Part shown: one piece after another, positions 1 through 64,000 of the stretch
How positions within the stretch are numbered: position 1 is the first letter of the stretch
How the letters are laid out: the number at the start of each line of letters is the position of its first letter
Origin: Dudresnaya verticillata
Lineage: Eukaryota
Direction of reading: 5' to 3'
NCBI GenBank assembly: GCA_977862235.1
Contig: OZ374565.1
Location: 744,001 to 808,000, forward strand
DNA: 64,000 nt
Program-made: the position numbers and the translations under genes
Notes under the pieces: model-generated
What the model saw: only the letters and a program-made list of their open reading frames with translations
Databases searched by the model: none
What the model was told of the DNA's origin: nothing

Positions 1-88
1 CGCGGGGTAACGGCGGCCGTATGCCCGTGGGCCAATCGTCTATGACGTGTTCGCGGGCCAACGGCGGTTGAAGTGCCGTCGGTAGACG

Positions 89-1371
89 TTGGCATATAAT
101 ACGCTCAAAGCGAAAAAGGTGCAGCCCTCCGCTTGCACCACACAAGGTCCAAGGACACTCTCAGAGTCTGCGGCCACGGCTACTGACAAGGTAGTCCAGT
201 CATGGACCACCCAGCCGGACAGTAGTCCAATCTATGGGATGCTTACCGAAATGGTTCCCCCGTTGGTTGCTCAGTCTCTCGAGGGTTTTGGGCAAGCAGC
301 GGACCCTTCAACTGGACCAAAATCTATACCCACAGGGGAAACCAAAGTGGAAAATAGGGAGGATGATGTCGTCCCTCCTGGCATCGTTCTACCAACCGAA
401 ACTGGTGATACAAATAAGAAACCCGAAGGGGATTTGTCGGACTCCGAAGGTAGTAAGAGTAACCGACACGGATCTGCGTCCAAGAAGTCTAAAAAGAAGA
501 AGAAGAAGGACAAGCAAAAGAAAAATAGGAAGAAACATTACTCATCTGAGTCTGACTCATCGTCAGTTACCTCAGATGGTTCAAGTTCGGATGATTCATC
601 CGATGATGACCGATGGCGTCGTCGCCGGTCGTCTAAACCTACAAGGGTCAGGAGGATTAAACCCCTGAATGACCTATTTACCAGAGTGGTTGGCTTTCAA
701 AGTTACTGATTGGATAACCGCTCAAGGCTTTACTCCTCGAGAATCTCTCGGAAAGTAAATACCTACTATAAGAGAATGGCTATTCAGATGCCACCCTCTC
801 GTTTCTCGGGGGTATACCTGATTAACATTTTGGGTTTCCTTGCAAGGTTCAAGTATTCCTGTAGTCACAATGATGTTCACGAAGGAGCAGCCGTTTGGTT
901 ATTACAATACTTTATGGCAGGAACCGCCAGGGACAACATTCAGGCGAGGCTGCAGGCAAGAACCACTATGGTCGTGGATTCCGAAGATGAGGGGGATTTG
1001 TTAACAACGTACCCCGAAGTGGTTAATTACCTTTTGGAAACTTATGCCACCGATGAGTTTATTGCGCAAGCCTATGCTGATGTGATCTCGGTGCGACAAG
1101 CAGAAGGAAAACGGAACGGGACTTCGCAAAATTAGTGAGAGCCAGGGCTCGCCGATGCCGGTCGGTGTTTACATAACACCGCCTCAAGGCGATCTTTGTT
1201 GATGGGCTCCTCCCGAGTATCCGTGCACCGGTTCGTATCCGGTTGGCTTCTTCAAAGTGTTTGTCCCATACTCAGATTACAAAATATGCACAAGACCTTG
1301 GGGAAGCTCATAGGAGTACACGTGGGACGACAAACCTAAAGGGAAAAAGTGGAGTAATCCCCGTTGCCGCG
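89..1371 (+). pseudogene. gag: Ty3/Gypsy gag remnant (element E), cut off at 1371 by the LTR of element D
   Basis: ORFs 89-709 and 710-1135 are in frame across one TGA. Lys/Ser/Arg-rich tract, then LNDLFTRVVGFQSY*L...ILGFLARFKYSC...EGAAVW...TYPEVVNYLLETYATDE, which aligns by eye with the gag of element B (LNDRFVKALDFRTYRL...VLGFLAKFKDAC...EGAALW; TYTEVVNVLLRTCATDE). Confidence 0.85.
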
Positions 1372-2218
1372 TGTGGCATAGCTGTAAGACCAGCTGTGCC
1401 ACGCACGCGCAGCTGTAAGAACAGCTGCGCCACGTGTGCACCGCTGTGCGCACGCTGTCAGCCGGTGGCGCCGAAGCCCCGCTGAACTGTAAGGAAGTGC
1501 GCAGTGGCGCCCGCGCGTGCACGTGTATGCGTGTGAGACTGAAACTCCCATGTAATTTCTAGGTCTATTTTTGTGTAGTGTACAGCACTGTCTAGTGTAA
1601 GCGGCGGTCGAACGCCCTGCTGTCCCGCGCGCCGTGCGCACGCACTCCGGCGTAGAGCCGTTGAGTGCATGACACGCTTCGACACGCGCGCGCGTACTCC
1701 GGCGTCGAGCCGTTCAGTACGTGTGGACCGTTTCGCCCACGCGCGCCCCCGGGTTACCGTTACCTGTACGCGTCGAAGCGTGTGGGGGCGCGACGGCGCA
1801 CCTCCCGGGCTGGTGCCGCCGCAAGCCCTGTAGTCTATTTAGTAGGCGCCCCTCTGGGCTTGAGTAAACAAGGCAAGCCAGCCTACTACAGGCTTGCCCC
1901 TTTCTGCTTTGGGTTTCTTTCCCAGTCCTTCGTCCTACGGCTTCCCTCTTTCCCTAGCCGCCTAGGCTTTCCTTTTCCTTTCCCTACCGTCGGCTTCGTG
2001 CCGCCCCACGACGGGGACGCAGGGATCCGGATGCTGCCGCCCGCGTACGGTACGCCTCGTGTGCGCTCAGGCTTCGACGCCGCTGATCCGCGATCATCGA
2101 CGGCGCGCGCGGCCGACACCACCGCTCTACCACCACCGCTACCACCCTTCGACGGGTCTGGGTGCGACTACGAGACCAGCCGCGCTAGACGTCAGTTCGA
2201 CCTGACGTCTATGCCACA
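1372..2218 (+). repeat. 5' LTR of element D (847 bp)
   Basis: Starts TGTGGCATAG and ends CTATGCCACA (perfect 10-bp inverted ends). PBS follows 1 nt later. Internal blocks are shared with the solo LTR at 5838-6612. Confidence 0.9.
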
Positions 2219-2219
2219 C

Positions 2220-2238
2220 TGGTCTCCCGACCTAGAAG
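2220..2238 (+). promoter_or_regulatory. Primer-binding site of element D
   Basis: TGGTCTCCCGACCTAGAAG just after the LTR; TGG is complementary to tRNA CCA. Confidence 0.9.
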
Positions 2239-2492
2239 TCGCAGAAGACCCTATCACCTCTCGCGTGGACGCGATCGAGGCCAAGAATGCCGCCGCTACC
2301 TACTTCGGCCGCTGCCGGTTCGACAGACGCCGCGGCAGGTGAAGTTGACGGTTGACGCAATTCCCTGCTGAGTAACGTCGGCGTCTCAGGAGCTCCCCTA
2401 GAGGAACTGCGCATCGAGCGCAGGGCGGCTATAGCCAAACCCCTAGTAGGGACAACGGTCTCTGCGACCTCCAGCTACTCTACGAGGAGACG

Positions 2493-4685
2493 ATGGACTC
2501 ATTTTCGGACGTGTACACCACCTTCATGGCCTCAGTCGCAGACGCTCGGGCACAAGGTCAGCGTGAACTGCAATCGCTTCGACGCGGAACTCTCGCCTCC
2601 GTCGAGGAAGGATTAACCCGAACTCAAGGGCTCCTCGACGAGCTACGCCAACGCGTTGAGTTGATTGAGCACGCACCGGCACGGTATGACCCGCAGGCGC
2701 CTAGCCCGTCGCCGGTGCGGAGCCGTCCTCCGCGATCGCCGTCTCAAGCGGATCCCGTTCGCGAGCTGACCAAAGCTCTCCTCGCTGAGCGTCGTGCTCA
2801 GCGAACTCCCCTTTATCCACCGGCCTCTCCGCATAGGAGTGGGCAAGGGTCCCCTCGCCCTACAAGACATGTCGACCCCTTCTACGGGGTCGACCCCAAG
2901 CTACTGCGACGCGCCCTCGACGGGCGCGGAGCTGGAGGGGCGTCTAGCCCCTCACCACACGAAGGCCCCGTGTCGGCCTACTGGCACTGGGGACCATTGA
3001 TGCCGGGCGTCGAGTCGCTGAGCACCTTGGTACCCGAATTCTCAAAGGCGATCGATTACCGCCGCTATCGTCTAGACGACATATGACAGCGGGACAATCA
3101 GCAGCAATGGCAACACGGCCAAGATTGTCAGCAGGATGAAGGCTCTCATGCCGCAGCTAGATCGCTACGACGGAAAGGAGCCCATCCGCTTGCTTGGCGT
3201 GCTTAGACAGCTACGCCAAGCCTTTAAAGGCGTCGGCCTGTCGGAAGGCGCAGCGGCGCAAGTGGTGTCCTGGGTCCTAGACGGAACGGCATCCCAGGTG
3301 TATTCAAGTCACCTTTTCTCGGGGTTCCGGACGACTAGTCGCGGCACTCCCCGTGCTGGGCCTCGGTGGTCAATACCCTCGTCGAGAGGTTCGTCACCGA
3401 CGACGTGATCGCCGACGCGCACGACCGATTCACCACCGCCCGGCAGCGGGACGCCGAGTCAGAACTGGGGTTCGCCTCTCGTCTAGAGGGCTACGCAGAT
3501 GACTGTGCCGGCGTCTACTGAGACGAGAACCTGACGCACCAGTTCCTGCGTGGTCTGCTTCCGACCACCCGACCCGCAGTGGCGGAGAAGGTAAGGCAGA
3601 TGCCGATGGTCGAGCAGACCAACTTCAGTACCGTTCGTCGGATCGCCCACAGTGAGGGCACCACCTACCGTGCCCGCATGGCCAAGGCGTCGACGCCGGC
3701 TATCGCTTCGGGGCGCGGTAGGGGAGCAGTTCGGCAAGCGGCCGCACGCTGCTTATCGAGGCGCCACACACCCCGGATAGGGAAGCGGCCTTCGACGGCA
3801 CGATGTTGGTGGCGCCCGATGACGATGGTTTCGAACCCGTCATGGTCGTGCCCGCGCTGTCGACAGCCGGGGCGGCGCAAGCCGAGGAGACTCTCGACAT
3901 ATCAGGACGCATCGACGCAGTCCTGCCGAGGAGGATACCTCCACTCACACCGGCGCAAGAAGCAATGGCCGGCGCTGTCACCCCTGATCGACAGGGGTGG
4001 TACATCTGCTGGTTCTGCCGTATATATAATGTACTCGTGCCCGTTCCTGACTAAGTAACATAAGTTGTACTGCGCGTATGCGAACTGCAACCATAGACTG
4101 GAGAGGCAGCCGCACGCGCGCAACAACTTGCAGCTGCTCATCGACAAGCGCATGCCGGCAGGCGCCAAGACAAGTTACCGCGCAAGAAGCTTCGACGAGC
4201 AGCGGGGTGGGGACCGACGCTTCGACGCGAGAGGTCCCCCGCAGCGTTTCGACGCGCAAAGGTATCTCGGGGAGCCGCGACGGTACCGCGGGGATCGTCG
4301 AGATCCGCGCCGCGATTAAGGAAGGGCAGACGTCCCGCGATTCCTTACTCGCGACAAGCGGGTCGGGTTTGACGACCAAGCCGGTCGCCAACCTCGGGCG
4401 TCGACGCCCTCGAGGCCCGACCCGCAGCGTGAACTGCTTCGAGCAGTGATGACCGTGCAGGAGCACACCGGGCTAGCAGCCGAAGAGTGGCTCCCGCGAG
4501 CGCTCGACGCGCATAGCAAGGGCGAGTCCGCCCGGGGGCAGGGCGAGCAGCTCCAGCTCTTTATTGACACACCGCCGCGATCGACGCGAGGCGCAGGCCG
4601 GGCGTCTAGTCAGCCAGTGGGATTCGAGGAAGATAGCTCGGATTCCGAAAATAATTTTGACCGGGTCGAACCGGAAAAAGAGTAA
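2493..4685 (+). pseudogene. gag: gag of element D (stops and frameshifts)
   Basis: Fragments KAIDYRRYRL, YDGKEPIRLLGVL...LSEGAA and a CWFC zinc-knuckle remnant, matching the gag motifs of elements A and B. Confidence 0.8.
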
Positions 4686-4964
4686 AGGCGGCACCGTTCG
4701 TGCGGTCGCGCGCACCGTCTCTCTCTACCCCAGACCCTCCATCCTCCGCAAAGTCGTCGACGGCAGGTGGGACGTCGAGTTCCAATCAACGAAGGACCTC
4801 CTCGCCAAGCAGCGCTGGGGGCCCCTACACGAAGAGCCGTCGAAGGCCACGCGCTCCAGGCCACCTTGGCCCCGCGGCGTCGATGAAAGCGAAAGGCACG
4901 TCGCCGAGCGCGTAGGTGTCCGTCTACGGAACCCGAGGCACCATCTGCTAGACGCGAAGGTTCC

Positions 4965-5837
4965 ATGGCTCACTGCGTCGCCGCGGAGCCGGCCACTACC
5001 CCAGATGGGTATGTGTGCCTATTGTCCTCGGAGATATACCGCGTGTCTGGGTCGCTCGGCGCTGACCCAGGGGTAATGATACCCCACACCATTGCGGTGG
5101 GCACCGGCTACGGGTACAACCTCATCGCGAAGCGGGTGCTGCCAACCGGATGGGATCAGCACGCGGTGGCGATGGAGTCGACTCCTCGCGTCGCTGGGGC
5201 TCATAAGACCCCACTGAGCCTATCAGGGGTGGCACACTTCTCGATGAGGTTGGGGAACACCACGTTCCGCGGGCCATTCATAGTGGCCGACACCTTGGCC
5301 GTCGACATCCTGGTGGGAACGCAGTTCCTCAACGCGCACGTGCGAGGCATCGACGTCGAATCAAAACGCCTATCGCTCCGATGCGGGGGCTCAGTGCCCC
5401 TCCTCAAGCGCAGTAGACCTGCCGAGGAAAGTAAGCCGGCATCGAAGCCGAAGAACCCGTCGACGGGTTTGTCAAGAAAGCACCAGAGGGAGCCCCTCGA
5501 CTGGAATCACGACACCCACACCATCCGCCTCTCTAGGCAGATGGTGCTCCCAGCCTATTCCCAAAGGCTCGTCTCCATGACGTCAGGAGCAAGTGGGCTG
5601 ATACACACCGAACCCAAACCCTCGTTGCAGTTCCGCCACGGCGTGAGACTTACAAACGGGGTGCACGACGTCGAGTCTATGCGACCCTTCGGGGTCATCA
5701 TCGGGAACTTCACTGACAAACCTCGGACCCTGCCTAAGGGTACCGTTGTCGGCTACGCGGTTAGGAACTCGGTTGCGCTGATAACTCCGGACCGCAAAGT
5801 CGCGGAGGAGTTCGGGCGGGTGATGAATATCACCACC
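4965..5837 (+). pseudogene. pol: Aspartic protease region of element D pol
   Basis: VGTGYGYNLI (decayed D[TS]GA motif) and AVDILVGTQFL. Rejoins the RT ORF in frame once the solo LTR and one TSD copy are removed (MNITT|LPPRGQ). Confidence 0.85.
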
Positions 5838-6612
5838 TGTAGTATAGCTGTCAGCACACTATCAGCAGCGGCTGTAAAGTATGCTGGCAGCCCTGCACTG
5901 TAATGGTGCACACGATGACGTCCGCTGGCGAGTCGTGGTTGGGCAGCGTGCCCTTAGTTTTTTCGTTGATTTAGTAGCGGACGGCCGCATTGCTGCCGGC
6001 AACGGCCGCGCGCCGTGCCGCACACGGCGCGCCCCTGTGACGTTCTCCGGCGTCGAGCCGTTGAGAGGGCCGCTGCCCGTTACGCCCCGCGCGCGCCCAC
6101 GGGTAACCGTTACCCGGACGTGTCGACACGTGTATGGGCGCGCGCTCGCACACCTCCCGCGTTGGTGTTGTGGGGCGCACCTACTGTAGAATTAGTCGTA
6201 GTGCGCATAGTGTAGGGTATTTAAGACTGTCAGCCATCGACGGCTCGGTAAACCGGGTAAGCAACAGCTCGCGCGGAAGCTTTCCCCCAGCCTTTTCGGG
6301 TTCGATCCCTTTGCTTTACGCCAGTGGGCGGTTCCCCTTTTCCCCCTTGCCTCGCTAGGCTTTTCCCCTTTCCTTTTCCTTTCCGTCGGCTTCGTGCAGC
6401 ACTTCGACAGGGACGCTGGGATCCGGCCGCTGCCTACCCGCGTACGGTACGCCCCGTGCGCGCTCCGGCATCGACGCCGTAGATCCGCACCTGCGGGGCG
6501 CACGCGGCCGACACCGCTCTACCAACCCCAACAGCTACCCATCGACGGGTCTGTGTGGCGGCTTCGGACCAGCAAGTATCAGACCTCGGATCGACCCGAC
6601 ATCTATACTACA
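5838..6612 (+). mobile_element. Solo LTR (775 bp) of a family related to D, inserted in D pol
   Basis: TGTAGTATAG...CTATACTACA perfect 10-bp inverted ends. TSD CCACC at 5833-5837 and 6613-6617. Shares CTCCGGCGTCGAGCCGTT, CCGTCGGCTTCGTGC and CCCGCGTACGGTACGCC with LTR 1372-2218. No adjacent PBS or PPT. Confidence 0.92.
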
Positions 6613-6617
6613 CCACC

Positions 6618-7655
6618 CTACCACCAAGGGGGCAGCGGCCTCCGGTCAACAAGGGTGGCGTCGAACCATCTACCTCGCCGTCGACGGCGAAGGGCATCGA
6701 CGCCCAGCCGCTGCAGGGCGCAGCTACCGCCGCAGCGAAGGCCAACCCGTTCGTCGAGGACTGGGAGGCGCAGGTCGACCTCTCGTCTATCGAAGACGAG
6801 GTCTCCCGCAAGGAGGTCCTCTCCGTGCTAAGGAAGCATCAGTCCATGTGGGACGGGAGGCTGGGCACCATTGCCGCCACCCGACACCACATCGACGTGG
6901 AACGGGGCACTCGCCTCATACGCTCCATTCCCTATCGACAGGGCCCTGCCATGCTCAAGCTGTTGCAGGACGAGGTGGATAACATGCTTCGTGCAGGGTT
7001 TATCGAACCCGCCACCTCGGAATGGGCATCGCCAGTAGTCCTGGCGCCCAAGAAGGACGGCACACTTAGGTTTTGCGTGGATTATCGACGTCTCAACACG
7101 AAAACGCTACGTGATTCGTACCCTCTACCGAGGACGGACGACTGCATCGACAGTCTAGGCGACGCAGCCGTCTTCTCGACTTTGGACTGCAACGCGGGGT
7201 ACTGGAAAATCCCTGTCGCAGAGGCTGACAGGGATAAGACCACGTTCACGTCGTTCTTAGGGATGTTTCGATACTTGCGAATGCCCTTCGGGCTGAAGAA
7301 CGCCCCCGCGACTTTCCAGCGCGCACTGGACATCCTCCTCAGCGGAGTCCGATGGCAGTGTTGTCTGATCTATCTAGACGATGTGATCATTTTTTCGCGG
7401 TCGACCGCGGAGCACGTTGGTCATCTAGACCAAGTGCTGACTCTGTTGCGCGGTTGCGCAATGGAGGAGTATCCCTGAAACTGAAGAAGTGCCACTTCTT
7501 TCAGTCGCACGTTGGATATCTAGGCCACGTCATCGAACCAGGGAAGCTACGCATGGCGCTGACAAGCAGCGACGCTTTCCGCCATGCGCAGTTCCCGACC
7601 TCCCTGACTAAGGTGAGTTCGTTCCTCGGAAATGTGCAATGTCTATCGCCGGTTC
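6618..7655 (+). pseudogene. pol: Reverse transcriptase of element D (5' part)
   Basis: SEWASPVVLAPKKDGTLRFCVDYRRLN, RMPFGLKNAPATFQR and YLDD; frameshifts after about 7450. Confidence 0.95.
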
Positions 7656-8253
7656 TGTAGCACAACGGGTCCAGCCCAGGAAGAGCAAAAGAACAAAGGA
7701 CACCTGTCCGGAACCGTCGTGCTCACAGGTAGCTCGGATGTGGTAGAGGCTTGGTAGAATGGCGCTAGGCCAGGAAAAAGGAAAGGGAAAAGGGGGACGC
7801 GACCCGGTATTCCGCAGGGAACCTGCCGTACGGTGACGAGCCTGTAGTTGGCGTCCAAAACGGGAACGGGAAGCGCCCGGAATCCAGAAAATGGTCAAGA
7901 CCGAGAAACTCCCCGTAGGGTTCAATCAGGGGTGCCCTGCTATTCAGGGGACCAATAAATAGGGCTTGTGCCCGTGCTAATACTACCTACTACAGTGTAC
8001 TGTACACGAATTACATTGAGCAATGGGAGGCGGATCTACGCCCCTGTGGCGGCGTATAATCGGGAAATATCCCAACGCCGCACCAATGATTAGGCGCCAA
8101 TTGCGTGTCTGAGGCGCAGATGATTTCGCGCCAGGCGCCAATCACGTGTCGCATCATGGCGCAGTCCAGCAATGCCAGCGCCTTACAGGGCATTGGCCCG
8201 TTACAACTTACAGCGTCGAGCGCCCACTTGGCGCAAATCGCCGTTATGTCACA
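7656..8253 (-). repeat. 3' LTR of element A (598 bp)
   Basis: TGTAGCACAACGG...CCGTTATGTCACA. By eye about 7 substitutions and one 1-bp indel versus 19653-20251. Confidence 0.97.
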
Positions 8254-8265
8254 CGGCCCCCCTCG
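8254..8265 (-). promoter_or_regulatory. Polypurine tract of element A
   Basis: Minus-strand CGAGGGGGGCCG abutting the 3' LTR. Confidence 0.7.
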
Positions 8266-8570
8266 TAAGACCGAGAGCCCGGCGAGGTCTGAACCGTTTC
8301 TGTGCCACAGTTTCCAATTTGCATTGGCGTTGTGCCCGATTTGTCGGGCCAAAGCCGGTGCAGCGTAACGTTGCGACTGGGACGCCGTCGACGAGAAGTC
8401 CCGCACTCTGAGCCAGCGCTCCGAAATAGTGAGCGTATATCAGGGTCGGCACCCGCGGCGTCGCAAGGTGTTTTGCGCCGGTACCCACCCCAACTCGCGC
8501 ACCCATCGCGGCCTCGTCGTCCTTCCTCCTCGAGCACGGGCAGCTCCTTCCCTCCACGCTTCCTCAGCGG

Positions 8571-11176
8571 GTGAGCCTTTTTGGCAATCTCCGCGTGTCA
8601 ACGCCGCGCGCGTGTCCTCCTCTCCACTTTGCGTCTCCCACGCGTAGGGAACGCCATCGCGAGTCGACGGTCGCACGACGCGGACATTCTCGCGCCCAAC
8701 GCACATCATCCTCCACAACTGACCATCTGGTCGAGGCAGCGCCTTTGCGGTTTCCAAAAGAAGACCTCCGGGCCAGGCCCATTGCAGGAGAGCTACAGAA
8801 TGTCTGCGATAGCCACTCACGCCTTGGCACCATGCCCGTGAATCCGCACTTCCAGTACGGACAGCCAGGGTCTTCCGACAATGTGGCGCCGGTCGCCGTG
8901 GTGGCGGGAGGCGTTCCCGCGGACATAGCGGCCAGCCGCGACTGGCAGGTGCGCACCGACCTGAACCATGTGCGGCCCATGGCAGGGGCCAATCGGGATG
9001 AGATACGCCGCTTGGGTGGGAAGAGGGCAGAAGCCAAGGCTTGGAACACGCTAATACGGACGCGGGTGAGTCATCTCTCGATGACGACGTTGCGTATCTC
9101 GACCCCGGGACTATTCCCCTTCGACTTAGCGCGCGCTCGTTGGCGCTGGGAAGTGCCGTGGGTGGAGAGCATGGCGAGCTTCATGAGCGACCGGAAGTAC
9201 GTCCTGGACGAAATTGCCTTGTCTGACAAGTATGACCTGCGGGCCGTAGGGCATAAGCGCCCCTTCATTCGCGCGGGCCGGGACAACTTTCCTTACAACA
9301 CCATGCGGATCACACTCCCGAATAACCGCACAACGTACAAGTACCATCTGGATACGTCGCAGACGGCTCTCCCACACGAAGCGGCCTGCTTTGAACGTCG
9401 CCAGCGGCATCGGACCCGTTGCTTGGTCCCGTGCCATTGTCAAGAGGTTACGGCTCTCAAGCCTGAGATGTTCACGAGTAAGTATCCTCAAATACCACCG
9501 GACTACGAATACTACGAAGTATCGTATTCGATGCCGGTGGGAGTGCCCACCATTGTCGCCTACCTAGGCTTGGAGTTGGTGCAGTCGTCCAACACGAGCC
9601 TGTTGTGGCTCCTCTACCGGCACAAATGGATCGTGCTGATCACCCAAGTCTTCATGTACGAGGCGCGGAAAGGCCGCCTATTGTTCATCAACCAGAAGAT
9701 ACGTGATGATATTCGCGAGATCGGCTCGTCGGAGTTTACGACCAATGCCGATGACGCCGTTGACTTGGACTCGCTCCTACTCTTTGTCGAGCGTATCGTC
9801 TGGCGACGAGTGTCGAAGCAAAATCGATTCTTGCCCGCAGATACGGGCACCATCACACCGGTGTTTGACCGTGGGGATTGGGTAGACTTCGACCCTGAGG
9901 CCTGGGTGCCGGATATTCCCGAAGACTTACTCAAGAGTGTCCCAGTGGACCCGGCTTCCTTGGAAGCCGATGAAGGCATGCGCTTGCGATCCGGCATTAC
10001 CGCGGGATGGGTGTGCAACAACTGCCAAGAGCCGAAGACGCCTGTGGAGGTGCCCGCGTACGATGCCTTGACCGATGATCAACCTCTGGGCCCCTACGCC
10101 CCTCCGGTTATTCACGGCCGTAGCAAGGGGACGCCGCGATTCGTGAAGTGTTCTGCCAACGCGGTTTGGCTGTGAGGCTCCACACTCACTGGAATATCCA
10201 GAATCTGACGGTGCACTCCCTCGCGGATTGGGTAGAAGCAGCCATGGTTGACTACAAAGCCTCGTGGCTTACGGTTCCGGGGCCCATCCATCGTATGTCG
10301 GAACATTTCCGAGGCTTGCCCCGTTTGGGCGAGTCCGCTAAGGTGGAGCGAGAAGCGCCTGTCGCGCGAGAAGAGTTGGCCAACACTGCGACCAGTTCGG
10401 CTCCAGTGGCATCTACAGCCATCGTTACCGCCCCCGTGGCCACTGCGTCGGCAGCTCCTGCTGGAGATACTCGAACCAGAGGCCGTCATGGCATCGGTTC
10501 AGCTGGGCGTCGAGCCCGTCAGGAGGAGGAGATAGTGCAAGGCTTGGCCATTCAAGGCGTCATCATACCTGGCAATCCGGGGAGTGTCCCACTTGCAGAG
10601 AGTCGCGATGATCGCGACGGCGACGCGGCAATGGCGTCTCTTCCTCCTATTTCGGAAGCTACCCTTGGGGCCACTCCGTCTCAAGAGCCAACAACAACGG
10701 CGGCAGCAACGGCACCGGCCAGCGGGGGAGATGAGGATCGGATTGAACCGGTCGCTCCTGCTGCGACGACTGCTCCAGCGTCCACTTCGGCCCCTGGGGC
10801 AGCGGTGATGTCTTCCCTGCCGCCGGGTGAGGCGCCGACGTCACTACCTATTGAAGGCAATGCGATGTCCAGGCCTGGCCCGATCGAGGCTGATTCTGTG
10901 CAACTCGTCTCTAGGACGGCAGCAGTGGTCAGCGCCAGGGTGTCGCCCGATTAGGAGTCGCAAGTCATGCCGGAAGAAGGCGGGGGCCTGGTTAAGACCG
11001 AGCTCGTCATTAAGGAAGAGCTCGAAGAGGAGCCAACTCCTATGGAAACGGACCCTGCTCAGCCGCGAGTGCGTCGCATCATCCGCGAAGTGCGGCGTAT
11101 CGTTCACCCGGTTGGTGCCGTGCGTCCAGCCAATGTGGACAACGACGAGGTAGTTGACCTGACGGAGGATGAGTAG
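8571..11176 (+). CDS. Antisense accessory ORF of element A, unknown function (one frameshift near 10150, one in-frame TAG at 10952-10954)
   Basis: ORFs 8571-10175, 10148-10954 and 10967-11176; first ATG at 8832. Homologous to ORFs at the same position in B and C and to 21103-22300. AATAAA at 11269-11274. Confidence 0.8.
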
Positions 11177-11928
11177 ACTCCCATCCTCCTGTTGCTCATC
11201 AGGGCGTTTAGCCCAAGACGTTAGTGCGGGCTTGCCGCGTAGAAGTTAATGTCTGTGCATTAGTTAAGAATAAAAGTCACTGTTGACGGGGGAATTTGCC
11301 AAGCTAATGGCCACCGCCAACATTGGTTGGGTTAGTGTTAACGTTAAAGTGTGCGTCGTGCGCGAGTTAGCCTCGTTGGTTTGTACAGTAGGTCAGGGGC
11401 CTCAGCCCTGTTCCAGCTTCCTGGAATAGGAAGTGAGCCTCCGCTCCATGACACCTGCGCCGTTGGGCAGAGAGAGAAGAGGGCCATTATCCTCGGATGC
11501 CAAGCGTAGCGGCGAACGGGTCGAGAACGCCCTCTAGCGTCGCGTCGAGGCCAGCCTCTACGGCAGAGAGCTTGCTGCCTTCCCCCTCGTAGTGGGGAAG
11601 GAGACAGTTGTTTCCAAAACGATGCTTGGCGTACGTGCGCGTACAATACTCGGTATCATACCGTCGCCAGACAGTGTCCTTTCCCACTTGAGATATATCT
11701 CCTCTCGCTGTGCGGCCACAGTACGCCCAACGGCACCAATTTCCAGCACTGTGCTATTTTGGCTTACACCTCTGCCCGTGGCATCGGACGATGCCGCCTC
11801 GCACTGTATCAGGCCGTGAAGCCAAAGGGGGCGTTGAGGCTGAGATATCTCTACCATAGGGTAATCCGCCTATCTCCAGGCGCTTGCCAACTCCCGTTCC
11901 AATGGGGGAGCTATGTCGCATACGCGAG

Positions 11929-13619
11929 TTAAAGCGGAATGCCCCGTTTGCGATGGTACCTCGCCACGAGGTTGTGAGGAAGGTTCTCCCGGGGTTCCCA
12001 CGTGTCGTAAGAGGCCGAGCGCTGGTGCCAGCGGATCTTATACCGTGCCGACTCGGGGTCATAGGACATGATCCGATCATAGACGTGCTCCCGCGGAGTA
12101 GGGCGCTGATAGCGCGAGAAGCGGCGCTCCGCTGGCGAAGTCTCAGGCTCTTGCGCAGGGCTTTCGCTCTCAACGGCGGGAGAAGTGGCGTTAGTGGGCC
12201 TCGCCTGTCCCGGCTGCAGTGCGGTCAAGGGCACGGTTCCCGCTTCGATGGGGCCTGGCCCAGTAGCCGGACTCGCCTCCATGATAGTAGGGGCTTCACC
12301 CCGAGCATCCAGCGGCTCGTCAGGGGGAGGCGCTAGCGTTACCCTGTCTAGGGAGACTGATTCCCGTTCGCTCTTGACCTCAAGGACCACAACGTGGGTG
12401 CCACGATCCACCACCTTATATGGGCCTAGCGCCTTAGGAAACAGTTTGCCTTCGCGATCCACGCCATCCACGTCTTTCACCAGAGTCTCGCGCTCTAGGA
12501 ACACCCAGCTTCCAACGCGAATATTCCTGTTCGCAGGGCGGACCCGTCGGTTGAAGTCCGCTTGATAGCGCTTCTGCGCGAGCCTCAGACGGGGTAGAGC
12601 GGTGTCCATCAATCGCTCCAATCGTTCTGATAAGCGTTTCTTGACGTTAGTCGCGGGGACATTAGCAACTTCCACCGTCTCGGGTCGCTCCAGGAACAGG
12701 GAGTTCGGGGATTTGAGATCACCAGATCGAAAGGGGATAGCCCCGTGGCTTTGTGCACCGTGGTATTGTACGCAAACGTGAGTGCGTTAGAAAACTCATC
12801 CCAGTCACGCTGATTCTCAGCGATGAAGTTCCTTAGCCCGGCTAGAATGGTGCGATTAAAGCGTTCGGTCTGGCCGTTACTTTGCGGGTGATAAGTAGAC
12901 GTAAATAGATTACGCACTCGCAGAATGCTGCAAATGTTCATGAAGAACTTCGAGGCAAACTGGGACCCATTGTCCGATAGCACATACCGCGGGGGTCCAT
13001 ATACATAGACCCAGTGGTCGCAGAAGGCCTTAGCGACGGTATAGGCCGTAATCGTCTTGAGCGGAACAGTCCGGGTTAGCTTTGAGAAGCGATCCGTGAT
13101 CACGAGTAAATATTCATTTCCCTTGCTTGACTTGGTCAATGGACCTAAAATGTCGATCCCGACAAACTCCAAAGGAGCCGTGGCGGGGAAGAGCTTGAGA
13201 AACGAAGTATGCTTCCTGAGCTTGACTCGTTCTTTCGCGCACTGGACGCAATTCCGAACGGTTGAGTAGACGGCCAAGGCCATATCTGGCCAATACACTT
13301 GCCGGCGTAGGTTGTGAAACATGCGGGTTCCCCCTGGGTGGCCAGCTAGGGCCGGATAATGGGCCAAATGTAGCACCTTTTCGCGAAGGGTCGCGGGTAT
13401 GAGAACCTGTATGGCTCCATCCACGTAAGCCTTGCGGGCGAGGAGCCCTCGTTCGCCTTCCAAGTAACACCCGGGGCTTCCCATATCAAGGCGCTTCTGC
13501 ACGTCTTGGCAGAACGAGTCTCGTTTTTGCTCTCGGAGCAGCTCCTCTACAGTAACTTGTGAGACGCTGCCCTCGTCAGCTCGCTTCTCCGCCGCGGTGG
13601 CGATGAGTATCTCGTCCAT
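11929..13619 (-). pseudogene. pol: Integrase plus C-terminal chromodomain of element A (one frameshift near 12675)
   Basis: H..GHPG..C..C zinc finger, IDILGP / SDNGSQF / QSNGQTERFN catalytic core, GPY motif, and YKIRW...YDTWEPRENL chromodomain. Confidence 0.95.
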
Positions 13620-13625
13620 TTGACT

Positions 13626-15209
13626 TTAATCCTCGAGGGGTTCGATGTCCCACACCTCTAGGGGCTCTATTTTGGTGGGTTTATCCGTGAACACCATTGT
13701 CTCCGCTGAAGCCATTCGGTCTGGACCGTCTTCCTCTTCGACTATGAAACAAGGTATCTCGAGATCAAGCTCCTTGTGGGTATGACCCCATGTAGGGAGG
13801 CGAGACACCGCGTCGGCAATCTGGTTCTTACGCCCCGTCCGGTATTGGACCGTAAAGTCATATTCCAAAAGGCGAAGCCTCCATCTCGCCAAGCGTCCTG
13901 ATGCGTCAGACATACTCATGATCCAGCGTAACGCTTGATGATCCGTGAAAAGATCGAAGTGAGACCGTTCCAAATAGGGTCGCAATATCTGTACTGCCCA
14001 TACGACGGCGAGACACTCTTTCTCTCCGACTGAGTAGTTTTTCTCCGCTTTCGTTAGCGAACGGCTCCAGAAACCAATAGGGTGCCGATCACCATTCTCA
14101 TCGGTCTGCATCAGGGCACAGCCCACTTGATAGTCGCACGCGTCGGTGTCGACTGATAATTGGCGTCCCACTTGCGGCAGTTGGAGTATGAGCGGAGCCA
14201 CGAGTGCTTTCTTCAGAAGCGAGAAGGAATCTCTTTGTTCCTCGTTGAACATCGGGAGGTTGAAATCCACTGTCTTCTGCAGTAATGCGTTAAGCGGCAC
14301 AGCGACTCTCGCAAAGTTGAGCACGAACCGTCTATAAACGTTGCACAAGCCAAGGAAAGAGCGTAGCTGCGTTTGCGTTTTTGGTTCCCTAAACCCGTCG
14401 ATGGATTGTGTGTTCTTCGAGGCGACCTCCAGGAGGCCAGGGCGGACCACGTGTCCCAGATAATCGACGCTCTTCGCGAAGAAGTTACATTTCTTCAACT
14501 TCAGCGATACTCCTGCGTTCTGGAGCACCTCCAGGATTTCCTTGACGTGAGCAAGGTGCTCTTTGACGCTTTTGGAGAAGATGATGATATCATCCAGATA
14601 TACCAAGCTCGACTTCCATCTGAATCCAGACAGGAGAATGTCGACCGTTCGCTGGAACGTGGCTGGTGCATTACATAGCCCAAAGGGCATGCGGCAAAAT
14701 TGGAAGCATCCAGCGTGACAAGTGAACGCCGTCTTCGGCTGGTCTTCATTGGCGACTGGTATCTGCCAGTAGCCAGAATTAAAATCAAGCGTTGTGAAGA
14801 ATTGGGCATCTCCCAGGGAGTCCAGACACTCGTGCATACGAGGCAAAGGATAAGAATCCTTGATCGTTACTGCATTAAGCTTTCGATAGTCGACGCAAAA
14901 GCGTAAGGAGCCATCAGGCTTATTGCCCAGCACGACTGGGCTCGCGAATTCCGACCGCGCGGGTTGTATGACCCCTGCTTCCAACATCTTGGTTACTTCC
15001 GCTTGTTCAGCCTGTCGAGCTTTGGGACCTGCCCTATAGGGTTGTGAGAAGACGGGTTTCGTCCCTGGCTTGAGCTCGATACGGTGCTCCGTGACTTTGA
15101 TAGTCCCGAGTTTACCACTCCACATTTCCGAGAATGACCGGAGCATCGTGCGTACTCGACGCTGATCCTTTGGTTCCAGATGTGAAAGGTTTAGGTCTTC
15201 GACCGTCAT
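13626..15209 (-). pseudogene. pol: RT-RNase H of element A
   Basis: LRFCVDYRKLN, YLDD, DTDACD, EKECLAVVWA, TDHQAL, ADAVSR. Separated from the integrase ORF by one in-frame TAA. Confidence 0.96.
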
Positions 15210-16285
15210 GTTGGCGACCGAGGCCTTAATGCCTGGTTTAGGATCCGTATCCGGAGAAAAGGCAGCAGCCAGCCCTGCCCCCCCACATCGAGCGACGGCT
15301 CGTCGGGTTCGTGAGGAGTAGATGGGTCGTCCTCGAAGGACAGAGCGTAAACGGGGGTTGTGGACGGAGCCGGAATGGCGTGTCCAATCTTCTGGCGTTT
15401 GGCCAGTCGCTTCGGGCCGCTAGAGAAATTGGCGACCTTGACCCGGAACGGCCGGTTAGGTTGCACGTCGATGATGCCATTTGTGGCAACCAGACCCTGG
15501 CGGTCGTAGAGCCGCTGGAATGAATCCATGAAGTGCACACCTCGCGCCGGGCACGTGACCGTGACCCAGGCTTCTGACGCCGCGGGTATAACAACCGAAT
15601 GTGCCACGCGCAGGTGTCGCGGTTCGGGAGGACCAGTGGGGACCTCTTGTGATTCCGCGGGGCGCGAAGCGCGTGGGAGTCCGCATCGTCGACGTAATAT
15701 CGGGTGTATGGACCCATCACGCAAGACGGCGCGTTGACGCTTGATTCTTAAGTTATCGATATGGTGGTCGATGAAGGTACAACCCAGGATCACATCCACG
15801 GCGAGTGCTTGGACGACGATGAAAGGTTGTCGGACCGTGTAGGTTCCGATTCGAACGTACAGGGAGATAGTCCCTAAGGTAGTTAGTTTGTGCCGTGAGG
15901 CGGAAGTTAGATTCACGATGGACCGGCCAGAAGCGATCTTCTTTTGATCCTCCGAGGAAAGAGCACCAGCTCGTATGAGGTTGGGGCCTGCCCCTGTATC
16001 CAGGACCGAAAGGACGCGAGAGAGTTCGTCAAGAGAGGTCCCAATGGACGCTGCCACTTTATAGTTATATCGCGACAGCGCGCATATGGGATCCTTACAA
16101 TACTCATCAAAAGTGCGACCTCGAGGAAGCCCTAGAGGGCGAGGTAGGATTTTCCTTGGGAGGATGTTTGCGTCGGATGCTGGTTCCGGCCGATCCGGGG
16201 ATGACGGGGACGGGTGTCCGTCCTCGCTCGATCGGTCGGGGGAGCCCGGGTCGCGTAGCAAGAGCTGCGGTTCGACGGGGTCCAA
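15206..16285 (-). pseudogene. pol: Aspartic protease region of element A
   Basis: VLDTGAGPNLI and DVILGCTF motifs. Confidence 0.93.
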
Positions 16286-16296
16286 GGTCCCCCAGT

Positions 16297-19063
16297 CTAG
16301 TTTTTCGGCCCACGGCCGTGTCTTGCTGATGGGGATGCCGGTAAAGGCGGAGGAGGTGGGAATGGTCTGCCACTCGGGCGAGGAGAGCGGGGGTTACTCC
16401 GCGGCCTATCCACAGGATGGTTGAGGGAGTCGGCGAACTGCACCTGGGGACTTGCCGGTAGGGGTGCCCCCTGTTCTCCGGGTGCGTGCTGGCCGTGCCC
16501 TCGTTGAAATGTCGACGTGAATTTTGAGGACCTGGATCCGAGGGACGCATCTCATTCGCGAATGATGGCGAACGGCCCACGATGGACAGCCATTCCCGTT
16601 GCTCCCTGGAGAGTTGGGCTTAATGGTTACGTAGTATCTGTGAGAAGCCACGCTCGTCTGTTCGTGCCAGATATGGACAATTGGGCTTTTTATGCCCGAT
16701 GCCCAGACATTCGAAGCAGATGTCATTCGGCCTATCCTCCACCACTAAACATCCGGGACGCTGTGTGCGAGATGGTTGGGCCCACGAGGGAAGCCTCGGA
16801 TTCTGGTTGGAGAGTACCGCACTGACGGAGTCATAATAGCTGTCCGTAGCATCAGACGGGGCTGGGGACCAGACTCCCGATGTTGTTAGGGACGAATCCG
16901 GCGCTTGGCTATCAATGGCCGCTACCACAGCGTACTCCGAATCGGAGCGAGTCCTTGTAGAGCCACCACTGTCACTTGACGCGACCTCAGTGTTGGGACG
17001 TCCCTGTCTGACCAGTAGCGCCCGTCCGGCCTTCTTGGATTTAACGGAGGACTTTCGTCGCAACATTGAAGTACCAGAGACACGCTCTCGACGACCAGCG
17101 CCCATGAGGGCCCGGTGTGAGTCACCTTGGGCAGTAGCCAGTTCCACATAGTCGGCAAGCTTTGCCGTCCGTGGGTCCAAACCCGAATTGCTCAGTAACG
17201 GCTTTGTGGCCGGCAAGAGTCCACGGATGAACCGGGTAATCAGGTCCTGTTCTGTATACATACCCGCGACCTTTCGAGCCTTATTCTGGAGGCGCCGTGA
17301 GAAGGTCACTTCGTCCTCATCCTCGGCTTGAGCCATACGGTCCATTTCCGAGGCTATCCTCTCGATGTACACGTCCTTCGCATATGTGCGTAGGAGGTAA
17401 TTGACAGCCTCGGGCCACTCGGAGAATCCTCCATTATCATCCCCGGCCACGTCGAAGTTGGCTTCGAACATGTCTCGCGCATCCTTATCCAGGAACTCGG
17501 GAAGCACAAGGATTGCTGCTCCTTCGCTTATCCTGGCTTGGTCCAGTTGGCGCTTCAAAGCGGCTAAGAAGCCAATGATCGCAACTGGATCACTTCCGTC
17601 GAACTTGCGACTCTTCATTACGGACTTGATCCTCTTGATCCTTTCGACGTGTCCTCCGTGACTTCTGGACCCCTGTATTGGTCCAGGTTCAGCAGACGAT
17701 AGCGTCGATAAGAGAGAACCTGAATGAAAGCCGGGTTCTGCGGAGCCAGCTCCTTAACGTCCGAGCGTCTAGGTCCTCGCCAAGAGGGGCGCGATGAACT
17801 CCTCGGTGGGGAACTATCCTTTTCGGAGAACTGCGGCTGACGCCGCTGCGCCGACCGACGTGGTTCATCCCGGTTTCGACGGGATTCAGTCCCTTGACCA
17901 GTACGGCAGGTTTTGCAACCGGAATGCGCCGCGCGCGGGTTGTCCACATCCGAATGGTCGTGTACCGATTCGGCATCGGAGTCTCGCCTAGGCGAATGAC
18001 GTCGCCGGTCTCGAGTGCCCTTTGGCACCGGGTTCCGGCGTCGCTCCACTTCAGGCGATAAGTTCTTCTCAAGAAGGCATAACTGGAGACGAGTCTCGAT
18101 TATATTGACCCGACGCCGTTCGTCAGCTAGCTCCTTCCGTAAGAGCGCAATTGCTCGGTCCTGTTCTACGCACGTGGCGTCATTCCCATCGAGACGAAGG
18201 GCCCGAACTGCTTCGGACGCTTCTTCCCGTGAGAGGTCCACTGCTCGAGTGAGGGACTCAAAATCTCCGTGGATTGTTTTCACCCGCTCCACGAGCGAAT
18301 CTATCCTCGCATCGAGTGATTCCATTTCATCCGCCACTGTCTGTCCTGTATCGGAGTGGCGGATGCGGCCGGTCATTTCCTCTTGACACAAGGTCAGTAT
18401 CCGCTCATCTCGGCGTCCGGCTGACTCATCGATGTAGCGTTTTACACGCGTGAGCGTTTCATCAGCCTGTGCTGCGGCAAGCGGCCTGATTTGGGTCGCT
18501 ACGAGGTGACCAACACCATCAGCGACCATTCAGTGGATCTCCGATTCCGTAAAGCATCGGAAGTCCTCCGAATTGGTATTCGTTCGGGTCGGCTGCCCAT
18601 ATCCAGGCGCCGAGTCGACCTCTGTCGGTGCCGCGTAATCGGTCGATCGTCCACTGGGGAGTCGCCCTGATTCCGGCATCAGTTCTGGACCCTGGTCCTC
18701 ATTCCCATCCACGTGTGTGGATGTTTGCAGTTCTGACCGGGTCATTTTTCCTTCAAACGAGGCCGAATCCCTTCCAGGGTTCGGCATTAAACCGGGAGTA
18801 GTCCCGAGAACCAGGTCGGGCCTCGAACGTCCAACCAATGGCGGTCGTTCGCGGTTTGATCTTGGTTCGGGACCGTCTTCATCGGGGGCGTCGCCGTCGA
18901 TATGGCGTCGCCCCAATCGCCCGTCCGAAGGGCTGCGCCTTAGCGCGGCAGTCCCTGAACGGGTGGTAACGCCCGAGATACGGACTGAGGAAAGACTTCC
19001 GGCACGACTGCCACCACGGCCGATGAGGCTCGGCCTGGTTGTATCGCCATTCGATGTCGGCAT
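16297..19063 (-). pseudogene. gag: gag of element A (disrupted)
   Basis: ORFs 18530-19063 and 17618-18529 (same frame, one TGA) and 16620-17618. Motifs SYRRYRL, FDGSDPVAIIGFL and the CX2CX4HX4C knuckle CFECLGIGHKKPNC. 3' end approximate. Confidence 0.88.
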
Positions 19064-19632
19064 CCTTCCGATGGTATGGGACTAATAACCCGTCCCAAAA
19101 ATAGGTAGTAATTCCGGAAGGGCCGGTGGGTCGATGGGACTTTTCCCGATGCACCAACCGGCGTTCCGTAAGTGTTTCTCGCACGAGACGATGCGTCGAA
19201 GGGGAATCCTTTCCAGCTTGAGAACGGTGCTCGTACGTAAGCCTTGGTAGACTTCAGGGCTACCAGCGATTTCTCCAAGAGGACTCTCCAACTTGTGCGC
19301 TGGCACGGCCTGTACAAAAGGACGGTGTTTTACCAGGATGCACCGATAACCTGTCGAAGCAGTCTTGAGGGGGGCGTCAGTCACGCCCTCAACGGCAACT
19401 TCTAAATGGCCACTAGGGCCGGTTGTAATTCCAAGAATAAACGTGCTCGCCACTGATTTGACGCTACTGAGCGGCTTGAGATGGAGCGTAGAAACCGTCA
19501 ACAGTCCTGACTAGGGTTTCAACACCGGTTGGCCGGGAAACTCGTCCTTGACACGAAACAACATCTTGAGTCTTGTACTCGTTGAGTTAACCAACCAGGG
19601 TTGAGGAAGAAAGGGGAAACCAACCCAGAACA

Positions 19633-19651
19633 CTTCTAGGTCGGGAGACCA
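19633..19651 (-). promoter_or_regulatory. Primer-binding site of element A
   Basis: Minus-strand TGGTCTCCCGACCTAGAAG, 1 nt from the 5' LTR. Confidence 0.9.
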
Positions 19652-19652
19652 A

Positions 19653-20251
19653 TGTAGCACAACGGGTCCAGCCCAGGAAGAGCAAAAAGAACAAAGGACA
19701 CCTGTCCGGAACCGTCGTGCTCACAGGTAGCTCGGATGTGGTAGAGGCTTGGTAGAATGGCGCTAGGCCAGGAAAAAGGAAAGGGAAAAGAGGGACGCGA
19801 CCCGGTATTCCGCAGGGAACCTGCCGTACGGTGACGAGCCTGTAGTTGGCGTCCAAAACAGGAACGGGAAGCGCCCGGAATCCAGAAAATGGCCAAGACC
19901 AAGAAACTCCCTGTAGGGTTCAATCAGGGGTGCCCTGCTATTCAGGGGACCAATAAATAGGGCTTGTGCCCGTGCTAATACTACCTACTACAGTGTACTG
20001 TACACGAATTACATTGAGCAATGGGAGGCGGATCTACGCCCCTGTGGCGGCGTATAATCGGGAAATATCCCAACGCCGCACCAATGATCAGGCGCCAATT
20101 GCGTGTCTGAGGCGCAGATGATTTCGCGCCAGGCGCCAATCACGTGTCGCATCATGGCGCAGTCCAGCAATGCCAGCGCCTTACAGGGCATTGGCCCGTT
20201 ACAACTTACAGCGTCGAGCGCCCACTTGGCGCAAATCGCCGTTATGCCACA
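19653..20251 (-). repeat. 5' LTR of element A (599 bp)
   Basis: Near-identical direct repeat of 7656-8253, next to the PBS. Confidence 0.97.
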
Positions 20252-20256
20252 GGTTC

Positions 20257-20513
20257 GTGCGCAACTTTGCGAAGATCGCGCGTCCTCTGACGAACATGAC
20301 CCGCAAAGACGTTGATGTGGATTTCGACAATCCAAGCGCCGACGCGCGCGAGGCATATGAGACGCTCAGAGCGAAGCTCATATCGCCCCTATCCTAAGGC
20401 TGCCCAAGACGGGCAGACCCTACGTCCTCGACACGGACGCATCGGATTCTCAGATCGGATGCGCCCTACTGCAGGAGCAGGATGACGGCCAGCTACACGC
20501 AGTCAGGTACTGA
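20257..20513 (+). pseudogene. pol: Continuation of element D pol (RT connection and RNase H start), truncated
   Basis: VRNFAKIARPLTNMTRK, then after a frameshift LPKTGRPYVLDTDASDSQIGCALLQEQDDG. Confidence 0.9.
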
Positions 20514-21102
20514 TCCCCTTTCCGTTGAAGCCTTCAATCCGCTGGAGAGAGCGTGGTCCGGTAAGCCGCACTCCAAATAGGACGGGTTCCCAGCAATTTA
20601 CGCAGCTTCGGCGCCAAAACCTAAATGATGCGGCACACCGCTACTGTAGAGACCAACTTCAGCCGCTGATAGGCCATCATATCCTGGGAGGCGGAATGGG
20701 TTACCCAATAAGAACACGCCAAATACGCGTATGGTCGCCGCGATTACAGCATTCACCACTCTACTGTAAACCCCGCCGCCATCCTGCTGGCATAATGCCG
20801 CACTGCTGACGCAACCTCACGCCGCGTGTGGTGCCAAGGAAGCGGATTGATCTCCCAATGGAGGCTTGTCCCATGCCGAGCGGCGCTGACACCGCGCGAG
20901 GGCAAGTCCCCTCATGCCACTACGCTGGAGCTGGGATACATGTATTTTTGCTAGGTCCCAGAGAGGGTTAATTTTAAGTCGCACGTTCGCATAACGTCGT
21001 TGCGTACGCCTTCCTAAGGACAGAGGGCTGAGACTCCAAGACGAATTTATTTCCCGGGCCAGCTGTTCGTACGTCTAAGGCATTAAGCCTGGCATTAGCG
21101 TA

Positions 21103-22300
21103 CTACGAGCTATTCCGAAAGGAATTCAATAGCCTTGTGCTCCCCGAGCGGAGGATTATGCCGAGAATGCGCATGTGTTTCTCTGACTCGGCGCACCTCG
21201 CGCACGATACGCGCTCCATGCCCGCGACGATTTCCGCGGCGTCGACGATCACCGAATCCTTCACTGTCTGATCCAGCAGGGGTTGCACCTCGCTTATCAA
21301 TTTCCATAGGCGAACCTTCGTGCACCCCCTCGCCCTCCGTGCGATCAATCTCATCCTCCTTATGAAGAAGGAGCTCTGTCTTAAAGATGATTTCAGACTA
21401 ACCGGGGCAAGCGTAGAAGGCTGTACTTTCGTATTGGAAATCGTGGGGCAACTCCCACTCGCCTTGATGGGCCTGGTCGCGGAAGATCCACCAGGCGGAG
21501 ACGGCAACGGCGCTCGCATAGACGACGGTTCAACTTCCGAAGGAACTGCCGTAGTTGTGACCATCTAAGCTTGGTTAATAGCGAGCGCCAAAACTAATGC
21601 CCCTGCAGACCTCGCCTGATTAGGCCACGCCCATGCCTTAGCCGCCGAAGCCGATGCCACCCCCGCTGTACAGCTCAAATCAGTCTATCTATCGGGCATA
21701 GAAGCTGCCTCAATGTTATCCTCGCGCGGGATTTTGCTGGCATCAGCCTCGGCGGCTTTACGGGCATCTAAACCCAGGTTGGACCCAATCGCCCCTGGGC
21801 AAAAGCATCTTGACGTTGCGGATGGCCTAGCCCTTTTCAGCTGTTCTTACCAGGTTCAGCCAAGTAGCTTTCGGCTTTTATGCGGCCCAGCGGCGGTAGG
21901 GCCTGTAGATGCGCCGCGAAGCAGGCCCGCTCCACACGGCCTGGAGTCTCGGTCCAATGAGCCTCGTATTCGGCAAACACATCCTCAACCCAGTCCGCAA
22001 GGCTCGACAGGTTCAAACTGCATACATTCCAATGAACGCCCAAGCGGATTTCTAAGCCACGACAGCTGAGGGCATCGCGGATTTCCACATCAGCGTGGTA
22101 ATGATGGGCCACCGGGGTGGCGTACGGACCTTGCGGCTAGCCGTCGACAGTGTCGTCGAAGGGCGGCACCTCCTCAAGGGTTGTCGGAGCTTCATCGCGC
22201 CACCTGGCGCTAACCGAAAAGCGGTTGTAACCGCTGAGATGCTCTCCTTGTCTAACAGGACCGAATCCCCCTCAGAAAGAAGCTCCGGCAGAACATACAT
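21103..22300 (-). pseudogene. C-terminal half of an antisense accessory ORF homologous to 8571-11176 (probably belonging to element D)
   Basis: EEVPPFDDTVDG*PQGPYATPVAH versus A VEVPAYDALTDDQPLGPYAPPVIH; RGLEIRLGVHWNVCSLNLSSLADWVE versus A RGLAVRLHTHWNIQNLTVHSLADWVE; FKTEL...RIVREVRR versus A VKTEL...RIIREVRR. Confidence 0.85.
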
Positions 22301-23725
22301 TTTGATTCGCTCCTTTGTCCGTACTGCCCAGCAAGGTCTTTTTGGGGGGTGTCCTGTACGTTTTGTCCGTACTATATTCTTGCACTGGCAGAAATTGGCG
22401 ATTTAGCCGGATCTGATGGAGGTTAGCCTCCAGGTGCTATATATAGGTTTAGAAATGCATAGATTTGACACCGCTTTTTGGCGCACTGATAGAGATACTA
22501 AAATGTTATCGTCCTAATTAGAACTGAGTTTGTTGAACTCTTAGATGATAGCCTTCGGGATGATAAAAGATCTGAACGTTTTGCAGTGGTACGCAGGAAA
22601 GTAAATGAGCAATAAGGGGCCCGTCTCGGCCGAGCGATAGCGCTTGTTATATGGCCTGGTTCCGTTGTTGCCCTCCGTCCTCACCGAAGGCTGCGTGCTC
22701 TTTCCCTCACCTTGATGGTATCGCTCCGACCCTGCCGCTGCAAAAGTCTCAATGTCTGCTGCTGGGTGACTGCGGTGGCCCCATGCGGTGGTATTGCCAC
22801 ATATGGATACCACGCTTTGGGTTTGAGACCGCGTTGTCCTGTGTCCCGGGATTTCTTGGTAGCCCCTTAATGTCCCCCGTTGCACAGTAGTACGTCCGGT
22901 TGTAGTGTCGTATTGTTTCTGCCACCACGTATCCGGTGTGGGGCTTCCGAAAAAGCTACAAGTAGCAATAAAAGGACTGTGTAAGCCGGATGGTTTATTT
23001 GGAATCAGCCTTACAGTCAAAAAGACGTTTAACCATCCAAGAAATGTTCTGTTTCCGCCGGAACGGCACAGTAGCCCAGATTCGCATCTATAAGTTCAAC
23101 ATAGAGAATTTGTGGCCGCCGTAATTCTTGATACTTTCAGTAGTCTTCGAGTGAACTTGCGGTTGAACTTGAAACAGAAGATCAATGCGCGGAATAGTCT
23201 CCACAACGTCGGACCTCCTCTTCTACAGCTCGCTAATTGTCGCCTGGAACCCCAGTACTGATTGGCGGTAGGGCAGAATAGCGAAATTAGGGTCGTCAAT
23301 TTTCCAACGATGCGTGATCAAGAGATTAACTTGAGGCTGAGGCAACACGACTGCCAACTGTAATTGGTCACCCTATCGAAAATATTAATTAAAAAGATCT
23401 CCGCACAGATTTCTGTCGGTAATACAATCGCCACACAGAGACGTTGAACCATTGTAGAGCGTTCCGACAGCTTCGAAATCATTAACAGCGGTGTAAAGGA
23501 AAATACATCAGGCGTCAATTCCGGCCCTACACCATCTCCCAGGTTTATAGCTTCGCCGGCCTTCTCGATTGTACACGCAAGAGACCGTTTGCGCAGAATT
23601 CGGCTCGCCTTCGCTGCACCTCCAATTTATAACCACTCCGTCCTCATTGTTTTTCAGAGCTGAACATGCAGAGTAAACTAAACATTGCTAGAAAACTGCA
23701 CTGCCACCAACGAAACGCATTAAAA

Positions 23726-23836
23726 ATCGAATGACGAACCTCTCCCAGGCCCGGCCGCAAACGCATCGCACAACGAGGTGTTTTAGGTACGAATAAAACA
23801 TCGAATGACGATCCTCTCCCAGACCCGGCCGCGAAC
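23726..23836. repeat. Two-copy 37-bp direct repeat, period 74 bp
   Basis: ATCGAATGACGAACCTCTCCCAGGCCCGGCCGCAAAC and ATCGAATGACGATCCTCTCCCAGACCCGGCCGCGAAC. Confidence 0.8.
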
Positions 23837-26690
23837 TTATGTTAGAGGGCCCATGCTTCTGGAAGGAGTCTTGGGACTCCCAAACAACCCTCGCTACATC
23901 ATCGCCTTTGAGCTTGCCGCACTCAAATTTCGCAAGCAATAGGCTTGAGAGTTTTCTCCTGAGCCTCAGCGTGAACACCTTGACCGTTTTTCTTCAAGCG
24001 CAAAGCTCTGACCACGTTTCATGAATATAAGAGAGCTATCCTGATCATGAAGGCATGAATGATGAAATACCAAAGAAGCGAAGAGGTTAGGCGCAGTTGC
24101 GGGAGCGGGGCAGCGGGAATGAAGACGGGTTGAGGGACAGAGGATGCAAGGCGTTACCTGAAAATACCGAAGTACGTCACAGCCTTTATTATTGGGTGAG
24201 GGCGCGCGCAAACCACGTGAGCTTTCAGGACAAGCACGCTCACGCACACAAACGCACGGAGATTTAGGGATAGGAAAACTGGTGCCAAATTTGCCTAAGC
24301 TACTCTCGGTAAATAATGTTGCGTGCGGAAAGTGGAGCGTTAATTAGTTGAACGTGCCAAAATGCATATATCTACGTCATTTTATGCTTGATATTTAATG
24401 GTTCAAAAACGACGCAACTTATGCCATATTAATACAATATTTGAAGATGGAAACTTTCCTGAACCTTTCGCCTTCAAAGATGTTTAAAAGAAAAGATTTT
24501 ATGGGCACACAGTTAAAGCACTACGCGAATCCGTTTTGGCCAACGATTCGACCCGTAGAAGACTGGTTCCTGCACAAGGCGTGACCTGGGCCTTGTTGTT
24601 ACGTGGACCCTTACCTGTAACCGTCTCCAAATATCACTGGATACCTCTCGTGATGTTCCAGTATGGCGCTTCAATATTTGTGACCATCGTAGGACTGCAA
24701 ATATAATACCTTCACCCTGTGCTCTGCCGTACGTGTCAGAGTCACGGTTCTCGTAACTTGGGCTTGCAGCCCAAAGCAGTCCTGGTTTGAGCCCTGTAAC
24801 AGAAAGTCACTGCTTCAGGTCTCCACTCGAGGTAACATTGTCAATAACTGCTCGCTTCTGAGATCTTCTGTGGAGTCATCAGGTTCTCCCAAACGCTGTG
24901 CGGGCATTACATTTATTGTGGGCACTATTATTCCTGGATAGTTATAGGAAAGAAGAGACAAATCGCACGAATGTCCGCGTGGGCGAAAAGACTTTCAAAT
25001 GTGTGTGGTGCTTATTATCATTTTAGCATTCCTTCGAGTGGTATGTCATAACTGAAGCTTTCCATTTTACATGCGGTACATCCTCTAACATGCTTATATA
25101 GTTGATAGTTCTGCGTCAACCGCAAGATCACACAGGAAGATAGATGGCTGGGGAATACGTTAACTAAATGCAATGTCTCAGAGGATGGTACTGACTTTCA
25201 AATCTATAAAACAGTGCCGTTTAGCCCAAAACGGTACTCTCATAAGTTAAATGGACCGAGACTACGATACGAGGTAGGTTTTTGCTTTCACACTAGACAC
25301 ATAGTATGATCGTTTGGGCTGTTTCCCTGCGGTTGGTTCCAGGACTGGAAGTTTGTGAAGCTTCCCACAGATTGACGTTCTCGCCGCCCGCCACTCCCGA
25401 TTGGACGCCAGCGCAGCCCCGTAACACCGCGCCGAGGAAGGTTTATCCGGGCCGCAGTCACCCAATTACTGCTACGGATGCACACTGCTGCATGACAGTT
25501 AAGATGCTCAGTTGGTATCTACATGCTGTAACGGATGGTGCAGAATTTTACTTGCCGGCTACATGCTTCCATTCTGATGTTTATCAACAAGCGGCAACGC
25601 GAAGGCAATGCAAAGCTGTCCTTCGTTCCCGCGCTCCACCAGGACATTACAGTCCTGCTACGGAGCCCACGGTTGAGCACAAAGCAGAGATCCTCTGCTT
25701 CTGAATGCTTCAGATATGATGAGTTCACCTGGTTAGAGTAGAGATGTAGAGATGTCTCCGTCGGGCACATTCGACCTATTACGTAAGGCGTTTTCCTACC
25801 ACGCCAGCAACAACGGTCTTTGCTGTGGCTCGCAGGACTGTGCGTTTCGGGCCGAAGCTTGCGCAATCGTTAGATGATTACAGTTCATTTACTCTATAAC
25901 GGCAGCCCTGCCAGATCCAGAGCTGGGTGCGGGACACAAACATACTCACAAATCAGCACTGCTAAATGACCTCACAATATCCCCTTACATTCCGTTAACC
26001 AAATCCATCGGCACTACCCTCACCAACCCACAATCAAGACGATTTTCTTAGCCATTATTTCATCACAAGGCCGGTCTGCAGTCCCAGCATAGCTCTGAGG
26101 TCGAGGATGAGGTTAAACGCACACCAGCGAACGGTTTGCTGCGTCTCGAAAACAAAAGATTGAAAACGGGTGTGACCGGCCGCTTCCTGTCGAGGAAGAA
26201 AGACGTCGGACGTCGGTCTAGAAAGAACAATGGGGGGCGTGGTGACGATCGACAGTCAGAGCTTTTCTCAGCGGCCCGTTTTCACAATATAATTTCAGAT
26301 AATTCCTTGATAAACGCTGAGGGCCATTGAGGGCCTCCCTTCATTGCCAGGACTGCATTCTTCTTCTTTATTCTTTCTCGCACCATTTCTGTTTCCCTGT
26401 TTCACACTTCTAGTGATCTTGTTGTGCTGATTCTCTTTGTCCCGCGCTTCCACGTGGATCTTTTCCCTCCTCTCACTTTAGTGATTGCTCTGGCAGCCTC
26501 GGGGGAAGAACGAGGCGTTCCTGCGTGCAATCCCAGTTTTAATTTCGCTTCACGGCTTCTTGCTTCCACTTGTACACGTCTCGATTTACCTTCCTTTATG
26601 TCACTTATCTCGGTCCGGAATATACCGTCTCGCAATCATGCCAAGCAGTATACCAAGGACGTCGCTCGAGACACCCTTGTTGCTCTTATA

Positions 26691-28768
26691 CAGTATTCTC
26701 TCGATAACAGGAACATTGTGGGAGACCAAGTACGGTTCCTATTATCGGGGGTTCCCCTTATCGAAGCGTATCATACCGGAGGATTGCTGACCAATCATTC
26801 ACGTCCCTCATAGCCTTTTTCGAAAAACATATCTATGGTCGTCTGTTTGGCGGCTTTGGTCGCCTCCAGCCGCGCTGACCTTTTCATCCTCCTCATGGTC
26901 GTCGAAAAGCTCGCGCTATCCAAACCAAACGACTGCGCCATCTCTTGATAAGCGCAAGTGCCTGAAGCTGCTCTCCGGTCCCTGGAAGTGCCCCAGAGTT
27001 CTCATCAGAACTTTCTTTGTTCTCTTCACGCGGTAAGCTGTCGGCCACAATAGACGCTACCAGACTTTCATCAGAAACGTTTTGTATTCAGTCATTCTCA
27101 CCTTCGGGATTCAATAAGTCGCCTATAGCAATCCTGCTCCTTGGCGGAACCATGTTAGCGACTTGCGCTTGAACATCAGCCAATATATCTTTCTCACTAA
27201 CCTGAACGTTTCCATCAATTTCCCCGCCCATTAACCCTGTATGGCGCCAGCGTTTAGAACAACCGACCGAGGGAGTTCATTCCAGGCCTCTTTAAGCCAC
27301 TTCATTGCCGTCGGCACATCAACCTTGTAAATGTTCCGAACTTCTGCGTCCATATTGTCCGTTGCATGTTCCATGTGCATCCTATTATATCACAACTTCA
27401 TCGCGGCAATTATGCCTGCATCCATGGGCTGTATTTTCGAAGTGCAGTTAGGCGGCAAGAAAATAACCTCCACGTTTGCCACCTTTGGCATCGACTCCTT
27501 TGAACCATCGGCACTGCAATTTTCAATAAGTAACAGCACTTTTCGGTCGGTCGTTTTTAATGTGCACCTGGAACCTCTCAAGCCATCCATAAAACAATTG
27601 CGTAGTCATCCATGCCTTCTTATTGGCATGATAGACAAAGCCAAGCTGGGTTCCTGACTTAGTTCTAAAGCAACGAGGCTTCTTTGCTTTCCCGATAACC
27701 ATGAGTTCTATTCTCTCCGTGCCATCTGCATTTGCGCACGGTATAAAACGTAATTCGGTCTTTAGCCTTTTTTCTCCCTGGAAGGCGCTCTGTAGCGATC
27801 GTCGTCTCTGGGGCCATACAATAAGACAGCCCACACTCTTCGGCGTTGAAAACGTCACTTGGTGCGTATTTTGCAACGGAGCTTTGAAGCTTCAGCAGTT
27901 CGCGTTCCAAAGCATTCTCGTCAGCATCCCCATTACTCGCCATGCAATTTAAAAACCCGGAGATTCCAGCGCCCTTTAAATTTATCAAACCAACTCTCAG
28001 AGAAACTCAGGTTCATTTGTTTCTCTGGAGGAATTTCTTCATTGGCCAATTGCTGGAGACTTTTCGCTTTGTGGGCAGCATTTGCCCATTAATATTCACT
28101 ATCCTCCCTTGTTGCTCGCAAACCCATTCGAAAAGGGCTTGCTCAAGGACCACATTTTTCCCTGGTCTTACTCGCTTTTGTTTCGCTATTTTGCGTGCTG
28201 TTGAGACCTTTAAGGCCTCAGCCATGGCAAAAAGCCTTGACATATCGGCCTTGCTGGGAGGTTTGGCCATCTTAAGGGTTACCTTCGCCCATTCATACAG
28301 CACGTTCTGTGACGCATTTTCTCCTTCCTGTGCATGGAGGTCCCGCTCATCCACAATTTTTCTTTTGCAGAAGCGTCATAGTGTGTCCCATTTTGTTGCC
28401 TTGGAAACGGTCTGGACTGCGTGCTTCGGTAACGTGATGGGGGGATGCAACGATAATTTTGTGATTTTGTATATGAAACATGTGCTCTATAGAAAGCTTA
28501 ACAGCTCAACGATTATTACAATGCTTTACATCAAGGATCGAGTGACGTTTTTACTTTCGCAACGGCTGACTGGTCGAAGGGCTGCAAAACCCTGCTATTT
28601 GCCCTTCTGTATAAGCAAGGGAGTCCGTTTGTGGTTCCGTTTAAGGAGAGCGGAACTAGAGTACTTTCTTAATTAAAATATCCCCATTCCCGTTCCGGGA
28701 AATCAGCTTCGGTTCCGTTTATCGTACGGTTCCTTTTATCGGGGGTACCGCTTATCGAGAGAATACTG
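26691..28768 (-). mobile_element. pogo/Tigger-like (Tc1/mariner superfamily) DNA transposon, 2,078 bp, decayed
   Basis: Perfect 17-bp terminal inverted repeats CAGTATTCTCTCGATAA (26691-26707 and 28752-28768) with TA on both flanks; transposase remnants inside. Confidence 0.93.
26810..28440 (-). pseudogene. pogo/Tigger transposase (CENP-B-type HTH plus DDE_1-like catalytic domain), multiply frameshifted
   Basis: LEQALFEWV..., DVFNAEECGL...GRKKAKDRIT, CANADGTERIELMVIGKAKKPRCF...NKKAWMT, KVLLLIENCSA...FLPPNCTSKIQPMDAGII. Ends approximate. Confidence 0.88.
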
Positions 28769-31700
28769 TACACGCCACAGCTGATTTCATTTCCACATCC
28801 GCTTCTTTTTTGGACAAAGCCGTTGACCTTAAAAGAACCGACAATTTAAATACCTTGCTAAATACGCTTCCCACTCTTCCACGTGCCAGTGCCTTCCTCC
28901 CTACGTTCGAGAACAAAAAAGGTTCAAATCACTCCTACGTCTTTTCAGTGAGCTCCCTGGACTTATTACTACGACTTCTCCCGCTGCTGATGCTGTCGTC
29001 GGACTGAATCTACCAATAGGCCGAAAACAGACACGCCGAAAATGGGATGCACTGCTCAATCGGAAGGTGGAACGTCGAAACCGAAAGCGTTGAGTCAAAG
29101 CAGACAGTTTACTTGCCGCGTGCTTTTCCCTCCCGCTTCCCACACCGCAAAAGCCTATTGCGCAGCAGTGCAGAAACTTGGGAGAAGAAAAACATACGCG
29201 TAACCACAAACTCGCAGAGCTGCGCCTGCTGGCTTACTGATAAGCCCGTATCCGAGCCCAGCCCCGCCCGCGATGGCAGCCTTGCCACACTACTCTGTTC
29301 AATTCAGCTCTCTTTGGTCGCGTACCCCAGTGCGCGCCAAAGTCATTACAAAACATTGCTCCTGTCGTGAGCACGACCCCTGCATTCGCAGCCGCCGCGA
29401 TGAGCATTACTCGCGCGCCCGAACGCGGGCATTCTGGTCCAACGCCGACTGAGTGCCGTGTCCGTTTCCCTTCACACTTCAGAGCCTACGCCGAGAAGTC
29501 TCCGTGTGCGCATGTGCCCTTTTGCAGTAGTTACCTACTGTGCAGTTTCGATGTACTGTATTCCAGCAATGAATCCAGCGATGTGTACTCCCGTGTCCCC
29601 GTCGGTTCGTATGGGCTGTCGTCGCTGCCCCACTCGGTCATTGCCCTCCGCAGTTGGTGCGTCCAACTACAGATGCGCCCTGTCAATCTTACCTCACAGC
29701 TGTGGCTCGTGGGTAGGAAACCGAAACCCGTTCACCAGCTTCCGCTCCTTGGCCGTCGAAGGTCTCACTGCCTATAACCATTTTGGCCCTTCCGTACTAT
29801 CAACTAAGTTCGAGAGTTCAGTTCTTTGAACTAACCGTCTACTATTTGATGGCCACCAGAAGCGATTTGTCGCCATTCGCAGAGCTGCGGGTGACCCCTC
29901 CTTGTCTCCCCAGCTCAATTTCGGAAGGTACTCAAGCAAGGCGGCTTCCCCCGTTCTTGTGAAATCTTCCTCTCGGGGGACCCTTCCGTGTTTTACGTTT
30001 GCGCATCAATTCGAGATTTTACGAACACTGAGGCTGATTAGACCTCTTTAAGTGCCCTTGCAATGGATTTTGACAACTTCTCCGCCCCCAAGCCTAATGT
30101 CTCTCTTCCCGACTAACTTCGTACCGTACTAACGGATTCGGATGTCTATATCGGAACCTAAGGCACGTGTATTGCGATACGTGTACAATGTTTTTGAGCA
30201 TCTGGAAGGGATGGGCTACGGTAACGTCAAGTCCCGGAACCCGAAGGAGACATCCAAGCTGCACCAGGAACACTTGGCGACTGCTTCCTTGATAGCGGTA
30301 CTGTGTTCTTAGCTGAAGTACCGACCAGGTCTTGCCAAGAACGTTTATGGCTACGCTGCTCAGCTGCGCACAGAAGCAGTCATCCAAGCTCGTGTTCAGG
30401 CCCACAAGGCACATGAAGACAAATTTAGGCCTAGCGCAGGAAAGGGTTCTAATAGTATCCGCAAAAAAGGGGAGCAATAGTGCACAATATTCCTGCAGTA
30501 ATGGAAACGCAAAAGATTTAGCAGGTAAGGGAAAATGCCCTGATCTGCTGCCTCTGAATTCAAGGGTAAAGGCACGTACCACAAGGGTGGTGTCTAATAC
30601 TCTCCAGATATGAGTCCTAACAGAGCTAAAGAGCTGATTGGTGAGTTTAAGGATCCCCGTATGACTAGTTCAAGACAGGTAGCGGGACCCAAACTACATA
30701 ATAGACCTGATCAGGCAATCTATACTGTGATGGGTGTCACGTTTGTGGGAAAGTTCTCTATTGGCTTTGTGCGAACAGAACTTTGGACACAAATTACTAC
30801 CCCCGCAGGTTTTATCGAACATCCGGAGAAGATAGCAACGATAACAGTGAAGGCGTGTAGTGCTCCCCGTCTGTTTTACCTAGCAGCGTCAGAGTTTTTT
30901 CCTGCGACCGTGCGATATTGCTTAGTACAGAACTTCAAAAGCTCCATGGAACGTTTTTTGGTAAGGCCCTTGCGCTAAGTGGTTGTTATCGAACGTTTGG
31001 ACGCGTTGCTACTCGGTAGACTTATCCAAGAGGCGTTACGTCTGGACAGAAAGCGGATTCTGTCCGCTGCTTGAGACAGACACCGTGATAAAATGGATAC
31101 TGTAGACTTCATAGGAGAAGACTATCCGATTGGATATATTGCGTGGATTATCTGGTCGGGCCTTTATTATTCGGACTTATCTGTAGATGGGGATAAAGTT
31201 TCTGATGTTTGGAAGCATAAATCTGAACGGGGCATAGATATCTCAGAAGAATTGGATGAGGCTCTTACGGGGATGCTATCAGCAGCATTGGAAAGGGTAT
31301 ATCCTCTAGTGGTACTCCGGAGCTCAATGCACTGTTCCGAGAGTACGAATATGTTCTCCGGTTGCAATTGTGATCAGAACTGGTTGCTAAGGTTGCGCTC
31401 ATGCGCGTATTCATCAAGCCCGGTTATATCATGTATCTGAAACGGTTAACGCTATCCTTCGGAGCAGCGATATTACGTGAAACGCCTGATACATAACCTT
31501 GTTTGACATGGAAAAGCCGAGTAGGGAAGCAGAGCGGACATCGCTACCGCATTTCGTGCCGAAATCTGGCGCGCATAAGTAACACCTTACTTTTTATTGG
31601 CCGGAGATAAATCAGTGTACTCAAGCCATGGCGTGGTCGATGCAACCTATCTACTTCGAGCTTCTCGACTTTGCAGGCAGCCCATCCTTCATGAGCATCG

Positions 31701-34588
31701 AGTGTTGTGTTGGCTACTAGCAATTTCCATCGCATAAGGACAGTCAAGATTCAAATAGCATCGTGACACCCAGAGGTATACGCAAGCCTACCAGGACCCT
31801 AAAATGCGGTATCAAAGCGGTCCAAAGCTTTTAGTAATGCTTCGGGCCGCGTTTTCAGACTGTGGGACCAGCTGTCAAGGCCTGGATAGATGGCTTTGGT
31901 GTTCATTCAGATTCACAAGTTCTGCTGCTGCAGGTACGGAAATTCTTCATTCTTTTCTAGGAACGTAGTATACATATCTCTACTAAACATACAGTCTTAT
32001 ATGACAATAAATGCAGTGGTGTGGCTATATCAAAAATTACGATGGCGTAAGATGTGACCCTCGGCGAGCCATTGGGCTAAAGGGGGTTCTTTCCAGTTAC
32101 AGCAACAGAAGTTTTGCAGTTGATCACCTGCTTACAGTGCGTGTCTACGTTCATACCGGATTTTGCTAGCAGAGTTGCTCTGTTGAGAAAAGTGCAGGAC
32201 GACGCGTGCATAAAGTCGGGAAAATGGTCGTCGCGTTCGATAAAGCATTCGACATTCCTCACTGTCCTGGGGGCCTATACATAGGATTGGGTTGGATGAT
32301 GTCCAGGAACAACTTCGTAACACTATCAAGCTCAATCATCGTGAGCAGTCCAAGGAATTATGTATTTTCTCGGATGCATCGCACGAGCACTGGGTTGCTG
32401 TAGTCACTCAATGTGATGCGGGATGTCTAAATCTCCCCTAGGAGCGCAGAAACACCAACTATTATCCTGCATTGGATGCGCTTTTAATGAGACAGCAGAA
32501 TGGCAGTACGTTTGAGCGGGAGGACTACGATTTATTCCAGGCATTTGAGGAAATGTACTACATGCTTGCGTGTGACTTGAACATACACTTCTTCACAGCT
32601 CATAGAAATCTACTGTTTGTTTACAACCCGTCCGCTTTGAATCCCGTCTTGGGCGCGTATATTGTCACCAAAGTGTGGAGATAAGTGCTATTTCTATCGT
32701 GGCTTTTTTATAGCCGTGCGGTATCGCCCACCACTGTAGTGGTGGACACAGCAAGCTTCGTGATATTCGACACTGGCTCGTACGCGCACACTGTTGCAAC
32801 ACGGCACTCGCATTACAGGGACTGACACCACCGCGGACGGACATGGCGCACTATACGTAACTTGCCATACGCGCCTGACGTCATGTCATACTCCTAGGCC
32901 AATGCCACCCGCAACACGCATTTCGCATTCGCAACCCTCGCATCACGCCAACTTCGCTCGATCGCTTGCCTCGGAGCAGTGCCCGTGCCGCCTCACCCCC
33001 TTTCCGAAGCCCCAGAGCCCCCCATGCTTCTCGCTGCACGAGAAATAGCAGAGTAACTCGAATAGTTTCGAGTTGGTTGACTGTAGAGGACCTGGTCATG
33101 CCCCCTTACGAGAATTGATTTTGTTGGGCCTTCTTTGGAAATCGTACGAGCATCGCAAGTAAATGTAGAGCAGGTCATCGTCCCAGTGACCTTTCCTATA
33201 ATGAAGATGATGGCATACGGCGGAAGAACGACCTCCTATGGATTCCATCTTCATATATTGACCTGAAGATTACATTACTATTCCTCGCACGCTGTGGTTC
33301 TGCAGGACATCGCGGAACTGATTACAATACGAGTATTCTTCAGGTGCAGGAGGAGTACAATTCGGAGTCGATGTATAACGACTTTCATAAGGTGGATTCC
33401 AATTGCTTACATTGTATCATTGTGTAAGGTAGTGCCTTTTAGGTCTCTAAAAAACGCAAAGAGTACAACTTCCCCAGGGTAGCGCAGAGCAAGTCCTTGG
33501 TAGCAGTGGTAGAAAGGAAACCCCCAGAACCGAACACAACAATTGTAACTTTAAAGGAAGCACCTCATCGTATCCGTTCATTGGGCGGGCGGATAACCGG
33601 GCGCGGGAAACGAGTGCTCTTCGATGCCGATGCCGATGGCTTTGAAAGGGGTTTCGGGGGGAAGGTTTCCTCCTTTTACATTGCAGTAGTTGCCACGATG
33701 GTTCACTTTATACTGGTCACAGGTTACTATCTCGGCCTCTCGCACTGCTTCTGAGGGCTATGAAAAAGGCGCGCCTACAGTAATCACAAATAGCCACAAA
33801 AATAATACTAGATGTGTCCTGAAATGGACCACTTTTCAGTTACCTAGAGGGTCACTTCAAATCTCGATCTCAGCCGCAGTCCCGTCACCCTGGAATCGTT
33901 CCACGCCGCTTCTGTAAGCCTTTCACTGAATCAAACGTATCGAAGAGCGGTCTCCGGATACCGAGACTATTCCGACACCAATTTAACTTGCGCTTCATAG
34001 AACCGCTTTAAATGAAGTCATGCACTTCGATTTCCCCTTTACGCGTATCGCATCAGATGGGTTTTTCTATGTGCAGCTGATACGAGATGACTTGTCTCTC
34101 TATCTTTGGCTTTGCTCGAGTACTGATGCCAAGATGTTCCGTTTTGTAGCGGACAACGTCTGCAGGTAGATTCGAGTGTTCACAGGTATGGAGTGTTCAC
34201 AGCTATGGAGTATCGGGTGGGCGACCAAGGTTTTCTCTTTACGAATAAAGTAGTGGCGGGCTTGGCGAAAACGTAGAGGATTCAGAATGAATTTAATGTA
34301 TGATATTCACGGTGGGTGAGTGGCCCAGTGGAGGTGTGCATGAGACACGGCCGAGCTGCAGCTGGGACCTCAAGACTGGCCCCTCGTCACCGAAATGGAT
34401 ATGTCAGCTTTGAATGAGGCGCCTCTGAAAAGGTTGAGGAAACAACGCGATGGTACATACCATACAACTCTTGAAGTAGTAATAGGAACCAGACCCCGAC
34501 GGGGAACTATATAATGAAGCCTGATACAGTTCACGGTCCTGTTGAGGATGGTGCACTTTGAGTAAGGTAACTTATAAATATTGATGAG

Positions 34589-35190
34589 GTGCAACAGGCT
34601 GTAGAGTTGATGCATAAGGATGTTTCGCCTCGCGTGGAAGCCAATAGAAGGAAACATGTCCAGGAGCACAACAAACGGAAAAACCTCGTCACACTCAACA
34701 TCGAAATTGGGGACTTTTTTGGTTGTTCACCGAGCTCAAGACCGTGGACATCAGATAACTTTCAGATGGATTGGCCCCGTCGTGTTTCACACATCATTGG
34801 ACATACGTTTTATGAGATCTCTGGTATAGTTCATGACAAACCTGAAATTGTCCATGCTTCTAGGATGCAACTGCATCTCGCAAATTTGGACGGTGCTGAG
34901 GTTTTTGAGAAGGTGCCTCGCTGAACAGAACGAATTGGATCTAGACCTAAGATGGTTGAGAACCTATTGGACATCGGAGAGCCGGATGATGTTTGTGGCA
35001 CAATGTTCTATATGTGCAATTCCAATGAGTTCGTCAGCCAGGTAAGGTCGACTGGAAATGGCAGCCAATTACAGAGCTGTATAAAGACCTTCCTGAAAAG
35101 GTTCAGGCACCCCAGCGCAATACGCGCAAAGAAAAGCTCGAAATCACACCCAGAAAGCGCGCAAATGCCCTCGCCGATATACTTCAGCGT
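34589..35190 (+). pseudogene. Decayed Ty3/Gypsy integrase C-terminus (GPY/F-like) and chromodomain-like remnant
   Basis: Across frames: NIEIGDFLVVHR...ITFRWIGPRRVSHII...EIVHASRM, then VENLLDIGE and WQPITELYKDLP. Confidence 0.6.
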
Positions 35191-35669
35191 ATGCAGTGGC
35201 CTTGTAAAGAACTGTTAGAAACAGGACAAGCGGAGAGCTTCAAGTTTAGAATAGTACAGTTGAGTTTTGAATGGTACCCCATTCGGACCAGGCCCTCTGG
35301 CTCGTTTTTGTGCTCTCGATCTGAACAGCAGAAAAAAGCAGTAGATAAATACGCTTTCCTTCCATTAACATAGGATGGAGAGCTTTTAGGCCACGTAGTT
35401 GGATAATTTCGACAAACTGGAGTTTGCAAGATGACTTTAGGTCCTTTTCTTTTCAGGTGGCAGCAGAAGGACAGAGCTGCTTACAGGTACAGCCAGTCAT
35501 ATTGGGCTCACTCTACTGGTCTGTACTCGCCAATCTCACTTTCCTCACTGGGGTCCAGAATAGAGGTCACAGTGAAATACTAAATCCTACAGTGCGTGGA
35601 GATAGTTATTTGCATTCGCGGACTTATAAACGGAGTTCTGGAACGGAAGTGCCGGAAGAGGTGGATCTT

Positions 35670-35931
35670 TGTGATGGCTCGAGGGGAACTACGAGCCAGG
35701 TGACTTGCGATAACCTACAGGGTGAAGGCCAAAGCTTCGGCTGCGATGCCGGGGGTCTACTGAGAGGGATCGTCCGTGGCGGAGTAAATACTACTGCACC
35801 GCGATGAAGTAAGCGACGGCGGCGCGTTCCTGACACGTGGCCACGTGGCCACGTGGCGGACGCCGTGAGAGAATCCTCAAAGAGGTACTATCAGGTACGG
35901 GGCAGATAATAGCCATGCGCAGCTGGCCACA
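35670..35931 (-). repeat. 3' LTR of element F
   Basis: Direct repeat of 39068-39329, about 29 mismatches by eye (roughly 89% identity). Minus-strand GAAAGAGGGGAG PPT at 35932-35943. Confidence 0.9.
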
Positions 35932-37287
35932 CTCCCCTCTTTCAAGGCGCAAGGAGGCTTCGAGCTTTCTCAGCCAAACCATTCGGAGTGTTCTTGCGCT
36001 GAAGACGGTGGAGTAGCGGCGTCAGCACATCCTCGGTGACGTGCGTTGACGGCTCTTGGGTAATTTTTGTGACTGCATTCTTCCAATCCGGCGTAGCTTG
36101 CGCCGGAGAAGGGCGGGCTTCGTGCAAACACCCTTGTCGTCTTGTATTCCGACGAGAACGGTTGTACCTTCCGTGAAGGTTTGCGGCTCTCCAAGAGAGA
36201 CGGTGGATTGCGTGCGGTGTGCGTGCTTGCGCACAAGATCCGTAGGGCATTCTTTAGACTCAGGGAGGACACCAATTCGGACCGATGCTCGACGACAGCG
36301 GTCGTGCGCGCGAGCCATGATGGTTCCGCCGTACTCGGGTAAATTCCATGCCGTTCGGAGTAGGATATTGCATGATACCAAAGTTTTCGTGACGATAGAT
36401 ACCGTATTGGAGTTCCATGATGGGTAGAGCCGGATATTGCGCGTTCCGTCGCGGATGAAGGTCGTAAGCGGGTGCATCGGTGTAAGCGCATCTCGATTCA
36501 CACCGTAGCGGGTAGGGGACGGCGCAGTGTAGGGGATCGATGATTGTACCCGAGGAACTACACCGAGTGCGGAAGGGCCGAACGGGCGGGGTGTACTCCC
36601 CCTATGACTGCCAATGGACAGACGATAAATTCCCGAGCGGAGGACCTGGAGGCCGCAGGCCAAGGCAGAAGGGCCTGCAATTCCGTTACGATTGAGGTGC
36701 GGCCATCTTGACCGAGTTCCGGCGGTGTCTCCAAGAGATGAGCGCGGCGAAGAAAGTCCGTATCGGAGTTGGTAATGAAATTAGAACCGTTACGGAGTAT
36801 TCAGTAATCGCCAAATGGGAGATTCTTTCTCGACCAGTCGTAGGCGCGGAAGAGCTTGGCGTCGAAGAGGGCCGGTGGGAGCGGCCAGGTGAGTTCCGTT
36901 TCTTTAATGCATAGGCCATCACCGTGTCGGAGTGAATGTCGGGCTCGGCATGGGACTTGCCATCCTAGAAGGGTATGCGGTCCCGCTATTTGTCGAAGAC
37001 ACACCGTGACGCTTGTTGTGTCCGTGGTAGGCTCATGGATGAGCTTTGAGTGTAGATATGTGCGTACAGCACAGAATCCGTTTCGGAATGGTAGGTGTTG
37101 ACTGACCAGGAGATCATGTTTCTCCGTGCGGTGTTGGGCCAGTATGCCTTGGTCCGGTATGTTGAACGTTGTGATTTCACCTCCGTCATGGATTGAGTCA
37201 CAGTCGTCGAGGTGTGGGGGCGGTGGCAGAAAAGTACCGGGTAGAAGGTCTTGGTCATTCCGATCGGTGTCGTCGAGGATGTGCACA

Positions 37288-38882
37288 TCATGATGTTTGC
37301 CGGAAGCTTGCTCGCCTAGATTGTCGCGGAGTTTTTTTTGCGTCGCCGTTGTGCGGGTAATGCGTGCCCATCATGCGACTGATATTTCCGTTTCGGTGTG
37401 TAACAGTGAGCTTGCCGACGCCATTGCAGTTGGAAACATCCAATTGCGTACGGGTTTTCTCGAGAACCGTGCGGGTGTCTACCTTCAGGTGTTGCAGAAC
37501 TGGCAACCCGGTGAGGAGGTCTTCGCAGACCAAGTCGTCGTCCGCTACGAGGAACGTTATATTTGCCAGTGCAAATGAGCCACCTGAGAGGTGTAAGACC
37601 ATATTTGGAGCAGTCCACGTTCGGCTGAAAGAGAATTTCTGCGCTTCCGTCTCGGTCTTGAGGGCAACCGATAACCATATCGGTGTAATGGCGTTGATCT
37701 TTCCGATACCGCGGATGACGGCTAGCTCGGCGAGCTTGGACGACACGATGCTGTCGTTGCTGCCGTCGTCGCAACGGCCGCTACCCTTAAGGGTGGCTTG
37801 GCCGTCGGAAACCGTTACGGAGCATGAGGGGTGGACTGTAGAGCGAGGCGCCTTGTTGGTTTGCATATTTTTTCGGCCCTTCCGCGCGCGCTGTGCCACG
37901 CGGGAAGTCCTTCCAGTAGTGGGGCTCTTACTCCGATCTGTATCAGAGAAGGAGGATGTAATGGCTCGTGTACAGCTACGTGTTAAGTACGCAGGTCCAT
38001 CCGTCGACTTGTTTGACACCAATTCGGAAAACATTTTTGTCCATCTCCATCTTGGTGGACTCGGGACAATCCTTGATGAGGTGTTTCTTCCCTTAGACTT
38101 CCAGAGACCGAACGGGCAGTCGGGCAGCGGGCGTTGAGAGCCACTATTGCTACCCTTGGTCGTACGACCTGTACCGGACGGAGTCTTGTTAGTAGAATTC
38201 CCCGATCGGTGGTGTTTGTTATTTCCGTCACGGTGTTAAGAACGCTTCTTGTTCTTTGGACCACTGTCAACCAACTGGAAGGCGTCGGACAGCTTGACGG
38301 CGTGTCGCGTGAACCTCTTGACATCTTTCTTGAGTTCATGGTGTGCGAAATCCAGATCGGATTTGAGGTGCTCTTTGAGAGACACCGGTGTCGGACTGCA
38401 GGCATAACGTGGCTGACAGCGACGTTCTGGTTGCTCTTAAGCAACCAGGAAATTCCATTACGGCGTAATAGGGAGTGGTAAGACACGAAAAGGGACTCCA
38501 TTCGGGATCGGGCGTTTTTGTCGCTCATAGCCATACGAAGTTCTTGTCCCACTAGGGTATCCAGATTCTCGAGAGTGACAGTATCCTCGGACTCCTTAGC
38601 CTTCTCAGCGAGGTAGTCCCGGAGCACCGTATCGGAAAGTTCCTCGTAGGAGTCTACGCCCTCAATAAGGTCGAGGGCGATTGCCGACTCGAGTTATTCG
38701 TGGTCAACGCAAAACATGAGGTTGACGGGACGGACTGCTTTCGTCGTGGTGTGCCCGGTAGGTGTGAGCTGCCTAGCGCGGGCTGTTACTTCCTTGCTGT
38801 ACTGATCGTACAGGCGAAGGAAAACGCGGATCGACTCCGCATCTATTCGGTTAAGACGCGGGTGATCAACCGATGTGGCCAC
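37288..38882 (-). pseudogene. gag-like and protease-like remnants of element F
   Basis: ORFs 38694-38882, 37983-38627 and 37288-38034 (CDDGSNDSIVS as a protease-site-like motif; DLLTGLPVLQHL). Confidence 0.6.
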
Positions 38883-39067
38883 AAAAGACGGGCCTTGCGT
38901 CGTGACAGGCGGCGTAGAGGATGTCTCCGATATGATGATGTCAACTCCGTTTCGGTTTGGAGCCCTGTGTGGCGATCGGTGGGTGATCGTAGCTCGCTTT
39001 CGTGAACCTTGTAGGTGACCAGGTTTGATCCGTTACGGATCGTGCACTCCTTAGTCGTAATGATCAC

Positions 39068-39329
39068 TGTGACGGCTGGAGGGGAATTCCGAGCCAGGTG
39101 ACGTGCGGTAATCTACAGGGTGAAGGCAAGAGCTTCGGCTGCGAGGGCGCGGGTTTACTGAGAGGAATCGTCCATGACGGCGTAAATACTACTGTACCGC
39201 GATGGAGTAAGCGACGGCGGAGAGTTACAGCCACGTGGCCACGCGACCACGTGGCGGACGCCGTGAGAGAATCCTCAAAGAGGTACTATCCGGTACGGTG
39301 CAGATAATAGCCATGCGCAGCTGGCTACA
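39068..39329 (-). repeat. 5' LTR of element F
   Basis: TGTGACGG...GGCTACA followed by TSD ATCTT. Confidence 0.9.
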
Positions 39330-39915
39330 ATCTTCCACAAGTCTCGATCCAGAAACCGTACCAGCGCGTTACGTCGCTTGGTCTGTTTCCTCACCAGGAG
39401 CACCGTCATTATCGTCGATGGTTTTGGTGGTCTCGTAACACAAGGAAGACGAGACACTCAGAAGCAGCTCATTAAAAATATTAGTACATGTTTATTTGTT
39501 TGTGTGCTTAGTACCCAGCTACCCCAGTCACACTCAATATTTTTATACTACTACAGTTCCACTTTTTCGAATGTCACCTCCGCAGTGTTTCCTAGAAAGC
39601 GTTCTACATTATTGATGAGTCTCAGAGCATCTTGCTCCGTGGAAGCATCCTATTAGCGAGGATTGGACTGAAGGAGCCAGAAGAGACTGCGCAATGCCTC
39701 GATTTCGTCAATCCGCCTCCCGTATATAGTCATGTTGTGATCAACAGTCTATCTCCATAGGCACCTGTCCGCCACCACCTGATGCTTTCTCTATCACTCG
39801 GCCCCACTTACAGAACTTAAGTCTCTTGATTGTTTCACCGAATCCCAGTGCACAACCACGAGCCGCGGTAGCAATGTTTCAGACGCCCAGCGTTGCTTCG
39901 CATTTAGAATTTTCT

Positions 39916-40197
39916 TCAGTTTAAATGATCGAACGCCATGAACCAGCTTGTACTCACGTATGTTCTGTATGTTCCTACATGTATCGGGAAGATACCATCT
40001 TGAGGATTTCCAGTCTCATCCACATCGGTATCAATGTATCTGAGCCGGATGGCATGTACGCTTGCCAATTTACCATCAACCGCGGACCTGAAGATGTAAG
40101 ATATCTTAGAAAGAGGCTCCTCAACTTGATACCGTCCCAGACGGGGAGAGGTTAGTTTGTTACCCTCCTCCATATAATAGCTTGAGCTATATACCAT
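39916..40197 (-). pseudogene. Fragment of a Gypsy integrase C-terminal GPY/F-like module
   Basis: KLTSPRLGRYQVEEPLSKISY...VHAIRLR resembles the KL.P...GPY.V......Y......VH...L pattern. Confidence 0.45.
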
Positions 40198-40466
40198 GTA
40201 CCTACCCCCTTTTCAAAGGAGACGCCTTCTACCACCTTATTATACTGCTTTTAGGCCTGTATATGAGCATTGATGCCTTCATAAATGAGCTGCTCGTGAC
40301 CTACCCTCAATCTAGCGGCCAATTCCTCTGGGGTTTGCGGTTCGTCATCCATGCCCATTCTTATACCTATATCTGCATCGAAATCAAAGGCATTCACTCC
40401 AAACCAAGCATTGTATGAAGTTCTGCCAGTGGCTGCGTTGGTAGTACAGTCTACAATTCGTCGGGG

Positions 40467-42150
40467 ATGCGTGGCTTCACGGAACGTAAAATAGGGCGCC
40501 TGGTCGAATTGGGAATCGAACGGTCGTTAATGACGAGCGTCGTTGCGCCCCTGGAAAGCCAAGCCGATGATACATTTTCAAAGATGAAGAGATATTTAGA
40601 AGAGGTGTCGGCGCGCCGTGACGAACGCCTGTTGGAAAAAAGGGAACAAGAGATTGAATCCCAATTCCTCTTGGAAGAGGATTAGAAGAAGAATGGGTCG
40701 AAACCCTGCAAGCACAAATAGATTCACAGGGCGACCAGTAGGACAAAATCTATGGAAATATGCATACGTTGACCAAAGTTACCAGTCTTACTCGAGAACA
40801 ATACTTACCGGCTATTGAAGAAATTCGTAGAAATGTATACGACACCCGGTGTCGAACAAGACAGAGCTATCGAGCTCTTAAGACAAGAGTTGGATGCAGA
40901 AAAGCGGAACATAACGTTACTGGAAGCGAAGATGGGGTGATGCAGTCGTTAGAGGGTTTTAATCCCTGAGGTTGAGAGGCGACGCTCCCCCATGCCCCCT
41001 GGTACGTGAGACCGTCGCAGAACGTCTCCGAGATGTGAATCGGACGGGGAGTCTGGTGAAGATGACTTTGGTTGTAGGATGTTCAGACACCCCCAGTGTG
41101 ATTGTCGATCATCGCACGATCCCACCGTATGTAGTAATCAGCGAGGCTCCCGTCAAGACCAGCTTTCAAGCCGTACGTTTGAGGTCCAGAAGCAAGGAGA
41201 GGACAGGGTGACCTATGGGATGCGGCTGGCCGGGGCATGTATTCGTTTCGGTAACGTGTATCCCGATTTGGAGAAGATGACACTGTGCATCTACGGGTTA
41301 GACCCGTCGATCAGGTCACTCGTGGCTCGCTTTCGAGAAGAAACGCCAAGGGAGAAATTGTCATTTGAGCGGTAGGTCCACTTCGCACAGGGCGAAGGGG
41401 ATGCCAACAGCGCACGACACGGCAGGGCCGGCTGTACGTCAGCACGACGAGACATACTGATACCGGCTCAAACCGCACGCGCGTCGCACCCCGCCATCGG
41501 CGATGCCCGAGGAGTACTGCGTCAACAGACGCGAGGCGCAAATCCCGGAATTCGCGCTATAATAGCGGAGTCTTCCATAGAGTTCCGAGACGTTAGCCAT
41601 CCCGTCGATGACATGGAAACACACGCCGATGACGATTTCTACTTGGCAGACGAACAAGCGTTGGTGCCAACTTCGGCTTTACCGACGGACAGCTACGTCG
41701 AAGACGAAGAAACCACGGGCATAGACCCCGGTCTCGCCTTTGGGCGCTCGGTCGTACCCGCGCCACGCGTTCCAAATTCCGAGTATGCCCCGCACGTTCA
41801 CCGGGCAAGGCCCGGATGGCAGGACCGAGGTCCGCTCCGTCAAGACGCTCGTCGGCAGCTGGCATGACATCAATATTACGCTCGCGGGGATATCGTGCCG
41901 GACTGCTTCCTCCACATGAGCGAATTCATGAAGGTTATTACCAGTCATGAAGGACTAACCGACGTCGAGAAGGCTGGTGCCCCGCTGATGCGTATGTACG
42001 TTGTAAGGAACTCGCGACTCGCGAAGCTGCCCGCCGTGCTGCATGAACGCAATCGCCACGAGGCAGACCCATGCCGCAGGCGGCAGAACGTCACCCGACG
42101 ATGATCAATCGCTACGAGCGCCACAACCACCGCCGGAGGCGAAAAACTAA
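40467..42150 (+). pseudogene. gag: gag of element C (decayed, apparently internally deleted)
   Basis: QADDTFSKMKRYLEEVSARRDERLL aligns with A gag QADETLTRVKRYIDESAGRRDERIL. Confidence 0.7.
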
Positions 42151-42332
42151 CCCGGATACCAAATCCTGATACTAGGGTGTCGCACCGTGAAGAGAGGCCT
42201 AGGACTCGGTGCTGACACGGAAGGAGGGCCCGAAGTCTGTTAATGATGACGCCAACGGGCGGATGGAGTCGTCTCAGACGTCATTAAAACGCCCATGGCG
42301 AAGGTACGAGCCCCCTTCAGGCGCAGGGACAG

Positions 42333-45300
42333 TTGTTCGTAATGGCCAAGAGGAACTACAACGTGTACGCCGACTTGGGCGCAACCGTTAGGAGCTTGGA
42401 ACGTAAACTCACTGTCCTCGACACAGGGGCTGGTCCGAATTTCATTCGCATTGACGACATTCCGCTGGAAGCGCGATCACGTATTGTGGCAAAGAGCCTC
42501 CCCGTCATAGCAGACACCAACAACAGGGCGATCCAGACAAGATGTACCATCGACCTGGTCGCTCGTCTGGGACGGCGGATCGTCAAGTTGGAACTGGTCG
42601 TTTGTGAACGGCACGCTACGCCGGTTATACTCGGTTGTGACTTTTGCGACCGCTTTGTCGAAGCGATTTATCCGCGAAGTCGCGAGGTTGAATTGGATGA
42701 CGGGACTCGTGTCCCTATAACGCGCCGCCCCCTGCGCCGAATCCCGTCGTATCCTCCGTTACCAACGGAACAAGAATACGGCAAGACCGAAAGAAGAACG
42801 TCGCCCAAGATACGAGCAACAGAGCGTGCGATCACGCCGAACCAGGCGCAGCAATGGATATCGGGACCACCGAACGCGCCGGTGTCATTACAATTTAACC
42901 GTTCGGAAGGCTGTACGACAAACAAGGTCCGGCCATTACGAAGGGCATCGCTCAAGTGGAGCCGCTAAAAGCGTTTTGCATTTTGGTCGCCAACTTCTCC
43001 CCCCACCCACAGGCGCTGGCCAGGGCCAAGTCATCGCGACGGCGTAGCCACATCCGACAGCAGTGTTCCCCAGTCACGTAAGTCTAGCCCATGTTTTGGG
43101 CCTCACCGAGGAACAGGCAGAGGAGGAGAAAGTAAACAAAGATTTCCGTTTTCAAACGAATGATGACATCACGGCACAGACGGATACCTTCACGAAGTCT
43201 ATCGAGGCAACCATTGCCAAGCCTCCGTCAGTAGACGATTTGGACCTGGGACATCTCCCTGTCGAGCATCAAGGCCGATTCAAAGAGATGTTACGCAAGT
43301 AATCCTCAATGTGGGACGGTTCATTGGGAGAAATCGCAACCACGGAGCACTACATCGACTTGCGTCCCAGCTCTAGACCGATATCATCCCAGCCTTACCG
43401 AGCGGGGCCGAAGCAAAGACACCTCGCTCAAGCGGAAGTGGACCGCATGATGCGTGAAGGGGTCATCGAACCTGCACAATCGCCGTGGGCGTCACCAGTG
43501 GTGTTTGGCCCCAAGAAGGACGGGACCCTCCGTTTTTGCGTAGAATATCGGCGTTTAAACGCAGTAACTGTACGGGATACGTACCCGCTTCCGTGTATCG
43601 ACGAGTGCATTGACCGTCTAGGGGAGGCAAACGTCTTCAACACCCTAGACTGTAACAGTGGGTACTGGCAGGTGGCGATCAATCTGCGAGACCGCGATAA
43701 GACTGCTTTCAGGTGCCATGCCGGACTGTTTCGCTACAAGCGCATGCCTTTTGGTCTCACGAACGCACCCGCTACGTTTCAACGGACGCTTGACATCCTG
43801 CTCGCTGGTAAGAAGTGGCGTTCATGCCTCGTCTACCTTGACGACTTAATAATCTTCTCAAGCGACATCGACAGCCATTTCTGTCACGTTGACGAGATCC
43901 TATCGACCCTACATCGAGCCGGGGTGACTCTGAAGTTGACCAAGTTTGACGTCTTCACCCCAACCATCAACTGCTTGGATCATGTCATACGTCCAGGACG
44001 ACTGGAAGTCGATCGAACTGTCATTGCCGCGCTGCGCGAAGCCAAGTATCCACGGGATCAGAAGGAGCTATGGGGCTTTCTCGGCCTGCATAACGTCTAC
44101 AGACGGGTTGTGTCGCGATACGCGCACGCTGCTGCACCCCGCAACAAGTTGTTGAGGAAGGAGCAAGACTTCCGGTTGTCACCGTTCAATGGGGCACAAG
44201 CCAAAGCATTCAACACTCTCATCAAGGCTGTGACCAACCCGCCCATTCTGGCGTTACCACAGCAGGGCCTACCCTACTGCGTCGATTGTGACGCTAGCGA
44301 GTATCAAGTCGGCTACGGTCTCTTTCAAACGCATCCCGACGGTGAGCGGAAGCCACGCGGCTTCTGGCCTCGCCCACTCACCGCTCCAGAGCGTAACTGC
44401 TCGGTCTCCGAGAAGGAGTGCCTCGCAGTAGTATGGTCCGTCATAACGCTGCGACCTTACCTCCAGATGGAGTCATTCACCGTTCACACGGATAATTCGT
44501 CGTTGAGGTGGCTGATGGAAATCACCGACCCGTCTAGACGGTTAATGAAGTGGCGACTTCGCCTTTCCGAGTTCGACCTCGTCGTGAAATACAAAAAGGG
44601 GTACCTTGAATACTCCTGCAGATGCCCTTTTACGGCTACAGACGAAGGGGAAACCGTCGAACCAATTGACGATGATATACCATGCTATCACGGAAGCTAC
44701 GTTGAAGAGGAACACCATACGTTGGAAGACGATTTGTCAGACGAAGAAGTCGACTTCTCCGAACGAGAGTTCGAAGATATCGACCAAGTGTTGATCAACA
44801 ACACGCCACAGGCGGATGAGGTACTCCTACTTCTAGTGACGCACGAAGAGTTGGTACGTGCGCAAGGCAATGAACAATATGGTTCCGAAATCCGGAAACG
44901 TCTGGACGACGGAAGCTCTTTACCGTTCGCAACGGATGCACAGTGCCTGTTGGTCCGAACAGTGGAAGTCCGCCCACAAGTGGTCGTACCATCCGCGTTG
45001 CGCGCTCGCTTACTCTACCTCTGGCACCACGCCAAGTTGGCGGGGCACCCAGGGGCGGAAGTTATATCATACGCTTCGACGCGAATATTATTGGCCGTCG
45101 ATGCCGGTTGACTGTTACGCGACCGTCAGCAACTGCGTAACTTGCGCTAAGAACCGCGTACTGACGCGAAGGAACGCAAAGGGGCTGAATTTGGTCCCGG
45201 GCACTGAGCCTCTCGAGTTCATGTCGATCGACATCCTGGGCCAGCTCATACACACGAAGCGGGGAAATAAATTCCTACTCGTCATCGTGGACCGATTTTC

Positions 45301-46853
45301 GAAGCTGGTCCGGACGGTTCCCCTGCGTAAGATTACGGAATTGGAAATCGCTAAGGCGTTTGTTCGATATTGGGTGTTCGTGTATGGTCCCCCCAATAAA
45401 CTACTGTCCGACAACTGATCACAAATTGTGGCCGAACTTTTCCAGGACATCTGTAGCCTCCTGGGAGTGGAGAACCTCTTCACCACCACGTACCACCCGC
45501 AGTGTAACGGCCAGGTGGAACGATTTAATCGTACCATCCTCAACTCGCTGCGACATAGCGTATTATCCAAGGTACTGGGACCTATTCACGGACGCCCTGA
45601 CCTTCGAATACAACACGCAGTTGCATTCCTCTAACCACCTTGCCCCGTTCGAGTCGGTGCTGTATACGCCTCCACCACCGTTGTCGCTCCAAGCGGAACC
45701 GTCGCTTAAAAACGTGCCCACTGTCGAGGAAGACTACACCAAGTGGCGAACTTGGCTGGCCGCACTGATGGGGTTTGTTAAAGCGTCCCCAGAGAAAATG
45801 CAAGCACGTTACAAACGGAACTTTGATACCGGACCGAGGAAGCCGAAGTACAAGATCGTCGTAGGCGATTTCGTATTCGTACGAAAGGCGTACTTCGCCC
45901 GAGGCGGTGGAATCGGTCGCGCAGAGCGCAAGCACAAACTGGTGCCGGTGCCGGACGGTCCGTACCGAGTGACACACGTTGATGATGATACCGTGACAGT
46001 CGACAAGGGATGTGAAGAACGTGAACGTTTATCTCGAGACCGCGTGGTGTGGGCACCAACCCCACCAGGGCAGGTGGCCCATTCAATCGTACCCCCACCA
46101 GGTCCGCCATTGGAACAAGGCACCCCCGACCCCACGTCAACAGACGAGGAGGTGGCTAACCCTGTTACATCGACGGCGGACCAGGCAAATAACGCAGGGA
46201 CAACACGGATCGCGGGAGGTTCGCAGGAGCGCATGATTGCGACACCGAGCAACCGTGGGTTATCCGAGCGTACGCCATTCGCGGCCGACCCGCACAAGTA
46301 CTCTTCGCAATCCGTCTCTGACGATGAACGAAGTCCGGGAATCCGCACTCGTTTGGAACACGCCTCTGCGGCACAGCCGACGACCAACGTTGGCCCCGCT
46401 CCAAGCGCGTCGGATGCTGATGACGAAAACGGTGCGAAAACTAACGAACGCGCTGCAAGAGATAGACTCTTCCAAGGACGCAGCAAAACGGTAACCGCTG
46501 AACGAACGTCGGAGGCCAAAGGCCAGCGCCTTAGGCGATTAACCCGTCGAGTACGATTCGCCGACCCGGTACAGAAGCCCATCACGCAACAAGACGAACC
46601 ACCAAAGGCGCTGGAAGGGCACAAGTCCAAGGCGATCGCTGTGAGCGGGAAGGAATAAGTTATCGAACCTATCGAGTCGCACGCACATGCGGAAGATGGC
46701 GAGGTCTTATACCACATCAAGTGGTTTGGGTACCCCGCCTCAGCGAACACCTGGGAACCAGTCTCCAGTTTGCCGTGATCGTACGTCTTACGGTACCACC
46801 GTCAGAAACGCACAGGCCTACCGCCAAACATTGATGGCGCTCAGCGCGAATAA
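42333..46853 (+). pseudogene. pol: pol of element C (PR-RT-RH-INT-chromodomain), several stops and frameshifts
   Basis: LDTGAGPNFI, YLDD, DCDASE, GHPG, IDILG, SDN, NGQVERFN, GPY. Chromodomain E*VIEPI...YHIKWFGYPASANTWEP from 46653. Confidence 0.95.
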
Positions 46854-48240
46854 CCCTAATCAGGGTACAACGCTGGAAGCGAACGGAATGAAGATCGATA
46901 TCGCATGCGCGAGTTACGGTCCCCAAAGGCGTAGAAGGCCAGCTCGTGGCATGTGGACGCGGCCGCACCCGCTGTAGCGACAGATAGGTGCGCACGTCAT
47001 GGAAGGGCATGGATGCAAGTCGCTGCGACATTGACGGCCGCGCCTACGGGCACCTCGACGGGCCCCCATACAGGAGCCCTAGATTGGAGCGTGCCTGAAA
47101 GTGGGTGCAGATCGCAAATCGAGGTACGCACCCTACCAATCGGTTAATGGGAACAAAATGTGTCCGGACAATTTTTGATTGACCAACATGGCGAGGCGGA
47201 CTGCCCAAAAATCAACGATGCGACGGACACAATAATTCCAAGTGGCTAAGCAGGTGCTACGAGCACCAGCGACGACAGGCGCAAATGGAATCGCGCAACG
47301 ACCGTCTCCGACGTCACGGCCAACGTTCGCACCGCTACCAAGTCCCTGGGACCGTCACCCTACCGGCCACGGCTGCGCACGAACACACGCGCCCAACGTC
47401 TCCGACGTAACGCGCAAAGAAAGGGCGCGCCGACGAACCCACCGAAAGGGTGGAATGTGGTCGAAGACGCAGTTGTCGTGGGTTCCGTGTAAGATGCGCC
47501 AACAAATCCCGAAATGGCTCCGCCGCTTGGCCTGGCCGTCACGACCACGGTCGCACGACGGCGACCATTCCCCACCCCCAAAGGAGAACGTCAGAGACGA
47601 AAGGAGCAGCAAAGCCAAGTCGTAAGCACATCCGGGTGCACCTACCTCACCGTCGTTGCGGTTCTCGTCGACGACGCTGCACAAAACAATACGCTGTAAC
47701 AGCGACGATAGGAGTGACCATAAGGGTACAACCCACCCCACCTACAATCAACCAATCCTAGGGCGCGCCGCGACATATGCGGAGCAAAAACGGTCAGTCA
47801 GCGGAAACGGGCCTTCCCCGAACAACGTCTGTTGACTATCATCGTCGTTTTACAACGAGAGAGCAAGGTGCCGCCACCTAACTACCACACGTGCAACACG
47901 AACGAACAACGCAACTCGCGGCTAAGACTAATGGTATCACACGCCAACGCTATTGTAGCGGGAATCGAGGAAACGACGCGAAGCCGAAGTGGGACCACCC
48001 TAAGAACGAGGCGAGACGCGACGCAGAAAGACGCTGACAATGGTCGCGTTTACTGGGCTAAAGAAGAAGGGACGACCCCCGCGCCCTTGCTAACGACCAC
48101 TGCAGCTAACACGTCACAATGACTGCGACACTAGCCTTCAACGGCGAATGGGAACAACCGCCGCTCATCGACCCCGAAGAGGAGTCAAACAGCGTCACAG
48201 TACGCACTCTCGCGTCCGCTACCCGTATCTAGAAGCGATA

Positions 48241-50524
48241 TCAAGTACCTTTCGTCGCAGACGAGTTTGCTGGGACAACCTCAGCATCAACCTCAGCGGA
48301 TTCGCGCAACGCCTCTTCATAGAGGTCTTCCTCCGTCGTAGACGGTAAACCCGCTGCCGGAGCAGGGACAGACCGCAAGGGCACCGCCACTACAACTGCC
48401 GGAGTGATCGCGACAGGTGCCACAGGCGAAGGAGGCAACTCAAGAACCGCCGTCGGCGTCGTCGCTAGAGTACCCGCTACAGGCGATGGAGCAACTACAG
48501 CCGCCGCAGGCGTAGAGTTCAACTCATCACTGACCTTTGACGCCGACCCAGAACCAACCGCCTTTGGCGTAAGCACAGAAACCGCCTCGATAGGCGTCAC
48601 ATCCACACTCGCCTTTGGCGCTATTGGCTCTACGCCCGTCGCTGACACAGGAGCACCTGGTTCCTTTTGGACCGTCGAAGACGTTATAGCAGCATTTGAT
48701 TTGCTCGCCGCAGACGATACAGTAACCATAGCGTCTTCAGACGCTGGAACATTCGCCTTAGGCGATGGCGGCTTTTCAGCCATACCTTCTTTTGACGCAG
48801 AGCCTACCACAACAGTCGGTTCCCGCGCGGACCCGCCCTGGGGTGGCAACACAACCGATAAGGACTGGCTCACCCACTCCGTGGGCGAGCCGTTCAAACC
48901 GCTAGTAGCGACACCAGTAGCTTGCAATAACGCGGGGACTGTACGGCGCTGTTCTTCGGTCCAGACCGGCACACCAAGAGCCTTCCCTGAACCATCTAGG
49001 ACGCTTGATGCTCCGCCTTCTGGAATTACGGTCAGGGGTGGCTCCGACACTGGCACATCCATAATGAATTCACCCTCATCATCAACAACGGGCGACGCAA
49101 GGTCCAAGGGCGCAACAGCTGGTACACCAGTTGACACCGCACCCACCGCAGGAGGCTCCGTGGGCAACGTCGTGGACGGGGCAGCAGCTCCAGCAACGGA
49201 CTCAAGTAGCAAATAGTCGTCCCAGACGAGGTACCCGGTCCGCCGTTGGCGTGAAAAGCATCCTCTTCCGCCATAAAGGCGCGCAAATGAGGAGGAAAAT
49301 CACCGACAAAGTCGCAGTTCTTACGCAAACCACGCGGGTGATTACCCGGTGTGAAGCTATCAGTCCTGCGATGGCTTTCCGCAATGTTCTTCGTCGTCCG
49401 GCGTTTTGTCCAAGGATTATGCCAAATCCAATCGCCACAGGCAGAATGAGTGAGACTTATCGCGTATCGCAGACGATTCTCCTTACGGGGGTGTTGGTTG
49501 ACGGCACGGCAACCGGGTCGTTTCAATCAATATCATCCGAAACAGAGCGTAAGTCCCAGAACTCCTGACAGTTCTGTGAACCACCGAGTATTTAGACTAA
49601 GTCGAGGCCACCAAGAAGGGCGACCACACGCGGCGGTAAGTGGTACATACGAAAGGGGTCATACACCTCCCGTAACCAAGTGTATAGTACGTTGGCCACC
49701 CACTCTGTGTAGAACGCTATCCAATATCTCGAGGACTACGGTGGCCACCCACTTGGTGTAGGACGCTACCCAATATCTCGAATACGGGTCTGTCATCAGT
49801 TCGGAACCAAGATACGTGACACACGGGGGGAGCTCTGCTGCGAAACCTTCGCATATCTCGAACTCACGCCACACAGGCGGCACCTTCACAAAACAGTGGG
49901 GTAACTTCGCGCAATGCGGTCGACCTGCATGTCATGATAAGGTACAAACACGCCCTTTCGGTGACGCGTTTCATATTCCCAACGGATACGACGCTCCCAA
50001 AAGAACGTACCCGTTCAATGCAGATAACGAAAACACGCTTTCAAGAGTACACCTAAGAGGTAAGCCTCTTGCAAAACGCGAGGCGCAATCGACACGCTCA
50101 CGTGTTTGAGCGATAACGTCCCAAGAAGACCACCATATTCGGTCTCGCCGTCTGTTCGATATTGCCCCGCGTCAAAGTTGAAGACGGTCGGCGTTAACGC
50201 CGACCTGGGGTAGCGCTTGAATCGCCGATAGACGTCCGAGAGGAAACGAGCATGGACATCCGCACGCGACAGTCCAGCTCGGACCCAAAGCCATTCCGGA
50301 GGAACGGCACAGTGCAACTTCCACTCCGACGTCCAGACCACGCCAAGGGGCAGGCCCCGGCAAGAATCCGCTAGTAGCGTAATGAGCAACCAATGTGTCG
50401 CTGCGCAAAGCCTCCTGGTCGAACCAGGGCCCCGCGCGAAGAAATGCCCGTGATCGTGAGGATTCTTACCGACGAAGTCGACAGGCGATGCGTATACTGG
50501 CACCGCCACCTGCATGCCATTCAA
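48241..50524 (-). pseudogene. Antisense accessory ORF of element C (disrupted)
   Basis: Reconstructed core VPPVWREFEI...LPPCVTYLGSEL...YWIAFYTEWVANVLYTWLREVYDPFRMYHLPPRVVALL, followed by a 323-aa Ala/Pro/Val/Ser/Thr-rich tail. 5' end uncertain. Confidence 0.75.
49688..49781. repeat. Imperfect tandem duplication, period 49 bp
   Basis: TACGTTGGCCACCCACTCTGTGTAGAACGCTATCCAATATCTCGA and TACGGTGGCCACCCACTTGGTGTAGGACGCTACCCAATATCTCGA. Confidence 0.9.
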
Positions 50525-50979
50525 TATCGGTATATCGTCGAAGACGAGGATACGTTAGTGCCGCTGGTGATGAATGCAAGAACGTCAAAGACAACTACTG
50601 TCCAACGCCACTGGCGAAAGTCTCACATACGTATGTCAAAGACGATTACTGTTCGGCGCCACAGGCGAGGAAAAGATCTGCGTCAACGACGTTCAGTTGC
50701 AACGCCACAGGCGATACGCAAAAAGAGGATAACGTCAGTGACGGTTGAGTCGCGCGGCGCCAGAAGACGAGGGAACCTGAACGACGTCAACGACGGGAAT
50801 CGGAACGTGCCGCGGGCGGTGATGTCGGAGAGCGCAAGCGACGCAGCACGCGCGGAGTCAGACGGCACAGCCGGAGTCGCAATCGCACACGCGGGAACGC
50901 CAAGACAAAGGCGCAGGAGCGGACGAGGTCTAAAAGGCGGCGCGCAGCAACAAGTTGACGGTCGGACGCGTTGGAGTTT

Positions 50980-50991
50980 GGAAGGGGGTCG
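50980..50991 (+). promoter_or_regulatory. Polypurine tract of element C
   Basis: GGAAGGGGGTCG directly before TGTGATGCAA; resembles the PPT of B (AAGGAGGGGGGTC). Confidence 0.7.
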
Positions 50992-51640
50992 TGTGATGCA
51001 AGGGGGCTGAGCCCCATTTTCGCTCTGAGCGTGTGATAAGCCGTCGACCGACGGGCAGTCCCAACCGCTGTTGGCGCGCACGAACACGTCACGGACGGTC
51101 GGCCCAACGGCGTACGGACGCCGCAATCGTGCACGGGCATGGCCGCTCAAGCCCTGTACGTCCGGCGGGGCACGCATCCGGATCACCAATCGGGATCTAA
51201 GAGGTGTAAGGCGCGCATCTGTAAGTATGGCCCAGATCCGGATCTGATCTAGATAGGACATCGGGATTACCCATCGAGATCCGCTACAATGTAAGGCGTG
51301 CACCTGTAATGACCACGCGCCATCAATGCTGGTGGGGATCGGAATCCGAATCCGGATCGCTTCTACCGATACGCGGGCGCGCCTGTTTGCCACTCGTTAT
51401 GCGTTCGCACACTTGTAAGCTACTCCTTACCCGTGGGTACGCGGCTGTATGACTACGACGACGTGTCAGACGCGCGGTGGCGTGACACGCGTCCCGAGTT
51501 CCCGCGCGCCACGCGACGCCGCCGCCGCCCGCATCGTAGCTATAGTATATTAGGTAACCCGTCTGGGGCGTTGAGTAAATCCCGGCAAGGCGGCCCCGGA
51601 CCTGAAGGCCCTTCGCTAGTGCGTACTTCTCGTTACCAAC
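50992..51640 (+). repeat. Left part of an ~888-bp LTR (3' LTR of C), interrupted by element B
   Basis: Starts TGTGATGCAA after the PPT. The matching inverted end TTGCACCACA (9/10) lies at 63520-63529. No second copy in the window to confirm it. Confidence 0.72.
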
Positions 51641-52315
51641 TGTGGTGAAGTGAAAGGCACACCTGAAAGGAGAGCTGATCAGGCAATCCCAATAAGGAGT
51701 GATCTCACACTGCACCGGGGTGGTAGAGCTTAGTTCGTAGACCGAAGGGAGTACCTCGAGCGGCAACACCTGTAAGGAGTAAAGGGACGCAACAGACAAG
51801 GGGGACGGTATAGTGCCAGGACAGCTACACCGGAACGGAGGTAAGAGGAATCCGTGTACGGGGCTGGCGAGGGGAAACCGTAAAGGAGTATGAGGGTAAG
51901 GCTTAGGGTAAGTCACTTTGCCCAGGGTTGCGTACCCGTTTACTGTAGGACTCGTGGTGGCCACCCATTAATATACCGGGAGATACGCCCCGCGGTCCGG
52001 TCCCTGTGGGCCAGACCCCAATGGGTCTGGTCCACCAGGTGGGTCCGGCCCTACTGGTCCCGGTCACCGTTGCGGACATGCTCGGCATTCTTATTGGCCG
52101 GCTGACACTACGTACTGTACAGCATGATTACAATTACCTAATTACAAATAAATCAACTACTTGACTCCTATTGGTGGTGCGCGCAGACTCCAGCAAGGCG
52201 TACAGTGCCACTGTGTCGCTGCACTCCGTTTCGGCTTTTGGCGCCAGCTCACCACTGTGCCGGGCGCGGGTCGGCTCAACCGTCGTCCGCACTCCAAAAC
52301 GGCCGCTTCACCACA
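51641..52315 (-). repeat. 3' LTR of element B (675 bp)
   Basis: TGTGGTGAAG...CTTCACCACA perfect 10-bp inverted ends; 5 substitutions by eye versus 62611-63285. Confidence 0.97.
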
Positions 52316-52330
52316 GACCCCCCTCCTTAA
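52316..52330 (-). promoter_or_regulatory. Polypurine tract of element B
   Basis: Minus-strand TTAAGGAGGGGGGTC abutting the 3' LTR. Confidence 0.8.
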
Positions 52331-53049
52331 ATGGCGACACGTCCTCGTGCGCCCCAGCACGTCTTCTACGACTCCACTCAGGTGTACCCAACAACAGAGA
52401 GAGCCTCATCGGCACACTCCACTTCAGGCAGGTCGACCAACAGACTGGTCCAACCCGGTGTACCGCTAGCAATGGCGGGCGGGAACACCGACCGCGCACG
52501 GAGCCCATTCCAACCGACACGGCGTGCATCGTCGGTGGGAGCGGCTCCGGCGCCGGAGGCAGAAAAGAGAGGAGGCGGCGGACCCGCGGACACCATAACG
52601 TGAGTTGCGGCGGCAGCGGGCACAACGCCGACGCTGCCAGCACGCGCGGGCAGCCCGAGGGTGCCGCGACGGCGCGATGACGGCGAGGCTCAACAGGCGC
52701 CGACTCCGCTTCCGGATCGACAGGTGGGGCCGGGCGCACAACGGCCCGGTTCTTCCAAAGGTTACGCCGAGATGGAGTTTGGGAGATATCGTCGTGCAAC
52801 TCCGCATGGGCGATATGATGCGTATGCGCAGGGTCTCCAGGTTGGTCAGGTTGGAGGTGGAGTAACCTCACCCCCACTCCACTTGGGTGTCGGCGGCGGA
52901 CCGTCGGGTTCACTACCATACGCACCGGAGACACCGGGGAGTAACCACGGGCGTGTGGACTCGACGGGTACACCGATGAGGGGACTTGCCCAGGCCGGGA
53001 GTATGATCACCGCACCGGACGGCGTCAGCGGACCGAGGAGGAGCGCGAT

Positions 53050-55109
53050 ATGGTGCGTCTCCCCATGCCCGTATCGGTGTTCGTTTCCAACTATGGTGGC
53101 ACCCTCGAGGGGCGTCGATACAGTGCTGTTACTGACGCCGGTGGGTTAATCAACAACAAGCCATTTCCGAATCGGCGTGAGGAGATGTGGAGAGCCAGGT
53201 GGATTCACTCAAACTGCAGAGTGCGAACTCCAACCGGGTGTGACATCGTGTGGCTGAGGTGTCAGGAAGAAGAAGGCTATCCCGATAGGGTGTGCCGATT
53301 GTTGGCTATGGCCCATCGACTGCGAGAGCATCCTGTTGGTGTCGAGTTCCTGTGCTACGAGAAGCCGTATGACCAAGGGGTTCACTGGTTTGCGAATCCG
53401 CGACGGTGGTCCGACGACGCACCGAAAGAGCATCGCCTCCGGTTGCGGAGTAGAGATGGACGCCGACTCGGAAGGGCGATACTCCACACTTGGAACTCCA
53501 ACGAATTCTTCCAGGTGCCGGCGGGGGCACACCGTCAATTGTATTGCACCGCTCCGGATTGGCGGGCTGAGTATGAAGTCATCCGTTGGTTGTCAGTGCC
53601 AACGCCGACGGTAGTGGCGTACTTCTCCAACCGGTTCATTCAGCATCGCGACTGGCAAGCTGCACACCCAGGCGGAGAGAAGTCTTTCGACCATCCGCTG
53701 ATGACGGTGTTGGGTCGCATACTCCGATCGGAATGGGCCATGTTAGTCCTCTTTTCCTGGTTACAGGTCACCTAACGGGGTGTAAGAGCCAATACCAAGA
53801 TGCCCGACTGGAGGGCGTACCCGCGGAGCAGAACGGATCCGGAAGGTGGCGAGTGCGGACGCATATTCAAGCTACCCGGGCCGGTGGTCACCCTTATACA
53901 CCAAGTTGGAGTAGACCGGTTAGTTGAGGGGACCGAATACCCCTTGGCGCGCGTGGAGCGTCTCTTCGCGGTTCACGCAGACACCAATTGGGAGCGGACG
54001 CCGGGGTTCGTCGGTTATCATTGGAATGACGACCGCGTGCTGTCGGTGCCGCCGCTCAACCCCGGGTGTGGCATGGCCTATTTCCTATTGGAAGAAGACC
54101 CCGAGCCAGCGTGGTTAATCGACGAGAAGATGTCAAGGTGGCACGCGATGCGCTCCCGCTCGAGGTTCTACCCCATGACGAGATTACACCGGTGGGGGTT
54201 GACGAGATTGAGAAGGGGCGCGGGGACCCAAGGGTCCTCGTGCCAAGAGAATCCCCTGGTGGAGAAGCCACAAATGTGTGGGGCGACCGCACGACTTCAT
54301 CGCCCAAGAAGACCGTAACGGAGTCTCCTCCTGTAGGAGCGGATATCGAGGCGCAGGGGGGCTTGTCGGGGGTGGCTGCAGCATCCACACCAATCGGCAC
54401 TTCGGAACCGGCTATCTCGCCGGCGGTCGACAAGAACACCAAGTTGGACAAGGCGGTGAATACCGTAGCGGTAGTTCGTCAGAAGCCCATGGCGGTAGCT
54501 GCGGCCGCGGCTAAGTTGGGTCCCGTCGGGGAGCACGACGACTCCGAGATGGAAGAGGACGCGACACCAGTGGGGGCCGACCAAGTGGAGGCACTCGCGA
54601 CAACACGGCTTGGAGTAGCAGTGAAGACCCCCACACCGAAGCGGGGTGAGGTTGCCAAACCGGTGTCGCCCGCGTCGAGTGACTCCGTGACGTTTGTGGC
54701 CGCTGCGGGTCGAGGTGGAGGGCCACCCCGTCATGTTAACCCCGTGACGGTGAACCAAGAAGAGGGTGCCCCTAAGGAGACGACGAATTGGACCGAAGCG
54801 GAGTTGCGCGTAGATGGGGCTGCCCTGCAGCGACTCCGCGAAGGGTGTAGAGATGCGGGTATTCCCCTTCCGGCGTCGGCGAACGAGGCCATTAACACCG
54901 CCGTGCTGTGGGTAGGGCGTCTGGGGCGCCTACGGCGTACCATTCGCGCTTTGCGTCGACGCATGGCAGACACCGGCAGGAGACTCACCATGATTACCGC
55001 GAGGGTATATGGTGAAGATATTCCCGACTTGGAGGAGAGTGCGGCAAAAGAGGAAGATACGGAGGCTGTCCTGGCACCACCAGCGAAGCGTCCCCGAAAT
55101 GCGGTGTAA
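53050..55109 (+). CDS. Antisense accessory ORF of element B (in-frame TAA at 53773-53775, one frameshift near 54150-54300)
   Basis: ORFs 53050-53775 and 53800-54318 share a frame; 54066-55109 is the tail. Core APDWRAEYEV...PTVVAYF...SEWAMLVLFSW...GRIFKLPGPVVTLI. Ends PPAKRPR. AATAAA at 55130-55135. True start probably upstream. Confidence 0.78.
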
Positions 55110-55300
55110 GCGTAGAAATGCCACTTGTCAATAAAATCTTGTGACTTTTGTGAGCCCCCCTTCCACTGGCGGAGGGGAAGTGGAATAACACCACTGTGGA
55201 GTGAGCTCCGAAGTGGCGGGGGTACCCTACACCCTACAAGGCTTTGCGTCAAGTGGGCGACCACCTCATACCAGAAGTGGTTGCTTGCTTGCCGCCGATT

Positions 55301-55462
55301 CACCAATATGGAGTAGAGCCCCTTGGGCAAGGGTTCTGTGGTCCCAGAGTCCAGAGGTCATGCCCATTTTTTACCAACGTCAAGCCACCAATATGGAGTA
55401 GAGCTCCTTGGGCAAGGGTTCTGTGAACACGGAGTCCACGGGTCATGCCCGATTTTTCCAAA
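55301..55462. repeat. Two-copy 85-bp tandem repeat between the converging pol and antisense ORF of B
   Basis: CACCAATATGGAGTAGAGC[C/T]CCTTGGGCAAGGGTTCTGTG...GGTCATGCCC starting at 55301 and 55386. Confidence 0.88.
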
Positions 55463-55491
55463 CCCCTACTGCGTTGGTGAGTAGCGACTGG

Positions 55492-58400
55492 CTATCGGCG
55501 CGTGGAAGCTCTGCGACGTCGAGCTGCAGCGGCTGCCGTGCGCTTTCTATTCCAATAGCGGTGTATGAAGTTTTGCGGCAACTCCTCAGCGGGTTCATAC
55601 GTGTCCTGGTCTGGTGGATAACCGTACCAACGCACCTTGTAGGTCATGCCCGTGGGTTCCTCGCGGTGTCCCACGATCTGCTCGATGACATACTCCGTGT
55701 CGGCATCAATTGTTTCCGGCACGGGGACAGAAATATCGCCTGGCGTTTGGGGCGTTACAGTAATACCACCTGGTGTTTGGGGTACTACTGTGGTGTCTCC
55801 CGCCTGCTGGAATACTGTACCGTCCACGTCGGTATGTGGCGTAACCGGCGGAGCCAATAGTGGCGCCGGTTGCACGGGAACTCCAATTGGTACCTTAGTG
55901 ATGCGATCGATGCTGATGGGAATCAGGACGCCATCCTTCTTGATAGTGACGACCGTATCCGTTGCAGTGTGCACCTCATAGGGGCCCGTCGATCTTGGGA
56001 GGAGCTTCTTCATTTGCTCTGCAAATTCACCGACGTGGTCAGGGCCTTGACCCAATCGGTCGCGTTCTTTCCGTTCGGTGGGCCGTAGATTACGCGGCGG
56101 GAGATCTACGTAGACTTGATCGCCACCGCGAACCACCGGTCGGAAGCGCACCTTACGGTCGAATAGGGCCTTGGACTTCAACTGGGCTGTAGTCTGTTTG
56201 GTCTGCGCCTTCTGTAGGGCATAACGCAAACGCCGCATGGTTCCCCGTTTTTGGAGTACGGGCGTCATACGCCCCTCCGTAACGGTTTCTTCCCACTCCA
56301 CAGGGGTGCCACGCACAATAATATCCGATGGGTGTCGAGTTAACACCAAGTCGAAAGGAGTAGTATCCGTGATCCGGTGTATCTGCATATTGTAGGAGTA
56401 GGTTAACGGCTGTAGATATAAATCCCAATCGGTGTGGTGATCCTCGACGTAGTGTCGGAGACGCTGCGCTATGGTTTTGTTAAACCGTTCGGCTTGCCCG
56501 TTGGTTTGCGGGTGGTAGGCGGCGGTCAGCAAATGCCGCACTCCGAGTAGGGCACAGACAGTGTCGAAGAACTTCGCCGTGAACTGTCTTCCATTGTCGG
56601 TGAGTACAAATTTAGGTGCGCCATACGCATACACCCAATGGTCTAAAAATGCGTTCGCCACCACGACGGCTGTAATCGTCCGTAACGGAATGCACCGTGT
56701 TAGCTTAGAAAACCGATCGGTGATGACCAGTACAAAGACATATCCCCGTTTGGTTTTCGGCAGCGGGCCCAATATGTCCGTAGCGACAAACTCCAGTGGG
56801 CCACTCGCGGGAAATAGCTTCATGAACTTCTGATGCTTGAACCGCGTGCCCTTGGTTTTGACACATGAGCGGCAACTCCGAACGGTCTCGAATACATCGT
56901 TAGCCATATGTGGCCAATAGTAGTCTCTCCGTAAGGTGTAGTACATCTTAATTCCACCAGGGTGTCCCGACATCAAGGTGTATTGGGCAAGATACAGGAC
57001 CCTGCCGCGCATCTGTTGCGGTACCACCTTTTGGAGTGCGCCGTCGAGGGCAGACTTGCGCACAAGAAACCTATGTCGGTCGTAGTCAAATTGTGATCCA
57101 GGGGATCCCACCGATTCGGCTTTAAGCTTACAGAAAGTATCTGTTGCTTGCCCGCCTATGAACTCCTCACGGGTAAGGGTCTCATTACGCATATCCTCTT
57201 GTTGGATGACCGTCTGCCGGAGTGGAGGGGGTGGTACTGCATCCTTTTCAGGCGTAGTATCCGTTTCGGTGTCTCCACTTTCAACGCCTAGGACAAGGCT
57301 GCTTGCGGCATCAGGCTGCTGGGTCTGTTTCCAATTGGTTAGTCGCACACCATGTTGCACTACACCATTAGGAGTTGATTCCATAATGAAGCAAGGCACT
57401 TCCTCGTCCAGTTCAGCTTTGTCAGCACCACCTGTTCGGAGTCTTGACATACCGTCTGCGAGTTGGTGCTTGATACCACGGCGGTATTGTACTTCGAACT
57501 CAAATTCCGATAGGCGTAGGCCCCATCTTGCTAAGCGTCCAGACGCATCGGCTAAACTCAATATCCAGCGTAATGCGTCGTGATCCGTACGGAGTATAAA
57601 CTTTTCACCGTAAAGGTAGGGGCGTAGAGTTAGCATACTCCAAACGAGAGCAAGGCACTCCTTTTCCGTGGTTGTGTAATTCTTCTCCGCATCGATTAGA
57701 CTTCGGCTCCAGTAACCCACTGGTAGATTATCTCCACTAGGTTGCTCCTGAAGAAGGACACACCCAACTTGGTAATCACAAGCGTCGGTATTCAACGTAT
57801 ACTTGAAACCATGACGGGGTAAAGCCAACATTGGAGGGGAGATTAGGTGTCTCTTTAACTCCTCAAAGGCGTTAAACTCCGTTTCGGTGAGAGTTCCAAA
57901 CTCGAATACCAGACCCTTGCCGGTTTTCTTATTGAGTGGCGAAGCAATGCGTGCGAAATTAGGAACGAATCGTCGATAGACGTTACATAACCCTAGAAAA
58001 GAGCGCAACTCCGTTTGGTTTGTAGGTGGCTTAGCCTCCTTAACGGCGAGAATATTCTTCCGTTCCACTTCCAGTTGGCCCGGGCGCACTATGTGGCCCA
58101 GATACTGTACGGAAGTGTCAAAGAAGGCACACTTTGATAATTTCAGCGTTACACCTGCGGAACGGAGTGAGTACCTCCTTAAGGTGTTCGAAATGCTCCG
58201 TGACGGTGTTAGAATATACAATCACATCATCCAGGTAGACTAAGGCAAATTGCCATTTCACCGTAGATAGGATGATGTCAACCGCCCGTTGGAAAGTAGC
58301 CGGTTCGTTTTTGAGCCCAAAAGGCATTCTCCGGAAGCGGTATAATCCATAATGACTGGTGAAGGTAGTTTTGTCACGCTCCTCCTCGGGGATCTCTACT

Positions 58401-59832
58401 TGCCAGTAGCCACTATTACAACCCAGAGTGGTGAATACTGTAGCTTCTCCAAGGGAGTCGATACATTCATCCATCCGGGGTAAAGGGTATGAATCCCGAA
58501 CGGTGACAGCGTTAAGACGCCTGTAATCGACACAAAACCGCATGGAGCCGTCCTTTTTAGGAACAAAGACCACAGGTCTGGCCCACTCCGAAGCGGATGG
58601 CTCGATCACCATAGCGGACAACATACGATCCACTTCTGCCTTCTCCAGCCCGCGCTGTTTATGTCCTGCCCGATATGGTGCTTGATACACCGGTTTGGCA
58701 CCAGGCATTAATTCAATACGGTGTTTCGCGGCAGTTATATTTCCTAACTCTCCGTTCCACATAGTACTGAACTCCTCAAGGAGTGTAACCACCTTAGCGC
58801 GGAGTTTTTCATCCTTGGCACCAATATGGATGTTATTTTTCCAATCGGTGTCAGGGGTTGTAGTTGATTCCGATGCGGTGTTTCCTTTGAATCCATCTTG
58901 GGGTGTAGCCTTGCTGCTTTCATTAGGAGGAGTAGGAAAGGAATTAATATGTCATGCCCCCTCCTTAAATGGAGGTACACCGTTAACGGTGAGTATGGCA
59001 GAGGGAGCAGCAGTAGCGAGGCCCAGGACGGTAGACTTGGGTAACCGCACCGGTTTGGGGGAACATTAGTAGCCACACCTTAAAGGGTTTGTTAGGGATT
59101 ATATCCATAAATCCATTACCCATAAGGGTGAGGTGCTTATGGATGGGTTTGGGATGGTTTGAAGAAAACACAAACCACCGGTAGGAGTGGTGACCATTGC
59201 AAGGGATTGGGTCATAGGGGGATAATAAGGGATTTTGCTAGTCGGAGCTTTTGCGATACCGAAGCGGATGAAACAGGGGGGCCCTGAAGAGTAGAAGCAG
59301 CCACCGTTTTGGAGTGTCTGGTTTGTCCCATTAGCGAAACCGGAGAGTGGTGATGAAAAACAACTTTCCGTGCCGGTGGGAGGATCGCCTTGACATGGCG
59401 ATCAATGAAACTCGTTCCCAGAATACACGGAGCAGCGAGGTTCGCGACCACCAGGAAGTGGACTCGAGTACGCAATTCTCCGATACGGACAAAAAGTTGA
59501 ATGACACCAAGAGGGCGTATCGACCTATTGGACGCATCCCGTAAAGGTGGGCTGGCAGCGGGGCGAATCAACGACAACCAGTGGCGTGGAAGCCGTCTGG
59601 CGTTAATGAGATTTGGCCCAGCACCAGAATCCAATACGGTGATGAGAGGTAACATGAGGTCATTACTCCTTCCCACGGTAATCTGGATTTTATAATTCTG
59701 CCGCTGTAGGACACAGACAGAATCACCGGGTGGTGGAAGTTCAAGGGGGATTTCTGGAACAAAATCAAGGGGGTACTCCGTAATGGTGGCAGACTGACAG
59801 TACGGCAAAGCCCGTATTGGTGGGCGTACCAC
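55492..59832 (-). pseudogene. pol: pol of element B (PR-RT-RH-INT-chromodomain), few disruptions
   Basis: LDSGAGPNLI (59212-59832); YLDD (58118-58792); 909-aa ORF with RNase H, integrase core, GPY and chromodomain EYVIEQIVGH...YKVRWYGY...DTYEP. Confidence 0.96.
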
Positions 59833-59858
59833 GTCGCATTGAGGAGACGGGAACGCCC

Positions 59859-62446
59859 TTACACGTCTCCTGCGACGTTTTCCGGGTCGGGGTGCGCCAT
59901 AAGTGCCTCCTCCTCCATTTCAGCTGGGGGCTCGCCAACCGCACCACCATCGACAGTCAGCACCCGTGCTGGGCGTTGCTGGTAGTTGCCCGGCGGACGA
60001 TTTCCCGTATTGGAGTTTGCAAAGGCCTGCCGCTTGAGGAGGAGCGCTTGATAGTTGCGCTCGCGCTCTTCCATCAGGGGACCCCTTTCGGTGTCGCTCA
60101 GATACGGACAAATGACATGGTCCGGGGAGAGGCACAAGCGACAGTAGCCGCTTCCATAGAGGCGTCGGACATCCGGTGAGGTGTGATCCGTATGCTCTGC
60201 AGCAGGGGATTGTTTTCCAATACGGTGTTCGCCCTGCCCTTGACGGGGAGGCGTGTTGTCGTGGGGGTGTCCAATATGGCTGGGATGCTGCCCGGTGGTT
60301 CCCTGACGGTGTGTGGCGGGGCCGTAGCGGCTGTCAGCCGGTCCATAGCGGGGTTGCCGGGGTGGTGGCATCCGTGGCGCTGGTGGGCGAAGGTTGGGAG
60401 TCCGAGGCGGAGTAGGGTAGACGCTACTCGGTGGGGAAGAGTACGCTGTAGTAAACGTAACCCCCGACGAGGTGCCGGCGCTACGACCCGCGCCACCTTC
60501 CAAAGCGAGCACGTGCTCCTCCGATTCAGCGGGATACTCCGAGTAGGTGTAGTCCGATGGAGAACCAATTGACAGAACGCCAGAACGGCGTGACTGACTC
60601 TTAGGTTTTCCGTCGAAGACGTGCACCGCTGAGGTTTGGCGTCTGGTTGCCCGATGGGATTCTCCGAGCCCTTTTGCGTAGCGGGTGATGGCTTGGAAAT
60701 CCATGTGGGGGTGTGTTGCCAGATAATTGCGCATCTGCTGACACGTTCCCGGTAGGAGTCCTTCCACAAACAGCGACTTGAGGGACCTGTCGGAGAATAC
60801 TGTACCGCATCGGAGTGCCTTAGTCCAAAGTTGGCTAGAGAATTGCTCTTCCGTTAAGGCCGACGTTTGTCGAAAAGACGTTACGTCCGAATACCCTTCG
60901 GCAATCACCTCATCGGTAGCACAAGTCCTTAGCAAAACGTTCACCACTTCGGTATAGGTGCGAAGCATCTCTGCTTGCTCCTCGTCGACCGCCATGGTGC
61001 CACCAGCGAGACGGGCTTGAAGCAAAGCTTCAGCCTGTCCACTTAAAAAAAATGGAATCACCACAGTGCGGCTCCTTCCGAAACGGAGTTGATGTTGCAC
61101 GCATCCTTGAACTTCGCGAGAAATCCAAGGACCGTGATGGGGTCTGTACCGTTAAAGGAGTGGGACTTCATTTGCACCTCCAGCTTTTTGCGGATACGTC
61201 CCATATTCTGGGACAAGCTGGAACTGTAGTAAGAACTCCTTTTCTCCAGACGGTATGTTCGGAAATCCAGCGCCTTCACGAACCTGTCGTTCAGGGGCCG
61301 GATCACCTTTGGGAGTGGCCTGTCGACCTCTCGGTGTTTGGCGTCGTGTTTTCTGGCCCGACGCCGCTCGTCCCTATCCGTGTCGGAGTAGCTCGTATCA
61401 GAGCCAGAGGAATGGGAGGAGTCATGCCCTCTTCGTCGCCTATGGCGCGACTTGCGCTTATTCTTCTTCCTATTGCGGTGTTGGCTATCATCGGATTCCG
61501 TACCGGAGTGCTCTTTGTCCCGTCGCGAAGCGCGTTTGCTCCGTTGCGAACGGTCACGTTCCTTATCGGAGTGGGAGTCCTTGGCCTTTCTGTCAGCACT
61601 GTCTCTACCACTCCGGTCTTGGTTTTTCTTGGAGTCACCATCGGAGTGCTCACTGCCTCTACGCGAAGCCGCCGGCACGGTGATACGTTCCCCCGCAGGC
61701 ACTTCTGCGGGTCCAGGGACCGTACTCCGATTCGGTTGGGGTTGGTGTGTTGGATCCAATTCGGTGTATTGAGTTTGGGTAGGTAACCCAGGGGCTGCCG
61801 CTGTCCTTACCGGATCGGGCGGAAACACCTGAGTGGGGATTTCTGGCATATACGTCGTTTCTCCCTTGACCGGGAAGTTGTTCCGTATCGGTGTAGGTCC
61901 AGAAAAGGGCTGCTCCTTGGGTCCCGGTAGGGGTTGTCCGGGGATGAGCATCTGCTCGATCTCCGACGCCTGACGCTCCTGACGGATGAGCGTCTGTACC
62001 AACTCCGGAAGGTGTTTCTCCAGGTAGGAGCTAACAATAACCGGAACGGTGTCGGCGAGCGTGGTCTCAACCTCCTTGACCATGTTGGGTTGCACCTCTA
62101 TACGGAGATGCTCCAACACCCGTGGGATGACTTCCGAAAGTATCCAATGGACACGATTGGAGTCACCTGGCTCGGATACACCCTTGCGGGAAGTGTCAGA
62201 ACCAGGTCGGGATCTAGAGAGCTTACTGGCTACACCTTTAAGGAGTTCTTCGGGGTTCTCCATACCGGGGTTCAGGTCGGCAGCATCGCCACGGCGTGTT
62301 CTTGTGGCTGAAGCTACCTCCGGTTCGGTGGGCTCACTGCGGCGTGTTCTCGCAGTAGAGGGCACCTCCGGGACGGTGTTATCGTCACCGCGGCGTGATC
62401 TCGCGGTTGACGGCACCTCACCTTGATCCGATGCGGTAGGGCCCAT
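59859..62446 (-). pseudogene. gag: gag of element B (one frameshift near the 8-A run at about 61045-61052)
   Basis: ORFs 61058-62446 and 59859-61100. FRTYRL, FNGTDPITVLGFL, knuckle variant CRLCLSPDHVIC, and three N-terminal EV[PA]S..R.RR peptide repeats. Confidence 0.9.
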
Positions 62447-62585
62447 GTGTTCTTCTATTCTTAGGTTACCAAAATGGAGTCAACGGGTGTTTTGCCTTGT
62501 ACTGCCTTTACACCAATACGGAGTTGTCACGAAGCTGACCTCCTATCGAAGCGGAGTCCAACGGAGATTCTTCTACCTTGACGGC

Positions 62586-62604
62586 CTTCTAGGTCGGGAG
62601 ACCA
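62586..62604 (-). promoter_or_regulatory. Primer-binding site of element B
   Basis: Minus-strand TGGTCTCCCGACCTAGAAG, 6 nt from the 5' LTR. Confidence 0.9.
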
Positions 62605-62610
62605 AAAAGA

Positions 62611-63285
62611 TGTGGTGAAGTGAAAGGCACACCTGAAAGGAGAGCTGATCAGGCAATCCCAATAAGGAGTGATCTCACACTGCACCGGGGTGGTAGAGCT
62701 TAGTTCGTAGACCGAAGGGAGTACCTCGAGCGGCAACACCTGTAAGGAGTAAAGGGACGCAACAGACAAGGGGGACGGTATAGTGCCAGGACAGCTACAC
62801 CGGAACGGAGGTAAGAGGAATCCGTGTACGGGGCTGGCGAGGGGAAACCGTAAAGGAGTATGAGGGTAAGGCTTAGGGTAAGTCACTTTGCCCAGGGTTG
62901 CGTACCCGTTTACTGTAGGACTCGTGGTGGCCACCCATTAATATACCGGGAGATACGCCCCGCGGTCCGGTCCCTGTGGGCCAGACCCCAATGGGTCTGG
63001 TCCACCAGGTGGGTCCGGCCCTACTGGTCCCGGTCACCGTTGCAGACATGCTCGGCATTCTTATTGGCCGGCTGACACTACGTACTGTACAGCATGATTA
63101 CAATTACCTAATTAAAAATAAATCAACTAATTGACTCCTATTGGTGGTGCGCGCAGACTCCAGCAAGGCGTACAGTGCCACTGTGTCGCTGCACTCCGTT
63201 TCGGCTTTTGGCACCAGCTCACCACTGTGCCGGGCGCGGGTCGGCTCAACCGTCGTCCGCACTCCGAAACGGCCGCTTCACCACA
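62611..63285 (-). repeat. 5' LTR of element B (675 bp)
   Basis: Near-identical direct repeat of 51641-52315. Confidence 0.97.
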
Positions 63286-63290
63286 CCAAC

Positions 63291-63529
63291 GAAGGCAACT
63301 GCGCTGCTCCGTCCGCGGTTCCGCGTCAACCTACGTCCCAGACGCGCCTCTCTCTTTCTCTTTTTCACTTCCTATTTGTTGCTTTGTTTCCAACTTTACC
63401 GCCCGGGGCGATTACAGTCCGCCCTCGGCGTATTTCCTACGTTCTACTACATCCTCGCTACCAGCATGCTACACACCTGGATCGAACTACCCGGAGGTGC
63501 TACTCGTCGCTAGACGATTTTGCACCACA
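63291..63529 (+). repeat. Right part of the LTR begun at 50992
   Basis: Follows the TSD of B, is pyrimidine-rich like the 3' parts of the other LTRs, ends TTGCACCACA and is followed by a PBS. Confidence 0.78.
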
Positions 63530-63531
63530 TC

Positions 63532-63550
63532 TGGTCTCCCGACCTAGAAG
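63532..63550 (+). promoter_or_regulatory. Primer-binding site of a further + strand element (G) running out of the window
   Basis: TGGTCTCCCGACCTAGAAG, 2 nt after the CA end of the LTR. Confidence 0.88.
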
Positions 63551-64000
63551 AGTGCCTAGGAACCCTGCGGGTTCGGGTCGGCGCGGCTGATTACCCTGCG
63601 TGTCGGCGTCTGCATCCCCCTCCCATCACCTTCGTGCCGCATGCTTTGCGGCGCGCGTGGCGTGAGATCGCTATCGGCCCTTCTCGTGGTACGCTGATCC
63701 CCTATGGCGGGGTGTTTCTTGGGCAGACGGGTTGGCTCCCACTACACCGCCCGCATGCCCTTCTGCTGGCGAAGGGGAGCTCTGTGACCGGAACCAGCTT
63801 TTCAGTAGCCCCGCTGCTTGCCCGAATCGACCAAACGCCAGAGTACCGGTGAATAAATTTAGGCACGTACCTATCATAACTGTTAGTATACATCATTAGC
63901 TAACGGTTAGCATTGTAGCTCTGATGGAGCAGGTATTAATTTTCCGTCTTCCACCGTATTTATTAGCCTCCGACTAGTAAGGGCCGCGGACTTAACGGGC

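Follow-up and report, generated by a model that had tools for sequence, protein, structure and literature searches.

A conserved antisense third gene in chromodomain Ty3/Gypsy retrotransposons of a likely red-algal host

Antisense ORFs between pol and the 3' LTR (aORF-3R) have been described in maize Grande (gene23), rice RIRE2, Silene Retand and bean PvRetro13; the Grande protein is nuclear and has its own promoter, and the fungal Boty elements also carry an antisense extra ORF (PMC7264820). The functions of these ORFs are an open question (PMC7264820; PMC11963269, in the part available). Retand, a non-chromovirus of flowering plants, encodes TRP28 and frequently contains tandem arrays (same part of PMC11963269), and the Boty gene, brtn, is known from Botrytis cinerea and Sclerotinia (PMC7264820; excerpts of PMC8365987). 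The preliminary description of the present locus placed antisense extra ORFs in plant Tat/Retand-type elements and credited chromoviruses typically with gag-pol only. This calls for a qualification, since extra ORFs also occur beyond Tat/Retand: the one of Boty is antisense (PMC7264820), and Tekay chromoviruses have a conserved 5' extra ORF with an NLS and long disordered parts (PMC11728184, in the part available). Outside LTR retrotransposons, VANC is an anti-silencing factor encoded by VANDAL/MuDR transposons (available parts of PMC13547354 and 10.1101/2025.02.11.637652).

The third gene described here shares with the aORF-3R class its position and antisense orientation, its presence in most copies, and conservation on a par with the core genes. 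It differs in that its carriers have a chromodomain and a host that is likely a red alga, and in that it matches neither Transposase_28 (PF04195) nor any shared Pfam family (123 sequences, E<=0.01). The contrast with Retand TRP28 is the same, PF04195 being matched neither by the 123 members nor by nine ORFs from independent loci; moreover, against the Retand arrays there is only a 78-nt repeat in two copies, in element B, and the carriers have a chromodomain. Boty brtn is likewise an antisense extra gene of a non-plant Gypsy element, but from a fungal host, and was compared by description only; Boty we take to be a chromovirus. Tekay is similar as a chromovirus with a conserved extra ORF, but that ORF lies upstream of gag and is mostly disordered (PMC11728184, same part), whereas the present gene lies downstream, is antisense and has a large folded core. 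VANC and the MAIN plant mobile domain serve as a model of a folded, element-encoded accessory protein that counters silencing (PMC13547354, in part), but VANC comes from eudicot DNA transposons, the Pfam searches do not connect it with the present protein, and we identified no target repeat.

The family is apparently undescribed, within the known architectural class of antisense extra ORFs. We found no description of a red-algal third-gene family in the literature searched; Repbase, subscription journals, and red-algal genome papers with their supplements may mention one. In its available part, PMC3350952 reports a screen of the three red algae of the time that found no chromodomains of retrotransposons, and the main text of 10.1101/2025.02.11.637652, as far as available, does not contain the word "antisense"; its supplements include a curated Gypsy family.

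Nested elements and their third genes

The window, the whole 64-kb stretch of DNA analysed, is a nest of Ty3/Gypsy elements:

2220-7655, plus: element E, with primer binding site, gag, PR and RT; RH resumes at 20252-20510, beyond A
7656-20251, minus: element A (LTR pair 98.7% identical, TSD GGTTC; TG...CA LTRs, primer binding site and polypurine tract present)
7656-8253, minus: 3' LTR of A, 98.7% identical to 19653-20251
8254-8265, minus: polypurine tract of A, from the sequence
11929-16393, minus: pol of A, broken (PR-RT-RH-INT-chromodomain)
16620-19081, minus: gag region of A, fragmented
19636-19651, minus: primer binding site of A
19653-20251, minus: 5' LTR of A, TSD GGTTC
42339-46823, plus: pol of element C with chromodomain, broken
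50978-50991, plus: polypurine tract of C, LTR directly after
50992-51640, resuming at 63291-63529, plus: LTR after C, split by the insertion of B
51641-63285, minus: element B (LTR pair 99.3% identical, TSD CCAAC; TG...CA LTRs, primer binding site and polypurine tract present)
51641-52315, minus: 3' LTR of B, TSD CCAAC
55492-62479, minus: gag-pol of B with chromodomain
62611-63285, minus: 5' LTR of B, 99.3% identical to 51641-52315

A, B and C are chromodomain Ty3/Gypsy LTR retrotransposons. A and B both have PR-RT-RH-INT, and a Pfam scan matched the chromodomain (PF00385) in A (6.4e-7) and B (1.4e-11); the chromodomain and PR-RT-RH-INT order of C were seen by tblastn and in the sequence. C has its 3' LTR and polypurine tract, with no 5' LTR found in the window. 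A is inserted in the RT/RH region of the older element E, in which we found no integrase, and B in the LTR after C. The LTRs of A, B and C had been called unrelated, and by blastn they show no similarity. The 16-base primer binding site of A recurs at 2220, 62589 and 63532 (four occurrences in the window), and among the 120 RT matches listed three bear red-algal names (Chondrus crispus, Agarophyton chilense), the basis on which we hold a red-algal host to be likely.

The window contains further remnants. Because the LTR after C is preceded by a polypurine tract and followed by a primer binding site (50978-51640 and 63291-63547), it may be common to two tandem elements. A 3.7-kb element at 35664-39332 is flanked by terminal direct repeats of 271 nt (88%); its gag-like and protease-like frames, on the minus strand, are broken and it has no RT match, so that it is possibly a non-autonomous TR-GAG-like element. 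The 5' LTR of E (1693-2219) has a 77% similar copy between PR and RT of E (6041-6613), probably a solo LTR of a sister family. An LTR end at 11-143, 76% similar to the LTR after C and in opposite orientation, adjoins a gag fragment (656-1335); two 78-nt direct repeats (86%) lie between the third gene and the pol end of B (55301-55463); and 22300-35600 has lower GC (47-50%), strand skew and short ORFs without Pfam match.

The third-gene copies are distributed as follows:

8835-10175, plus: A, piece 1, from ATG 8835; conserved core about 8865-9980
10124-10954, plus: A, piece 2, after the frameshift; segment shared with D, then Ala/Pro/Thr/Ser/Glu-rich tail, in-frame stop
10955-11176, plus: A, C-terminal piece, with SUMO-acceptor-like and SIM-like motifs
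21103-22262, minus: copy D, 3' part of an A-related third gene, core missing; antisense to E pol
48241-50554, minus: C, in several frames; core about 49529-50362, tail 48241-49299
52945-55109, plus: B, in pieces; core match 53191-54003, start provisional

Between the pol end and the polypurine tract, A, B and C all contain a long ORF that runs antisense to gag-pol and ends in a low-complexity tail, just as the preliminary description had it; the Ala/Pro/Thr/Ser/Glu-rich composition it named is seen in A. Every copy in the window is broken. The start of the A gene had been put at 8571, which is not a start codon: the frame is open from 8433, its first in-frame ATG is at 8835, 582 nt from the 3' LTR, and it runs to 11176 but is broken twice, by a frameshift near 10116-10124 and by a stop codon in frame at 10952-10954. 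B has an in-frame stop at 53773-53775, a frame change ahead of the tail and an NLS-like motif at the tail end, and in C a 45-nt segment is duplicated at 49688-49781. A also deviates at some family-conserved positions, for example K264 where 39 of 46 relatives have E, and is therefore probably not a working copy.

The interval 21103-22300 had been taken for a fourth partial copy. This holds for the segment behind the core, the only one in which D (21885-22262, minus) matches A (tblastx 1.2e-20), and by eye D also shares the C-terminal motifs of A; the core, however, is missing, and a second copy of it proposed in D was unsupported by profile searches, which gave no core match there. Since no integrase lies between the RH of E and D, that D belongs to E is something we infer. 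A 10026-10294 and D 21927-22193 form a second small conserved segment after the core, without significant match among 122 protein relatives or the metagenome loci (best E 0.054).

Homology, genomic context and selection

The preliminary description aligned A, B and C by eye. In pairwise frameshift-aware scoring, with X placed at frame breaks and 12 shuffles each, A-D (224, null maximum 49) and A-C (79, maximum 49) lie above the shuffles, whereas A-B (49, maximum 59) and B-C (52, maximum 58) do not exceed the shuffle maxima, so that the by-eye similarity of B alone is not above chance. Profiles match all three. A phmmer search with A piece 1 among 1.84 billion representatives (50% identity clusters) found 122 clusters at E<=1e-3, 43 of them at 1e-10; these relatives are sequences taken without genomic context. 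From them we built a core profile (60 external relatives spanning the core) and a wide profile (46), both without window sequences. The core profile matched C in three colinear frames (7.6e-19, 2.8e-8 and 2e-5) and B in two (1.3e-9 and 0.086), with a best reversed decoy of 0.015 among 15,428 ORFs; the wide profile matched A at 8865-9980 (1.9e-75), B at 53191-54003 (5.5e-15) and C at 49529-50362 (to 5.7e-19). Hhalign gave 96.7% for B, and the profile of A's relatives matched that of the metagenome-locus family (97.9%, E 3.7e-13).

By profile comparison, A, B, C and the external copies are thus shown to be homologous, with cores only 13-17% identical on matched columns in A, B and C; in the integrase, B and C have 48% and 57% identity to A. 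When built from seven metagenome loci alone, a profile failed to match A or B and reached C only at 0.012. Word-index searches yielded no match among 6,492 candidates with A piece 1, and with the 123-sequence alignment a single match, already in the family.

Among the protein relatives, P0156 has the third-gene core in frame with a short integrase fragment of the same clade, probably a rearrangement or assembly chimera. P0175 and the RT match P0028 are both listed on a 21,947-nt contig, and P0268/P0271 and the RT match P0042 all on one of 17,640 nt, hints at element context.

We examined context in 82 loci chosen by integrase alone, the best 80 of 182 from metagenomes and two from genome bins. 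The preliminary description had suggested checking whether the domain lies antisense inside elements: it is on the minus strand, within 6.5 kb behind the integrase, in 37 of the 40 loci with at least 3 kb downstream, a count to be read knowing that 61 of the 83 rows of the integrase tree (a quick version) are one family, that 18 listed matches represent the same site in two assemblies, and that seven of these loci had served to build one of the two profiles. Position and antisense orientation as in the aORF-3R class are therefore found in A, B, C and these loci, in most copies, in a gene conserved like the core genes. The domain was not found in L051, L059 and L060 despite at least 3 kb beyond the integrase core, and six of the 42 loci with shorter downstream DNA also match. 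Besides A, B and C, the carriers comprise six external lineages (L006, L009/L013, L073, L022/L048, L029/L031/L044 and the large family). Three matches are on the plus strand (L043, L037 and L020); in L043 and L037 the domain lies antisense to another pol, itself on the minus strand, and in L037 a nested element separates the two.

In L006 the 5' part of the third gene (10603-11510) overlaps the terminal repeat (1-760 and 11330-12089, 95.8%), so that in this lineage the start may lie inside the LTR. In L077 an antisense frame (6841-7740) runs off the contig end and opens with the last core motif (E 0.18); this is probably a further lineage with the third gene. The contigs of the close relatives L003 and L083 stop 1.5 and 1.9 kb past the integrase core. 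In a scan of prokaryote genomes, L083 and L084 were the sole members of this Gypsy clade; these and P0022 are eukaryotic-clade Gypsy elements in bacterial genome bins, likely binning contamination. Searches of viral contigs found nothing relevant.

Selection was assessed in a codon alignment of the 18 loci with the core in one frame. Variants shared among 13 copies of the large family are 117 synonymous against 35 non-synonymous (N/S 0.09), close to the integrase (47 against 11, N/S 0.07), and singletons give 0.70 and 0.65, respectively, as expected for decay after insertion. Third-gene dN/dS is 0.17-0.54 in 24 of the 26 pairs listed (153 in all); the remaining two are the closest pair (1.36, 24 differences) and a saturated one. 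Differences in the core cluster at third codon positions of the antisense frame, and in 16 of the 18 cores, ties counted, no other frame contains fewer stops. Between families the third-gene core is 36-57% identical and the integrase 74-88%, and such quick divergence is what a host-facing protein would be expected to show.

We conclude that these chromodomain Ty3/Gypsy elements carry a conserved, element-borne antisense third gene, a selected coding gene under purifying selection; that it is real and selected we regard as practically certain. Profile homology, constant place and orientation in independent loci, and purifying selection bear out the element-encoded accessory protein that the preliminary description envisaged. 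It had also named observations that would count against this protein; the profile similarity among the three cores, a shared-variant N/S far from 1, and the lack, in the searches made, of any match to a described family or captured host gene all fall on the other side.

The predicted protein and its possible role

The predicted protein consists of a core, about 370 residues long, and behind it a tail that is acidic and of low complexity. Near-invariant core residues are W37, R40, R77, D97, R102, E106, R188, R191, E228 and W323, with R191 and W323 present in 46 of 46 sequences. AlphaFold2 with 123 sequences predicts a compact, mostly helical domain (pLDDT 84.6, pTM 0.86; 93.3 and 0.87 for residues 215-385 alone), and an uninformative homodimer prediction, run without alignment, scored 0.00. 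That the core has no recognisable domain, as first described, agrees with our searches. No Pfam family is common to the 123 members, the sole match being one of the 123 to phage E2 (0.0026), and what we take to be the Pfam family of the plant mobile domain is not matched among them; the window pieces gave none apart from SHQ1 (E 0.038) on an off-frame piece of C, and the nine locus ORFs one weak match to Peptidase_M91 (0.027). PHROGs matched 0 of 10, and the best PDB match by sequence was E 0.091, on the tail. Structural searches reached E 6.1 (Foldseek against PDB), 2.3 (against BFVD; 0.47 for the C-terminal half) and, with VIA-align, Z 3.5, rmsd 3.4 and 67 aligned (7qoc_A) and Z 3.1, rmsd 6.3 and 81 aligned (4yde_A); one ESM Atlas query with a poor model gave no usable feature match, only rows with TM<=0.35. 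With PDB and BFVD searched, and with models of the whole core and of residues 215-385, the lack of a clear fold match does not prove a new fold.

The core is neutral; the tails are acidic, with a high content of Ala, Gly, Ser, Arg and Pro. Without net positive charge the core is not favoured as a simple DNA binder. We found an NLS-like motif in nine of 42 tails (shuffles 2.7, maximum 8), a SIM-like motif, picked after viewing the sequences, in seven of 42 (shuffles 0.4, maximum 3), and an M-E/D-x-D motif enriched over shuffles, each thus in only 7-9 of the 42. Neither a more permissive SIM pattern (10 of 68 against 9.0 in shuffles) nor psiKxE (6 of 68 against 4.0) was enriched, and the SIM pattern occurred in none of five locus tails.

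We tentatively suggest that the protein helps the element to escape host silencing or supports its transcription, and think it somewhat probable that it is nuclear. Its own transcript would start from a promoter in the 3' LTR or the adjoining spacer (582 nt in A) and encode a soluble protein with a predicted folded core and acidic tail; the tail might take it to the nucleus and to SUMO-modified chromatin proteins, and the core could engage either a silencing factor of the host or nucleic acid of the element itself, so that copies stay transcribed. The protein would come from the few intact copies and act in trans. The suggestion draws on divergence between families despite conservation within them, on the tail motifs, and on the precedents of Grande gene23 and VANC. 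Against it count the confinement of the motifs to a minority of tails and the antisense AATAAA, found downstream of the ORF in A and B but not in C, and in one of 13 loci. A fuller version, in which this is an old, lineage-wide accessory gene of red-algal chromodomain elements with a new fold, counters silencing by way of host chromatin machinery, reached through SUMO-binding tails, as an LTR counterpart of VANC, and arose independently of the land-plant antisense genes, is unlikely to hold in every part.

Purging within families as strong as that of the integrase, and presence in nearly all copies with enough DNA, would also suit a replication cofactor that binds element RNA, Gag or the pre-integration complex and aids export, packaging or nuclear import, or limits copy number. 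Such a role has been put forward for the antisense ORFs of plants on the model of retroviral accessory proteins (PMC7264820; PMC11963269, in part). The cofactor is a serious alternative with perhaps a minor share of the probability; the divergence between families, far above that of the integrase, would be expected of a partner in the host that changes rather than of a conserved one in the element. The conserved charges could instead mark an enzyme or ligand-binding core with an invariant Arg/Asp/Glu pocket for a nucleotide, nucleic acid or chromatin mark, since many of the top-conserved positions are charged (R40, R77, D97, R102, E106, E187, R188, R191, E204 and E228) and putative enzyme domains are known from accessory genes of DNA transposons in red algae (10.1101/2025.02.11.637652, in the part available). 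We consider this improbable: there is no conserved Cys/His set (only H192, in 22 of 46), the GC-rich locus family and B deviate at several of the charged positions, and the charges may be buried salt bridges. Still less probable is that the protein and the chromodomain together steer new copies into heterochromatin or other elements. A and B are inserted in related elements, nesting is frequent among the loci, and SIM-like tails would suit SUMO-rich chromatin, but the interaction is a candidate one and nesting is common wherever elements are dense.

That the 122 protein relatives were taken without genomic context leaves some room for a captured host gene or nested foreign sequence, either a hitch-hiker or one whose benefit goes to the host and not to the element. 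We saw, however, no terminal repeats belonging to the gene itself; across nine lineages its position and orientation stay constant, it is under selection in the lineage that transposes, and none of 30 looked-up clusters has a name or an NCBI or UniRef source; we give this reading very little weight. That the ORF encodes a membrane protein of the env kind, or is an artefact of open frames in GC-rich DNA, is hardly credible and already largely refuted. The position is that of env, and long open frames are common in GC-rich DNA here, but the sense orientation and transmembrane helix of env-like ORFs are absent from the third gene (hydropathy peak of at least 1.8 in one of 122 relatives and in none of 16 window and locus pieces), and the third-position differences and scarcity of stops in the antisense frame are not those of an artefact.

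We suggest that the third gene family is an independent case of an antisense extra gene outside land plants. For further study it offers a diverse set of over 120 relatives, near-invariant positions as targets for mutagenesis, public loci in which the ORF is naturally uninterrupted, and a structure predicted with confidence; annotators of repeats and genes in such genomes also gain a domain that had not been annotated. Silencing of elements in red seaweeds is described as unexplored (10.1101/2025.02.11.637652, in the part available), so that an element protein that evolves fast could lead to the machinery of the host.
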